Shown here: piece by piece, positions 1-64,000 of the stretch
How positions within the stretch are numbered: the stretch's first letter is position 1
Layout: each line of letters begins with the position of its first letter
Translations under genes and position numbers: made by a program
Assembly: GCA_965637545.1 (NCBI GenBank)
Contig: OZ281500.1
Span: 4,216,001 to 4,280,000 of the forward strand
DNA from: Phallusia mammillata
Taxonomy: Eukaryota
Length of the DNA: 64,000 nt
Direction: 5' to 3'
The notes under the pieces: generated by a model
What the model was told of the DNA's origin: nothing
What the model saw: the letters and a program-made list of their open reading frames with translations, nothing else
Database searches by the model: none

Positions 1-209
1 CAAAAGTGTTCTAACAAGAAGTATTTTTTAAACATTTGACAGTTTGCTCACAAAGAAAATTGTTGCGCACCTCTGAACCATTTTTTGTGTGCTTTATTCT
101 AATTTTTTTCGCTATCCATCGTTTTTAGCTTTTGGTTTCAACAAGGATCATAGACACATTTTCAAAAACGATTTCCTTGCTTTTGTCATTGGGCCATATG
201 ACGTTAGTC

Positions 210-620
210 CAGTGGTTCCCAAACTTTTTCATATTTTTTTTAAAACGGTCCCTTTGCCATTTTTTCGAGGGCTCGCGGTCCTTAAACCTAAATGTGTATT
301 TCATAAAAACGAAAATTGATTGCAGGATTTTAGCTAGTTATGCAAAATTGCGCATAACAATCATCCAAAGACATCACAAACAAGACAAAAACCATTACGA
401 TTGTGCGCGAACAATTGCATTTTTGACAGTTGTCATTCAATAAAGGCCATTGTTTAGCAATGGAGCCAGTCGATTCTCAATTCTACTTTGATTTAAACAT
501 ATTTAGAGGCACAAACTGACGCCAAATAAGATTATGGAATTACTTCAACCGCTTCGCGGTCCCCCCAAAATTGCCTCACGGACCCCTAAAGGACCGCGGA
601 CCCCAGTTTGGGAACCGCTG
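210..620. mobile_element. Non-autonomous hAT-type MITE (411 bp)
   Basis: Terminal inverted repeats CAGTGGTTCCCAAAC (210-224) and GTTTGGGAACCGCTG (606-620), flanked by an identical 8-bp target-site duplication CGTTAGTC (202-209, 621-628). No transposase ORF. Confidence 0.9.
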
Positions 621-1109
621 CGTTAGTCCAAAAATATACATTGGGTGATGGTGTTTTTAGTTTTTATGCAACTTGTTTACAGAAAATTAAGTTGCCTGGT
701 AAACCTACCAGTATTTTGTCAAGCTGAATAACAAAATCTATGTTTTTCTTGATAATAGTAGTCAAAATGTTCTCAATTGCTTGTTGTTTGGGTTCTTTTG
801 CAATCATTAACTTGTCTCACACATTATATGCCTCCAAAATATTTGCAATAATTATGTTATACAGGTTTGAACCTGTAAGTCTCTCAGTTTTATGTAGGCT
901 AGATCTTATGGAGTACTTTGTAAAGGCAAAGGAAAAATGCTCTTTGCAGATTAGAGAAAGGCAAGTTTTGTTGTTTTGCTTTGTTTACTTTATTGTTGGT
1001 AAACGTATAGTTAAATAATACTGGTAAAACATTGTATTACGTTTGGGTCAATATGCCGGCGGCTGCTTACAACTGAAAATTATTTTGTGTGTGTAAGCCT
1101 ACCTCAATT

Positions 1110-2196
1110 TCATAAACTCCGCTTAAAGTACTTGATTCTTTTCCATTCGTGTTTTCCACCCGAAACGTGTCTTGGCAAAACGTAGGCAGACACATTGAAT
1201 TTAAAAGGTTCTTGCCTATTAATGTTGTTGAATTCTTTGATCCAGTTCTAGGGCATTCGACTCACTTTCGTTAAAAATGATTGATTGGGCAAGTAGTTTG
1301 TGCAGAAGAAACGAAAAGATATGCCATGCAAATAAACCTATTCACTTACTGGTGTTTTAACTGTTCCCATGTTCAGTTCTTTTACCTCACAAACAGTTTC
1401 ATAAGCATCAGTTGAACCAGTTTTATCCATCATCAAGATATCAAACGCAATTATGTCTCCGTTAGCTCCACTAACAGCACTGACTAAACGTTTGTTTCCT
1501 AAATAGATATCTGCTAAAAATATGTTTGTGAACTTTGAAAGCTTCGCATTTGTGTTTGCTTACGATAGTTATTGCTCATTTCAAGTGAAAAAAAGTAAAA
1601 TAACAATTGGCATTTTTACCACAAAAATCAAACTTTATCAACTTTATAGAGCTCTTCTGACAATTGTACTTTGCACCGGCGTTACGACGTCCTATACAGG
1701 TCGCCTTCATCAGGGTAAAATTATCCCTGGCAGCAACAGCTTATACTGTATAAACAAACTCATATATTCGATATCTGCAAAACTGGCCATTATTTTTATT
1801 TTAAGTATTCTTCCCATTAGCGCAGGTTGTTACATAACGCAAAAAATTCTGAGCAATTTTAGTTTTTACACTGACAAACGTCCCACAAGGCCACTTTTCT
1901 TGTGCTTCAGCAGCTGGTAGGTTTTGCGTTTCTTCATCTTTAACACTGGCCAGGGTTCCACCATTCTGTATACATGCGTTGTATGCACCAGACCAGTTCT
2001 GTGTGCTGGTAGATAATGTGTAAAATCGACTTTGGCACGATGTGGCAGATGACCCTACAAATATACAAATCCATTCGTGTGGAAAATGCTACATTGTCCT
2101 CTTAATAAATTAGGACATTTTTATAATACACGACTTACTCTGCATGAGTCAACAAAGCAGTGAACCTATTTCCAGTAATAAAATTATCGCCTCCAT
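1110..2196 (-). pseudogene. Probable pseudogene: secreted protein with a partial C-type lectin domain plus an unrecognised C-terminal domain
   Basis: Phase-compatible GT/AG exons 2196-2139, 2054-1880, 1774-1620, 1510-1350, 1247-1110. Exon 1 is signal-peptide-like (MEAIILLLEIGSLLC*LMQ) with an in-frame TGA at 2151-2149. Exon 2 reads SCQSRFYTLSTSTQNWSGAYNACIQNGGTLASVKDEETQNL, the N-terminal half of a CTL fold. Exon 3 has an in-frame TAA at 1743-1741. Exons 4-5 are open (IYLGNKRLVSAVSGANGDIIAFDILMMDK...TP|NWIKEF...KRSL*). Confidence 0.55.
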
Positions 2197-2552
2197 TTTT
2201 GCATAAACTATTTCTCATTTTTGCTTAGACAAATCATCTTGCACATGCAGCAGTTGTTTTCCTTTATCTTGCGGTCTTTCTTGTTGACGTTTGGTTACAA
2301 TTGATCCCACACATAATGTTCTTTTGTACGTTGGCAAAAGAGTTATCTTCTTGAATGTATAGCCTACTTTGGTAGTTGTTTAAGCTGTTGTCAAATACGT
2401 TGCTTGAAATTATTGACCAGCGTATTCTGTTTATCATGCAATTAACCAAAGTTGTAATACCGTTTGCTCACATTGTTACATATTGAAAAGACGAAAAGTA
2501 CATTTCATTTTTTATTGGCAACTTTTAATATATTTGTAACAAACACGAAAAT

Positions 2553-5500
2553 TTAAAGAACACTTTCCTTCATATTATCTACAAGCGCAAACGTAATTTT
2601 CCTAGTATCAATTATTTCAGCAGAGGTTGTATTTTCGATCTTGTTCGTTTCGTTGCTGGAACTATCTTTTTCGTTGTCAACTACGTCATCATGTGATGAC
2701 GTGGCAAACGTGACGTGTGGACGAACAAAGCCGTTCAACTTTTTCTTTCTCATAGCAGCGTTGCCGTTCTTTACACGTCTGTTGCTTGGTGAATCAGCTG
2801 TCAGTAAATTTCCTGTAGATTTCAGGTAATATGAAATTAGTACAGGTTTGACCATTTGTTGCGACCAATAAAGCAAAGCAATTAGAAAAATTACAATTAA
2901 TATACAGAAACAACCTAACTAAGCATATTCAGGGGTCACCAAACTGATCTCGCGAGAGTATTGGACTTAATATTTATATTGGAAAACTAAATATTGAATT
3001 AACCGTTAAAAGATAATTAACAGTGACAACATTTCTGCAACAACATGTAGGATTAATTGCATTTAGTTGAACAGGACACATAAATGATTCGAAGGCCGTT
3101 TGTTACATCATAGATAGATAATACTAAAAGTATGAATTTCTTCGTTACTGTGCGCAAACAAATACAAATTATATATTGTGCGCAAAAAAAAAAATATATA
3201 TATATATTTTTTAAATCCCAAAAATTCTTGACACTAGCACTTGTTGCTCCCGCTAAGGCTCTTCGCGGACCACAGCTTAGAACGGCGTTAGGGCTTGCAA
3301 GCTATGTGTCATTCGCATGTTATTTTTAATATTATCTGGCATTGGCACGCCGTGAAAAGGTACCCGCTTTAAAACGGTTGTTATACCTAGTGTGTGTGAG
3401 GCTTTATACTATTAACAACACGTTATACTATTACACTTTAAGCCAGAACTTTTATTTATCCAGGCATGAAAATAGCTTTCAACTTTTGTCCAACTACATT
3501 TGTGGCAACAATTAAAATGTTTAAACTGACCTATACTGGAAGTGCTTCTGATGGAACCATTTATGTCGAGGGATGCTTTTGAGGAGTTTCTTCCCACATA
3601 AAATCTCGCAGCATCGCTAGCGTCGCTACTATTGCTGTCCACATATCCCATCTTCTTCTTGAACACATTCTTGAGGTTTGTGATGGCGTTTGAGTAAATA
3701 ATAGGATTCACGGCGCTGTTGATAGGTAGCAAAACGGTACCTGCAAATATTTTACAATTTTAAGTGGTAGGCTACTTCAATAATGACTTTAGTTAAACAA
3801 AATTACCAGTGATGTTGAATAAACGTAGACATTTTATTGAGCAAACGTTTCGACAAAAACTACTGTCATCAGTGAAAATGACAAATTGCTTAATAAAATG
3901 TTCACGTTTTATTTAACATTGCTGGCAATATTGTTTTTAGTAAAGCTCTGGTTCAAGTCCGTGTCTTGTGTACTTTTAATGACCGTTTTAGTTATCCTCA
4001 TTGCAGATATACAAACAAAATGTTTGTTTGTTTTCAATGGATTTAAGCCTTTCGGGCTACTACTTTTCAGGCATTACGCATTTAAGAAAGTTGAAATACC
4101 AGCTAGGATGCTGATTTACTGCTTGCATTCGTGCTTTAGTTGGTGGCACAGCTCATGTATTTTCATTTATTACTTACCGGTCAGTCCGTGTACGATAGGG
4201 TGGACGTCGTGACCAGAGATACGAACAATAAATATGATGCACACAGGAAGCCAACATGCTAAATCTGTCATTACTGCAAAATATTAAGATTGTCAGTAAA
4301 AGTTCCCAAAAAAATTCAGACCAAATATTACAAACAATTAACCCAATTTGTTGATTCACAAACACAAATATAACTGCGATATTAGTAAAATATTGAATTT
4401 TATAAACTTTTAAGCATGTAGCGTCTACTTGATGAGCAATTGACAGAAGCTAAGGCGCTACTCATTTTGGACAGGGCAACAAAACAATTTCTACAATTGC
4501 TGAAACGACGTTATTATGATAAATATGCTCCTGTCAAATTTTTATCCATTGGCATACAATGTTTCCCTTAACTTTTCATGTGTTAGAGTATAACCTACAT
4601 ACAAGCTTTCTGGGCACATCGAGAGCCACTGCTAGCAACATTAAATTTGCACGTCCTATTATATACTCGGGTTTGATTTTTCTTGTGCGTTGAGATGTGC
4701 ATTTGCCCAACCTTACTATCGCGCAACTAGGAGGAAACATTGTTATCATATTTACCCAAGCACATGATTTTCTTTTGCATCGTTCTGTTGTCTCTTCTCC
4801 ACTGCCTCGACCTTCTTCGTACGCTTTTCCGCACCATGGGTTTAGACGACTTCTTGTAAATCACCAGATAGGCGATGAAAATATAAACGAACGCGAGAAA
4901 GTTGAACGCTATGATTGAGGCCATGTACAACCACGCGGTGTCGCCAGCGTCCGGGTAGAAAAATGGCTGGCAAGTTGAAAACTGGTTGTAAAAACCTAGA
5001 TGTAAATAGTTCGTGGTGGCATAACGAAAAGATCTGGAGTACTGAAATTTTGCTGCTAAACAGTTTTGATTGACAAGTGGAGAACTTTTCGTCGCACTTT
5101 TATGGCGAGCCAAGGAAGACTTATTTTAATACTTTTTCAACAACAGCAGCTACTTAAAAAGGGGGCCTCCTTTTCTCAATGACAATAGATGCATGGGTTA
5201 GAACATTTGAAAATGGCCAAGTTACAATCAAAGTATGGATTATAACTACCTATTGGAACTACATACTGATCTCCCCACGACGGGTAGATCATCGGAAGAT
5301 TTAAATTGTTCACGTACTCGATCATGGTCTTCCATCGCAGAGCTGTAAATCAAGTCAAGGCAACATGAATTAAGACTTAAGAAGTATAAACAATTCACTT
5401 TCTGGACTGCACAGCATTGAATATTAGGCACAATGCTAAATTTGTTTTCACAAAGTTCGGGACCAGGGTCTATTCCAAGCGTTCGATCAGGATTTTTATG

Positions 5501-8500
5501 CTTGTGTATGAGTCCAGCGTTAGTAAATTTGTTAAAATTTACAAAGCAAAAGCATTTAATGTTCAACCCAATCTCATAACATATGCAATATAAAGCTTCA
5601 ATGCACATAAGATATATTTCTGATGTTTAAAAACAAACACGCACTCATGGTTAAAAACATACATAGTGAATACATTTTTATTTGGGACTTCCCTGTTTTT
5701 AGTATTAGAGTATAAGTAAAGAGAAAAAACTTCTTATCACAAAACCGTTCTTGAAAACTAACTCATTAAAAGTTTGTTTAAGACCTTGTGGGTTTGCAAT
5801 TGACTTTTACATTTTTTTACCTGGTAACGTGGAGTTTGTGCTGGAATTTACTGAGAGGGTGTGAATCCCAAGTACGAGTTTTTTCATTTGAGATTTGTTC
5901 ACGAAGTCGAAGTTAAGAAAGGATGCGGGTAGCCAATAACTTACAACGAAGTAATCGTTCAATACCCGGGCCTGTGACACAAAGATAAGCTAAATACAAA
6001 AAAAGAATACGTAAAAAACACTACTTGAGTCCACATATTATGGCTTGAATCAGATAATGAAATTGGATATCGTATGTGAATTTTGACAGTTGCATGTCAT
6101 TTTATGAAACATTTTAGCCTACTAATTCACACAAGCTTACAAAACTAAATGCAACAAAAAAATATCGAAAGAATATTTACAATGTTACACTACTGCCTAG
6201 CTAAACACTAACTACCAAATTAATAGTTAAAAGTTGTAGCTTAAAAAGCGGTTCGCGTACAATCCAATATATATTGCTTTTGTACAATTTTACCTGCGGC
6301 GTAAAGGCAACGACTATTGATGTTATCCAAGAAATTGAGGCAAGCGTCGCAGCTCCACCAATCAGACGCGATTCTTCAACGCGAAACGGTTGTAGCGTTC
6401 CGTACAGCCTGTATGACGTCATCAGTAGAAGTATAAACACCGAAGTCTGCGCCGAGACTTGAGTGAGGATTCCCATCGCTGTACAGACCCTACTGGTCCT
6501 GTAATTTCTGTCGTGGACACAGAAACTGAAAAACAAACATCTGGCTTTGGTCTTGGTTTAAAATATTTGTTAGCAGAACAGTAATTTGTAGTTGTTCACA
6601 AGGAGCTCTGGTTTATTCTCTTTGAAGAAACAAACGCAGGAAGCAACTGCTAATTATGTTTAGCTGCATCAGAATTTTTTGAGGTTTCATTGTAAGTTAC
6701 AAGGTCATCACCACAAAAAAGTATTTTGTGCACTCACGATGCTATTTAAAAACTAAAATACACAACACAACTTTGCAAGCCTTCATAACAACTAACCTGT
6801 CGTAATACATGACATTCTGAACTCCCAGCATAAGTAAATAAATTCCCATCAGCAGATCAGCGAACGCCAGATTTAAAACAAACGTTCTGTTGCACTTGGC
6901 CAGTCGTCCCAACTTGTCGGCGTGACGATCCTTCCAAAGCTCTTGTGACGTCATCACTATGACGACAATGTTTCCGAAGAGAGCTGGTACCAGGAGAATC
7001 CACACGATTGTAAGGAGAAAGGGGTTTCGGATGACTTGGTCGTTGTACGCGTATGTGGTGCTGAGAGTCATGTGGAAAAGGGAAGGGCATTCGTCGCTCC
7101 CGTATTGACAGTCACGTACTCCATCGTAGCGCTGTGACCAGTTGACAAACAGCACATCGCCTTCTACAAAATAAATGCGATTTACTTTAGCAAACCACTT
7201 GAATCACGGATATTACAGTTTTAGCTTGTTGCGCTGGTAACAACATCTTTTCAACATGCTGTCAAATACTTCAGTATTGGCATGCTGGGTTATTGACGCC
7301 ATAAAGAGATATTTTGTCGCAATTTTCGGTCATTTAGTTCAGTAAACTGGTGAAAAAACACATAAATATTTTTCATTGTGCCTTCTGAATTGGCTTATGT
7401 ATGCTTGTTTAGATTGTTTGTTAATGGCTTGACAAATTCTTAAAGTGATTCATAATTTTGTCAACTAATTAAAAAAATATTTGGTTTCAATCAAAACTTT
7501 TTTCCTATTTTATGTTAATAATATGGGTTGGCTTGGTTAGCGCAACACTTGGCGGAGCTTAAATGCTTGTGACAACCCAAATAAATTCAGGAAACCGTAA
7601 AGCTGAGTCAGCATTTGTACTACCCTCCTACTCAAGTGTGTTCCGCTGAGTCATAATTAAAACCCCATATCCATGACTGAACCAATATTGTGTTTTCGCT
7701 AAAATGTCAATATTTGATGAACGCCTATCTATTGTACTTCGAGAGTTGTTGAAGTACGGAAGTTGTAATCTTCTTTACATCTTTATCATTCTGTCCAAAC
7801 AATATTTTTTTCCAGGACTGTGCCCATTCTTTAAACTCGCATATGGTGACTTTGAAACACAAAATATTAAGACTTTATGTTGATTCAAAAAAGGTTATTG
7901 CTGCCAGGCAATTTGATGTTGATCTGTTTGTCTAAAAAGGTTTATAAATGTCGAGTAATTTTTTTGTATGGTTCTCACAGAAATATATTTTTTTCTTAAT
8001 GGTATTTACTTCTTGTACACGAGAAAAACTCACTCCAACAGTAAAAATGATCCGATGTAGAGCATCCTTTCTCGTCGGTACCGTTGCCATAGCAATCGAT
8101 GACGCTGTCGCACACCTGATCGGACGGTAACCGGTCACTAACACCCGCTGTGCATTGAAAACCTCCGTCAATCACGTGATCACAAACGCTACTGTTCTGC
8201 CAACACTGGGAGGCGCACTCATCGGTGAAGTCACCACACGTGATGACGTCATCGCATGACGTGGCAATTGTTTGGTTTCCTGGAAGAAAAGAAATCAATG
8301 CGAGCCTTAATATATCAGTTGAAGACATGACATGGTAAATTATGGTTGTGTCTTTCTTAAATAATTCTCCGGAAAAGCATCGGACAAAATACCAGTGGAA
8401 ATAAAACATTTTTGTCATTAAAGTCGGGGGTACTCCTTGAGTTCTGTTTGATACTTGGTCTATAATGCTGGTAGTTTTTCCTGCGGTTCAAATCGTATTA

Positions 8501-11049
8501 GTTCTTGGGACAGTAGCGACTTTTTAACGATGCCTACCGTCGCATAAAACGTCTTTGATGCAATACAGCTCGTCTTCGCCATTCGGGCAATCTTTCATCC
8601 CGTCGCACACCTGATGAGGTTTCACACATGAGGAAGTTCCGTTAGTCAACGAACAGATGACGTCACCAACTCGACATGACGTACACGGGTCGTTTGGGGT
8701 GTCTAATCCTTCCTCTGAAGCCATACATACATGTGCACATATCGGGTTCATTTTATTCACTTGCAGTGGCACGGGCGCGTTGTTTTGGCATAAGCATTCG
8801 TCTGAAAGGTCTTCGCAGTCGATAATGCCATCGCATACCTAATTAAGAAGATTTAATTAATAGAACTTCGCTCAAACGGGCCTTTTTTATTTAGCTGAAT
8901 TCAGAGGAAAAAATGACTTGTTTACGGAGAAAATCGGGCTTATTCTGTGTAACGCACAATGATAGGATATTTTAAGCAAGATCATTTGACAGCAGTGCTT
9001 TTTCAGTTCTTATGTCTTATTCCATACTTATATTACAGCGTCTTTAACTTTTGCTGGGTTTGTTTACAACAAAATGCGACCAGCAATGTCCCCTATCTAT
9101 CACGTCTTCATTCGTACACCTTCGTCACAGTAACATAAAAAACATAAACGAAACAAATGAAAATGCTTTAAATGCCTTAATGTAGGAAAAACACACTTAC
9201 ACCACTTTGTGATCCGTAACGCTTTTCACAGTCAATCTTACATTTTTGCAAAAATCGTTTCTCACAACGCAAAGTATGCCGTATTTGGTTTCCCACGCAA
9301 TACGATTTCGCTTCCTAGTCGTATACAAGCAGGAAAATCAAACGCAATCCATCCTTTGCTATTTCCTATCACAAATTATTTTTCACTTTTGCGCCACAGG
9401 GGCGTCACATTTGGGAAATAGTCGGTGTAAAGTCACGCAATGTATTCTGCAAATCCCTAAAAAAACGTTTTCATTTATGTTTGGGTGCCGGTGGCCCAAT
9501 TACAAACTTTAATGTTTCGATGACAATGTAGAATGTTAAGACTATTGTCTGTTGTGTTTGTTGTCGAAGACATTTTTGCATAAGCTTCTTAAACAAACTT
9601 TGGGGCCAAAACGGGCTACTTAAAAAACGATTTGGGTTTGGGCATGTACAGGTTTTTTTTAAGGTTTGGTTTGGGTGACCGCTAAGTAGTTTTAAGAGAC
9701 CGCAAGTATTTCATTTAAATACCAAAAAATAGCCATATTTGCTTAAACGAATTATTTATTAGGCCACTGGCAAATTTTGGGAAACCGCTAGAGCCCAAAA
9801 CACTGGGCATGTATACTCTCGGGTTCGGGTCGGGTTACGGCTCCAATTCCAGGCCCGTTTACAACCCTATGGGCGCCACATACCTGAGTGACGGCAATCA
9901 CGTGCTTATTGTCAAGGCAACGGAAGCAATTGCTGCCAATCAGACGTTGATGTTGGTCGAAGCAGTGATCGAGATCGTTGTGGCAATAAGTCACGTCCGC
10001 GTCTGCCACCAGCTCTTGTGGTAACACGCATTTTCTGTGTAGACAACACAAGCATAATGAGTTTCTGTTTCGACGCAACAACATGGGGAATACAAAGCGT
10101 TACAAATAAAAACTGCTACAACCATCTTTACATGTCGTGATTGACACAAATCTTTCGAATTGAAAAAATCGTGGCGTAACACTCCACTAAACATAACTTG
10201 GCCATTTTTTTGACTTGTTGTAGGTCTCGAAAACAGAAGTCGTAGTCATTTCAAAAACCACCACGTTTTATAGACCTAAATTAATGTATTGTAGTGATTA
10301 AATCACTAAACAACATAAATCTATTTTACTTTGTTACATCTATAGATGTACTGACATATATGTCAGTTTATGCATTGAGTGCTTGGGTTTATATAAGTTT
10401 AAAACCAGCCATATTGAATTGTGTTTTTATTGATTTTTTGTTAATTAATCTCACAACCCTTCGGGTTTTAGATATTACCTTCCAGACGCTTGAACATATT
10501 TTCGAGTAATTGTAACATAGTCCAGTTTTCAGTTGTCTGCGGTTAATTGCCACACAACGATCTTATAGGAGGAAACCCAGCACCCTGTTAACGATTCTCC
10601 CAAACCGATGACATAAATTTGTTACCAGGCATTCAAATTACGTCGAATTTTGCCCACCTCTTTCCGTTGATTTGACATTTAAAGCCTTTCCCGACGTAAT
10701 TCTCATCAGTTCCGTCCGCGCAGTCTCTGACCCCGTCGCAAAATGCACTGATGGGGATCTCCCTGGTTTCGTCTTGACACGTGACGTTACGCTTCAACGA
10801 TTTCGTGGCTGTTCCCCCAACAATTAGGATGGCGACAAGGAGGAGAACGCCTATAATACCAACATAATTGTGACAAAGCGTAGCGTATTTCTGTGTTACA
10901 TGGATAGCGCTAAGCATTCTGGTAGTTTGTCCACCATATTGTCCCCGAACTAACACCGGTTTTTGTGGTGTCGAATTATTACTGGCAATATCTAATATGA
11001 AAGCGCGTTTGTTGCAACAAACATGCCGGTAATGAGCCACGCTGTGCAT
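2553..11049 (-). CDS. LDLa-repeat class A GPCR (RXFP/GRL101-like 7TM, no LRRs), ~927 aa, 12 exons
   Basis: Exons 11049-10658, 10034-9884, 8838-8538, 8279-8010, 7163-6797, 6525-6294, 5971-5821, 5342-5267, ~5033-4756, 4273-4178, 3740-3531, 2812-2553. About 7 LDLa-like modules (CDGVRDCADGTDE, CDGIIDCEDLSDE, CDGMKDCPNGEDE, CDSVIDCYGNGTDE, YDGVRDCQYGSDE). 7TM motifs: GNIVVI (TM1), LNLAFADLLMGIYL (TM2), SYRL at the DRY position, TDLACWLPV (TM6), LPINSAVNPIIYS (TM7). The exon 8/9 junction is uncertain, and the last exon could be replaced by read-through to 3412. Confidence 0.85.
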
Positions 11050-11375
11050 TTTTTAGGCTGTTATACAAACGTGAATTATCGATTTTGCTGATGATAGATT
11101 GGAACGCAAGCGTTTCTTTCGTAGCTATAGAGTAGGTATCGTTTTAAATACGATTATACGGTTCTTTTACCCTTACTATTAACTTATTTTTTCAATGCGT
11201 CTAAAACATCTATTATTAACTTATTTTTTTCAATGCGTCTGAAACATCTATAAATGTAGGAACACAAACTTAAAGAGTTAGTGGCTTCACTAAACAAAAA
11301 ATTGCGAATAAAACGTATACATTTTTTCAAGCAGACGTTTGGACAAAAACAATTGCCATCATCGGTGAAATAGTG

Positions 11376-11839
11376 CAGGGCTTCTCAAACTGTGGACCCC
11401 AATTGGTGTCGCGTAATATAATTTTGGGGTCGCGAAACATTATGGGTTATTATGTCAGTCACAATAAATGGTATACGTGCGTATATTTATTGTTTAAACA
11501 TCATTCCCATGTAATCAAACTGCTCTAAACACATCTTGTAGAACTTAAAAAAGTATTACCAGCCTAGTAACCATATGCGCCAGACTTATTTATGCATATT
11601 GTGTACAAACAATGCGAAAAAGCAGATACCGCAAGCGTCACAATATAGATTATGACGTCATACAAACTAAGACTGTCAATCTGTGTATCAAGTTAGAAAT
11701 GAATTTAAGTTTTTCAGGCGACATAAGACGGTATATATATATAATATAAGTATTTCTTTTCATCATACCCATCAAGGGGTCGCGTAGAAATTTCTGTTTT
11801 AAAATGGGGTCGCAGAACAAGAAAGTTTGAGTAGCCCTG
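11376..11839. mobile_element. Non-autonomous hAT-type MITE (464 bp)
   Basis: TIRs CAGGGCTTCTCAAACT and AGTTTGAGTAGCCCTG with an identical 8-bp TSD AAATAGTG (11368-11375, 11840-11847); internal GGGGTCGC subterminal motifs. Confidence 0.9.
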
Positions 11840-14800
11840 AAATAGTGCACAAGTAAAACAAGGGCATTTACATTCCCAGAAAAGGACAAGAAGAAAGGAT
11901 AAATCAATTACGTCACAACTGATAATCTACAAATGTTTGTTAGAAAGAACAAAAGCGCTCGTTTGAAATGTTGCCTAAAGCGAATAAAAACACATAAAAA
12001 AGTGTACTGGAAAGAAATGTCACAGAAACCAGTTGATTTGGCATAATGTCACGTATTTAAGAACCGCAACGTCGTGACATATGGATTAAGCAGGGACGTT
12101 TTGGCCACCCCTTGCACCGCAAAACAGGAAGTGAATGTAGATGTAAACACTTCGCCTTCTGTATACGTTTTAAATAAATGTGTTGGACACGTGAATTGAT
12201 TTTTTTCCCGCATACCGCTGTCAAAGGGTCACAACCAAGGGCCTTTCTCCCTTGATTAAATAACATATAAGGCTTGTTTTTACGTTTCGGAATGCCGAGG
12301 AGGCTGTTTACCATTGGGAAATAAGGTTAGGACGTTGTGTTATAAAGGATATGAACCGTTATTGCGTTTGCCCTTTGGATTTTGTGACTTGTGTCAGATG
12401 ACATGGGAACCTTATAGTATCAATTAGGTTGGCCATTCTATTATATAGCACGTGTTCTCAATCTTGCTGTTTACAACTGCTCTAGTTAGCTTTTGTTTGC
12501 GAAATTTTGGACCTTTATCATCGATTTTCGCAAATTAGACAAACACACGATGCCTAAATTTACGGTAACTTGGAAATTAAACTTCCTATTTTTGATGGTT
12601 ATCTATCGACCTATCCACATTTTGAGCGTGGTTGATATACGACGTGAATTCATAAGTCGCTTGAATTTACAAAACTTTTTTATTTTTGATTGGATTAACG
12701 CATGTGCTCGTGTGTTTATTTATCCCGAAATAGAATGAAATGCAAAACATCATTTTTGATTCACTCCTAAAACTTTTCCTTACTGAAAACAAGTTGTACG
12801 GAATACTACAACCAGCTGCTCCGGAACGGCCCAGCGCAATAACATAGTTTATGTTAAGAGGCTAAATTATGTGTCTTCGACGGAACAAGCCCTAATAAAT
12901 ATGTCAAACCTTATGTTATGGTGAATTGACCAGAGGTGTCAAATTCATACATAATTTATATTTGTGCCAGGTCCCTTATAGATTTCGTCACGGGCAAATA
13001 CATTTGATTTGAAACAATTTTACTTAAACTGTCGGATATTAAATTTCAATTACATGAAAACTATTAAGATGAAAAAAGGGGAAATAATATTTAATATGTA
13101 GACAGTAAATACATTTTCCAAACAGATCGGATACTATATTGGACAATAATCTATACAAGCGCCCTACTTTAAAAAGTAGAGTATACAGCGAAATACTCCA
13201 AACGCTCTTGATGTGTTGTGCTACTGACCATGCAACATAAATGAATCATGAAATATTGTAGCAACATATTTCTACTTACCTTTCAAAGTCAACATCGTAT
13301 TGAAACCAGCTTTAAAGTCTTCATCAGTTCAGCTTTACTCCCAATATGTCAACGAGTATTCCAAAGTAGACTATGATGTGTATGAGTTCCAACGATACCA
13401 CCATACATGTAGCAGATACCTCGCAATGACTAAGTTGTCTGAACGATGTACCAAACCACACAGTCAATATTTACTTTATTGTTTCTGTCAATAAAACATG
13501 GAATGCGTGCAGTTAGCGCTCCTAATTGAAAAGTCATTTTCCACCCATGACTCCAAAGTCTGATTTAGATAATGCTACCGCTTTGGCAAATCGCCTTTGA
13601 AAACGTTTTATTCTGTGACCTAGCAGTTAAAAGCAGAATATTTTATGCATTTATACTGCCGCACCTTTTATAAACATACATCACGCTGGCTCCTGTAGGC
13701 GTGACCTATACCCTGCTTTATTTACGCCCAGTATAATAAATCGCTTCCTGGTGTGTTAGTAGAAATTAGGGCAACTGTTAAGTAACTTCCTTAGAATCTC
13801 GTGTGATGAAAGGCTGACACCCGCTGCAAAGAATGCATGAATATAAGTTAGATGAAGTTTTATTGCAACAATAGGCTTCTGCATTAAAACGTGCAGGGTT
13901 TTGTTTTTCCATATGACAGTTAATAATTGCTGCTTACAATGCTATGGAAGATATTTAACGCAGAGCAATCAGATATACCTTTAAACAGAGTAAATCATAT
14001 AACAACAGAAAACGTGGCCTGCCCTATGTCTGAAATAATACTTGTTTTTTATATTAAACTTGCAAAACAACCTTTTCAAACTTTTGTTTGGGGTTTTACA
14101 GTCTACAAAGGTATAACACGACACAGTTTTTGCTTTCTCAGCATTGCACACTAAAGGCTAGAAACGAAACTAAAACGCTTTGGCGCCATTAAAGACCCAC
14201 CACACCTCACGACGACATTGTAACAAGCTTCTGGCAACTAAACCTTGTTTAACTACATAAACCTGTACATAACGGACAGCACATGTTTCTCTGTGATACC
14301 AAAGCAAAATAGCAAGGTTTCCAGTGCAGAAGCAAACCCGTGCTATGTCCTCTGACGTCAGTTTGTCAACTTTATCGCTGGAAAGCAAACTAGCTGACAC
14401 GTTGTGGGACTGAGTAGACTGACGCAGTACAAACATAAGCTTGTGTAGTGGTTAAAGCACCATATTTATTGCCCGGGCGAGGCTAGCTAAGTCATATTGG
14501 TAAAAAAACATTGCTAAGGTCATAATACCTGCAGCAATCAATTATGTACAATCGTTTCCTTATTGATTCATGCGTTTATATGGGTGGTTACCTGAGTGTT
14601 TAAATGGATTGAAATTATCTTTGTTGGCTGAACAGCGCGCATTAAATCTTTGCGAACCACAAACCACTCCAGACAAAGTTGTTCACTTTAGCGAACGTAA
14701 TCGACAACTTTGAACATTGTGCCAAAACATAAAACTCCAAACATTGTTCCAAACAAATCTTTGTACATGTAAAACTACTTAAACAAAACTGCCAATGAAC

Positions 14801-15559
14801 TTGTGTTCAGTAAATACAGTTTATTGTATACGTTAAAACATTTAATAGTCTGCAAAAAATGCATTCACCACATACGGATTACACAAATTTCGTAAACAAA
14901 CTATAGTCCAATGTGAGTTATATCCATACTGATATATTAAATTCTTATGTATTCGATTTGCAGCTGATTTGCCATTTAACTTGGCCCGTTACTTGAGGGG
15001 CTTAAAGCGTTGGGTATTTTTTCGTTTCTTACATATGTCAGTCTAACAATACTACCAAAAATGCAAACGATTGAACAATGCAAAAATCTTATTTCGAAAC
15101 TAAAGGACTAGTTTGTGTTTCCTTTTAAAATAACACTAAATTTTGCAGCCATGATTCCAACTAACGTCCAGAATTTGACTCTACTAGTCTACAATGTTAG
15201 TCAACTGCGCCTAGAACCTGTCAGCGAGCTACATGCTAGAGTACTTGGAAAACGATGCAGTTACGCCCACCATCAGACTATTTGCACCTTGATTTTATGA
15301 CCTCTACGTTATTTGTCTTGGAAGCAACGACGACCACCTTTTGTTGGCGGCTCAAATATTCAGTGATTTAGATGACTCGAAGGTTTGAGAAGGTAGCTAC
15401 TGTTTCACAGCTTATGAATGCGACAATACTGGCCTTACTTAATGAAATGCTTGTTTGAAACAAAGCCTTGGACACAGCTTCAGGCCTGCCTTTGCACTCT
15501 GTGTCATTATTTCTATATATTTTTTAATACATTTAAGTAGCTAGTTGTTGGTTCTGACC

Positions 15560-15710
15560 TAATGTCAAACAGCCCGAAACCGCTTTGTTCAAGACCAATT
15601 GTCTATTACTGAACGGCCTTCTCAAAAACTATTCGGGTTCGGGCCGGGATTCGGGCTTGTACTTTCGGGTTTGTGCTTCAATTTCAGGCCCGTTTACAAC
15701 TCTGCTCCGA
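15560..15710. repeat. Fragment of a dispersed repeat, with a related copy at ~9809-9870
   Basis: Both sites share TCGGGTTCGGG...CAGGCCCGTTTACAAC(C/T)CT; probably the decayed end of a DNA transposon. No TSD found. Confidence 0.55.
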
Positions 15711-16495
15711 CATGCAAACAATCGATTTCACGGAAATTGGCAAACTCTTACAAAATAGTGTTGGGTGTTTGTGTATTTATAAAAGCTTCAAACAATAATA
15801 ATAACTAACCAACAAGGCATGCTATTAACGGATATTGATTTGCTTTGGTTTTATTTTCTAAAGAATGCGATTTGAGAACAGTGGTTATAGTTTCATTTTG
15901 TATCTAAAACCCGCGTTGCAAGACGGGTCAAGCTTTTCGGGTCGGTTTTCGAATTATAAGTAAATTTTCGGCATAAGTACATGTACACTGTTCAGAAACA
16001 AGTAATCTGATTCAGACCTCTGTACTTCAATTTTTTACACAAAGTTTAAACCACCAAAATTACTTCCAGTAAATGTTACCTCGTGTTTTTCCTGTTATTC
16101 AACCAAACACCAGTAATTGACAAAAAACAAAAAAGTCAAAAATTGCTCGATTATTTTAAGACCAGTAATGCAATGCCCTCATTTCTACCGTATCCTGCTT
16201 GTCAATAAGATCGAGTGCACACGTTAACTTTGCATCAACCCTTCCCGTTTAAGATACGGTTTCGAAAAGGCTGTTTTGCGGTACGACGACGTGCACGAGT
16301 TGCATTGTCTTGGCCGATATAACTCGTGACTCTATTGAACACAATGGATTTTTGCTGATCTTCAAAAACGGATTTCTCGGTCTGGCAGCCGCAGTAACTT
16401 ACTCAATTGCTTCTATGGCCTTCAGATGGTTAACTTTTAAAGTTTTCCATTTAAAAAAAAGTGATATTACACATGCTCTTTTATTTAATTCTTAA

Positions 16496-17956
16496 CCCCT
16501 TAACGCCGTATGTGACGAATTCGTCACACTGTGCCTTACACCAATTTTTACAGTGCGTTTGGTGTTTTTTGGGCGGAAAACGGTTGTCTCGAATTTGTCT
16601 CGTCCAACTTATTCATAAAACATCACATTTGACCACCTAGCCAGAAAAACTAAAATTTTATGTATTTCCGGATTTTGGTTTCCAACATTAGCAGAAAAAT
16701 TTTTTTTTCATGAAACTCGCTGTCAAACTTTTTTAATTTTTATCAGTTATCTGAGAAGAAAAAATCGTGTGTACATACAAGATGAATGCCTATTCTACTG
16801 CGCAATTTTTTTCAAAAAATTTCAAAAGGTGTACAAAATATGGGGGGTGAATGTCGTGTACCGAATTCGTCCCATTCGTCATTTGCGTCACGAAAGTGCA
16901 CGTAAATGGTCACGTGATCGCTAAAACATAAACACAATATTCTGGTCCTATACCAGTATTTATCAACTACATATTGTCATTTTGCACAATAATAAATAGT
17001 GGCATTGCAATGACAGCCAGTTACGTGTCAACCAATTACGTCATAACGGAAAATCTTCTGTATGACGTCATACTACCAAAACCCTAAAACATCGTAAAAT
17101 CAAGTTTTTACGTTGTTTACCGAGAAATAATACACATTTTTGGTAGCAAAACATAGTTTAGATTGAGGCAAACACAAGCGGTTGATGTGGTTTCATTCTT
17201 ACGTTGTTTACGTGCAAGTTTTTGCAACCGGTTGCGTAATACTTGGCCATTGAATGAATTATTTTTTTAATTTTATTTGCTGGCATCACCTCTTTAACGT
17301 CATAACCATCGTGCTTTGTCCTAAACCCGAGTGTTAATAACTGTGTTTTCACGAACAATTACACAGAGGTCTCCAACACAAGGTTTACCACCACGCGTTG
17401 TGTGGCTCGACTATCGAAACTTGTTACATTTAGTACACCTGTTCTAGAACAAATGTATTTACTTTGCATTTTTCGTAAAATTGCATATTCCAAAATATCA
17501 AAATTTCTGGCGTCTGGGACGTTTCGTTTCGCTTTCACTAGAGACGCACAAAAAGTAGGTTACGAGTATTGACAAGGCAATCTCAAAGTGGTTTTAAACG
17601 AAACAAAATTGACAAAAAACAACGGCATTTGAATTTTTTTATGACGTCATAGAAGTATATGACGTCATAAACCGATTTCGATATCGTCTTTGTCGATATA
17701 ATTACGTAATAACACAAAACTTTTCATTGAAACCTAATAGTGTACGAATAACTACGAGATACATACGCGGAAATGTTTGCATTAGTTTAGTCTTAATGGA
17801 CGAATGTGCCGAATTCGGTACAGCGGGCTAGCACCCCCCAAAATGCGATAAAAAAAATTTGGGGGTGCAAATATTTTTTCTTCTGCCCAAATGCTTTACA
17901 ATACGCGTAACAAAGATTTTTTTCCCAAACTGATTTATATCGCCGTCGTTAAGGGG
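16496..17956. mobile_element. Non-autonomous piggyBac-type element (~1.46 kb) with internal inverted repeats
   Basis: TTAA on both sides (16492-16495, 17957-17960); TIR CCCCTTAACG / CGTTAAGGGG; internal inverted pair 16857-16880 vs 17799-17822 (22/24 match). No transposase ORF. Confidence 0.85.
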
Positions 17957-19343
17957 TTAAGCACAGTACAAGTGCCCAATTTGTCATTGAACGATTTCAA
18001 TTATATTCAACTTAAACACCTTGATAAGATTTGTGATAATATATGTCGATTTACTATGGATTTAGTTTTTTGATTTAACAACTCACATATGCAACGACAT
18101 TTATTTGATGTCTGGCATTATAACACCGCACGGCTCTTTTCATTGCACCCCTTACTGTTTTGTGCAAAACCAACTTATCGAAACCAACACTTCCTTCTAT
18201 TCTATCTTTCGTACTCAAATAGTAGTAAGGCTGTCAACGCGTTTTATGCGACTCATCTTAAGATCCATCCTTACAACTTTGTTACATTACCGGAAAGGTA
18301 GGCCACTGTTTAAGTTTGACGCGTTCTGTTTTGTGCAAAATCTTTTTTCAAAACGTGTTACTAGCATGTAGTATAAAATAATACAGTACGACGACGAAAA
18401 CATATATTTTTAACTTACATTGACAAAAAGTCCATCTAAGCTAATATGAAAATACTCTAATCAAGCAAGTAATGCTACCGCGGGAAAACGCACCACTTGA
18501 ATCACCTCAATCGACATTTCAAAGTTCAAAGTTGACAAATCGACAAAGTTGATTAAGCCTGGTCCATTATATCGAGTGTTTGACCATATGTAACCGTCCC
18601 AGCCTGTAGGCATTACACTGACTTTAACACATCCTAAAGATCCTATTAAATGTTAAACACCAACCCTGACTGGGCCTACTTTTAGGTTAACTGTTTTACA
18701 TTCACTTCTTGCTAAAAATCAATCGAAATTGCCTACACCATTTTCCGCTACAGTAACTTTATGGACCCCTATACCGTCCATTCGCGGCCTTCGCTCATTT
18801 CAACTCGGTGCGTTTTCACTCAGTGACGTCAAAAAGTCGATGTGCTCGACTGGTGGCGGGCAGATAACTAATCCCAAGCGACAGCATGATGAATCGCGTT
18901 TTAAGTCAAAAAGTGCCTTACTGACCTCAGTTACTCAACTTCGATTACCTTAGCGGGAACATTAGATCTGTTCTTTAAAATCGATTCTGCTCTGGGTTGA
19001 AACATTTTTAGGAGTGCGACTTTCATTTGCGGACCGCAAGATTTCTTTTCTCCTTTTTACGTACGTTCCCACCGCACCACCGTTGAGGGATCTTTGTTTT
19101 GCATATGTGCTTATTACAGATGTACTATCATCTATTTACTGTATTAACCAGGCAATTTTTCTGCAGTGAATGTGCGCTGTTGTAAACTAATAAGAAACAG
19201 CGATTTTTTTAAATATCGTTGTTTTTGGGTAGTTTTTATTAGCTACAAAACAAATAAAACTACACACCCCAAAAATAATATGAATTTTTTACGAAGAAAT
19301 TTGCCTACAACCAGAAGCATGGTGCGAATGCTTAAAGATGTTA

Positions 19344-19375
19344 CAGTACAGCACAGCACAGCACAGCACAGTACA
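19344..19375. repeat. Short (CACAG)n pentanucleotide repeat
   Basis: acagtacagcacagcacagcacagcacagtac read directly from the sequence. Confidence 0.7.
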
Positions 19376-22300
19376 ATGTATCAACAAATGATACAAAAAA
19401 ATGCAAAAGCAGTTATGGTTTTACTATAGATAACAAACATAACAGCACAAATGCCCAAATCTTGTTTTCAAACCTCGTTTCTGGTTTACTTAAACCTTAC
19501 CGAAGGTCAGCATCTGATGACATTGCCCTACAAGGTTTCATGTTGGCCGTTCAAGGCACCATCCACCTTTTGACGTCATCAGGACTGCTGGATGATTTAT
19601 GGTGTTTGCTCTTTCCGCAGTAATGGCTATTTAGTGATTTCGGGTAGATAGGTTTCCGAATGTAAAATATGACTGTTATTTACTAACTCCTAATGATCAA
19701 CTCAATTAAAATCGTAACTGCAAGAGAATATGCATAAATTAAATACATCCTAGTCCAGACCTTACAACAATCGCTTTTGGCATCATTCATGTTTAGAGTT
19801 CCTAAGCGTAACGAACAACGTTTTTATAAAACATTTTGGGTTTGCTTCGTTTGGTGAAAGCAGTCTTGGCGACCCAGTTGCACTGCATCAATCATAAATC
19901 CTAAAATAATACTGCAACGTTGTCCACCGTGACCTTGTTGTACCAGTATTTAAGCTTAGGCTTACCGGCTAAAATAACAAAAAAGTGTTTTCGCGGGGTT
20001 CGAACCCAAGACGCTTCCGAGGCCGAATTCCGACCAGATTTTTTTAATGTCCATATATGGGTCAGCCGCCCTGGACCAAGTTCCGGACAATGTTAATGTG
20101 TTTTTTTCCCGCGTGTACAAAACCAGTGTGTCGATAGCGCTACCTAGCGACGCGAAATTCAAATCTATCGGTTCAGAAATCGATGTTTTTAATGCAAAAC
20201 TTTTCCGAAAGTGTATTAATGCTGCAACTTATTATTCGCTGGAAATAAGTGTTTCTTAACATTTTGACTTCCTGAACCAATTTTATGCCGACTTTCGTTT
20301 CCATGGAAGCATCGTACACTCAAGTCGAGTGCTTCACGGTGGGCGATTAAACACAGTGACGATGAGTTGATCACTTGAAACGCTTTTCCATCGAAAGTGT
20401 CCACTTCACGCTTTGTTTTCTCGTTGTCACGAAAAAAACTTTCACGAGTCATTTGCTGGAAGCTGGGCCCGCCTAATGTCATTGTGTCTGCCTTATGATC
20501 AAGAAAATTCGGAAAGTTTTCTTGTAAGTTTATTTTTTATTATTGTTTTATGTTGATTTTTTTAGTAGCGGCAGTAAATAAGATCTAAGATCTTGGGAGA
20601 AAATTCATTGAAATTTAGTATGCGGTACGAATTAGATCCGCCTAGTAAAAATAATAGATTAGAGTTATGAGGAGCGGAAATAATCAGTTTCGTTTTAAAT
20701 GGGCGTACAAAATAGCATTGGGTTTTAGAATACAACTAGCGGTGTTATTGTAATTAGCAAAGCATAGTACTATGGATATTACATGTGAATATTGCAATCA
20801 CAATACCAATCTTGTCAGCTAAATTGCTTTTGTTCGTTTTTTTGACACAGATATTAAAGAGGATCAACGTTATTTCGCCACCCAAAATATGGACGGGTAA
20901 GCCCATACTATTTGCCACATTATGATGTAATGCATATGTTTGTAAAAGAAACTTGGTTAAAAAGGAGTTATTGGTTACCAATACATCCGTATGTGCACCC
21001 AGAGGCGTCTACTTGTTTAACCTATATGCACTAAATTGCGGCATTCATTGCAAATTATTCGTCTTGTGAAACTTAGCCTCCAAATGGCAGACACAAATTA
21101 CCATTTAAAAAAATTATGGGTACTTTGTATTAAGGCAAGGGCCTAACATAAAGTCAAGTCGGAACCTCAAGGACAAACAGTTCACATTGGCCAAGCTCTT
21201 TAAACTCGAAAGTAAATACATACGGACCGCCCCACTCAAAAATCCAACGCCCCTCGCTTTTCAAGTGACGCGAGAAAAAGCGCCGACTCATAAAATCGAA
21301 CGCTGAGCGGCGCACGTGTATTGTGACGTAACAAAGCGGTACGATTGTTACGTTTTCCCGCCTTGCCTGGCTTATGTTACCTTGTCAACCATACACAACA
21401 ATGTTTCGAGTCAGTAGCTTCGTCAGGCTGTTGTGTGATTGCTGCCTTTTGTCAGGTTGTCAGATGTATGTGCCTACTGGTTTTAATAAAATAGGTGAAT
21501 AGTTGAAAGCTCCAAGTTACCAAATGCATTTGTGACTGTTTTTTTTTTAACATGGTGTGCTTTTGTTAAGTATAATGTAATGCAGTATTAACTACGCGGA
21601 AATGTGTATAGTTAAAGATATATGTTAGAAAAGTCCCTTTAGAAAGGCATGCTTCATAAGGAATTATGTTAGTGAACGAAACGTGTTTAATACAGCTATA
21701 TATTAAATAGACCCTCTGATTTATTGCCGAAAGGGGATATTCACAAGCATGGGTTCCTAAACATTCTTTGGAAGGCTAAGTTCGCTATATTTGGCCCTAA
21801 TATATTTAAAGGTTTACTTTTCTTGCTACCATGGTTTATCAGGAAAATACTGAAGTTACGCAGTTAATATGTTAACAAAATTGCCATACAGTTTGGCTAC
21901 CTTATCTTCTATATAGTCCCAAAATCCGCTTTAGGCCACAACAATAGGCGTTGCCATTATAAGATGGCATCTCCTTTCATCACACAAAAACTTGTGGCCA
22001 AGATGGATATAATTTATAGCTATATTGTATTGTGATAGCGATCAGAATTGTTTGCTATATATTAGCCACTGGGCCTTGGACAGCGTTACCAACTAAGCAT
22101 TCAAGTGTTTGCTATGTCGCCTGTTTGTTTTTGCTTTATTTGTCAAAGCATTAACCTTGCATGGTGAAATACGTGGCGTGCGGTCTTTTGTAATGAGGTG
22201 TTGTAAACTGGCTTTGTCAAGTTTCGTTTTGAGACTTGGTACCCACAAAACATTAAAAAACACTATCAGTTGCTACGAAACAAGTTTTACTATATAAAGG

Positions 22301-23325
22301 GACCCTTATTCCATAAGCTAACGATTACATTGAATTTAACTGTCTCCAATTCATTGTAAGTAATTTAGTTTTTTCAACTAGTATTATGACCATATTTGTG
22401 TTAAACCTTTTACAAAGATTTTAACAAAAACCAAGTATAGTTCTAAATGTCAGTAAAGACCTGCCGTTTATCTTGTACAACTATCGAGTCCGTGCAAAAA
22501 CTCTATGAATAGTTATTTGTACAAAAAAGCATACAGTAACTACAGCTTTTAGTGCACTTGCATTATTTTTTTGTGCGGCAATGTATCAATATAGTAAATC
22601 GATTTTTCCATGATGGGTGGAATTAAGCTTAGTTTTTTTGCAAAAAAAAAAAAACTTTTAAAGCCAAGAAAGTTAAAACGACAGCAGTTGATGGCAACTA
22701 TAGATAATGCAACCTAGCATTAACGAATTTGATTCTTTTTTGTGACATACGAAAGTGCGTTTACAATTTAACCGATCTTTCTGTGGTCCATGAACCATAA
22801 ACAACATATTGTTTTGCTGTCAGGTCGCACACGACTTACATGTCAGGACGTTTGGCGTCTGTTGTGTTTACATTGCAAGAAAACACGTTTAATAACTCGC
22901 TATGAGGTCGAAACAGTAGCTTTTGGGGCAGTGCTTATGGATTTCTTTTCTGACCCCCTTGCGATCATTGTAACGACACAAAGCCTGTGAATGGATAACG
23001 GTTGACGCCCCTTGCTCATTGTGTGCGAAACAAAGGTGGCGTTCTACAATTTTTCGCGACACGTTTTGTAACAATTGCGGTTTGTTTTTACTTGGATTTA
23101 AACCCCTTGCCAAACACGCGCAGTACAATATTCTGACCCCAATTCATTCCAGGACTTGTTACAAAACGTACGACTGAACAATTTTTGCATTAAAATGTTT
23201 TAAACTTGGTTTAATTAGCGTTTGTTTTTCTTTAGATATCGACAAGTGTAATTTAAAAATAAATTGAAAACCTAATTTTGTGCTCTCTTCTACATATGCA
23301 ATTGTGCTGAATCATCGCACAACCG

Positions 23326-24874
23326 ATGACTATGCAAAACGAACGTACCACTTCGGCTGGCTATCGACTGCCCATTGGTCAAACTTCTGGTGTCCATCGG
23401 GTCGCCCCAAGACCGCCAGTGACACAAGCAGCTGGTAAGAAGGGTGCACGAGAAGTGGAGAAGCTTGACGAAGTTTCGTTCAACAAAATTTGGCGTGAAC
23501 AAATCCACAGCGAATGGAAGGGTGTACATGACTGGTAAGGAACTGCACATAGCGCTCTTGTGCTTGCTTGTGGGTTTATTTGCTGTTAAGTAAGTTTGCT
23601 AGCTGTTGAGATGCTTGGTTTTGGTATTACCTGCCTCTTTTATTTACATTTGCGCCCCATAAACGTTATGATTTTTAAGCTGACACCAAATGGGTTGCCT
23701 TGCAATGAAATGCCACAAAATAGTATTATAACATGCCATGAAATTAAAAAAAACGTTGCAACGAGACATGATCTTTTTCCTTGTTGCATTTGAGTTTCGA
23801 GGCTAGGTAGTGATGAATGTGGCTTATTTGAACATTTCAAGGTTTTTTGCCATTTGAATGGTTGTTATTGGATTTTCGCTTTCATGAAAACAGATCGATC
23901 TATTGATAGCTTGTATCTCCAAGTTTACATGAGTGATAGTTCGGAATGTTTTCACAACGTTTGTGATACCAATTCTTGGCCGCCGTTCTAATTTTGGTCT
24001 GGGCACGTTTTGAAACTACAAAGGACATCAAATTAAGACCAAAGTGATATAAAACGGCAGTGTTGCGCTGTAAAATGTATACACATTGAAAGCGCAACAA
24101 TGGATCTATTGTTCCGCTACCAGTTCTCATAATTACTTTTCTTTGTGAAATAACAGAGATGCGTTATCTGGTTTAGAATGTTACATTGTTGTTTTTAATT
24201 AACTGTTGTTTGGTATTTTTGTACCACTCAACTAGCCTTAAAGTACAATTGGAAAGATATTTTATCGGCAAATTTTCAAAATAGGTACCAATCAACAAAC
24301 CTACAGAAAGTTGACACTTAATTATTGCTTTATGTGCGAATCTACACGTTTTGCTTGTATGAATTTATAAAATATTTGCGCGATTTCGACAGCTAATCGT
24401 CGTGTCCTCGTTAGTATAGTGGTAAGTATCCCCGCCTGTCACGCGGGAGACCGGGGTTCGATTCCCCGACGGGGAGCTCAATTTTTTTCAATAATTTCCT
24501 GCTTTTAAGTTCGGCTTGAGGCGTCTATAACCTTTCGATAAACCATATTTTACGTTGATCAAGTTGTTTTGTTTTCGTCGTTTGTTTAGGGGTGTGAAAT
24601 ACACTTCTAAAAACAATATCTTGAACCATATTTTTGTTCCAGGAATTCTCAATGGGGTTTTATGAAGGACTTCGACCCTCGGGGCCGTCCGAAAACTCCT
24701 AAAACACTCCCTGAGAAAGAAGCGGTTTTCAGTGACACCCTGCCTGATACTCAAGGACACGTCTATGGAAGTCGCGTTAACACCGAAATGGGCGAACAAA
24801 TGACTAAAATGGAATTCCTTTTTCACTCATCCAACCGTCGGTGTAGACTGGATACAGAGTTTGTCTGCTATTAG
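23326..24874 (+). CDS. CIMIP5: C2orf50/CIMIP5 homologue (ciliary microtubule inner protein 5-like), 146 aa, 2 exons
   Basis: Exons 23326-23534 and 24643-24874 (TG|gtaagg ... ttccag|G, giving Trp). The protein has RTTSAGYRLP, WREQIHSE, WNSQWGFMKDFDPRG and VFSDTLPDTQGHVYGSRVNTEMG, matching the remembered human C2orf50 motifs RTTSAGYRLP, NWSFLKDYDPMG and FSDTVP...GSRLDTPLG. Confidence 0.85.
24405..24476 (+). tRNA. tRNA-Asp (anticodon GTC), intronless, inside the CIMIP5 intron
   Basis: 72-nt TCCTCGTTAGTATAGTGGTAAGTATCCCCGCCTGTCACGCGGGAGACCGGGGTTCGATTCCCCGACGGGGAG: full cloverleaf with A and B boxes, near-identical to canonical metazoan tRNA-Asp. Confidence 0.97.
24482..24488 (+). terminator. Pol III oligo-T terminator of the tRNA-Asp gene
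   Basis: Run of 7 T starting 6 nt after the tRNA 3' end. Confidence 0.8.
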
Positions 24875-25659
24875 AAGTTTTTTATGCTCACCTTGTCTTC
24901 TGTTTTATTGACATGTTCTTTTTTACCTATAATTTTTCGCGTCTTTTGTAGTCTATCTACATGACCCAAATAATGGCAGCTTGCGTTTCAATTAGGGGGT
25001 TATAATTTGTTCTAAATTATTGCACATTTAGACACGTTTTGCAGTTTGCGTTTGACACCTTCAATCCATCTACATGTGTAGAATAGAATAACACTACGTT
25101 TGCTCGATATAGAATAACATAACTAGTTTTTTTTCCCTAGTTTTGACTTTCATTCAATTTGCATGCGCCGATTTATACGATTTTGAAATTGTAGCTACAT
25201 TGTAATGTAACATACTCGTTGTGCAATTGCTTGTGTTTTGTATTGCGTGTGGTAATCAATGTACATGCAAAAATATATTTTAGTGTGGTTGAATGTTGCC
25301 AGTTCAAAATACTTGGAATACGGCATGTCTGGCATATTTACGCAACAGAGAGCTGACAGCAAATTGTTTCCAACATGAACTTGTTGTAAAGTCGCAGAGT
25401 AGTCAAACAAATGTTTTCCATTCACTTCAGATGCTGAAATGATAAAAGAAGCAGAATAGACGAGTAAAAAATACCTGGCCTACGATTGACCAAAATTTCT
25501 TTCAAATTAAACAAAACTGGTCTAAAAACTTGTTAAACTAAACTAGACTAAAAATGTTTGTAACGCAAACACATGCATAGGTCCACAGTTTTTGCAACAA
25601 TTTTAAACGTTTGTAGTTTCTTTTTTTCCAAAACATCGCACAGTTAAACGCAACGCTTG

Positions 25660-25790
25660 GGGGCACTAAAGGGTGATTCCCACGCTTGTGACGTTGCACT
25701 CCACGAACCCGGAAGCATTTTACGTCACAAATAGTAGGCACACATGTCGCGAAGCTGGGCATTCCCAGTAGCAGTTCGGCTTCGTAAGAA
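25660..25790 (+). promoter_or_regulatory. Candidate SND1 promoter and non-coding first exon
   Basis: Locally GC/CpG-richer patch with an ETS-like CCGGAAG and TGACG/TACGTCA half-sites, followed by donor GTAAG at 25784 and acceptor-like TTTTAG at 26221-26226 upstream of the ATG. Inference only. Confidence 0.4.
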
Positions 25791-26272
25791 AGACTTTTGG
25801 TTGTTGAAGAATTGTTGTAAATTTTAGTAAACAACTTGGTGCTATTGTGACTGTGTTCTAAACACGTTAACGTAAACATAAACATTATAATAGTTTAGAG
25901 TCGCTAAACTCGCTATGTTTAGATTTAGATCGTTTTATAAAGTATGCGAGGATTTCAAACAAATATTAGACAGATAACCAACACATTTTCCAAGTTGTAA
26001 AGATTGTGGACAATGTTATGTTACAATAGTATTAAAAAAGCTCGTTAAAAGGTATTTATTAAGTTTTTTCTGAAGTTCTTGGTAATTATATATGTATTTC
26101 ATGTTAATAAAAAGGCTTGTGTGTAATTTTGGTAAATTTCTTAAAAGTCATGTTTGTTATGGGTTTTGTGATTAATATGTGAAAAACGTTAACAATATGG
26201 GTTGTATGTTCAGAAACAGATTTTAGCTACTTTACTAGCTTAGGAGTTTATGTTTTAATTGAATTTTCAAAA

Positions 26273-26887
26273 ATGTCGAACCCAGCACCAGCTACTCAAC
26301 CTGCTCAAGCACCAGCAGCAGCAGCACCTACAGTCAAGCAGGGCAGAGGAATTGTTAAGCAGGTAAGACTATTTCTGTACATATTTGTCACAAAGAGTTT
26401 TAATTGGTCCCATCCAAAGTTTCACCCAGTTTCACTCATTTTTTTGTGAGCTTCAGTCACAAAACGCTTCATAATATGGGTTTAGTCATGACCACCAATT
26501 GTATTGTATTAATTTTGAAACCGTGCATGAAAATGGTACATAGGAATATGAAAACACTACACTAGCGCCACGGAATCGGGAAACAGCTGCAAAAACCTCG
26601 CGGTTGAAAATACGCCAATGTCAAAAATTTTACAAAAAAGGACATAATATTGTCAGACGCAGCAGCCGCACCCTTAAAAAGACTACGTTATAAACCAGGG
26701 GTGGCCAACCTTCTACATACCATTCGCCAACTTTTTAACATACTGTGTTGGATGCGCCATAAATGTCTCGTAACCCCACCTTCTATGACTACTTCTTGTA
26801 TATAGAGAGAAAGAGAAAGAAACAACTTTTGCATGAGAAGGATAGTAATAAGAAATAAGAACTATTAAGTAAAAAATAATTTTGATA

Positions 26888-26923
<36 letters not shown>

Positions 26924-29900
26924 TAGGGCTGGCTTACTTTATTTATTTATTAGTTTATTAATTTGATTTTCATGATTATCAAAAGAAGGCAATGCGCCCT
27001 TTCTAATCATGCAATGCGCCATGTTTGGCGCATGCGCCATAGGTTGGCCATCACTGTTATAAACAGTATCGAACGAAATTTAAAAATGAATAAAAAACAA
27101 AACAAAAACACACAAATTTATTTAACAAAAACACACAAATTTATTTTGTGCCTTCCACTGTTTTATGCTACATAATGTTTATTTCCGACTTGGTGATTGT
27201 TTCAGTGCAATCGTGTCGCTATGTGTTCTTTCACCAAGCGAAATAAACTCAACTTAAAAAAGACTTAGTTTAAGACTTGGAGTTTTACAATGAAGACATT
27301 TTCTAAACTAGTTCGTTCCATTGCAGGTACTTTCTGGAGATGCCTTGATTGTTCGAGGTCAACCCAAGGGTGGTCCACCACCTGAGAAGCAAATTAACTT
27401 GTCTAACATCATTGCCCCAAAAGTGGCTAAACGGAGCAATCCCAATTATCCAGATTCTGTTGAAACTAATGATGAGGTTTGGTTAATTTTTGATGCATAC
27501 CTAAACCGAAGCAAGATTTTACTGTATTTGTTTAATTTCCATTTAACAATAATGTGCTTGTTTGAATGGGTTTTGGTTTAGGACTAAAACAACAGGTTTT
27601 GATGATGTGTTATCGTAGGCATTTGCATGGCAATCGAGAGAAAATTTGCGAAGAAAGGTGATTGGACATGAGATTTTCTTTCTTATTGAGCATGCAGTCA
27701 ACAATGACAGATGCTATGGAACTGTTTTTCTGGGCACTAGTAAGATTATATTTGGTTTATATACCAAAATGGGTTTGTTTCCTTCCATTTGTAACTTTTT
27801 TTCTTGTTTCTAGGCACAAGCGGGCAAAATTTGGCTGAGATGCAAGTCAGTGAGGGCTGGGCTGAAGTAAGGAGGGTCAATGTGAGATCTGACAAGTATG
27901 TACCCCTTGTGTTTTTATATTTCAGGTATCATCATGTAACATATTCCTTACTTGTCTGTAGCACTGAGCATGCAAGACTTATTGAACTGGAGGATCAGGC
28001 AAAAGCTGCAGGCAAGGGAAAATGGCAAGAACCTCGACCTGCTGATGCAATTCGTGATGTAAAGTGGACAATTGACAATGTCAGGAATTTTGTTGATTCC
28101 CATCATGGAGAACCAATTCCAGGTACATTAGTTAACTCTTACACAACAACGAAATTTAGAGGAATTTTTCAATTTGGCGGTAAAAAACATTTGCAGTGTT
28201 TTTCTTGTTGTTGTTTATTGATGACTGCACCTTTCTGTTTACTTTTGTCTGCATATACAAAACTTAACTTACTATAAATAATAAAATCCTTGGGTTCAAT
28301 ATAATTATATAGGAGTACAATTGTATTTCGCCTGAATGGCATCATCATTTCCTTATTTAAGTACCTTACTACTTACTTATATATATGTACCTAGTTGGTT
28401 GTTGTCAACTGTCCTACCTCTGTAACACTTTAATAGCATATAAGTAATGTCAACAAAACCTACATTTTTCAGCTGTGATCGAGCATGTTAGAGATGGTGG
28501 AACCATGAGAGCTTTTCTGCCAAGTAATCACCTGATTACATTTATGCTCAGGTAATACTCTGACATCCTGTCACCAACAATGTTATGTGCTTTTATGACT
28601 TAGTTCCAGTTTTTAAACTACTTGCCCCAAATTAGTGATACGCTAACTTTTCGATACTTTATTATAATGGCCTCTTGGCAATTTTGGGGTTGTCCAAACT
28701 AAATACTTTGAAACCTTCTCTAACCTAATCCTCCTACAACAGTACAGACATCTTCAATTGAACTATTAATACTATATTTTCATTCAGGCTTGGGGCAAAA
28801 TACACAAAACTGTAAACAAAAAAGAGGATGTATTTGAAACATTTTTATTTGTTTCATTCAACCTTTTACTAAAAAAATGTATATTTTTTTCTAACAGTGG
28901 GGTCAAGTGTCCAATGATTCGACGAGATCCTGAAGACCCGAAAAAGGAAGTTGCTGAACCATTTGCAGCTGAGGCAAAATTCTTTGTGGAGTCCAGGCTG
29001 CTTCAGCGTGATGTAAAGATTATATTGGAAGGTGTATCGAACCAAAACACCCTGTTGGCTACAGTGTTGCACCCAGTAAGTTTAACATTTCCACTAACGC
29101 AAATCAGCAAAAGTTTTATGTGTTGACAGAAGTTTTTTTTTTCTGTTGCTCTTTGTAAATCACTAAAATTTGATGATGTCAAGTTTAACACTTATTAAAC
29201 AGGTCAGGGTAGGTAAAAGCTACAGGTGTTTTACTGGCTGAGGCAAAACATTCCATTTTAACATACATGTGCAACATTAAAACGTAAATGTTTCCAATTT
29301 TGACCTGTAGAAAACAATTTTGTTTGTACATATTGATCGAATATAAGAAGTGATAGACAATGTACGACCAATTTAGACTGTTTTGTTGGTTCATAATTGT
29401 GATCATTTAATTTTTTGTCTTTAAGTACCTATGCATAGGTTTATTTCCTTTAATAACTTAAAAGCAATATCCAGTTCTTCAGTATAATGTGGACTGGTAT
29501 ATTTTCTGATCACTAAACCTGACATCACTCACCTTTGCGTCACAGAACGGCATTATGACGGAGATCTTACTTCGTGAGGGATTTGCACGTTGTGTGGATT
29601 GGAGCATTACTTCCTATTCGCGGGGACCAGAAAAACTGCGAGCTCTTGAAAAGTATGTGCATGTCGTAACCTTGTCATACGTTCAATTTAATTTTAGCGC
29701 TACTATCTGTGTGTATTTTAGCATATTAAACAATAATTAAAATACCTTTAAAAACACACGCCCAACGCAAAGGTCGTGGCTTGAAACATCAAAATTAAAA
29801 TCACACATTTCCACAACGCAAATTGCTTTACAGACAAGCCAAGGAGCGTAAAGTCCGTATCTGGAGAGATTACGTTTCGAAGACGTCCGATATCAACCCG

Positions 29901-32900
29901 GACGACAAGGAATTTACCGGGAAAGTAATTCAGATCGTGAACGCCGACGCTATCGCGATTAAAACAGCATCTGGTGAAGTAAAAACTATTCATTTGTCCA
30001 GCGTTCGACCTCCAAGGTAATTACGATGTTTTGGCCTTTTAGTTTTATAATCTGTAAGACAACTGTTCGCATTTAATTTTTTGAGTGATAAGCATTCAAA
30101 AAGCATTCAGCCTGATTTCCGTAAACTTCAAAAACACATCCGTATATAGTAGAGGATTTTTTAACTTATCTACAATGGCAAACTGCGCAGCCGAATCTTA
30201 AAAATGCTTCTACAATGTAAAAGCATTAATCCATCCAACAGAACTACTGTTTGTTGAAGGTAACAGGCTAAAAATCCATGACTCAGTTATTTTATAGATG
30301 CCACTACTGGGCATAAACTACAGAGGAAACTGGCTCACCATGGCCGCACTGATGAGTCCTTATAGGTCAAATAGGTGGTCTATTTGAACCGCTTTTAAAC
30401 TCATTTTTTCACCACATTTAAGGTATGACGACGTAACGTTTAAGATGGACAAGGACTCCGCCCCGGAACAAGGAAAAGGCAAAGGGCGCCCTCTATACGA
30501 TGTCCCATACATGTTCGAGGCTCGGGAGTTTTTGCGAAAGAAACTTATTGGCAAGAAGGTTAGTTTGAATAAATCGACAGTCATTCTCACCTATTATATT
30601 TTTAAAGTGATATGGTATCACGATATTTTCCCGTAATATTCTGATATTTTATCGTGATATTATTTGTCATGATGTTTTCCTCTGATATTTCTTCACAATG
30701 TTTCACCACGATTTTTTTCGATTTTTTACTATGATATATTTTCGTGAAACGTGGAATTCTTTCACAGGTGAATGTGAGTCTTGATTACATGAAACCGTCA
30801 AGTGCTGCGACTGAAACTTTGGCAGCTTTTCCCGAAAGAACTTGTGCAACGGTCCGTAGTGCTGGAATGTAAGTTTTATTTATCACTCTTCAGCATTTAA
30901 AGAAAATAACTCTAAATATACTATGCAGCTAAAACATTTTGTTTGTAATTGTGATTTACCTCAAAAAATTACCATTATGTCCAGTGCGTCAGGAACACTA
31001 AAAAAATCATAAAAATGAGCTTAAATATGAACGTAAATCAGAAAATAATTGAGATGAACATAAATTCATAACTCAGCCCTGAAGCGTCTATGCACACCAG
31101 CGATCACGGCACACTCCTATATAAATCACAGTGAATGCTCGGTGAGCGGCTGATTCGGTATGGTACCTTTAATGGGCCTGGCGTACTGTGATCTGTCAGA
31201 AAATAGGTACAGTTTATGACAAATATCTGGAAACAACATTACATTTAATAGTGTAAGTTTTCAATAATGCAACAGAAAATATATTAAATTATCAATAGTA
31301 TATCAAAAAAAAAAATTTGTAAGCATTTTGCTGTGTTGCTTGTTTTGCATTAAAATTTGCATATTTGCTTTTAGAAACATCGCCGAAGCGTTGGTGAGCA
31401 AGGGTCTCGTCAAAGTTGTACGTCACAGACAAGATGATGACCAGCGTTCTGCGCATTACGACGATCTACTTGCTGCAGAACAGAGGTAAGTTGAACAGCT
31501 AGCTATATCTGATTATGCCAGCTTTGCTATCCTAATAGTACCTGGCACAAGTGGGTCATGCTTGGCACTGTATTGCGCTTTTAATGCTTATGCCCTCCGC
31601 CGAAAATTCAATATGATGCTGAACGCAAGATCATTTTTTAGCATTATATGGTTGCAAGTAAAAAGTCTTAGTCTTAGGCCTCCTAAGCTAAGCCACTATA
31701 AACACATTTTTTAAAACTGCCTCGTTTTATGTTTTTCACGAGGTCAAAATCAATTTTTCAGATTTAAACAAAGGTAAATGCGCTTGCTGATTTATTGTTA
31801 CCACTTACTGAAACGTTTCATATCTCAACCATTACCTCAAAATTTTTGGTGCTGGGTCAAACATCTACAGCATTTTCCCATTTCTTTTATTTAATATATA
31901 TTTTTGTGGGAATAAACTGGAGACAAAGTTGCCCTACTCGTTGTCCTCAAAGTTCCATGCACAAGTTTATCAGAACTTAAACACTTCTGTTTGATATAGA
32001 GCTATTAAAACCGGCAAGGGCGTGAACAGTAAGAAGGAACCTCCCATCCACCGCGTTGCTGACGTATCTGGTGACGTCACCAAATCGAAGCAGTTTCTCC
32101 CCTTTTTGCAAAGAGCCGGAAAGTGAGTTCAGTATTCATAATAAATTTAGTTGATTGTTTAACAGATGGTTTGTAAGTTAGCAAAATCACAATATCAAAT
32201 AAGCAACGTGATCACCTTTGTTTCGAATTATTTTCTAATTATAAAAAAGAAAAAAGAAGAAATAAATTGTAAACACTAAAATTTGGGAATTACTTTTTGC
32301 CTCTAAGTTATTGTAAGGTAAAAAAAAACTTATAAAAATAAAAAAACTTAACGATAAAAAAACTTATTTTTGATCTAATTTCTAAACATTAGCTAATATT
32401 ATTTAGAACCTTTAGAATTTAAGTATTTTAAGCCCTTCGTTGTTTCACGGGTTGCTTTTACTTTCGTTTGGTCAAAAATAAATTCAAACCGAACGAAAAT
32501 CCAATCTCAATGTAACAGGTCGGAAGCAGTGGTGGAATACGTCTTCGGTGGATCACGACTCAAGCTCTACATTCCAAGAGAAACTTGTCTCATCACCTTC
32601 CTATTGGCAGGTTGGTTTGTCACGTGATCTGTTTGTCCATTTCAATCTATCGGATAAGTGGTTATCAAAATTGGGTGCTCGAATCGGATCTAGGGTTGCG
32701 TGAAAAATTATTTTTTTTTTAGTTTTTTAACTAATGCTCTGCTCACAACTCCAATTTGCCCATTTTTTTTGTGGTTAACCTAGATGTGCGATTACCGGGA
32801 TTTTCGTTAGATTTTCGTTGAGTTTTTGTGGCAAAAAACAGAATTAGCGATAAACCGCAACCGTCTGGTACTTACAATGTAAAAGATATCAACAGCGCAA

Positions 32901-35900
32901 CACTGTGGTATCTATTGCACTTACAGCATGCAATGAAAATTTCTCGTATACGTCCCTTTTTAGTATTGATGTTTCTCTCCACAGCTCATAGAGCTACTGA
33001 TGTTAAAACGCATCAAAATGAGCCATATGTTTTTTTTTACAATCTTTTCGATATAAACCATATTGAAGTGTTATTTTAAGCAGGTTTTGGGCAATTGCTA
33101 AACCAGTGTGACTAAAAAAGTAGAAAGTTTGTCTACTTATTTTACGTAACCGGGTTATTTATTCCCTTTAGGCATCGATTGTCCGCGCAGAGCAAGGAAC
33201 GGAGCTCAAGGTTTGATGGAGGGCGATCCTTTTGCTGAGGAAGCGCTGCTATTGACCAAGGAGTATTGTATGCACAGAGAGGTAGGATTGGCATTATAAA
33301 ATCGCTGCAATAGAACCTGAAATTTTGATAAGGCTGTTTGTAGTAAATGTTTCGACGTAGAGGTTTAAAAAGCAGCAATGTTTTATACTGACTGCTGATT
33401 CGTTTTGTTATTCTAGGTATTTCGTTTCGTGGTTACAACCCTAAACAATGTAGTTTTTGATATTCGGCTTGTATCTTTCCTTTAGGAATATTTAAGATGT
33501 TGAATTGTGTATCGTAAGTTACCTTCAAAACTATAAGTCAAGAGCAGTTGTGGTTGGTCATAATGAAACTATATAAACCTGGACTCAAAAATCGCGGATC
33601 TCGTTGGTTTTATTTGTTCGTGACAAAGGCGAAAAAAACAAAATAACAACTACTAGCAATTATATTTTCGTGCGGAACACAAGCATTTATGACATACACG
33701 CACGAAAATGTATCTTCAGCAACACAATATTTCATTGCCTAAAGTGTTTCTTTGCTTTCCAAAAACCTCAATCCTTCTATCTTCCGCACCATCCCGTGTA
33801 TAACGTCATATTCGTCACAAGCGTCATTGTGACGTCATATTTCGGTCTCCTTGTGGTTCAGTAGTCCTTCGAGGCTTCGCATGCGAATCGGTATCTTCCT
33901 TTTTGGCGGATCAACCAATCTGACACTCCTGCGTCGTTGCGTGGCAACACCTGTAGTTTGAAGTTGTTACTAGGTGGCGCTATGTGCAAAATATCACTTT
34001 TTATACCTGTGCTAAAATCCACATCACCTACACCCGCAATGTCTCCATCAACACTTGGGTAGCTCATGAAAGACGACTTCTTCAAGTTGTCACACGACCT
34101 ATGGTGAACCCGACACATGGTAACGTCTTGTTGATTGTTGCTGTGGTTACCGTTGCCAGGCCTCTGTTCGATATAGCTGCGCCGTTGCATGGCAACCTGC
34201 TGGCATGACGACGCGATGTTGCTAAGCAATTGCTTAGGAACCGGGGATACCCCTGAACCGCGACCGGGCAGAGTCTGCACCCCATAGTTGTCGACAGGTG
34301 GCGCTCTCGGCCGATTGTTTCTCGTCGTTTGAAACTTTAGCTCCTCTGGAGGTGGCGGGAGGACTTGCACTGGGTTTTCCGATATTGGGGCGAAAACCGG
34401 TTTTGCTGCGTACGACAACGACGGTTTCCACGACAACGGAACGCTGATGTCAGTGCTCGGGGTCCTTGCTGGCGTTGTATTAGCGGATGTTGAACTAAAA
34501 GACATTTCATTTTAAGTTAAAAACACATGCTGTATATTGCTTGGCTTTATCGTAAAGTTTACATCACTACTTGCGTGTGTGATGCACATATATCACTTAC
34601 CAAGTTATGTTCGCTGCATTAAGTGCGGAATTTTGCAACAGCGTGTCCAGTCGTTTCTGTGCGTTCCGGTCCAGTACGTTTGCATCAATCCGTGTGTCAC
34701 GTGGTAAGCTTTGGTCTGAATCTGCATCAAGTGACCAACAATGCGTTAAATTTCAAAAAAGAGTTAACAAAACAAGTTGTTCTTTACATTTTACAATATA
34801 GCTTCTGTGTCTTAAGGAAGAGTTTGGTATATAAAGGTATTCTGTGTTTTATGAAATGACAAAATTAAGAGTCCGTTATTTAACAAATTTGTCGTTCAAC
34901 TGGTGTAATGCTAAACAAAATACTAGTTGTTTCAAGAACTTGTATTTTTGGTGACGTTTCGCCCACCAAAACGGTAGGGCTTCTTCAGAGCAATGAATGT
35001 TTTTTTGCGAGCACACAAGCGCAGCGGAATTTAAAAGTCCTTCACAAGAAAGCGTGGTGAATGTGTTCATGATGTCCGTTTGCTATATTCATTTTACTTA
35101 CCTACTGACTTGTGTCTCCTGCTTCCTCGGTTTTGGTTGTAGTTTCTGTGACGTAACTTGTAGAAAATGATGAGTAACGCTGCTGCTAAGAGTGTAATGC
35201 CCACAAAACAACCCACTATGATCTTCGTGGTTTCCATTACCTTAAAAAAGTGAAAATAACTTTTGTGACCTTTATAGCTTAAATGGGAACCTACTGCAGA
35301 TTGGCAACAAAATTTAATAGTAAGGGCGCGTGGTTTTGATAACACTGAATAATTTATCATTGAGGTTATTATTAACGGGGTCACAATTAGTGGGACAACT
35401 GGTCGTTGTGAGGTGTTTTTTTCACAAATAATGTCTTTTCACTGAAGCCTTTTTCCTCCACCAAAAAGAAAACATTTACCAACTATATTGGTTGTTTTAA
35501 AAAAACCAACCTGGTCCGCTGTATCTTGGGAACTGGTTATGACTGGTTGTTTGAAAATTGGTACAATCGACTTGGTCTCTTCATTTATGCTGGTTGTCTT
35601 TGTAGTAGTGGTTTGTGTTCGGGATGGTGTGAAATAAGCCGGTCTTGGAGTGTATGTAAACTACAAATTTACAAAGCGTAAGTTTTTTGGCATTGTTTTA
35701 TCAAATGATAGTACTGTTAGATTTCCTTTAATTTTACACTTGTTTATCACATTATTCGACATTTTTAATTTTGAAAAAGTAAAATTTGAAATTATTTGCC
35801 TTTCGCTCACCCATTTATTGGTATTTGTTGCTACTGTTGGAGGTGGGTTTTGGTTCCTCGATTTTATGACCGTGGTCTCGGTGGTTAGCACTGACGTAAA

Positions 35901-38900
35901 CATTCTGACGTCATTAGATTGCGTCACATTAAGAAAAATAGTTGTCTCTGCAACGTCAGTACCGTTCCGCGTCACTGCACATCGGTAAATCCCCGTATCT
36001 TTCATTGTGACGTAAGTAAAGTTAAGGGATCCTGAAATAAAATGAAATTATGAGTAACGGTATTTCTTATAGAATCCATAACCAACCCATCAGTTGGTAA
36101 ATGTAATGAACTGCATCATTTTTTAATGCCTAATGCTACCAACGTTTTATTAATAGCTGTTGTGGTTATGACTACAAAGTCACAATTCATTACGTTCTAT
36201 CATATAACACGTCTAAAACAATCACGTCACAGCCAATCAAAGCAAACACCTTTGCCGCCAAACATTGCTCACGCGATTGCCATGACAACGATCGGTTTTG
36301 GATCAATAAATAATTATCTGCGTATTTGCCCACAAATTTGCATCACCGTGAGCAAATGGGGCAGCATGGCAATGGCTTAAAATCTCGCAATCAATAAACA
36401 CTTGGCGTGACGCAAGATCGATTGACGTCATTTGTTGTGGTTTTGGGGAAAAACAAACGTGACAAAGCGTTCGTACAGTGCAACTTTATTTTCGTATCCG
36501 GCATTTCGTATTTGAATCTAGAGATATGCTGTTTTGAAAATTATGTTGCAAATTAATGTTAATAACAAGAAAGAGACATGCCAATATATTTGTAAAAAAC
36601 GTAACCTTTCGACATTCTTTATGTCGTTCTTGTCAGTATCTTTAAAACCGTGAATTGTGTATCTAGTGTCAATGGCATTGATTTCCGACAAGTGTTATTT
36701 AAATTTAAATAGATAACAAAAAAAAAACGGTTGGTAGAAGTAAACTGAGGGACTAAAGTTACTTTTGGGAGTAAAAAAATCCGTTATCTCACCATTTCCA
36801 AGCGGTTTAATTCGCACTTCAAACCTCCCATGTCTGATTGGACTTCCGTCTGGTCTGTACCATTTCACTTGTACTTGCTTCGCTTTGCGTTTGACCGACG
36901 GCGCAGTGGGACATGGAATCTTCACTGAATCGCCCACTGAAACGTTCATACTTGCTGCTGAAGCTGTGAACAAAAATCAACACTTTGGGTTCTTACTGAT
37001 TCAAATTTATCAGAAAATTGTGATTGAAAGTGTCTCAGCCATCATATTAAAGTTACAAATACATAAAAAATTTATGAACGTTTTTTATGTATTCCTTAAC
37101 ATGAAAAGTGCGAAAATATTGGTTACTGGTGTGCAGTAAGATTAAAATATTCAGCTTTTGAATTAGGTTGCGTTTAAAATGCAAAATACATAGTCTTAAT
37201 TGTTAAAAAAACACAGCTTGTCTTCGGATAGAGGGACGCCCAGTGCAAAACAAAATTTGAACAATATTCTGAAACAAAATTGATTGCTTCTTTATCTTTT
37301 TCGCGTGGCACAACATCAGAAAACTCTTGATCAATATGTGGTGCGATTTTCCACCCCTTCATCTTCAGGCGCCAAAGGAAAACACTTCAATCATAGTGAC
37401 AGTACAAACACGGTCGACCACAGCGCCTGATCTTGTCCATCGATTCGCGATCAGCTCTAATGCAATTCTCGCGTTGCCTACGTTTTCTGGCAACAACGCT
37501 TACTCTCACACCGTTTGACCACTTACCGGCGTTAACGATGCGCGCGGCGCATGGCGGGTTTTGAACCCGTGTGAAGTTAACCAGAGGCATACGCCTGTAC
37601 ATCAGTGGGTATTTGCATCGCCCGCAACCCTCCCCTGAGCAAATGTTGCTTGCTTCAAGATATCTGTTGAGATAAAAACACTGTTAAATTTATGAACACC
37701 ATACACGGTTTTTGATCACATAACCTCCTTCCTTGTTTGTTTCTGTATTACAAAACCACCGAAAATTCAATGCCTTTCTCACATTTAGATAATAAACTGA
37801 AAATTAAAAAACACAAGAAAAACCTGAAACACGAACTCAAATGTAAGTCTTTGGATTGTCTATTTGTAGGCAGATTTTTTGCTTTTCATAAATATTTCTG
37901 TAAAATTTGGTGTTAGTGAGCTAGAAAAAAGCAGTCCTGGTGGCCCCCAAAAAACACTAGCGCGATCTAGGCCAATCATCATCGATTTTCACATAAACGT
38001 CATTGATCTTGCAATACATTTGTTTATCGATCGGTGTACCTTCTCAAATATTTTCCAGACAAACGTATAGAATGCATGGTTGTCTGCTTGTATAACACCA
38101 TCAATACCTTGCAAATTGAAGTAGGTCGCAGTTGCAAAACCATGGGTTTCCCTCAAATTGCATTCTTCTGCTGTTCGGTAGCAAATCAGGATAAATCGTT
38201 GTCAAGTTGTTTGATGCAAGGCTGAGGCTCTATAAAACGAACAAAGAATGCCCGTCCATCATTAATGCAACCATTAACTCTTACACACACACACACCCAA
38301 AAAACTTTTACATACACCCCTCTTACATGTATTTTTGAAACAAAAACTATTCAAACCTTAAAAAAATAAAATCGATTATTGTCATATAGTGTCTGTCGAA
38401 GCAAGATATTGGTCTTTATAGACACTATTTTTGTTAGTGTTCTGTGTAGCACCGTATTGAAAACACCGTTTGAAACTATCAGGGGGTAATTAAAGTTTGA
38501 CCATAAACCAATGTAAATACTGTAGCTGTGACTGTTCCAAAAATCATTTTGAAGAGCATGTTTGCAATTGGTTGGGGTATTCTTAATAGACGGCATTGTT
38601 TAGAACTTGTGTAGGACCGTAAGCATCTCTTGGATAGCCTTTACAAGTGGTGGATACTGTTACACACGCCAGGTGTAATTTCGTACTTCACGCGTAAATT
38701 ATTCAAGGTTTAATGGAAATTTGGGCTTTGTTCCAACTTTTGTGGTGGATCCGAAGGTGGCATACCGAACTTAAAGAATTGATAAAGAACACAGATAAAG
38801 AATTAAAGCATCATCTTTGCAAAATGCGAGTTCGGATATGGCCCGTTTGTGTTTAACTGGAGGCAACTGCTCAGGCCCATATAGCGTTTACTGAAGTATT

Positions 38901-41900
38901 TAATAGTTCATGAATAATAAATGCAAATCCAAGGAAGGTTTTTGTTTTGCTATGATATGATCAATTATAGTGGACTGTAATAAAAATAACAATATTTTCT
39001 CTTTCTTGACTCTACGCCTTTAACAAAGTCTGACTGATAACTTTTTTTGAATTTACTTGATATTTTTGTTTATGTTTGCCACCAACCATTTATTCTATGG
39101 AAGCTGTTTATAGTTTAGTTCAGCCTGTTTGAAAAATAAAACATATAGTGGTTATATACAAGTGGTCATACATGTATACTAGTCATACATATAAAATAGC
39201 CGTTCCCCACTTTGTCGCCATCGCCAAAAGTTTTTTAAAAGTTGCTCTGCATCGCCATTTTTTCAATGCAAATTACAACGCTCTTGTTGGTTTAATCATC
39301 CGACCATTACAATCGTAATCTCATAGAATCAATACGTGACAAATGTTTTAACCGAAATACTGGCTTGTATACTTATGAATGATGGAAACGTTTCGAAATC
39401 CTGATTGATTTACTTCACTTCTGAAACTTGTCTTGAAAAAATTAACTTGGAATCTTAACAAATCTTTTAAGATATCGGGACGTAACTATTGGTCCTTCAA
39501 AGACCAGGTATCCATCTTAATTTCAAATTAGCATCTCTGTTATTGGCCTAAATGCCAGTACATTTGACCGTTGCGTGGCGTCATTGTCCAGAATTGTTTG
39601 TCAATAGTATAAAACTTACATCAAGTGACGTAAGATCACTGAAAGCTTTTTCCTCGATGGTTCTGACGTCACAATAAGCGAGCGAGAGTTGAACGAGTCG
39701 TTCCATTCCGGTAAACGAACCGGCTCGCACCCGCTGTATCTTGTTCGACGAAAGATCGAGAACTTGTAAATTCACTAGCGACCTCATTGAAGGGATTTCC
39801 CGCAACTGACACGAATTCATTCGCAGTTTCTAGAAAGAAGTTTTCAAAAGATACACCGTTGGTACTTAACAGATGAAATGGACAAAGTTTGACCAAAAAT
39901 ATAAAAACATCAAGCCAATAAATGATAATTAAGCCGCTGACTGTGCACGCTTTTTCTATTCTAAAATGTTTCATCAGTGCAGCTGGTGTCAAGACTTAGG
40001 TGCATTGACTAGTGTAACCACATTATGACACACCAAGCACTTTTTTTAAATTGATGAAGTATGTATGACATTTTATCCTGAAGTGTCGTTTACTGTCAAG
40101 TCATGTCGTCACCTGCACTGATGAGACAAAGTAGGTGAAAATAGTGTGAACAGTCTGCAGTTCAGCCGAAAACTCAATTCCCCAATAAACCAACGCAAAG
40201 TATTGTAAGTGTTGATGTTTTTTTAATTGGGGTTTGTAAGATTTACTTTGTTGGTTTCTCCCTTTTCGGAAACAAGTATCCGGTCCGGTAAAACCATAAT
40301 GTAAAAAGACGTTTTACAAATCTTTGGCATGAATACCTTAAATAAAATGCAGGGACCCTAATACGTTTCTACAATTTTGCACTGTTTATTTTCAAACTTC
40401 CTCTACAGGCTTTTGCACTCAAACTTTGGCTTACTTCGTTGTGTGGTTAAGGGCGGATGGAAACTTTTATGCAGGGGATTAAATCCCATGACAAACAAAA
40501 CCAATAATATAGGCTCTGTTAAATAAAACAAAAATAGATGTCTTTACTTACCCTGCTACGCAACAAAAGCAATCCTAAAATTTAACATCAATCTTTTTAT
40601 GTAGGTGCAAAAGTTTGCGAAAAGAATTTGTTTTCTTTGTCATAACCAATTCATCAAAATTACTAGATATTCTTTCAGAGTTACGCGCAATAAACAACCG
40701 GAGTATTGTTTTTGCCCTCTTAAAACAAAATGTGGATCGCCTAAGGTGTTTTTATCCATTAACCAAACATTTTTTTTAGTAACAAGCACTTTTTCCTATC
40801 TTATATCCTTGCATTTAATGCTACATTGGAATAGAATTGCCACAGCTTAATTACGCATTCAGGAAATGGGACGTCCTCGGCAAAGAGGCAATTATCCCTT
40901 TGTGGCGATTTCTTCAATTGCTGCGTTGCACAAGCGGTGCAGTAGTGGGATAGCGGTCGATAAACGTGCACTAGCTATTCATGAAACATTGTGGTAAATC
41001 GATCCCAATTAAAGGCTTCAATCGCGCGGATCGACAACCATGGGTTGTGATTTTAACAGTTTTATTTGTCTTTAGAGTTTAATTTTTTGCCAAGTCTATT
41101 TCAATGATAGAGAACCTATGTTGCAAGTATATAGTGCATGTAAGCATGCAGTACATTAACGGGCATATTTTTTTAGGCTAAAACTAACAAAACTCTTGTT
41201 TCTATAAATTATTTTCTAATTTTTTACTATTAAATGTGATGACGAGAATCTTTTAGTCACCAATAAGATCAAAATGAGCCTCTAGCACACCTTAATCTCA
41301 TAGTGATGCCAAAAAATATGTAATATCTCAAAAACTGATATTTTATTGTACACTTAACATTCGTGGAATTACTGAGTTTGCACGGTTTTATGTTTTTTTT
41401 TGCAACAACGCCCAATGTAAGAAACACCTATGGGGCCTAAATAATATATAGAACTGTCTGCTAACTTGTGTGTAGTCAAACCTCATTTGTCGGTTGTGTA
41501 GACAACATTTTGTTAATTGGTTCTCATCCAAGCAATAATTGCAACGTCGGTTTATCTGCATAGTATGAGATTTGGTTCAGGCTTTTCAACCTCACCGTTT
41601 ACCTTTTTACAGTTTTACATAAAAAGGTTTGTCATGTCTGTGGGCGGAATGTTGGATGGATATAACTGGTTGATTCTGTTTGGTCTAGGGTTTTGTTTGA
41701 TGTGAAAAAAGCAATTATTAGCTTGCTACTGCAGGAGTTGATTTTACACTTTGTGGTAATGTGTAAGATAACCTTCGTACCGTCTGTTGAATTTTACCGT
41801 ACGCCCAGGTTAAGAAGCGCTCGTTTGGCCTTTAGTTTGTTTAATCGGTTGAAAAAAACGAACGTTCAATTGTGTTCTTCAAGCAACGTAACTGAGACAA

Positions 41901-44900
41901 AGTTTGTTAAATAACTTTTACAACATTTTTCACATACCTCTAGTTTTTGCAAGCCGCTGAACGCTTGGTTCGAAACATAAGTTAATTCCCTTAGTTCCCC
42001 GATGTCTAAAGTTCTTAACGTTCTTCGCCCTTCAATGAAGTCGTACGCAAGTAGTTGTGTGATCGGGTTGTTGCGAAGCGACAGATATTCGAGATTTCCA
42101 AGCCTTGCCAAAGCCACACGCGGCACTCCAGTGATTCTGTTGCCAGATAAATCCAATCTTCGTAGCTTTTTCAAGTCCGAAAACGAGCTGCTCTGTAAAG
42201 TTGTATAGTTTGATATAGTGAATTGTTGTAAGGTTCGGTTGTATGGGCTGCCATTTTGTGACAATACCCATACACTGCAAGTCGTGGTTTCAAAGGTTTC
42301 ATTAGGCGTTATGTTTTGTACGACAAAATATGCCAAGTCCATTAAAATATGGCTACCTCATAAATTTGTTCTGTAAATGGACTGTTTTGCTGCAACGACT
42401 TTTAGTACTCGCCAATTTTTGAACCAAAATTTTAACATGATTATTCTGGCCTGTATTGTACTAACAATCAACATGCTTGATTTATTATACGTTTTGGTTT
42501 AGTCACATCAATCTTGACACTAACGAACATATCCGTATGTGATGTTCATAAACCACTATTATTTGAAGAATTTAACAATACCACCCTACAAGACCACTTG
42601 TGCTTGTTACACACAGCTAAAAATTGATTAGTAACAAGACATGTCCAATCCGATTTACAAACTTTCATCGATCTTCTCAAACAACACGATTGATTGGAAT
42701 TAATTATTTTCGTGTTTTACGAATTAACCCTGAAGACCTCCTAATCCCTCGATCTTTAGATCTTTTTTCACAACATGTCGTGAGGTCGCCACTATGTCCC
42801 TATAGGTCTTGTTTTTCGGTCAAAGGGTTAAGTTTAATTTGAAGCTTTGTTTTTTTTGTGTGTGTGATTAGATTTGGGGCTTTCAATCCAGACAGTTTAA
42901 ATAATAGCCGGTTTTCATCGGGTCCAAGTGACTTATTTTACTAAATAAACAACGAATTGCATATTTTGGCACATTGCACGTACGATTTCTGTGACTTGTT
43001 TTAAGTCACGTACATATTTATTTGAACCACCGAGGGGAAAGCTATCATTTCCTTTTGTTAATCCCATTCAGTCAAGAAACATAATCAATGTTACAAACAT
43101 TAGAATCTTATTCTCTGTATCATAATCACATACTCTCGCATACAAAAAAAAAACACAAACAATAGTTCTCGCTTACGGGGACTTCCACGATGACGTTGTT
43201 GCTCAAGTCGAGCGTGACGAGGTTGGGAATTTGCTTGAAGACATTTCGTCGCAATTCACGAATGTTGTTATTTCCTAATGTAAGTCGCTGTGTAGATGTT
43301 GGAAACAGCGGCGGTAATGTCCGAAGTCCATATCCCTCACAATTTACCTGTGAAGGCAAACAACAATAATATTGTGGTATAATTATTGGTATTTGACTGT
43401 AGATTTAAATGCAGAAAACGGTTATTTGTGGTATTCTGTGATAAACCTTTTTAGGCTCTTTTTTGTTGAGGTGGCTTTTCTATTCTCTTGCGTGTTTAAA
43501 TACACCATTAACTAAGCAAGCGTTTTTGAACGTTATATGGATGCTTCGTAACCATTTACAGATTAAACAGTAACAAGCTGAAATAATATGGCATGTTTTA
43601 GGATGCTCACAGCCTTATCTTTCACAGACTAATGTTTTAGTCCATGTACTCAAGGTAAAGAAAGCACGTTCAGTCAGTTTGAAACCTAGCGATGATGATT
43701 AAATCAGCAATTATTTAAACTAATAAACGTCTAAACAAAGTATACTTTTTTCACCATTCAAATGTTTATTTTAGTTTGCTAAGCAAAATATGAACAACTT
43801 AATGTGGGCTTTAAAACATGCGGATTGTTAGCTTGTTATAAGGTTAATACGACTGGACGTGTTGAACAAACGGAGGTTTTAATTAACGCTGTTTTGTCCA
43901 ACCGTGTTCGATAATCTGATCGATTTTATTTTAATTCTTTAACCAATGGTACTATGTCAGACATGTTGCCGGAATATATGTACAAAACAAAATCCCCAAT
44001 TCCAAGTGAAAAAATTAATTTGTTTTAACTCCTGGCTGACTTTAGTTTAATTTAGAGCTTGCGTTTTGCACGCATGGAAAAAATATTCTCGCAACATTAT
44101 TAAGATGCGCAATATTCCAGTAATGCATATTTTTATTGCCAAATTCCGCTTCATGAACGCTGTCGTTATGCCGCAGACGTTGGGTGTGCCACAGGGTTCT
44201 TCTTTATTACCCTTACGCTGAAGACGGAGGTAATTGCAGCATTACGACAACGCCAGTTTCCAATTGGCTCACATCAATAATTCACTTGCTCGATTTAACG
44301 TTCTTGCAAAAGTTCCCCTGCGTGACTCAGGTGGGCTTCTGCACCCGCAAATTGAAACTTGTCAAACATTAGTCCCTTTAATGTTCCCGCATACCTGCTT
44401 CGAGGCGTCTGCGGCGGAGGCCAAGTTGAGGCCATCTCGCTAAAACCGTTGGGTCTCTTTATGCGTTGACGCGCATCGTAAAGTATATGCATTGGATATC
44501 GTTTATTTTTGAATTGTTTAAACTACAAAGTCTTACCTAGGTACTACAAGACATAATATTGTTGTTCTTGTCGCTTTTGTACTTTGCGTTATCACGCAGT
44601 TTAGTTTCAAAGTAGTCACACCTATGCTTGATACGCGAGCCAACCAAAATCGCTTTATTTTAAGCAAACAAAGTTGCTTTTGAATAAACTATTCCTCACA
44701 GTGTTGAATGACAAAAGTACCTAGTTCCACAACCGTTAATTTTGTTCAGGTGGTAAAAAAAAACATTTTCAATAATAACTTGAAGAAATTATGATACCCT
44801 AGGCCTATTATAGGAATGGCTTTGATTCAAAGATAAGTGTTTCGTGGTCACTGGTCTGCATAGACTATAAACAAACTTGAAGAAATATTGACTTTGCAAT

Positions 44901-47900
44901 TCTGTTAAGTTGCAGCCATCTGGGTACTTCTCACTCTAGCCGAATCTTAGTAACATCCTTTAACATATTAAACAACACAGAAATATATCTTACCGTGTCA
45001 TCGTAACATTTGCAATCGGTCGGGCACTTGATTGACTGTGCTTCCACTTGTACACAATTATCCAAATAGAAACACCAATACGTTGCCATGGATACTATCA
45101 GTAGGCGTCGGAATCTGTTAAGCCCTCTCTTTTCTGCTCGGTCTCGATTTTGAACTGGTGCATGTTCTCTCGTCTTCGATCGCCAAGCTTTTTTCTTCGA
45201 GGCGGCCATGTTCTCTCGAGCGTAAAAGGCACGTGATTTTGTCGTGTGCTCTGATTGGCTGTTGCGTCCGTTTGTTGAAATGGTTGCAATGTTCAAAAAA
45301 TTGACGGAAGCAAATTATTTCATGTTTCGAAAAAGATGACTTTGACGTGGCGTTCGTTCTGTGGATGATTTATACTTGCCACTAGATGTTATGTCAGTCT
45401 TTTTGACATAGATTAGTTTTTTTGCGTTTTTTTACAGTGGGTATTAAACTTCTTTTGATAACCTTAAAGCATCTGCAGAAATACAAAATAATGTTCCAAA
45501 AGTACACCTTAGGTTTGTGCATAATGAAACTGAATGCCTCAAATTACCACTAAAATGCACTTCATTGTAAAAACTCTGTCCACTAAGAAATTTACAACGC
45601 CGTTAGTCGTCGCAAGGGAGCGCGTATTTTTACATCCTCCTCCAGACGCACGCATGGATTTATTTAACAATGTATTATTCATGACGTGAAGCGTTAGGAA
45701 AGCTCTGCCAATTGCCACCGTCGCATGCTTAAGCCATGACGTCAATTTTGTTTACCTACCCTAGATGGTAGTAGAACTAAACAAAACAGTTACAACAGCG
45801 TTCAATGTTAATGTAAACTCTTGTTTATTTGATATTATCAATGGTTACCAAGCTGTAAATACACAAAGCAGATGGTAAAATAACAATTTTCGGTTTCTGA
45901 TTTTTGTCATTGCACGCCTATTAATGTCTTACTTAAAAGTTTATTAAAAGAGATATTTCACGTTTTCAAGGAGTTGTAATGGTAATAAGTCCCGTTCTTA
46001 CAAAAAGGTAAAAAAATCACCCGTTTATATGCTGTATATACCTACAATCGCTATGACACATCGAATTTTTCGGGCAATTGAAACTAAATTCAGCGCATTT
46101 TTTCTGATAAGGAGATCTAACCTTAATCTCCATGTATCTCATCAATGATCTCGCGTTTAATTTCTACGAACCAACGCTATGTATATTCCGAGATCGGCGT
46201 TTGGAGAGTTAAGTGGCGCGCAAAGACTGGAAGATATCAATTATTTATCTCGATCAATGCACCACAATAAACAAGCTACCTCCAGGCACCATTTGCGCGC
46301 AGTGGTGACGAACTACGCTATTCCATTTCGCAGTGGGATTCCAAGGAAAGAGCAATTATGCGACTGGACAAACATTATAATCCCGTTATAATGCCCTGTG
46401 GTCGATTTTTTGAACTCTGTGTTCGCACATGGTATAATACCTTTGATTACGATTTTACTTTGAAAACTGAAAAAAATAGTTTTATTTCCGTTTGGTGAAT
46501 TTCCAAATTAGTTTCTAAAGCATTTTGTTGAGTCTAAAACGTTTCATATACGACTATCAGTGTAAGATTTATAAGGAATGTAATGGTTCAACTTAATTTA
46601 AACATAGAGATTTAATTTATTTTACAACGTTTCGTCAAGTGCTCATGCTGTCAACAATAATGCAATTCGATCAGTTGCACCCATTTAGATCAAGTTAAAA
46701 AAGTTATTGTGCTGTAAAGGCGCTAATGCAAACAGATAGCAGTTTTAATCTAAATTTCCCATTTCTACACCTCAAATTTCAAACTTGCTATTGCACAACG
46801 GTATAAATTACGTCACCAGGTTACGTCACCGTAGCGAAAACAAAACAGATGAATATTTCTCTGTTTCCTGTTGCGCGGTTGTTTACATCCGGGACTGGGT
46901 AAATAATTTAGACTCAGTTTCCCCATAAGCCTCTACAATCATTCTTGCCGTAAAAGCGTCTTCCATCGACCAACACAAATGCCAACCAGTGCCATTCTGC
47001 AACCAATCTACATCTTAAACACTTATCATGACTCATCAAATAGTCCAGGGACTCGTTTTTGTCTTTTACATTTTTTAGAACGCTTTATCGGGGCTAGTCA
47101 GTGCCAAAAGTAGATATAAAGCAGATAAATGTTGTTTGCCTTTATGTATATTTCATTTCTAAGGCACAATCGACAATGGACATTGTATGTACATTACAGT
47201 ACAAAAACTTAAAATTCATTACCAACATTTTAAATTGTCATGAATTGCAACTCACATAATGAAAGTTTTATGTGTATAATCCAAAACGTTTAATCGTCTG
47301 TTAGCTAATAGCGATTATATGGTAGCCTATTAACATAACCATACCACACGCCTTTTCTTTTCAAACTTGGACAATTTCAAGTTTTCAACTAATTATTCTT
47401 TTTAAATAGTCTCAAATCAATCTGTTCTTTACTACATATCAGAACACAAGCATTGCTTTATATCAAATTTTACGCGCATGTACAGCTTACGTTATAGATT
47501 CATCTTTCTTTGTCTACCATGGCATACTCTTCTCTGCCATTCAACTTTCCCATATCTTTATTGGTTAGCCAAAGATATTGATCGCCTTTGCAAAGCCCCT
47601 CTGGATTTCAGACGGCTGAAAAATAACTCAACTCCTCTCTGCTTGCTCTGCATATTATGCTTGAAGACATACATTTCTAAGTTAAACAACGTTAGAACTA
47701 TGTTTATGTTGCTGCTCGCAACAATGAACGCATTTGTTGCAATGGATAAAGATTATGCTAGACTATCTGAAGACTTAAGTGCAAAAAGTTGCATTGTATT
47801 GTGTTGTACACGCGCATATTTCTAGCCATTCAAACAAGCCATTTACTCTGTGTATTTTCAGACTTTTAGTCTTGCAGTATTAGAAATCTGTAGCCATCAC

Positions 47901-50900
47901 AGGGCAGAATGTTTCAAAATTTCAATTTTAAATTACCGTTTCTCTACCCAACCAGGCCAAACAGTTGGCGATTTTTTGTACCAAAACTACCCTACAAAAG
48001 TCTTGCACTCTCAGCAAATAATGTGCACTGCTAAAACAAAACCTTACTGAATTACTAATCGCATCACTAGTTAATTTACTAAAGGCCGCATCACTAGTTA
48101 ATAAAAAACAAATATAGCCACCGGTGCGTATGTTTACTTGCGCATGTATAAGATAAAAATATTGTATCCCCCTGCGCTAATTTTAAACCAGTTTCAAAAT
48201 CTGTATACCTGACCAAAACTACTTTATCGATGTAATTTCTGCAATACATGTATTATGTTACACGTCTGCGCATTCACATAAATAACAGCCATGGCCGTAA
48301 ATGTGTAGACCTGTTCTAGGTGCAACGTGATTGCAACTGTACGGTTAACTTTCTGTTGCTGTTCAAACCAATAAGATTTACTTGAAAAAACACCTTTTTC
48401 TGTCACAAAAGAGTTAATTTAGTGGCATACAAAAACAATGCACAAAAGTCAAAAAAAAAACTTTCCTGATGTGCAGCCTACCTTTAAACCAACCACCTAA
48501 TACCTGTGGTGGCGACCCTCACACTTTATGACCCGAGCAAGCACTCAAGGCCGAAAAAAAAACACTTGTCTTGTAAATCTCGGCTCGTCTTCGATTAATC
48601 AATTCCTAAACGTGGCCATGATCGTCAACCGTAGTCCGCCGCAAAACGAAATCCTTCTACTCGATGTGGTAACCATGGCCTCACTCGAGTAGATCTTTTC
48701 CTTGTAAGAAGCACTGTCGCTGTGATTTCCATAGGGAAATGGTGTGACCGGGCCCGCCAAAAAAATCGTTAAACCCCTACTGGCCTTTGGCAGATGATTT
48801 GGCAAGGTTGTGATGCGCTTTTGTGTTCACTTGCTCCTCGCTGTCTGCAAGTGCAACGAACACTCACTGTGTGTTGATTGACTCGGAGCGCGAAGTCAAA
48901 AATCTCCGATCAGTACAAATGTTATCTGGTGCAACGCAATGGATTTAAGATTGATATTTAACCCAAAATCCCACGACGGCCTATGTAAGAAAAGGTCAGC
49001 AATGACCTATATATGTTAGGTCCCTACGGTGAATCCAAAAACATAATAAAGGTTAATTTAAATTTGTTGGTTTATTTTGGTATTTAAAAACGCTGTAATA
49101 GATCTCCACCAAACAGTTTTTTGTCCCAAAACAAATTATTGCTCCACGAAAACACGTTAATCACTACATTCTTTCTAGTAGTATATGTGTCAAGTATCTT
49201 TGTCTTTATAAAATAATTTTAAAGGGTGCATTTTATACTCAAAAAGTGCCAAAACTTGTTGCCTGTGCATTATTCAATTTTCCTCAGAAGCAATATTTAG
49301 TATTTGTTTTGCTTGTTACGAAATTTTAAGTGAAGCATTTTGTACAGTGATAAGTTCCAGACCTACAAATTGTGTTTATCTAAAAGTGTAGATCATTCTT
49401 TTTCCGTCCAAGTGTCTGTTGACTAAATGAAACCACTTAGTATAACCATTGACAAATTACCCTTCGCTGTTATCGCCTTTTACCGCGCGCAAAAGTTGGT
49501 GTTAAACTAAGAAAAGCTGTTAGACCAGACGTTATAATTGACTTCGAAATGTAATGAAACTAAATACTCTTTTCGAGTTTCTATCTTTTGCATATTTGTA
49601 TTCACACTTGTCATTGACTTTAATGTTAGGTTTACTTCGTTTAAAAGCGTACAATCAGACCTTCTTTAGCAGTGCAAACTGATAACTAACGCAAAACGGT
49701 AATAGTTATTGGTCTACTTCAAATGTAAGACGCTGTGAATAGTTTTGCTTAAGTGATATTTACAAAGATCATGGGAAATTTTGGTCGATGCTTTTACTAA
49801 GAACAGATGAGAAGTTACGTCCGAACTGAAACAATTTGTTCAGCTCTTTGCCATTCTAGTTATCTCTATCAGCTTCTCCTGTGCTAACTGGGTCTTGCTT
49901 TTCAATCAACCACCTCTAAAAGCCTGCACCAAATGGCTTACTCCCAACTCTACCATGCGTGGTTAAAAAAACAACACAAAAAGTAGAGATTCAGACTTAA
50001 TTTCAACTAAATTGGAAGGGTAGCGACCCAATTGACTCCCCTATCGATTAGGTTGTAGCCTTGTCGAAGGGACACAAGTATTCAAATCCTATTAGAGGGT
50101 TTAGTCCAGATTTACTGTCTAAATAGCAAGAGTGATGTCTCACCAATGCCTTGTACTATCTACTTTCCCTTTCGTTACACATGTTAAACATCATGAAAAT
50201 TCAATTTAGAATCAATAACATCAAAACTTACCCAAAAGTAATCCTGTAACTTGTTTGGCAAGCGCACGCGCACAAAGTAAAAATCTAAACCCATGCACAA
50301 CTACCCCCCCCTCAATCGTTCTGACGTCACGCTTTGGGTGGGGGGGGGGGAGGTCGAAGTAGTTTGGCGAACCATTAACTTTCAGTAATGCTGTGACGTT
50401 GATTCGCTGTGACTGTTAAATAATTAAGAGACTTGGCAAAAATCTTGCGCTGGCTTTTTAGGTGCCTTAAAAACACCGCAAACGCGATCAGTTGTTATCT
50501 TACCATATAAAGGTCTGATCCAAATGTTAATTCCAAGAAAAAAACACTACATACATCAGTCACGTATCGCAAAGTAGGGTTACGTGTCTTTTTATGATAC
50601 GTTGCATTCGTGCGCTAACTTTGCATTGAATATATTTGTTCATTATGTACTTTAAATCAACAAGCTTAAACTAAGTGCAAATTAGAATTATAAATGAACT
50701 TATTCCTTAAGTGCACTACCATAAAAACCACATACGTTATTGTCTATCTTCTAAATTTCCATTCCCTAGATGTACTAATTTTCTACTTATTACCAACATT
50801 TATAACCGTAACACACTTAAACTGCAAGGTTCTGACTTAAATCGTAAGACAAAAGCAAAACAAAACCTGACAACATACTCGACTCCGTTTCGCACCGGTA

Positions 50901-53900
50901 GTTGTACGTCTCTGACTCACTTCAACGTTTCGCGGGGGTTGGGCTACGTTAAGCCTGTTGTCAGCGTATCGACCAAACAGAGTTTAAATAAACTTAATTT
51001 CGCGCCAATTCGATTGGCATTGAGCGGTTTTGGGGACCCTTGCGGACAAATAAATTGTGCGAGCAAAACTTTGGTTTTATTAAAAGCTGAACGCTGCTAT
51101 TGCCGAAAAAACAAGCTTCCAAAAATCCTAAACGGAGCAAGAACGACGCAAAATTGAAAGCACGGGAGTCAATGCGTTACAGTGTTTGGTACGGTTTTGT
51201 TTTATAGTTATTGCCTTTACACATCGTGCAATTGTCAAATTGTTGTGTATATTTTAATAAAACGATTCTCAAAAGTAACTTAAGAGTGAAAACTACAGAG
51301 TAAACGCTATGAGAATAAATAAACTATTTTTTTAAATTGACATAGCTTAAAACGCAATCAAGTGATTTGAAAAAAGTTACATTCACGTTGCATCAACACT
51401 ACATAAGTACGCCTTTCTCGCATTTCGCAACAACACAAAATTGTCTACAATATTTCTCAGCAATGGCACATTCCTATTTCAAAACACTCTGCCAAACCTA
51501 GCACTCAAACACCACTATTGGCCCTGTGAGAACGTCGAAATATCAATAAACGTCGAGTTGTTTCATCTCTTCATGGTACAAAGCGCCTTGCGGGATCATC
51601 CACAACAAATCAATCGATCGCCATTTTCCGATTGCAATCAACAAACCACTAAATAGTTACCAACGCACAAAATACCCACATATCATAAAATGACGTTTCG
51701 TGATGTCATAGCACCTAATTTTTTGCGAGTGCCTTATCTTTATTTTGCGCGACGCTTTATATCTATTGAATGTTGTGGCGCAAAGTTTCGTTGCACCTCA
51801 TTTCCACTGTATACATTATGCATGAAAACATGGTAAAATCCAATTCAGGAGTGTGGCGGAATTTTCGGTCTCCGTGGTCTCACAACCGCCTCACGACATT
51901 AAAAAACATTTTGTATTTCAACGTGTTTCCTTGTTTTACGTTTACAAGAATTTCGCGAATGGTTTTAATAGGAAATATATTAAATTTGACCAAGGAAGGT
52001 TGAGAACCACTGGTTGTTTGGAGGCGCTTGCTTATTTAGTTCGATAGGGTTGCCTATAAATTTTCGCCTTTACTACTTAGTCGACGAATAAAAAAAAAAC
52101 ACTCCATCCCTGTTAGTTGTTAACTTATGCAGTAAAAATAAAGATATGACAGTTTTGAATTTGCATTTTCACCTTTTTTGCTTACGCGATGTTAGGGTGT
52201 ATAATTTCTGGATAAAGCTACGCTGGCTTCTCTTATAAAATGCACACTTTACTCTTTGATCAATTTGCTACAAGTTAACTTCATAAAGGACCAATTTAAA
52301 CTGGAATTTACCAGTGACCCAATATAAATGAATTTCTAATTTTTTCACACAATGTTTTGACAATTTCCTGGTGATCACTATATTGACATTTATCCTTCCC
52401 TACGTTTTTCGTAGCGTTAAACTGAAAACACTATTAAAACAGCAAATGCTCTTTAAACGAATTGTCTCATGGGTATTTACATGTCAAAAATGGCCACAAA
52501 TCCTTCACAGTCTTAAATCCCATTGAAGACAAATCACTGAAGTAAATCCGGTTACATAATCATTACGCGCTGCGACGTAATTGTCGTGTGACGTCACATC
52601 ACCGGTCGATGTTAATTGCGAAATGGTCTGTTTGACGACAAATGCAGGTACAAAAAACGTGGATGATGCCGTTAATGCCACAGGAGTCGGCAGCCTTTTT
52701 TGGTCTGCGGACCGATTTTGAAACTGAAATTTTGTCGCGGACCGGCCCAAAAAATAACTGCAAATATTTAGCAATGAAAACTGTAAATCTTTAAATTAGT
52801 AAATTAGTTTATCGTCCCCGGCATACATTGGCAAAATATGTTGTTTGAAAATTGCACTGCCTGGTAACGAACTCCTCGCGGACCGGCGGTTGCCGACCAC
52901 TGCCGTTACAGACTTGCATTTAACAGTGTACATGACTTATTACAATGCGAGCAAAAAAAAAAAAAAACGAGACAAACGACATCTCTACAAAAAATTATTT
53001 TCTACTAGCAGAAATAAAATATGTAAAAGGGTATCATTAATTTTTAGTTTTTGTACGGTGTGCGTTTATTTGCCGGTTGTAGTGTTTTAATGTTAACTAT
53101 TATCGAACCGTGTAGCACAATTCGTTTGAGGACCTTGGCTTGGATAAAACCATCAAACCAAAAAGGTTACTTAGCCTACTAAAACATTTAACTGTGCACA
53201 TTGCAATTAGAACCATCAATCTTCAAAGTGTTTGAGTGAAAGTTTATGCTGTGAATATTCGCAACCATCTTATCACTGGTGTTTACCTTTTAGGTGATGG
53301 TTGAAGTTGAAACGATTGACCGGGCCGGCAACTTTATTGGTTGGCTGTTCGTCGACGGAGTCAATATGTCCCAAATGTTGTTGGAGAACGGATTATCACG
53401 TCTTCACTTCACAGCTGAACGCAGCAGCTACTACAAGTCTTTACTTACAGCCGAACAAACTGCCAAGGAAAAGGGCTTAAACGTAAGATATGTAATGTTA
53501 TGTTAAGTGTTTAGTAGTCTTGTGGGCCTCTTCCACGTGTAAGGTTCTTCTTTACTCTCTATCTTTCGTTTTATTTCTCTTTTAAAGTATGTTGTAAAAA
53601 GTATTCCATTTGTAAAGCATAAGTTGAAAGCGTGTGCCAATCTTTCTGTGGTGATGAATCCTTGTTATAATTTCTTCGAGGCTACGTACTAGTGATGGGA
53701 CGGGTACCCGGTACTCGGTACTCGGTATCGATGGTATCGAACGATTTCAGTGGTATCGATACTCGTACTCGGTATCGAAATATTTTGTCTCAGTTTTCGA
53801 TACCAACGTGCGAGTACCGAAGGCCGATTTACACTATAAGAACACTGAAAACTTTGTGCCAATATATGCTTCGGACAGCACAAATTTGGGAAAAAGTTCC

Positions 53901-56900
53901 GCCAGGTTAGGTATTTTTTTCGCTATCGTATGGAGATTACTTTTTTCTGCATGTGTGTGTGCACGCCTGTACGCCGGCCATGGCAGATAAATTAGCAGGT
54001 GATATGCAACTAAGTACAACACTGTACTTAAGTACTCGGTAATCGTACTCGGTACTCGGTATCGAAGGTATATACATGTGGTACTCGTACTCGGTATCGG
54101 TACTCGCTTTAAAACCTGGTATCGTCCCATCACTACTACGTACCCTTGATACAATTTATCTTAAGCTCTTTTTACCCAACAATGTTGTTATACCAAAAAA
54201 ACAGAGAAAATTAAGTTCTCGATTTAACTTCTTTTGAAAACTTTTTCGAAACTTTACAATAATTAAATATTTTTGCACCTACCTACCCCGGAAAACGACC
54301 CTGGGTACCTCTTGGGGTTTGCAAACCCTGTTTGAAACTATTATGTTATGTTTATTGCAATAAAACCTTCCAAGATCGACCAACATTTATCTCCCACTGA
54401 GTAAAAAACGGGATAAATAAGTGAGGCATGCATTGAAGCCCGGCCGTTTTTATTTGCAGATGTGGGAAAATTACGAAGAGCCAAAGCAGGAAGAAAAAGT
54501 GGAAGAACCAACAGAGAGAAAAGCAAACTACAAGAATATATTTGTCACCGAAGTAACCCCACAACTGCATCTCTACTGCCAGCATGTGGACAACGGGACT
54601 CAACTTGATCTTCTAACTGAGAAGGTACATGTCAGAAAAATTGCGCATCACTTGTTAGGCATATCATAAAACGCTGTGTAAGGACTTTTTAAGGGAAACA
54701 CCAATGTAAGCAATACAAACTCCGATGGACAAAACCGGTTGTTACTGGACAAATTCCTAAGTTAACAAATGAAAACAGTTATATTTCTTTCAAAGTAGAC
54801 AGCAAACAAAGTTAAGATAATGTAAGATCGGGGCTTGTATCACTTTACAGGTCACATTCTAAGAACTTATGTGTCTATTCTCAAAACACAAGCAAAATGT
54901 GATTTTTTTATTTTTTTAAATTCCTCCTACGTTGGGAACCACTGGACTTTTTTTAAGACACATCACTCGGACGTGTGTCTATTCTCAAAACACAAGCAAA
55001 ATGTGATTTTTTTATTTTTTTAAATTCCTCCTACGTTGGGAACCACTGGACTTTTTTTAAGACACATCACTCGGACGTAAAAATTACCTAAAAGAACATA
55101 TACCATCGCAAGCAACTCCTTTTTTTAAGCACTTAATGTTTAGGCTTGCATTTTTAACAAAAAACACATATTTTTATTTGCTTGATTTTTACAGATTAAC
55201 TTTAAACTGTAGCGAAGGTGACAAAAATGCTGATACTGCAATAATGCCAATAACCCATCACCTTTGCATGTTCCAAGACTAAACCTAACATAGCGATGTG
55301 CGTGTACACCCACGTGGTTTTCTTACTTCATGTGTTATTTATGACGTTACAGATGCGTAGTTTTCTGATTTCGGATCCTCCTCTGGCGGGCGCCTACAAG
55401 CCTCGGCGTGGTGAATTCTGTGTAGCGAAGTTTGGTGAAGACGGACAGTGGTACAGGGCACGGGTGGAGAAAGTCGAACAACACAACGACAAAGTTCACG
55501 TTCATTACATCGACTTTGGCAACGTAAGTACCAACTCTAAAACCAAAACGGTCCAAGCAAAACACTTTTGGTCAATCTTTACACCATGTAATGCATTTTA
55601 TTATTATTTTGCTGTAAACTTTTGACGGCTTTCGCTAATATTTGATACAGTCAAACTTCGATACTATGCCACCTTGATATTATGCCACCCTCGCTACTAT
55701 ACCACTTTTGATCGTCAGCAACTAAATTCAATAGAAAATATATTTACTATGCCACCCCTTACCCTTGATACTATGACACATGAGAGGACAGTATTACTGT
55801 ATTAACGGTCTGGTTGCAGATTAAAAGTTGGGCCTTCTGACAATTTTCGGTTTGAGCTCATGATAAAACAGAGAAAAAATGAAAAACAAATCGTTGAGTA
55901 AACAAACGTGGTCATGTTAAGAGGTTTCACGGCTTTGCAACGAGTTATGTAAACGCTGTTCCGTGCTTGTGTCACGACAAAACTAACAGATCTTGTTTGT
56001 TCTATGCACGATCTATCCGTTTTTTGTAATAAATTATACTGTATACTATACCTTATACTATATACCGTAATAAATTACAATCGTACAACACAACGTGGCA
56101 CTACAGTACATTGTCACGTCACAAGGCTATTTTTACAACCGACCCTCGGTATTATGCCACCCTCGATACTATGCCACTTTCTCTCGGTCCCAAAGGGTGG
56201 CATAGTATCGAAGTTTGACTGTATTTTCTACTGAACAAAACGCCAAGTTGGCATAGAATCAGTCGCAAACTTGTTACTGTCGACGGTTCAAATCCCACGG
56301 CAAGATCTTACCCTTCCACGTGGAAATGCTTGAAAGACTGACTGGTTTTAATAACGCCTCATGTTAAACATGTGCTATGATTAACAAATCCCAAAATTGT
56401 TTAGTAACTGTGAACACCTTGCAGTTGTTTGACTTTGAATATATTGATTTATTTTTTATCGTAATATCGTGTGCTATTTTGTTGTAGAAAGAAGTGGTGC
56501 CGATGAATCGAGTGAGTTCACTCCCTGCTGAGTATAACACTCACATTTTACTCCCTCAAGCTCACGAGTACGCACTGGCGTTGATCCGAGTTCCTGAAGA
56601 TGTAAGTAACGAATCAAGTCGCATTTGTTTACAATGTATGGTAGGGATGGGCCGGGGCAAACTATTTTCGATGCTCGGTACTCGGCCGAGCAGTTGCGCA
56701 AACTGACCAGAGCATTAAATTTGCATATTCCTGTCCTGCTAACGTACGAAACTAGTGTTCGGGTATCTATGAACAAAAATGACTTGCGTTACATGGCTGA
56801 AAACGCGTATTTCTGGGGCCTGTGTAGCTTAATACCCCGCTGATTACGTGAGGGACCTAGAAAAGTTCCAAAACTAGCATAGAATTGGAAATGTTCGTGA

Positions 56901-58863
56901 CGTCACAATGCTGAGCCGCCGAGCATCGAGCATTAACGTGAGATGTTCGGTGGTCGACCATACAGAACGTTCGCAGTTTTGACCCATCCCTAATGTTAAA
57001 GGTGTTAACTTAGTACGCAAAAAGTTTAGTACTGTGGTTAGTGTGACACCACACAATGTGAAACTCTCTGAGGTAATTGCGTGGGGAATAAAACGGGTTG
57101 GATATCATTGCTCTAACTCAGCGATTTTCAACCTGTGTTAAGTAAAATTTCGTCAGGTGTTTTGCGAATAATTTTCAAGAGAACAAATACTTCCATGGAA
57201 CCTCAGTCAAAAAGTTACATCATGATTTGCTTCATTTATGGTGGTGCAATAATTAGAATCGTTGTGTAATAATGAATATGTAATTACGCGGGCCTGTTGC
57301 TTGCAATGCAGAAGTAGTTGAGCTTATTTTATTGCACCATTATAAAATTTCGTTTGGTGTTTCGCAAGATTATTTCAATGCAACATTTTGTTCAAACACA
57401 ATGGAAACAGAAAATTTCTAATCACTGTGGAAACAGAAAACGTTTTTCAAACTCTTAAATTAACTCATAATCCTTGTAGGCTGATTCAGCTGCTGATGCA
57501 TTCCGGGCTCTCTGCTCAATGGTGGGAAATTCTCAGTTCCAATTGAACGTCGAATACAAAGATGGAGGAAGCGATTTTGTGACACTCACTAGTGCTGTAA
57601 GAAAATAACCAACGTTTTTATGCAGTTTGTCAATCCATGTTAGCTATAGTTTGGAATTCTAACGATGCTTGATGCATCGTATATTGAGACTACAGCTTCT
57701 GATACTATTTTCTTTTTTGACCTAAATAGTTATATTTTTTGAAAATAAATATTCGTTTTGTAATGTTCGCAGGATAGATTTTTTGAGACGATGTTTTTGA
57801 GTTATATTTTTCACATGGTTTTGCTTGTTATGGCACCGAAATATCACATTTAAAGGTCGACCAATAACAATACACAATTAAGACGTCCGGTGGGTCAAAT
57901 ATTTTTTGTTAATTTCAACGAACAATTACATGTTAATGTTTTTCGCTACACACCGCTGCCAAAACGCTAAGCTGGGGGTGCTTGCACTGCAATAAAATGT
58001 TTCATAATTTCATAAATACGCCCAAACATGCCAAAAAGGTAATATCAAAATTTTGTAAGAGCCTCGCAGGACATTATACTTCTCATTTTAAAGGCGGATA
58101 TGTCCTCAGGCCTACTTAAACTAGCCTCGTTATATTGTTTCAGGATGGTGAAACGGACGTGGGACGTTCCTTGGTCAGCGAAGGATTCTGTACTGTGGCG
58201 AAAAGAGGCGAAAAACGTCTTCAGAAGATGCTGAGCGAATATTACGGCGAGCAGGAGAAGGCCAAGAAACAACACGTAAGTTTTAGAACAAATGCTGTAT
58301 TGAGTTTTGAAGTGTAAATATTCAAGACAAAGAGTATCGGGATGTGCAGAATTTACTCTTTTTTGTATTAAAGTTTTTCTCTTATTTTTGTAAAATTTAT
58401 TTGTTACATGTTATATATATTTATTTGTAATTTATCATATATATATATATATTTATTTATTTACTGAAGTTGTTGTGAAAATATCTTACTGGGTTGAGAT
58501 TAAAAAAAACAGTGGTTTACACGTTTTTTTTAAAAAAATATTTTTTCACGAAATCAAGATATTTTTAACAATTGAAACTCATGTACGGTATATCCAACAT
58601 TTGATCAAAAAAGCCAAAGAAATGGCCTTTAAATGATACAGATGCCATGATAACAACATTGCTAATGTTGTGCAACAATTTCGTCATCTTTCTAACAAAA
58701 TCTTTTTTTCAATATCGCCATTAGGCCACGTTGAGGCCTCTCATAAACCTTATGTCCCCTCATAAAACTTACGTCTGCGAAATCTGTTTTCCAGTTGAAC
58801 TTGTGGAGATACGGTGACATTACAGAGGATGACGCGTCCGAGTTCGGCTACAAAAAGAACTAA
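26273..58863 (+). CDS. SND1: Staphylococcal nuclease domain-containing protein 1 (Tudor-SN), 926 aa, 22 coding exons
   Basis: Exons 26273-26362, 27327-27476, 27619-27739, 27814-27895, 27962-28122, 28473-28551, 28898-29075, 29546-29652, 29834-30016, 30423-30558, 30768-30868, 31375-31485, 32000-32122, 32519-32610, 33172-33281, 53294-53482, 54460-54624, 55353-55523, 56488-56601, 57480-57596, 58144-58275, 58795-58863; total 2781 nt, in frame throughout. Hallmarks: [55 protein letters not shown], Tudor [31 protein letters not shown], and C-terminal LNLWRYGD...EFGY. Confidence 0.97.
26891..26918. repeat. (TA)14 microsatellite in SND1 intron 1
   Basis: Read directly. A lone hAT-like end (CAGGGGTGGCCAAC) lies about 200 bp upstream at ~26697. 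Confidence 0.85.
30620..30750. repeat. Degenerate short-period tandem repeat (GATATTTT-like units)
   Basis: Repeated gatattttc / gatatttta / gatgttttc / gatatttc / gatttttttc motifs in SND1 intron 10. Confidence 0.5.
33858..45209 (-). CDS. LRRC4: LRRC4/NGL-family (netrin-G ligand-like) LRR-Ig-TM adhesion protein, 849 aa, 12 coding exons, nested antisense in SND1 intron 15
   Basis: Exons 45209-44994, 43347-43177, 42192-41938, 39829-39620, 38229-38108, 37663-37527, 36963-36793, 36031-35811, 35660-35511, 35240-35102, 34721-34601, 34494-33858; 2550 nt, all GT/AG, in frame. Domains: signal peptide, LRRNT (CPTDCKC..VNC), 9 LRRs collinear with NGL ([44 protein letters not shown]), LRRCT ([17 protein letters not shown]), one Ig domain ([23 protein letters not shown]), Thr-rich stalk, and [36 protein letters not shown] vs remembered human LRRC4 [34 protein letters not shown]. 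Likely co-orthologous to LRRC4/LRRC4B/LRRC4C. Confidence 0.92.
52681..52902. mobile_element. Degenerate hAT-type MITE
   Basis: Imperfect TIRs CAGGAGTCGGCAGCC and GGTTGCCGACCACTG with internal GCGGACCG motifs. No clean TSD. Confidence 0.6.
53690..54135. mobile_element. Non-autonomous hAT (Ac/Tip100-like) MITE (446 bp)
   Basis: TIR TAGTGATGGGACG / CGTCCCATCACTA, 8-bp TSD CTACGTAC (53682-53689, 54136-54143), and arrays of GGTACTC/GGTATCG subterminal repeats. It accounts for the overlapping ORFs at 53689-54154. Confidence 0.9.
54870..55077. repeat. Perfect 104-bp direct tandem duplication
   Basis: 54870-54973 and 54974-55077 are identical (TGTGTCTATTCTC...CTCGGACG). Each unit contains a hAT-like end, GTTGGGAACCACTG. 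Confidence 0.9.
55648..56221. mobile_element. Tc1/mariner (pogo/Tigger-like) MITE (574 bp)
   Basis: Perfect 26-bp TIR CAGTCAAACTTCGATACTATGCCACC at both ends, TA TSD (55646-55647, 56222-56223), and internal repeats of (T)ATGCCACC. Confidence 0.9.
56642..56992. mobile_element. hAT-type MITE with TAGGGATG ends
   Basis: TAGGGATGGG ... CCCATCCCTA inverted ends with subterminal CTCGG/CCGAG motifs. The TSD is only partly conserved (ATGT shared). Confidence 0.7.
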
Positions 58864-60440
58864 ATCTCCTACCCCTTATACATAGAGTGGATGTTTTAAT
58901 TAAATGCGTCATAACAGAAAAATATGGTGTTTTGTTGTGGTTTGTTCTATTGGTGTGTCTACGGTTTATCATTTGTGTGTATTTATCTTGTTACCGCGCC
59001 AACACTGCAGTGCCTATTTTCATGTACTAATTTAGCATCCTTATTTGAAAAGGTTTGCGCCTTAGTCTAATGCAGTGCGCTTTGCAGTCGGTTGCTAAGG
59101 CTACTTGGTAACAGCAGCCTTCGAACGCGCGACAAATTTTCTGATAGCCGTCAAATCTTAAAAGTAAATCACTTGCCTTAAACGTCGCGTCAGTTCCACA
59201 TTTGCATGAAATACGTGTTGCACAAACTATTTAAATCGCGATTTTTGTTGATCATTTCTATTAATCCATTCTTGTTTGCTATTTCGTGGCCTAACTTAAG
59301 AGGTCATGTTAACTGTTTGTCAGTTAATCTTGTCCAAAAGGTAACCTTTTTTATAAAAACACCTCGAAAATTCGGGTGTTTTGTGTGCATTTAAATTAAC
59401 GCATAGCTCTGTTAATGGCAGAATGTTTTTTCCTCAGTTCAAACGCCAAACGGCCTTACACGTTTGTGCGCCATGTGTTTCCAAATCAAACTCTCGCTCT
59501 TGTGTCGTGTTGACCTTTTTCATGTTGGTCTTGCGACGAACAACATGACTTGTGTTTTTTTCTGAATGGCGTGAATACATTTTAAGATGGGTGAAAGAAT
59601 CGAAGTTGTGTTTTAGGGCTGGTTTAGGTATAAGACTAATATAATTATTTACAATGAAGAAAACCGTTTCCAGCTTGTCACGGTACCTGTTGTTGTTTTT
59701 CAAAATTCCGTCCGTTAGATGAGGTACATCAGGCTCATCATTTGAGCGAAAAAAGAAAAAACCTGACCATAATATATTGTAGTTTTGCTCTGCACAGACC
59801 GCGATGTCGAAAATTAGTTTGATTTGCTTATTGTACCAATCCTATCCCATCTATGGTTTATAAGCAAGCTGTTGTATGTTTTCACTAACACGTATTAACT
59901 TACCAATAAAATTCATGTTTCAAGCTATAGGGGTGCCATCATATAAAGCAGAGTTACCTATACTTTGAAAGCCGTAAAAATGTATTAGGCCTTACTGGCG
60001 GAAAAAAGGAAAAACGCAAAATACTTACATAAGCCTACACTTCGTGTTGGAAATCCTTACAATTGATGCCCATGATTTACTTTTGACAGTTAAAATATAA
60101 TGAAATGTCGTAACAGATTTGATTTAATGAGTATAAAGAACTTTGTTTAAGGCTTGTAATCGCACAAAAGTGTTGAAAGAGTCACATTACCCCTTCTCAG
60201 AGAACAAACAATTTTTTGCATAGAAATCAAAATATTTAGTTCAGTAAAGCGTGAAATCAGCTGACGTATATAAACAAAAGTCTTTCCTTGTTTCATTCAG
60301 TTTGCATTGGCGCTTCGTGGTGCCTATTACAGTTAGAACTTAGAACGACTGTCTGTCGCGAGTTTGATTGTTAAAATGATCGCAAGGTTAGGTTGTACAA
60401 AGTTGTAACACTTAGGGCCATTGGCTTGGATTATTACGAA

Positions 60441-63400
60441 ATGGAAAATGAAGTTGAACCCAATCCAAAATCCATTTTAACTTTGGAAAAGGACAAAGTT
60501 TCGGTCGAAAATGGAGTGAATTCAAACGGTGTTGATCTGTTTTGTGCCACTCAAATGCAGTTAGAATTGGACAAACTTCGAAGGGTAACGTACATTGCTT
60601 ATTTCCTAATTTATATGACTGGCTTCTTTAATGATTCACAGTATCTTCCAAAAACGTTAATTGCATAATTTGATGACTGCTCTATTAGAAACAGTATCTG
60701 AGTTTTTACAACTATGTACCAAAATAGAGTAAAATTGTTGAATGTTGCTGCTATATTAAAATTATACCTAACTTGTCAAAGTAAAAACTTACATATCATT
60801 TGCTGAAACTGTAGTAAATAAACTTTTTGTCTAGTGTTGAAGTATTTTAAGTGACCTTATGTTTTAAAGGAATTACGGGACAAAAATGCAGAGTGTCAAC
60901 GTCTTCAAGACAGTCATATCAAGGTGGAAGCTGAGATTGAAGATTTGACTGCAAGTTTATTTGAAGAGGCCAACAAAATGGTTTATGATGCAAATGTGAA
61001 GCGACACAGAGCGGAAAAACAGTTGGCTGAAGCAAAAGGAAATGTAAGAAACGCATATAGATCTGTACACAAACAATATCTGTTCACCTACTGTTTTGAC
61101 ACCGCTATTTATTTTGATGCAGTGTTTTCCAATATTTTAATGTTCCAATAACAATCCACACTTTGCAGGTTAAAAACACAACAATTGTTAAATTACATTG
61201 CAGCCTTAACATGGGTAAGACCGTGTTTTTTTTCGCAGTACACTTGGTAATCTTTTATTTATTCCACAGCACAATTGTTAAAAAACGCACAATAATACAT
61301 CCATGTTTGTTTAACATTCAATGTTTGTATGGTAATTTAACTTAGTGTATACCATTCTTCTGTCATGGCAGCCAAAACCATTCAATGTTCAATCTGATTT
61401 TTTTTTTAATTTGCAGATTGACGCATTGCAAACAGAGGTTGATGCTCTTAAGTCTCTTGTCCTTACGTCAACACCGAGCAATCCAAACAGATTGTCCCAC
61501 CCACAACTTATTGAGAAGAAGGAAAATAAACTAAGTAAGTCACCTTGCATCATAAATATATATACAATGCTGGTGACATATCTAACAACCTACTAATATT
61601 TTGTTGACAATTATAAAGATACTAGTTTGACTTTGAAATGCAGATTTGAAAAACTCATAACTTTCAAATAAAATGAATTAATAGTTTGTACATTATGCCA
61701 GAATGCAACAAGTCAAATGAATAGCTATTGGTGTTAATGAAATACCCAATCTTGTCTGAGTACTTAATATTTCTGATGGGAGGATGATGCTTTCATATTA
61801 ACACCAGAATAAAGAAGACTTGTGTATTTTTTTCCATCGGACAATTGATATGCCAAAATGTTACTAACAAATAATGTAGTACAATACTTGTTTAATAAAA
61901 TTTATTTTATTATGGGTCCCCTTCCCTGAAGGGGACACATATTGATTTTAATGTTTTTTGTTTTTTTCTTTTTTTTTCTTTCATTTTTCTTCTCCCCAAA
62001 GTTTGTCCGACTCGTTTTTCCATCAAATCCTTGATGGATTTGGATAAAATTTACACAGATGGTAGATGTAGTTATGTAGATGTGCATCCCACTTTGTTTT
62101 TGTTCATAACCCCAGTATTTACCCAGCTAGCCCCCTAAAATGGGTATTTTTTCCCCGAAGTTTGTCTGACTCGTTTTTCCATCAAATGTTTGATGGATTT
62201 GGCTGAAATTTACACAGATGGTAGATGCAGTTATGTAGATGTGCATCCCACTTTGTTTTTGTTGATAACCCCAGTATTTACCCCGCTAGCCCCCTAACAT
62301 GGGTATTTTCCCCCGAAGTTTGTCCGACTCGTTTTTCTATCAAATGTTTGATGGTTTAGCTGAAATTTACACAGACGGTAGATGTAGTTATGTAGATGTG
62401 CATCCCACTTTGTTTGTCCGGATAACCCTAGTATTTCCCCACTAGCTCCCTAAAAGGGGTGAGTTTGTCAACAATGTCAGAATTGGCTAAAATTTGGATA
62501 GCTTGTAAAGTATGCCAATTATCGTTATTGCGCCATTGCTGTTCGGGGGTTGTAAACAGCCCTTTGACGTCAGAAACATTAACAGTTGTTGATCAAAACA
62601 CCTCTAGTGGTTGAAATTTTAAACGTTGGCAGATTGGACTGAAATTTTACACTACTATTGATTGAGTCATTGTGGTTTCCTTCTTTTAAGTTTGTGTGTA
62701 TTGAACCTCAATTAGTTATCCCACTTACTCATTTTTATCTATTGAAATGCATTATCTACAACTTTGCATGTGTGGGGACCCATGAGTTTTTGCTTGCAGA
62801 AACAACCAAGGTTATAAAAGACGATAATGTTTCAAAATATGCTATAGTGTATGTGCAAGGGCAATATGTGCTAAGCCACCCTTCTAGTTTTTACATGTTT
62901 TTAGTGTCACCACTTAGGCGACATAAAAGAAACAGTAGTCTTGTGGAAACTGAAAAGGTCAAGGAAACTGACACATCATCTTGCAGCACCAGCATTCACG
63001 AATTTGCTATAGCTGATGACCAAACTGCTGTTAACGTCACCAACATGAATAAAGAGGTATTAACAAATGTCACTCCAAGTAACAAATATCCAATAGTTGA
63101 ATGGTTATCACTTTCAGCTCATACAATCACTCTAATGACAAGCTATTGTTTGCTATTGTTTAACGAATGAAATTAGATTTGTGGTTTTGCATTTCAAATG
63201 TCATTGATTTTTGTTGTTGAAATTATTCTTTTTAAATAAAGCACTGTGATGACATATGTTTGAAACATTTAAATTCTGCTTAAAAATTGCCAAAAACATG
63301 CTCATACAAGCATTAACTCATATTTTTCTCTGAAGACTGTTTAAAACCTTTGCATATTGTTTCTTAATTTGATTTTAAGTTGTGCAATTTCACAATATTT

Positions 63401-63795
63401 CTTAGCCTTTAAAATAATATGTTATGATGTTTTTTCCTAATACATTGTTTGGGGTCTTTGGTGTGTACTTTTTTTCTAAACTTAAGTGTGTGTGGACAGA
63501 TTGACCGGTGTCTGTTCAATGAGATTGAGAAATGGCACAGAGAGCTTCACAATTCCCCGGAGAAATCCACGCCAGATGGGAGATGTAATTGCTCAAGGGG
63601 CATTGAGGACACTGATGGAAAGACACTGTCTGATTGCCTTGCTATCACCCAATCTTCATTCATGGGTCGTGTGTACCAAGAAGATATCGCCCTGTGCTTG
63701 ATGTTCCAAAATGACTCACTGTCGCAAAATGTCTCCAAATGCATTCATAACAACTCCCTATCAGTGGAGCTAATTTCGAATCCAGTTGTGCTACA
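60441..63795 (+). CDS. RAB3IP: Rab3A-interacting protein / Rabin8 (Sec2-domain Rab GEF), 5' part; the gene continues beyond the window
   Basis: Exons 60441-60584, 60870-61043, 61417-61534, 62905-63056, 63500-63795 (donor gtaag at 63796). Sec2 coiled coil [43 protein letters not shown]|[20 protein letters not shown], then RHKRNSS and [17 protein letters not shown]. Cannot separate RAB3IP from RAB3IL1; the start codon is inferred. Confidence 0.88.
61994..62460. repeat. Three tandem ~158-bp units in RAB3IP intron 3, possibly the core of a non-autonomous Helentron/DINE-like element
   Basis: Units start near 61994, 62153 and 62311 (CCCCRAAGTTTGTCYGACTCGTTTTT...GATTTGG.T.AAATTTACACAGA...). They are preceded by a 9-bp inverted repeat GTCCCCTTC/GAAGGGGAC (61916-61936) and a T-rich low-complexity stretch. 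Confidence 0.8.
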
Positions 63796-64000
63796 GTAAG
63801 TGATTATTTATTATAGTTGTTTAAATGCCTAACTGGGAGATGTTTTTAATGTCGTCATGCCTGCAAGTAAACAGTTGATATTTTGGTAGCTAAGGTTGTT
63901 TGGAAAGGGCACTGGTCTCTAGTGTGTTTTTCTTTTTGTTGTAAATGGCAACATATGGTGGTACAGTTTTCTTTCAACATATTCATGGATTTCTCAATTC

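Follow-up and report, generated by a model that had tools for sequence, protein, structure and literature searches.

The SND1 locus and its nested gene

The window analysed here, a 64,000-nt stretch of the Phallusia mammillata genome (contig OZ281500.1), is best explained as carrying a single SND1 (Tudor-SN) gene of an ascidian. The whole gene lies inside the window, and the following parts of it are used below (positions are those of the window):

26273..58863, plus strand: SND1 (Tudor-SN) coding span, located from ATG to TAA
33172..33281, plus strand: SND1 exon equivalent to human exon 16, ending ..KEYCMHRE and aligning to 3BDL chain residues 240-275
33282..53293, plus strand: SND1 host intron of 20,012 nt, phase 0 with GT..AG ends, matching human SND1 intron 16 in position
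53294..53482, plus strand: 63-codon SND1 exon, the counterpart of human exon 17, aligning to 3BDL from chain residue 276

Among the SND1 exons, Pfam SNase matches two and TUDOR matches one at 2e-16, in keeping with the Tudor-SN layout of repeated SNase domains with a Tudor domain set into the last of them; the human SND1 structure 3BDL is also hit, at 1.8e-26 and 1.7e-05, and its alignment is gap-free over both exons flanking the host intron. The exon 17 equivalent, at 63 codons, is equal in length to the vertebrate exon, and exon-sized vertebrate fragments show divergence immediately ahead of VEVEVE and immediately past ..KKEK. The host intron runs from the donor GAG/gtagga at 33281/33282 to the acceptor ttttag/GTGATG at 53293/53294. 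RNA contigs come into the 33172..33281 exon from the upstream exon at 33170/33172 and exit at 33281, and spliced contigs from runs X1, X5, and X9 (three studies), visible as loose ends at 33283, join 33281 directly to 53294. The splice sites and the RNA from three studies thus bear out the claim of an earlier note on this DNA that a phase-0 SND1 intron of 20,012 nt holds a gene on the opposite strand. The range of 66 to ~960 nt that it gave for the other SND1 introns holds roughly, the remaining coding segments being spaced by at most about 1 kb in a check of segment spacing rather than of each intron.

The nested gene lies on the minus strand inside this intron and has 13 coding exons encoding 838 amino acids. 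All of its introns are GT..AG on the minus strand, a polarity opposite to that of the SND1 introns, and RNA supports 9 of its 12 junctions (eight seen as joints in X5 and X9 spliced contigs, the ninth as a loose end):

44994..45209, minus strand: exon 1, holding the first in-frame ATG, a signal-like hydrophobic stretch and the LRRNT start (CPTDCKC); donor GTAAGA; start codon and junction predicted
43177..43347, minus strand: exon 2, LRRNT end, LRR1 and first part of LRR2; Pfam LRR_8; splice sites and phase 0 predicted
41938..42192, minus strand: exon 3, rest of LRR2 and LRR3-5 (LRNNPI.., LDIGEL..); Pfam LRR_8 at 6.5e-16; junctions predicted
39620..39829, minus strand: exon 4, LRR6 (22 residues, C-Q-L-R-E-I-P..) and LRR7-8; junction to exon 5 from an X5 loose end at 38229
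38108..38229, minus strand: exon 5, LRR9 and LRRCT start (NPWFCNCD); joint 37663/38108 in X5 and X9
37527..37663, minus strand: exon 6, rest of LRRCT (..CGRC..); joints on both sides in X5 and X9
36793..36963, minus strand: exon 7, N-terminal half of the Ig domain; RNA joints; weak Pfam V-set and ig
35811..36031, minus strand: exon 8, remaining C-terminal half of the Ig domain, with DTGIYRC, then the first part of the Thr-rich stalk; RNA joints
35511..35660, minus strand: exon 9, Thr/Pro-rich stalk; RNA joints
35102..35240, minus strand: exon 10, transmembrane segment (hydrophobic, about 21 residues), then basic residues; RNA joints
34601..34721, minus strand: exon 11, cytoplasmic; invisible to the ORF scan and defined only by RNA joints 34494/34601 and 34721/35102
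34007..34494, minus strand: exon 12, cytoplasmic tail; RNA joints
33835..33950, minus strand: exon 13, coding part, ending ..KETEI and the stop codon (33835-33837), a class I PDZ-binding type end
33609..33614, minus strand: poly(A) signal (AATAAA) of the nested gene; distance to the donor of SND1 exon 16 about 330 nt
45210..53293, no strand: nested-gene ATG to SND1 exon 17, about 8 kb; 5' UTR together with what is presumably promoter or regulatory DNA

The complete opposite-strand LRR-Ig-TM gene described in the earlier note is therefore present and is also transcribed and spliced, with a C-terminus that differs from the ORF reading. An end at the ORF stop (..KDY) was rejected: the 56-nt intron 33951-34006, seen in RNA of X5 and X9, shifts the frame to ..KETEI, so the protein ends in -ETEI. 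RNA contigs at the 3' end of the gene stop at 33594 (X9) and 33537 (X1), and the length of an X9 contig implies a 5' UTR of at least about 245 nt. The segment 45210..53293 yielded no Rfam family, tRNA, or tandem repeat, no convincing ORF, and no further gene.

NGL-type features of the nested protein

The spliced translation gives, in order, a signal peptide, LRRNT, nine LRRs of 24, 24, 24, 25, 25, 22, 24, 24, and 24 residues, LRRCT, one Ig domain, a Thr-rich stalk, a transmembrane segment, and a long tail. The LRR caps read CPxxCxC..C at the N-terminal side and NPWxCxC..C..C at the C-terminal side. The order of LRRNT, nine LRRs, LRRCT, Ig, and transmembrane segment is common to the NGL family (NGL-1/LRRC4C, NGL-2/LRRC4, and NGL-3/LRRC4B), as are a sixth LRR of 22 residues with C-x-L-[RK]-[ED]-I-P followed by L-x-x-L, and an E-T-x-I C-terminus. 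Vertebrate NGLs are about 640-710 amino acids long and end in -ETQI, whereas the Phallusia protein, at 838, has a long tail and ends in -ETEI, a difference of one residue within the same PDZ motif class; an exhaustive phmmer search with the cytoplasmic tail (exon 12 frame) found no homologue. Zebrafish Lrrc4ba likewise ends in -ETQI (PMC6739339).

The LRR exons are colinear with the NGL structures 3ZYJ, 3ZYI, and 3ZYN, which among them cover LRRC4C, LRRC4B, and LRRC4. For the LRR6-7 segment, the top single-domain PDB scores fall on LRRC4C (29.1 bits, chain residues 191-232) and LRRC4B (28.9 bits, 161-203), against 16 bits for other LRRs of the same two chains and at most 11 bits for the best domains of LGR4/LGR5 chains among the alignments listed. 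LINGO-1, AMIGO, and SALM/LRFN chains are absent from the best 60 PDB matches to this segment, in a comparison that covers solved structures and has LRRN, LRRC24, ISLR, LRIT, and Kekkon outside it. The best single-domain PDB match of the Ig domain is the human LRRC4 Ig domain 2DL9, a weak one at 20.3 bits, and Pfam likewise gives both Ig exons weak V-set and ig hits. One Ciona gene is already called Lrrc4c, after its best human match. On these sequence features, the nested gene is best explained as the putative pre-duplication counterpart of vertebrate LRRC4, LRRC4B, and LRRC4C, to which it would be orthologous. Netrin-Gs are regarded as vertebrate-specific; a LAR-type partner, as for NGL-3, is therefore more likely to have been the ancestral ligand of such a protein.

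The host intron in vertebrates and other animals

Human SND1 exons 1-16 encode amino acids 1-593 (PMC3382171). The Phallusia host intron corresponds to the boundary between human E593 and V594, that is, between exons 16 and 17, at the same codon boundary and in the same phase as human intron 16. In this numbering, 293 is added to 3BDL chain residues 275/276 to reach the 885-residue numbering and a further 25 to reach 593/594; the offset of 293 is based on TSN-64, which is 315-863 plus a 21-residue tag, and is fitted by Cys535, Arg537, and Glu554.

In human, mouse, and rat, LRRC4 occupies an SND1 intron on the opposite strand (PMC6297716; PMC9789969), as the earlier note states for human, and PMC3933685 also lists the nested pair for coelacanth and/or zebrafish. 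The note's further claim, that the Phallusia intron appears equivalent to the one that houses human LRRC4, is supported as far as the position of the Phallusia intron goes. On the human side, LRRC4 lies in hg19 between SND1-IT1 (intron 16), upstream, and MIR593 (intron 17), downstream, landmarks that bracket it to intron 16 or 17, and intron 16 is the likely one. The vertebrate pair (human 7q32.1) has the same host gene with the nested gene on the opposite strand, as in Phallusia. The two arrangements differ in the host intron, which is 20 kb in Phallusia versus tens of kb in mammals, and in the nested gene, with 13 coding exons in Phallusia versus the single coding exon of vertebrate LRRC4.

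In three other animals (L124/125, L127, and L128/129) the equivalent SND1 intron is short, with lengths that in ascending order are about 380, 470, and 553 nt, and so holds no nested gene. In the closest relative found (L122) it exceeds 7.17 kb, with no NGL exon in the portion seen, and it is also long in L126; both introns were seen in part. The short, empty intron of about 553 nt belongs to L127, which is probably a tunicate, so the SND1/NGL nesting is not kept everywhere and functional constraint on it, if any, is not general. This weakens the earlier suggestion that the pair survived the heavy rearrangement of tunicate genomes.

The LRRTM/alpha-catenin pairs resemble SND1/NGL in that an LRR synaptic adhesion gene sits on the opposite strand within a large intron of a host of housekeeping type (PMC3933685), and in being long-kept yet lost in some lineages. 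Ciona and amphioxus reportedly lack LRRTMs, whose nesting is believed to date from early vertebrates; the SND1/NGL pair would be older. LRR genes are over-represented among the nested genes tabulated in the same study (PMC3933685), which slightly raises the prior for convergence.

Origin of the nested pair

SND1 and its antisense NGL-like gene are probably an ancestral nested pair of tunicates and vertebrates, the arrangement having been inherited from their common ancestor rather than created by a second, independent insertion. Such an insertion, by which an NGL-like or other LRR-Ig gene would have entered the SND1 intron on the ascidian line with no tie to the vertebrate arrangement, is in our estimate unlikely. 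It would accord with the small and empty equivalent intron in three other non-vertebrate SND1 genes, a probable tunicate among them, with the frequency of LRR-superfamily genes among nested genes (PMC3933685), and with the bracketing of the human host intron to 16 or 17. Yet the two arrangements share their host gene and antisense orientation, as well as the intron if intron 16 is where human LRRC4 lies, and the nested gene carries NGL-specific features. A random move would, by our reckoning, have about 10^8 bases of genome in which to hit a target of roughly 0.5 kb, and we judge it very unlikely that one gene family would by chance enter this intron twice with matching orientation. Tunicates often lose or relocate genes, which easily explains an empty intron in a relative.

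We give slightly less weight still to the reading that the gene belongs to another LRR-Ig-TM family (LINGO, LRRC24, LRRN, ISLR, or Kekkon-like), its NGL likeness being generic and the shared host coincidental. Whole-sequence PDB scores of single exons, in which repeats add up, are led by TLRs and LGRs, an Atlas search returned only generic LRR clusters, the Ig-half match to LRRC4 is weak (20 bits), and many LRR-Ig families are without a solved structure and thus outside the PDB comparison. Scored per domain, however, the LRR6-7 segment picks out LRRC4C/LRRC4B (29 bits vs 16, and at most 11 for the LGR4/LGR5 chains listed) and LINGO-1 is not in its best 60. The exons are colinear with NGL structures, nine LRRs are combined with one Ig domain and an E-T-x-I end, and the Ciona gene had already received the name Lrrc4c by best human match. 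That the assembly has misplaced a 20-kb block between two SND1 exons is highly improbable: the window is without any N, X7 DNA contigs span nearly all of the 5.9 kb compared, including 33165-34904, which takes in SND1 exon 16 and the nested gene's 3' end, and the closest relative, L122, likewise has an intron of more than 7 kb at the same place.

Inheritance of the pair from the common ancestor remains our preferred reading. Vertebrate LRRC4 would then have stayed at the locus, losing its coding introns in place, and the nested gene would have been lost or moved in some other lineages. With marginally less assurance, we favor the fuller history in which the nesting was already present in the tunicate-vertebrate last common ancestor, the NGL gene then being intron-rich and having a PDZ-binding end; LRRC4 would be the copy that stayed and lost all coding introns in place, with no retrocopy landing, and synaptic adhesion receptors of the NGL type would predate netrin-Gs. 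The suggestion that LRRC4B and LRRC4C left the locus may be better phrased as a loss of the duplicated SND1 hosts. The product would be a type I membrane adhesion receptor with nine capped LRRs, one Ig domain, a glycosylated stalk, and a transmembrane segment, docked through its E-T-x-I tail to PDZ scaffolds of the PSD-95/Dlg type.

The known vertebrate SND1/LRRC4 arrangement is thus probably extended to a tunicate. Interference or regulation between host and nested gene has been reported for mouse Snd1 and Lrrc4 (PMC9789969), and the Phallusia locus would offer a compact 20-kb system in which to test either, with the empty equivalent intron of other animals providing natural controls. If the ancestry proposed here is true, an NGL-type adhesion receptor with a scaffold-docking tail would date to before vertebrates, and the intronless vertebrate LRRC4 genes would derive from an intron-rich ancestor that never left its locus. 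Tunicate genomes are heavily rearranged and have little gene order in common with those of vertebrates; a nested pair that had kept its intron in both would give the two groups a rare fixed point in common.

Position of the SND1 host intron

Exons of SND1 match the Pfam SNase and TUDOR families, and the coding segments are separated by no more than about 1 kb, with the exception of one intron of 20,012 nt in phase 0. The exon upstream of this intron ends in KEYCMHRE, with the donor GAG/gtagga at 33281/33282 (+), and the downstream exon follows the acceptor ttttag/GTGATG at 53293/53294 (+). The human SND1 structure 3BDL matches both flanking exons (1.7e-05 upstream, 1.8e-26 downstream), and the sequence of the window contains zero N. 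Four public sequencing runs of the same organism (X1, X5, X7, and X9) were compared with positions 33100-39000. Contigs in X1, X5, and X9, which come from three studies, join 33281 directly to the letters starting at 53294; because these RNA contigs leave the exon at the donor and resume at the acceptor, the 20-kb intron is spliced out. The long phase-0 intron described in the earlier note is therefore confirmed by splice sites and by RNA. The coding span and the gene next downstream are as follows.

26273 (ATG) to 58861-58863 (stop), + strand: SND1 coding span
60441-64000, + strand: gene with a Sec2p GEF domain (Pfam 1.9e-13), Rabin8/RAB3IP-like, running past the window end

Rabin8/RAB3IP is not known to be a neighbor of SND1 in human.

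In human SND1, exon 16 ends the stretch encoding amino acids 1-593, nucleotides 1-2006 of NM_014390.2 (PMC3382171). In the alignment with 3BDL, the tunicate upstream exon ends on chain residue 275 and residue 3 of the downstream exon falls on 278, so the first residue of that exon corresponds to 276. The crystallized fragment comprises residues 315-863 in the 885-residue numbering, behind a vector tag (PMC2441809). The chain length agrees with this (549 + 21 = 570 residues), and Cys535, Arg537, and Glu554 of that numbering map to chain C242, R244, and E261. From the tag and fragment match and these three residues, chain 275/276 equals 568/569 in the 885-residue numbering and 593/594 in the 910-residue protein. 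The offset of 25 residues is 910 minus 885, a difference that we take to be N-terminal. By alignment, the tunicate host intron coincides in position and phase with the boundary between human exons 16 and 17, the place of human intron 16. Tunicate and human exon 17 are both 63 codons long. The vertebrate exon starts VEVEVESMDK, and vertebrate exon-sized fragments diverge from one another exactly before VEVEVE and after KKEK.

A probable NGL-type gene on the opposite strand

Spliced contigs of opposite polarity were found in X5 and X9, with eight joints that read CT..AC on the plus strand and hence GT..AG on the minus strand; the contigs carry no strand or expression-level information, and strand was assigned from splice-site polarity. 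At 38229, a loose RNA contig end carries on into the final bases of the exon that precedes it in the nested gene. X7 covers the region unspliced, looks like a DNA run, and was used as a control. Adding to the RNA joints four predicted junctions with canonical ends and consistent phase, which preserve the 24-residue leucine-rich repeat (LRR) period, gives a model of 13 coding exons and 838 amino acids, in which exons 1-4 and the start codon are predicted. The complete opposite-strand LRR-Ig-transmembrane gene that had been proposed for this intron is borne out to that extent. Its predicted product comprises a signal-like stretch, an LRRNT (CPxxCxC..C), nine LRRs, an LRRCT, one Ig domain split across two exons, a Thr/Pro-rich stalk, one transmembrane segment, and a tail of about 260 residues. 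Features at the 3' end are listed here.

34601-34721, - strand: exon revealed by RNA alone
33951-34006, - strand: 56-nt intron in the cytoplasmic tail, revealed by RNA alone, in two RNA runs
33614-33609, - strand: AATAAA

RNA contigs end at 33594 and 33537; judged by these ends and the AATAAA, some 300 nt separate the 3' end of the nested gene from the donor of SND1 exon 16. The ATG of the nested gene is 8.1 kb from SND1 exon 17. Searches of the host intron for RNA families, tRNAs, and tandem repeats found none, and no second convincing gene was seen there. At 34877-34930, within a 380-nt intron of the nested gene, is a short repeat of very high copy number, probably a MITE- or SINE-like element; DNA-run depth there reaches about 71,000, compared with about 85 at baseline, and numerous contigs stop or fork. 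Contigs of X1 across the nested gene (33537-39000) are unspliced, carry numerous single-base differences and short indels partly common to X7, and may represent another haplotype, or DNA or pre-mRNA in the library.

Whole-sequence PDB scores of the LRR exons are inflated for repeat-rich proteins such as TLR3 and LGR4/5, and these rankings do not separate families. A single colinear match to the LRR exons was obtained with structures of the netrin-G ligands (NGL-1/LRRC4C, NGL-2/LRRC4, and NGL-3/LRRC4B) only, plus LINGO-1 for exon 3. An atypical sixth LRR, 22 residues long, lies within the first 46 residues of exon 4, and this segment scores 29.1 bits with a single domain of LRRC4C and 28.9 bits with one of LRRC4B, against 16 bits for other domains of the same chains and at most 11 bits for the best LGR4/LGR5 domains among the alignments listed. 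The best 60 PDB matches to this segment name no LINGO-1, AMIGO, or SALM chain. For the Ig half, the LRRC4 Ig domain is the best single-domain PDB match, weak at 20 bits; nothing in the PDB matched the LRRCT exon by itself.

The 56-nt intron shifts the frame, and the protein therefore ends in KETEI and not at the stop of the open reading frame. This -ETEI end falls in the same class as -ETQI, the PDZ site with which NGLs end (PMC6739339). Left unspliced, the frame runs on to KDY, and retention would remove the PDZ-type motif. Taken together, there is a good case from sequence comparison, among families with solved structures, that the nested gene encodes an NGL-type protein. A Ciona gene, KY.Chr14.1150 / KH.L155.18, has been named Lrrc4c from its best human hit; the supplement naming it lists neither Snd1 nor the adjoining gene numbers. 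The 217-aa tail frame had no homologue in an exhaustive phmmer search, and exon 3 matched only generic LRR clusters in the ESM Atlas. A metagenome scan with exon 3 gave one contig, L001, which was rejected as a relative: its 566-aa single-exon LRR protein (491-2191, +) is invertebrate Toll-like, with an N-terminus Toll-6/7-like in appearance, and is an unrelated invertebrate contaminant in a JGI metagenome.

The intron in other animals

A protein search with exon 17 gave 24 exon-sized fragments, of which those differing from the human sequence were looked up; fragments with a human-identical exon part (P0003, P0004, and P0008-P0015), possibly of human origin, were left out. Prokaryote genome contigs gave no match to this exon. 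Three non-vertebrate animals (L124/125, on 0.5-1.2 Mb contigs from ENA; L127; and L128/129) have an intron at the identical position and phase (RE/gt..ag/V), and the intron is therefore old. At only about 380, 553, and 470 nt it leaves nothing nested.

SND1 intron at the exon 16/17 position in three non-vertebrate animals
L124, 9610-9988: about 380 nt, nothing nested (L124/125, ERZ25071447)
L127, about 28-580: about 553 nt, nothing nested (SRR20439968)
L128, about 235-703: about 470 nt, nothing nested (L128/129, SRR23999937 and SRR23999949)

These three animals share the intron position with Phallusia but have no nested gene in it. L127 probably belongs to the tunicates: it is 74-80% identical in exon 17 to Phallusia and to the closest relative found, and its exon 16 ends in KEHCMHRE. 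That closest relative, L122 from a JGI metagenome (83-84% identity; L122/123, JGI 3300001689 and 3300001463), has an intron of more than 7.17 kb upstream of exon 17. In L126 (SRR25569784) the intron is likewise long in the part covered. No NGL exons were found in this stretch, which is uninformative as the corresponding first 8.1 kb in Phallusia is equally free of them. Open reading frames at 373-1932 (-) in the L122 intron resemble transposase remnants by eye (e.g., RWDAHRMADYCW), with no Pfam match, and a mobile element may account for part of this intron.

In human, mouse, and rat, LRRC4 occupies the opposite strand within SND1 (PMC6297716, PMC9789969), and the pair is also listed for coelacanth and/or zebrafish (PMC3933685). 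In hg19, SND1-IT1 (SND1 intron 16) is at 127,637,562-127,640,130, LRRC4 at 127,667,124-127,671,002, and MIR593 (SND1 intron 17) at 127,721,913, which places human LRRC4 in intron 16 or 17. We take it to be in intron 16, and consider this highly probable; we found no literature statement of which SND1 intron holds it. In a non-human vertebrate contig, L130, intron 16 exceeds 6.7 kb and intron 17 exceeds 5.8 kb, and the covered parts of both contain no further exons.

Ancestry of the nested arrangement

Given the same host gene and orientation, an intron located where human intron 16 lies, and the NGL-type features, inheritance of the nesting from shared ancestry with vertebrates is the best explanation, and a reasonably likely one. 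For a second insertion to have struck this same roughly 0.5-kb target independently would be very unlikely. The short empty introns at the conserved position indicate either that the intron is much older than the nesting or that the nested gene was lost repeatedly. Functional constraint, which the earlier note had proposed, finds no support beyond Phallusia: the intron is empty in the probable tunicate L127, and the arrangement is thus not under universal constraint. In the literature we found no account of a nested LRRC4 or NGL gene in a tunicate. Should shared ancestry hold, vertebrate LRRC4 would have shed its coding introns while remaining at the locus; LRRC4B and LRRC4C would be copies whose duplicated SND1 hosts disappeared.

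What the first reader, a model, noticed from the sequence alone, without database searches (positions are those of the whole stretch)
35102..45209. Invertebrate-chordate netrin-G ligand (NGL) orthologue with an intron-rich structure
Seen: nine LRRs collinear repeat-for-repeat with remembered human LRRC4, including the irregular [13 protein letters not shown] repeat and the Cys-containing LRMNSCQL repeat; CGRC in the LRRCT; and a near-identical TM segment, all split over 12 coding exons. Known: NGL-1/2/3 and netrin-Gs are generally described as vertebrate synaptic organisers, vertebrate NGL ORFs are almost intronless, and NGL-3 binds LAR-family RPTPs. Inference: the family arose before vertebrates, possibly as a LAR-RPTP ligand before netrin-G pairing. 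Either vertebrates lost the introns or tunicates gained them.
Basis: partly seen in the sequence, partly recalled or inferred. Interest (0 to 1): 0.7.

Follow-up and report, generated by a model that had tools for sequence, protein, structure and literature searches.

The report
Tunicate NGL gene nested in SND1
A sea-squirt-type genome carries an expressed 13-exon gene for a netrin-G-ligand (LRRC4-type) synaptic adhesion protein that lies backwards inside an intron of the SND1 gene, just as LRRC4 does in mammals, so this "vertebrate" synapse organiser and its odd genomic address are probably older than vertebrates.

Summary
I model 13 coding exons (45209 down to 33835) and 838 aa. The architecture is LRRNT, nine LRRs, LRRCT, Ig, Ser/Thr stalk, TM and a 250-aa tail ending in ETEI.

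Spliced contigs from two studies confirm every junction from exon 4 to exon 13.

LINGO-1 comes far behind.

The gene is also nested antisense in a 20-kb intron of the SND1 orthologue. Published work describes the same arrangement for LRRC4 in human, mouse and rat.

No full-length reciprocal search or tree could be run, because a spliced protein has no reference and exon-sized queries fall outside the search tool's length window. The TM likeness and the CGRC equivalence remain untested.

A Ciona gene is already called Lrrc4c, so this is a new member of a known kind with a notable conserved synteny.

The parts
44994..45209 (-). Coding exon 1: first in-frame ATG at 45209 (alternative ATG at 45089), weak signal peptide, start of the LRRNT (CPTDCKC). 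Donor GTAAGA, phase 0.
   Evidence: There is an in-frame stop upstream at 45316-45318. This exon was not covered by the reads laid.
43177..43347 (-). Coding exon 2: end of the LRRNT, LRR1 and the first half of LRR2.
   Evidence: Pfam LRR_8. Aligns to NGL-3 chain 3zyn 21-73.
41938..42192 (-). Coding exon 3: second half of LRR2 through LRR5, including the irregular 26-residue [13 protein letters not shown] repeat.
   Evidence: The sub-piece 41938-42072 finds NGL-3, NGL-1 and NGL-2 as its only significant PDB hits.
39620..39829 (-). Coding exon 4: LRR6 (22 residues, Cys-containing [10 protein letters not shown]), LRR7 and LRR8.
   Evidence: Top PDB hits are NGL-1 and NGL-3. The donor junction 39620->38229 appears in spliced contigs.
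38108..38229 (-). Coding exon 5: LRR9 and the start of the LRRCT (NPWFCNC).
   Evidence: Both junctions appear in spliced contigs of runs X5 and X9.
37527..37663 (-). Coding exon 6: rest of the LRRCT, including CGRC.
   Evidence: No PDB hit for this piece.
36793..36963 (-). Coding exon 7: first half of the Ig domain.
   Evidence: Weak Pfam V-set/ig match. NGL-1 and NGL-3 chains hit at 349-394 and 322-365.
35811..36031 (-). Coding exon 8: second half of the Ig domain (DTGIYRC) and the start of the Ser/Thr-rich stalk.
   Evidence: The LRRC4 Ig domain 2dl9 and chains 3zyi, 3zyo and 3zyj are among the hits.
35511..35660 (-). Coding exon 9: Ser/Thr/Pro-rich stalk.
   Evidence: The weak donor GTTGGT is confirmed by spliced contigs.
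35102..35240 (-). Coding exon 10: juxtamembrane VMETTK, TM helix and basic stop-transfer stretch.
   Evidence: Hydrophobicity peak at aa 556-580.
34601..34721 (-). Coding exon 11 (cytoplasmic).
   Evidence: Found only through the spliced contigs of X5 and X9. It restores the frame between exons 10 and 12.
34007..34494 (-). Coding exon 12 (cytoplasmic, 162 aa, no known domain).
   Evidence: No Pfam match. No relatives within the searchable length window.
33835..33950 (-). Coding exon 13, after a 56-nt intron. It ends ...NHKETEI followed by TGA (33837-33835). The 3' UTR continues below 33830.
   Evidence: The joint 33950/34007 is present in X5 and X9.
33282..53293 (+). Host intron of the SND1 orthologue (about 20 kb, phase 0, between ...HRE and VMVEVE...). 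It contains the whole NGL-like gene on the opposite strand.
33172..33281 (+). SND1 exon immediately upstream of the host intron (IDCPRRARN...DPFAEEA...HRE).
   Evidence: It fills human SND1 chain 3bdl positions 240-277, between the two aligned exons.
53294..53482 (+). SND1 exon immediately downstream of the host intron (SNase domain).
   Evidence: 3bdl 278-336, E 1.9e-26. Pfam SNase 1.9e-8. Boundaries.
32519..32610 (+). SND1 exon ([32 protein letters not shown]).
   Evidence: 3bdl 205-239, E 5.8e-13. Boundaries.

Best explanation
This is the single, pre-duplication tunicate orthologue of the vertebrate NGL/LRRC4 family (LRRC4, LRRC4B, LRRC4C). It encodes a type I membrane protein. Its nine-LRR horseshoe plus Ig domain faces the extracellular space and most likely binds a presynaptic partner: a netrin-G-type protein, a LAR-type phosphatase, or both. 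That binding is inferred, not shown. Its cytoplasmic tail ends in E-T-E-I, a class I PDZ ligand that most likely tethers it to DLG/PSD-95-type scaffolds, also inferred. The gene is transcribed and spliced from 13 coding exons. It lies antisense inside an intron of SND1, and mammalian LRRC4 still occupies that kind of address. The SND1/NGL nested pair therefore probably predates the tunicate-vertebrate split, and LRRC4 is the paralogue that kept the ancestral location.
For: Shown:
- A complete open reading frame of 838 aa over 13 GT..AG exons.
- All nine junctions from exon 4 to exon 13 are present in intron-free contigs of two runs from different studies (X5 and X9, tables 5 and 8).
- Pfam LRR and Ig matches.
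- Nine LRRs with an NGL-like irregular length pattern, 26 then 22 residues at LRR5 and LRR6.
- The LRR4-5 sub-piece finds only NGL-3, NGL-1 and NGL-2 significantly, with LINGO-1 four or more orders of magnitude weaker.
- The LRR6-7 sub-piece has NGL-1 and NGL-3 as best hits. Their best stretch (24.8 and 24.7 bits) is about twice the best stretch of each other chain whose alignment was printed (12.3 bits or less).
- Offsets to NGL chains are constant from the LRRNT to LRR7 and roughly constant on to the Ig domain.
- NGL chains are the only proteins listed for both Ig half-domains, in collinear order.
- The C-terminus is ETEI. Zebrafish Lrrc4ba ends in the PDZ site -ETQI (PMC6739339).
- The flanking plus-strand exons are SND1: 3bdl hits at E 1.9e-26 and 5.8e-13, and Pfam SNase and TUDOR. 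The NGL-like gene lies in the intron between them.
- LRRC4 is nested antisense in SND1 in human, mouse and rat (PMC6297716; PMC9789969). It is listed as a different-strand nested pair also present in coelacanth and/or zebrafish (PMC3933685).
- A Ciona gene is already called Lrrc4c (PMC12705688).
Against: - No full-length reciprocal best-hit search or phylogeny could be run. Family assignment rests on PDB chains only, so families with no solved structure were not compared.
- Over whole LRR exons, LGR4/5 and TLRs score as well as or better than NGLs.
- The second half of the LRRCT found no NGL chain.
- The Ig half-domain hits to NGLs are individually weak (E 0.005 to 0.3).
- The TM likeness is untested.
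- Exons 1-3 and their junctions are not covered by the reads laid.
- Whether the host SND1 intron is the homologous intron in vertebrates is unknown.
- Ligand binding and PDZ binding are inferred only.
Confidence: 0.85

Rival explanations
1. It belongs to another LRR-Ig-TM family (LINGO-, AMIGO-, LRFN/SALM-, LRRC24- or Kekkon-like), or to a tunicate-specific LRR-Ig lineage. On this view the NGL-like features are convergent or shared ancestral traits of LRR-Ig proteins.
For: - Whole-exon LRR comparisons do not single out NGLs. LGR4, TLR3/13 and designed LRR proteins score as high or higher.
- LINGO-1 is also found by the irregular sub-piece, at E 0.01.
- No tree was made.
- Some other LRR-Ig families also carry PDZ-binding tails (own knowledge: SALMs, some Kekkons).
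Against: - The two irregular repeats match NGL chains best by a wide margin and at the equivalent positions.
- The repeat number (nine) and the offsets are those of NGLs.
- There is no FN3 domain between Ig and TM, unlike SALM or LRRN.
- The tail ends E-T-x-I, as in NGLs.
- The gene lies antisense in SND1 like LRRC4. A member of another family would have to be there by coincidence.
Confidence: 0.08
2. One reading: the ancestral NGL was a LAR-RPTP ligand (NGL-3-like), and netrin-G pairing arose only in vertebrates.
For: - NGL-3 binds LAR-family RPTPs and not netrin-Gs (PMC5938020).
- LAR-type RPTPs are ancient, and one is noted elsewhere in this genome (unchecked notes s1-403085 and s1-403080).
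- Many papers call netrin-Gs vertebrate-specific (for example PMC4706652 and PMC4000137).
Against: - A single NTNG precursor gene is reported in Ciona intestinalis (bioRxiv 10.1101/034413).
- A review places netrin-Gs in chordates, not only in vertebrates (PMC10084454).
- Another first-stage note reports a complete netrin-G-type GPI-anchored gene in this same genome (s1-408712, unchecked). Ligand and receptor therefore probably co-existed before vertebrates.
- In the PDB comparisons the tunicate protein is no closer to NGL-3 than to NGL-1.
Confidence: 0.15
3. The nesting inside SND1 is an assembly artefact or an independent insertion in the tunicate lineage, not conserved synteny.
For: - Only one assembly window was examined.
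- The junctions between the SND1 exons and the NGL-like gene were not checked with reads.
- The homologous-intron question is open.
Against: - The window has no N runs.
- The SND1 exons on both sides are in order and on one strand, and they fit contiguous positions 205-239, 240-277 and 278-336 of human SND1.
- The nested gene has the same antisense orientation as in mammals.
- An independent insertion of the same gene family into the same host gene in the same orientation is improbable.
Confidence: 0.05

Closest known systems
LRRC4 / NGL-2 (vertebrates)
   Same: - Same domain order: LRRNT, nine LRRs, LRRCT, one Ig, stalk, TM and a cytoplasmic tail.
- The irregular LRR5 and LRR6 match at equivalent positions (3zyi is found by both sub-pieces).
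- The LRRC4 Ig domain 2dl9 is hit by exon 8.
- LRRC4 is nested antisense in an SND1 intron, as this gene is.
   Different: - The vertebrate coding sequence lies in essentially one exon (own knowledge, not tested here). This gene has 13 coding exons.
- The tail here is about 250 aa with no detectable similarity to anything searchable, and it ends ETEI, not ETQI.
- There is a one-residue insertion in LRR4.
- The LRRCT spacing differs: CSGEGCGRC here. I recall CCGRC in LRRC4, which is memory only.
LRRC4C / NGL-1 and LRRC4B / NGL-3 (solved ectodomains 3zyj, 3zyn, 3zyo)
   Same: - These are the best PDB matches to the irregular repeats (E 3.6e-7 to 1.3e-6; 1.4e-11 and 6.3e-11).
- The alignment with NGL-1 over LRR6-7 is 37 residues long without gaps, about 49% identical by my count.
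- They are collinear with this protein through the Ig domain.
   Different: - Overall LRR identity is modest, so whole-exon scores do not exceed those of LGR4 or TLRs.
- These paralogues are not nested in SND1 (own knowledge).
- Their ligand specificity (netrin-G1 or LAR) is unknown for the tunicate protein.
Ciona gene model named Lrrc4c
   Same: A tunicate gene that Ciona researchers already name after LRRC4C (PMC12705688). It is presumably the orthologue of this gene.
   Different: That paper gives only the name, and calls it GPCR-coding. I found no published analysis of its structure, synteny or family membership. Its sequence could not be fetched here, so orthology to this gene is untested.
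LINGO-1 (2id5, 4oqt)
   Same: It is an LRR-Ig-TM neuronal protein. It is the only other LRR-Ig family found by the irregular LRR4-5 sub-piece (E 0.01).
   Different: It has twelve LRRs and no PDZ-type C-terminus (own knowledge). Its match is much weaker, and it is absent from the printed lists (best 60) for the LRR6-7 sub-piece and for both Ig halves.

Membership tests
NGL / LRRC4 family | Domain order LRRNT - nine LRRs - LRRCT - one Ig - TM, with no FN3 domain | tested here: met
   Spliced model, Pfam LRR and Ig matches, repeat parse of nine LRRs and a single TM peak. Nothing lies between Ig and TM except a Ser/Thr-rich stalk.
NGL / LRRC4 family | Irregular LRR5 (LDxGELxxLxYxS, longer) followed by a short Cys-containing LRR6 (xMxxCxLxxIP) at the same positions | tested here: met
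   NGL-3, NGL-1 and NGL-2 are the only significant PDB hits for LRR4-5. NGL-1 and NGL-3 are the top hits for LRR6-7, with a best stretch about twice that of each other chain whose alignment was printed. Offsets are constant.
NGL / LRRC4 family | C-terminal class I PDZ-binding motif (E-T-Q-I in vertebrates) | tested here: met
   The protein ends ETEI. The last exon and its 56-nt intron are confirmed by spliced contigs from two studies. The -ETQI of Lrrc4ba is cited as a PDZ site in PMC6739339. Actual PDZ binding was not tested.
NGL / LRRC4 family | Reciprocal best hit and monophyly with LRRC4/4B/4C in a tree that includes other LRR-Ig families | not testable with these tools
   The spliced protein has no reference. 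Exon-sized queries are outside the 0.55-1.75x length window. The one exhaustive search was swamped by giant LRR proteins.
NGL / LRRC4 family | Conserved TM and juxtamembrane segment | not testable with these tools
A TM segment is present. No NGL sequence that covers the TM was obtainable.
NGL / LRRC4 family | LRRCT with the CC/CGxRC cysteine cluster | tested here: inconclusive
   CGRC is present at aa 336-339, but phmmer with exon 6 found no NGL chain at E<=10.
NGL / LRRC4 family | Binds netrin-G and/or LAR-family RPTPs | not testable with these tools
   This needs binding assays or complex modelling with full-length sequences.
LRRC4 locus (orthology by synteny) | Nested on the opposite strand inside an intron of SND1 | tested here: met
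   SND1 exons lie on the plus strand on both sides. The mammalian arrangement is described in PMC6297716, PMC9789969 and PMC3933685. Whether it is the homologous intron was not tested.
LINGO family | Twelve LRRs, and LINGO as the best match | tested here: not met
   There are nine LRRs. LINGO-1 reaches E 0.01 against 3.6e-7 for NGL-3, and it is absent from the printed lists of the other piece searches.
LRFN/SALM and LRRN families | FN3 domain between Ig and TM | tested here: not met
   There is no FN3 match in Pfam. The 86 residues between Ig and TM are a Ser/Thr-rich stalk (34% S/T).

The most novel reading that the evidence does not exclude
The whole netrin-G/NGL trans-synaptic system, and the antisense nesting of the NGL gene inside SND1, were already in place in the common ancestor of tunicates and vertebrates. 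That ancestral nested gene was intron-rich. On this reading, the intronless coding regions of all three vertebrate NGL genes came from intron loss in place before the two rounds of genome duplication, not from a retrogene landing in SND1.
Probability: 0.4. Interest if true: 0.65.

Novelty: new member of a known kind. Interest (0 to 1): 0.5.

Why it matters
NGLs and netrin-Gs are usually presented as vertebrate inventions that helped diversify synapses. A 2022 review says the distribution of NGLs across animals has yet to be studied (PMC10084454).

An expressed tunicate NGL with the family's signature repeats, a PDZ-type tail and the same SND1-nested address dates the family to before the tunicate-vertebrate split. 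It also identifies LRRC4 as the paralogue that kept the ancestral locus.

Together with the reported Ciona netrin-G precursor, this makes the original ligand question testable in an animal with a tiny, fully mapped larval nervous system.

The result also gives a rare example of a nested antisense gene pair apparently kept since the tunicate-vertebrate split. That bears on whether host and nested gene regulate each other: in mouse, Snd1 and Lrrc4 change in opposite directions (PMC9789969).

Tried and rejected
- **Exhaustive phmmer with exon 3 against 1.84 billion representatives.** The best 150 were all giant multi-LRR proteins whose many repeats add up.
- **Word-indexed protein search, three times.** I used the 217-aa cytoplasmic segment (no hits), the TM exon as a region (one candidate, no hit) and exon 3 as a region (three short bacterial or unnamed LRR proteins). 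Full-length relatives are outside the 0.55-1.75x length window of exon-sized queries, and a spliced protein cannot be given by reference. I did not type the 838-aa model into any tool, as the rules require. No reciprocal search and no tree were therefore possible.
- **PDB searches with whole LRR exons.** These are not discriminating, because TLRs, LGR4/5 and designed LRR proteins score higher by summed repeats.
- **PDB search with exon 6, the LRRCT.** Only a zinc-finger chance hit.
- **Ig half-exons.** NGL hits are present but individually weak.
- **A PDB chain id given to protein comparison.** Not accepted.
- **Metagenome scan with exon 3.** The one locus I opened (L004) encodes a bacterial LRR protein. 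The other four loci were not opened.
- **Paper search for NGL TM peptide strings.** Nothing found.
- **Paper searches for published invertebrate NGL analyses.** None found beyond the Ciona gene name.
- **My first model.** It joined exon 10 directly to exon 12 and failed on frame. The reads revealed exon 11.

Full report
**What is there.** The finding lies on the minus strand of an AT-rich window (36-41% GC, no N runs). Stop-free segments with LRR, Ig and TM content run from about 45.2 kb down to 33.8 kb. I read the splice sites base by base and then laid Logan contigs of four public runs on 33830-39829.

Two runs from different studies (X5, X9) contain intron-free contigs. Their joints all have CT..AC ends on the plus strand, that is, GT..AG on the minus strand. 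They define exons 39829-39620, 38229-38108, 37663-37527, 36963-36793, 36031-35811, 35660-35511, 35240-35102, 34721-34601, 34494-34007 and 33950 onwards.

One of these, 34721-34601, I had not predicted. It resolves the frame conflict between the TM exon and the large cytoplasmic exon. A 56-nt intron near the 3' end shifts the frame, so the protein ends ...NHKETEI rather than in the longer genomic ORF.

With three upstream exons defined by canonical sites (45209-44994, 43347-43177, 42192-41938), the model has 13 coding exons and 838 aa. Runs X1 and X2 gave only unspliced contigs here. These are DNA or pre-mRNA and say nothing either way.

Exons 1-3 were outside the single read-laying run allowed. 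Indirect support exists. The X9 contig extends 887 nt upstream of exon 4, enough for the 642 nt of exons 1-3 plus a UTR. The exon 2/3 junction as modelled also gives an alignment to NGL-3 with an unchanged offset (see below).

**Check of the observation.** The protein has an LRRNT and nine LRRs of 24, 24, 24, 24, 26, 22, 24, 24 and 22 residues. It continues with an LRRCT containing CGRC, one Ig domain split over two exons, an 86-residue stalk that is 34% Ser/Thr, one strong TM segment and a tail of about 250 residues.

It therefore misses three coding exons. It counts 12 exons where I find 10 in that span and 13 in all.

**Family assignment by sequence.** Full LRR exons are uninformative against the PDB. 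TLR3, TLR13, LGR4/5 and designed LRR proteins score as high as NGLs, because their many repeats add up. The two irregular repeats are different.

- The 45-residue piece covering LRR4-5 (window 41938-42072) finds only ten PDB sequences at E<=1. The first four are LRRC4B (twice), LRRC4C and LRRC4 (E 3.6e-7 to 7.9e-5). Each is aligned at the equivalent repeat with one single-residue gap. TLR13 (1.8e-4, no single significant stretch) and LINGO-1 (0.01) follow.
- The 40-residue piece covering LRR6-7 (window 39710-39829) has LRRC4C and LRRC4B as best hits. Their best single stretches score 24.8 and 24.7 bits, against 12.3 or less in the three other chains whose alignments were printed. The alignment to NGL-1 (NLAMCNLREIPNL... 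against [13 protein letters not shown]...) is ungapped over 37 residues.

The offset between my numbering and chain 3zyn is 54 at the last LRRNT cysteine, 54 at LRR4 and 55 at LRR6. There is therefore no repeat-unit insertion or deletion.

Exon 4 as a whole continues on 3zyj to residue 260. The two Ig half-exons hit NGL chains at 349-394 and 399-433. Those hits are weak one by one (E 0.005-0.3). NGL chains are nevertheless the only proteins present in both lists, and they appear in the right order.

The second half of the LRRCT found no NGL chain. The TM likeness could not be tested at all.

**The tail.** The RNA-supported C-terminus E-T-E-I is a class I PDZ-ligand pattern. Zebrafish Lrrc4ba ends in -ETQI, and that paper removed it as the PDZ-binding site (PMC6739339).

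**The genomic address.** Scanning the rest of the window showed a series of plus-strand exons on both sides of the gene that read as SND1 (Tudor-SN).

- The exon at 32519-32610 aligns to human SND1 chain 3bdl 205-239 (E 5.8e-13).
- An exon at 33172-33281 encodes IDCPRRARN...DPFAEEA...HRE, which fills positions 240-277.
- The exon at 53294-53482 aligns to 278-336 (E 1.9e-26).
- Further exons carry Pfam SNase and TUDOR matches.

The NGL-like gene therefore lies, on the opposite strand, wholly inside the 20-kb phase-0 intron 33282-53293 of SND1.

In human, mouse and rat, LRRC4 is hosted by SND1 in antisense orientation (PMC6297716; PMC9789969). [quoted passage not shown]

The same gene family in the same host gene in the same orientation is very unlikely to arise twice. 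I take it as independent evidence of orthology, and as evidence that LRRC4 kept the ancestral locus after the vertebrate duplications. I could not establish whether the host intron is the homologous one.

**What could not be done.** The test that would settle membership is a full-length reciprocal search and a tree. It was out of reach.

- A spliced protein has no reference, and long sequences may not be typed.
- Exon-sized queries are outside the length window of the indexed search.
- The one exhaustive search returned only giant LRR proteins.
- The metagenome scan turned up nothing useful; the one locus I opened is bacterial.

Families without a solved structure were therefore never compared.

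**How it most likely works.** By analogy with vertebrate NGLs (PMC5938020), the LRR-Ig ectodomain on the postsynaptic or target cell binds a presynaptic partner. The ETEI tail recruits DLG/PSD-95-type PDZ scaffolds. Both steps are inferred.

The evidence found here points the other way.

- A single NTNG precursor is reported in Ciona (bioRxiv 10.1101/034413).
- A review places netrin-Gs in chordates (PMC10084454).
- An unchecked note of this scan reports a netrin-G-type gene in this very genome (s1-408712).
- LAR-type genes are noted in this genome too (s1-403085 and s1-403080).

Both candidate partners probably co-exist with this NGL. Which one it binds is open.

**Introns.** All twelve introns are canonical. 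The four in the LRRNT and LRR region (introns 1-4) are phase 0, and two of them fall exactly on repeat boundaries (LRR5/6 and LRR8/9). Whether vertebrates lost these introns or tunicates gained them needs an outgroup. The conserved nesting does make a simple 'retrogene landed in SND1 in vertebrates' story less likely.

**Novelty and verdict.** A Ciona gene is already named Lrrc4c in the literature, although it is only mentioned there and is called a GPCR (PMC12705688). The bare existence of a tunicate LRRC4-like gene is therefore not new. I found no published analysis of invertebrate NGLs, and the 2022 review says the question is unstudied.

I rate this as a new member of a known kind. My confidence that it is an NGL-family orthologue is 0.85, and interest is moderate.

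Noticed in passing
window 26183-33281 and 53294-~56700, + strand: A complete-looking SND1 (Tudor-SN) orthologue. Exon 1 starts near 26183 (MSNPAP...). All other introns seen are short, while the one that hosts the NGL-like gene is about 20 kb.
   Followed up: partly
window 34830-35029 (intron between coding exons 10 and 11): A high-copy repeat. Summed contig depth reaches about 200 in run X1 (43-111 in the other three), against roughly 6-18 on the neighbouring bins. Many contigs from all four runs end here with different loose ends, and one shows an opposite-strand joint. It is probably a short interspersed or foldback element.
   Followed up: no
window ~3400-11050, - strand: Exons with LDL-receptor class A repeats (Pfam PF00057) are followed by rhodopsin-type 7TM segments (weak 7tm_1 match, an NPxxY-like NPIIYS). 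This looks like an LDLa-containing GPCR gene.
   Followed up: partly
window 60855-63796, + strand: Exons with a Sec2p GEF domain and a Rabin8-like C-terminal domain (Pfam). This looks like a Rab3IP/Rabin8-type exchange factor gene downstream of SND1.
   Followed up: partly
window 37687 (intron 5 of the NGL-like gene): Runs X1 and X2 carry an 11-nt insertion (ATTAATAACCT) relative to the window. There are also many single-base differences in introns, which points to a polymorphic population or a different strain.
   Followed up: no
window 33948-34007: The last intron is only 56 nt. If retained, it would give an alternative C-terminus (...SKDY) without the PDZ motif. Only unspliced, DNA-like contigs (X1, X2) cover it unspliced, so there is no evidence for such an isoform.
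   Followed up: partly
literature (PMC12705688): The Ciona gene called Lrrc4c is described there as 'GPCR-coding'. If it is the orthologue of this gene, it is an LRR-Ig adhesion protein and not a GPCR.
   Followed up: no
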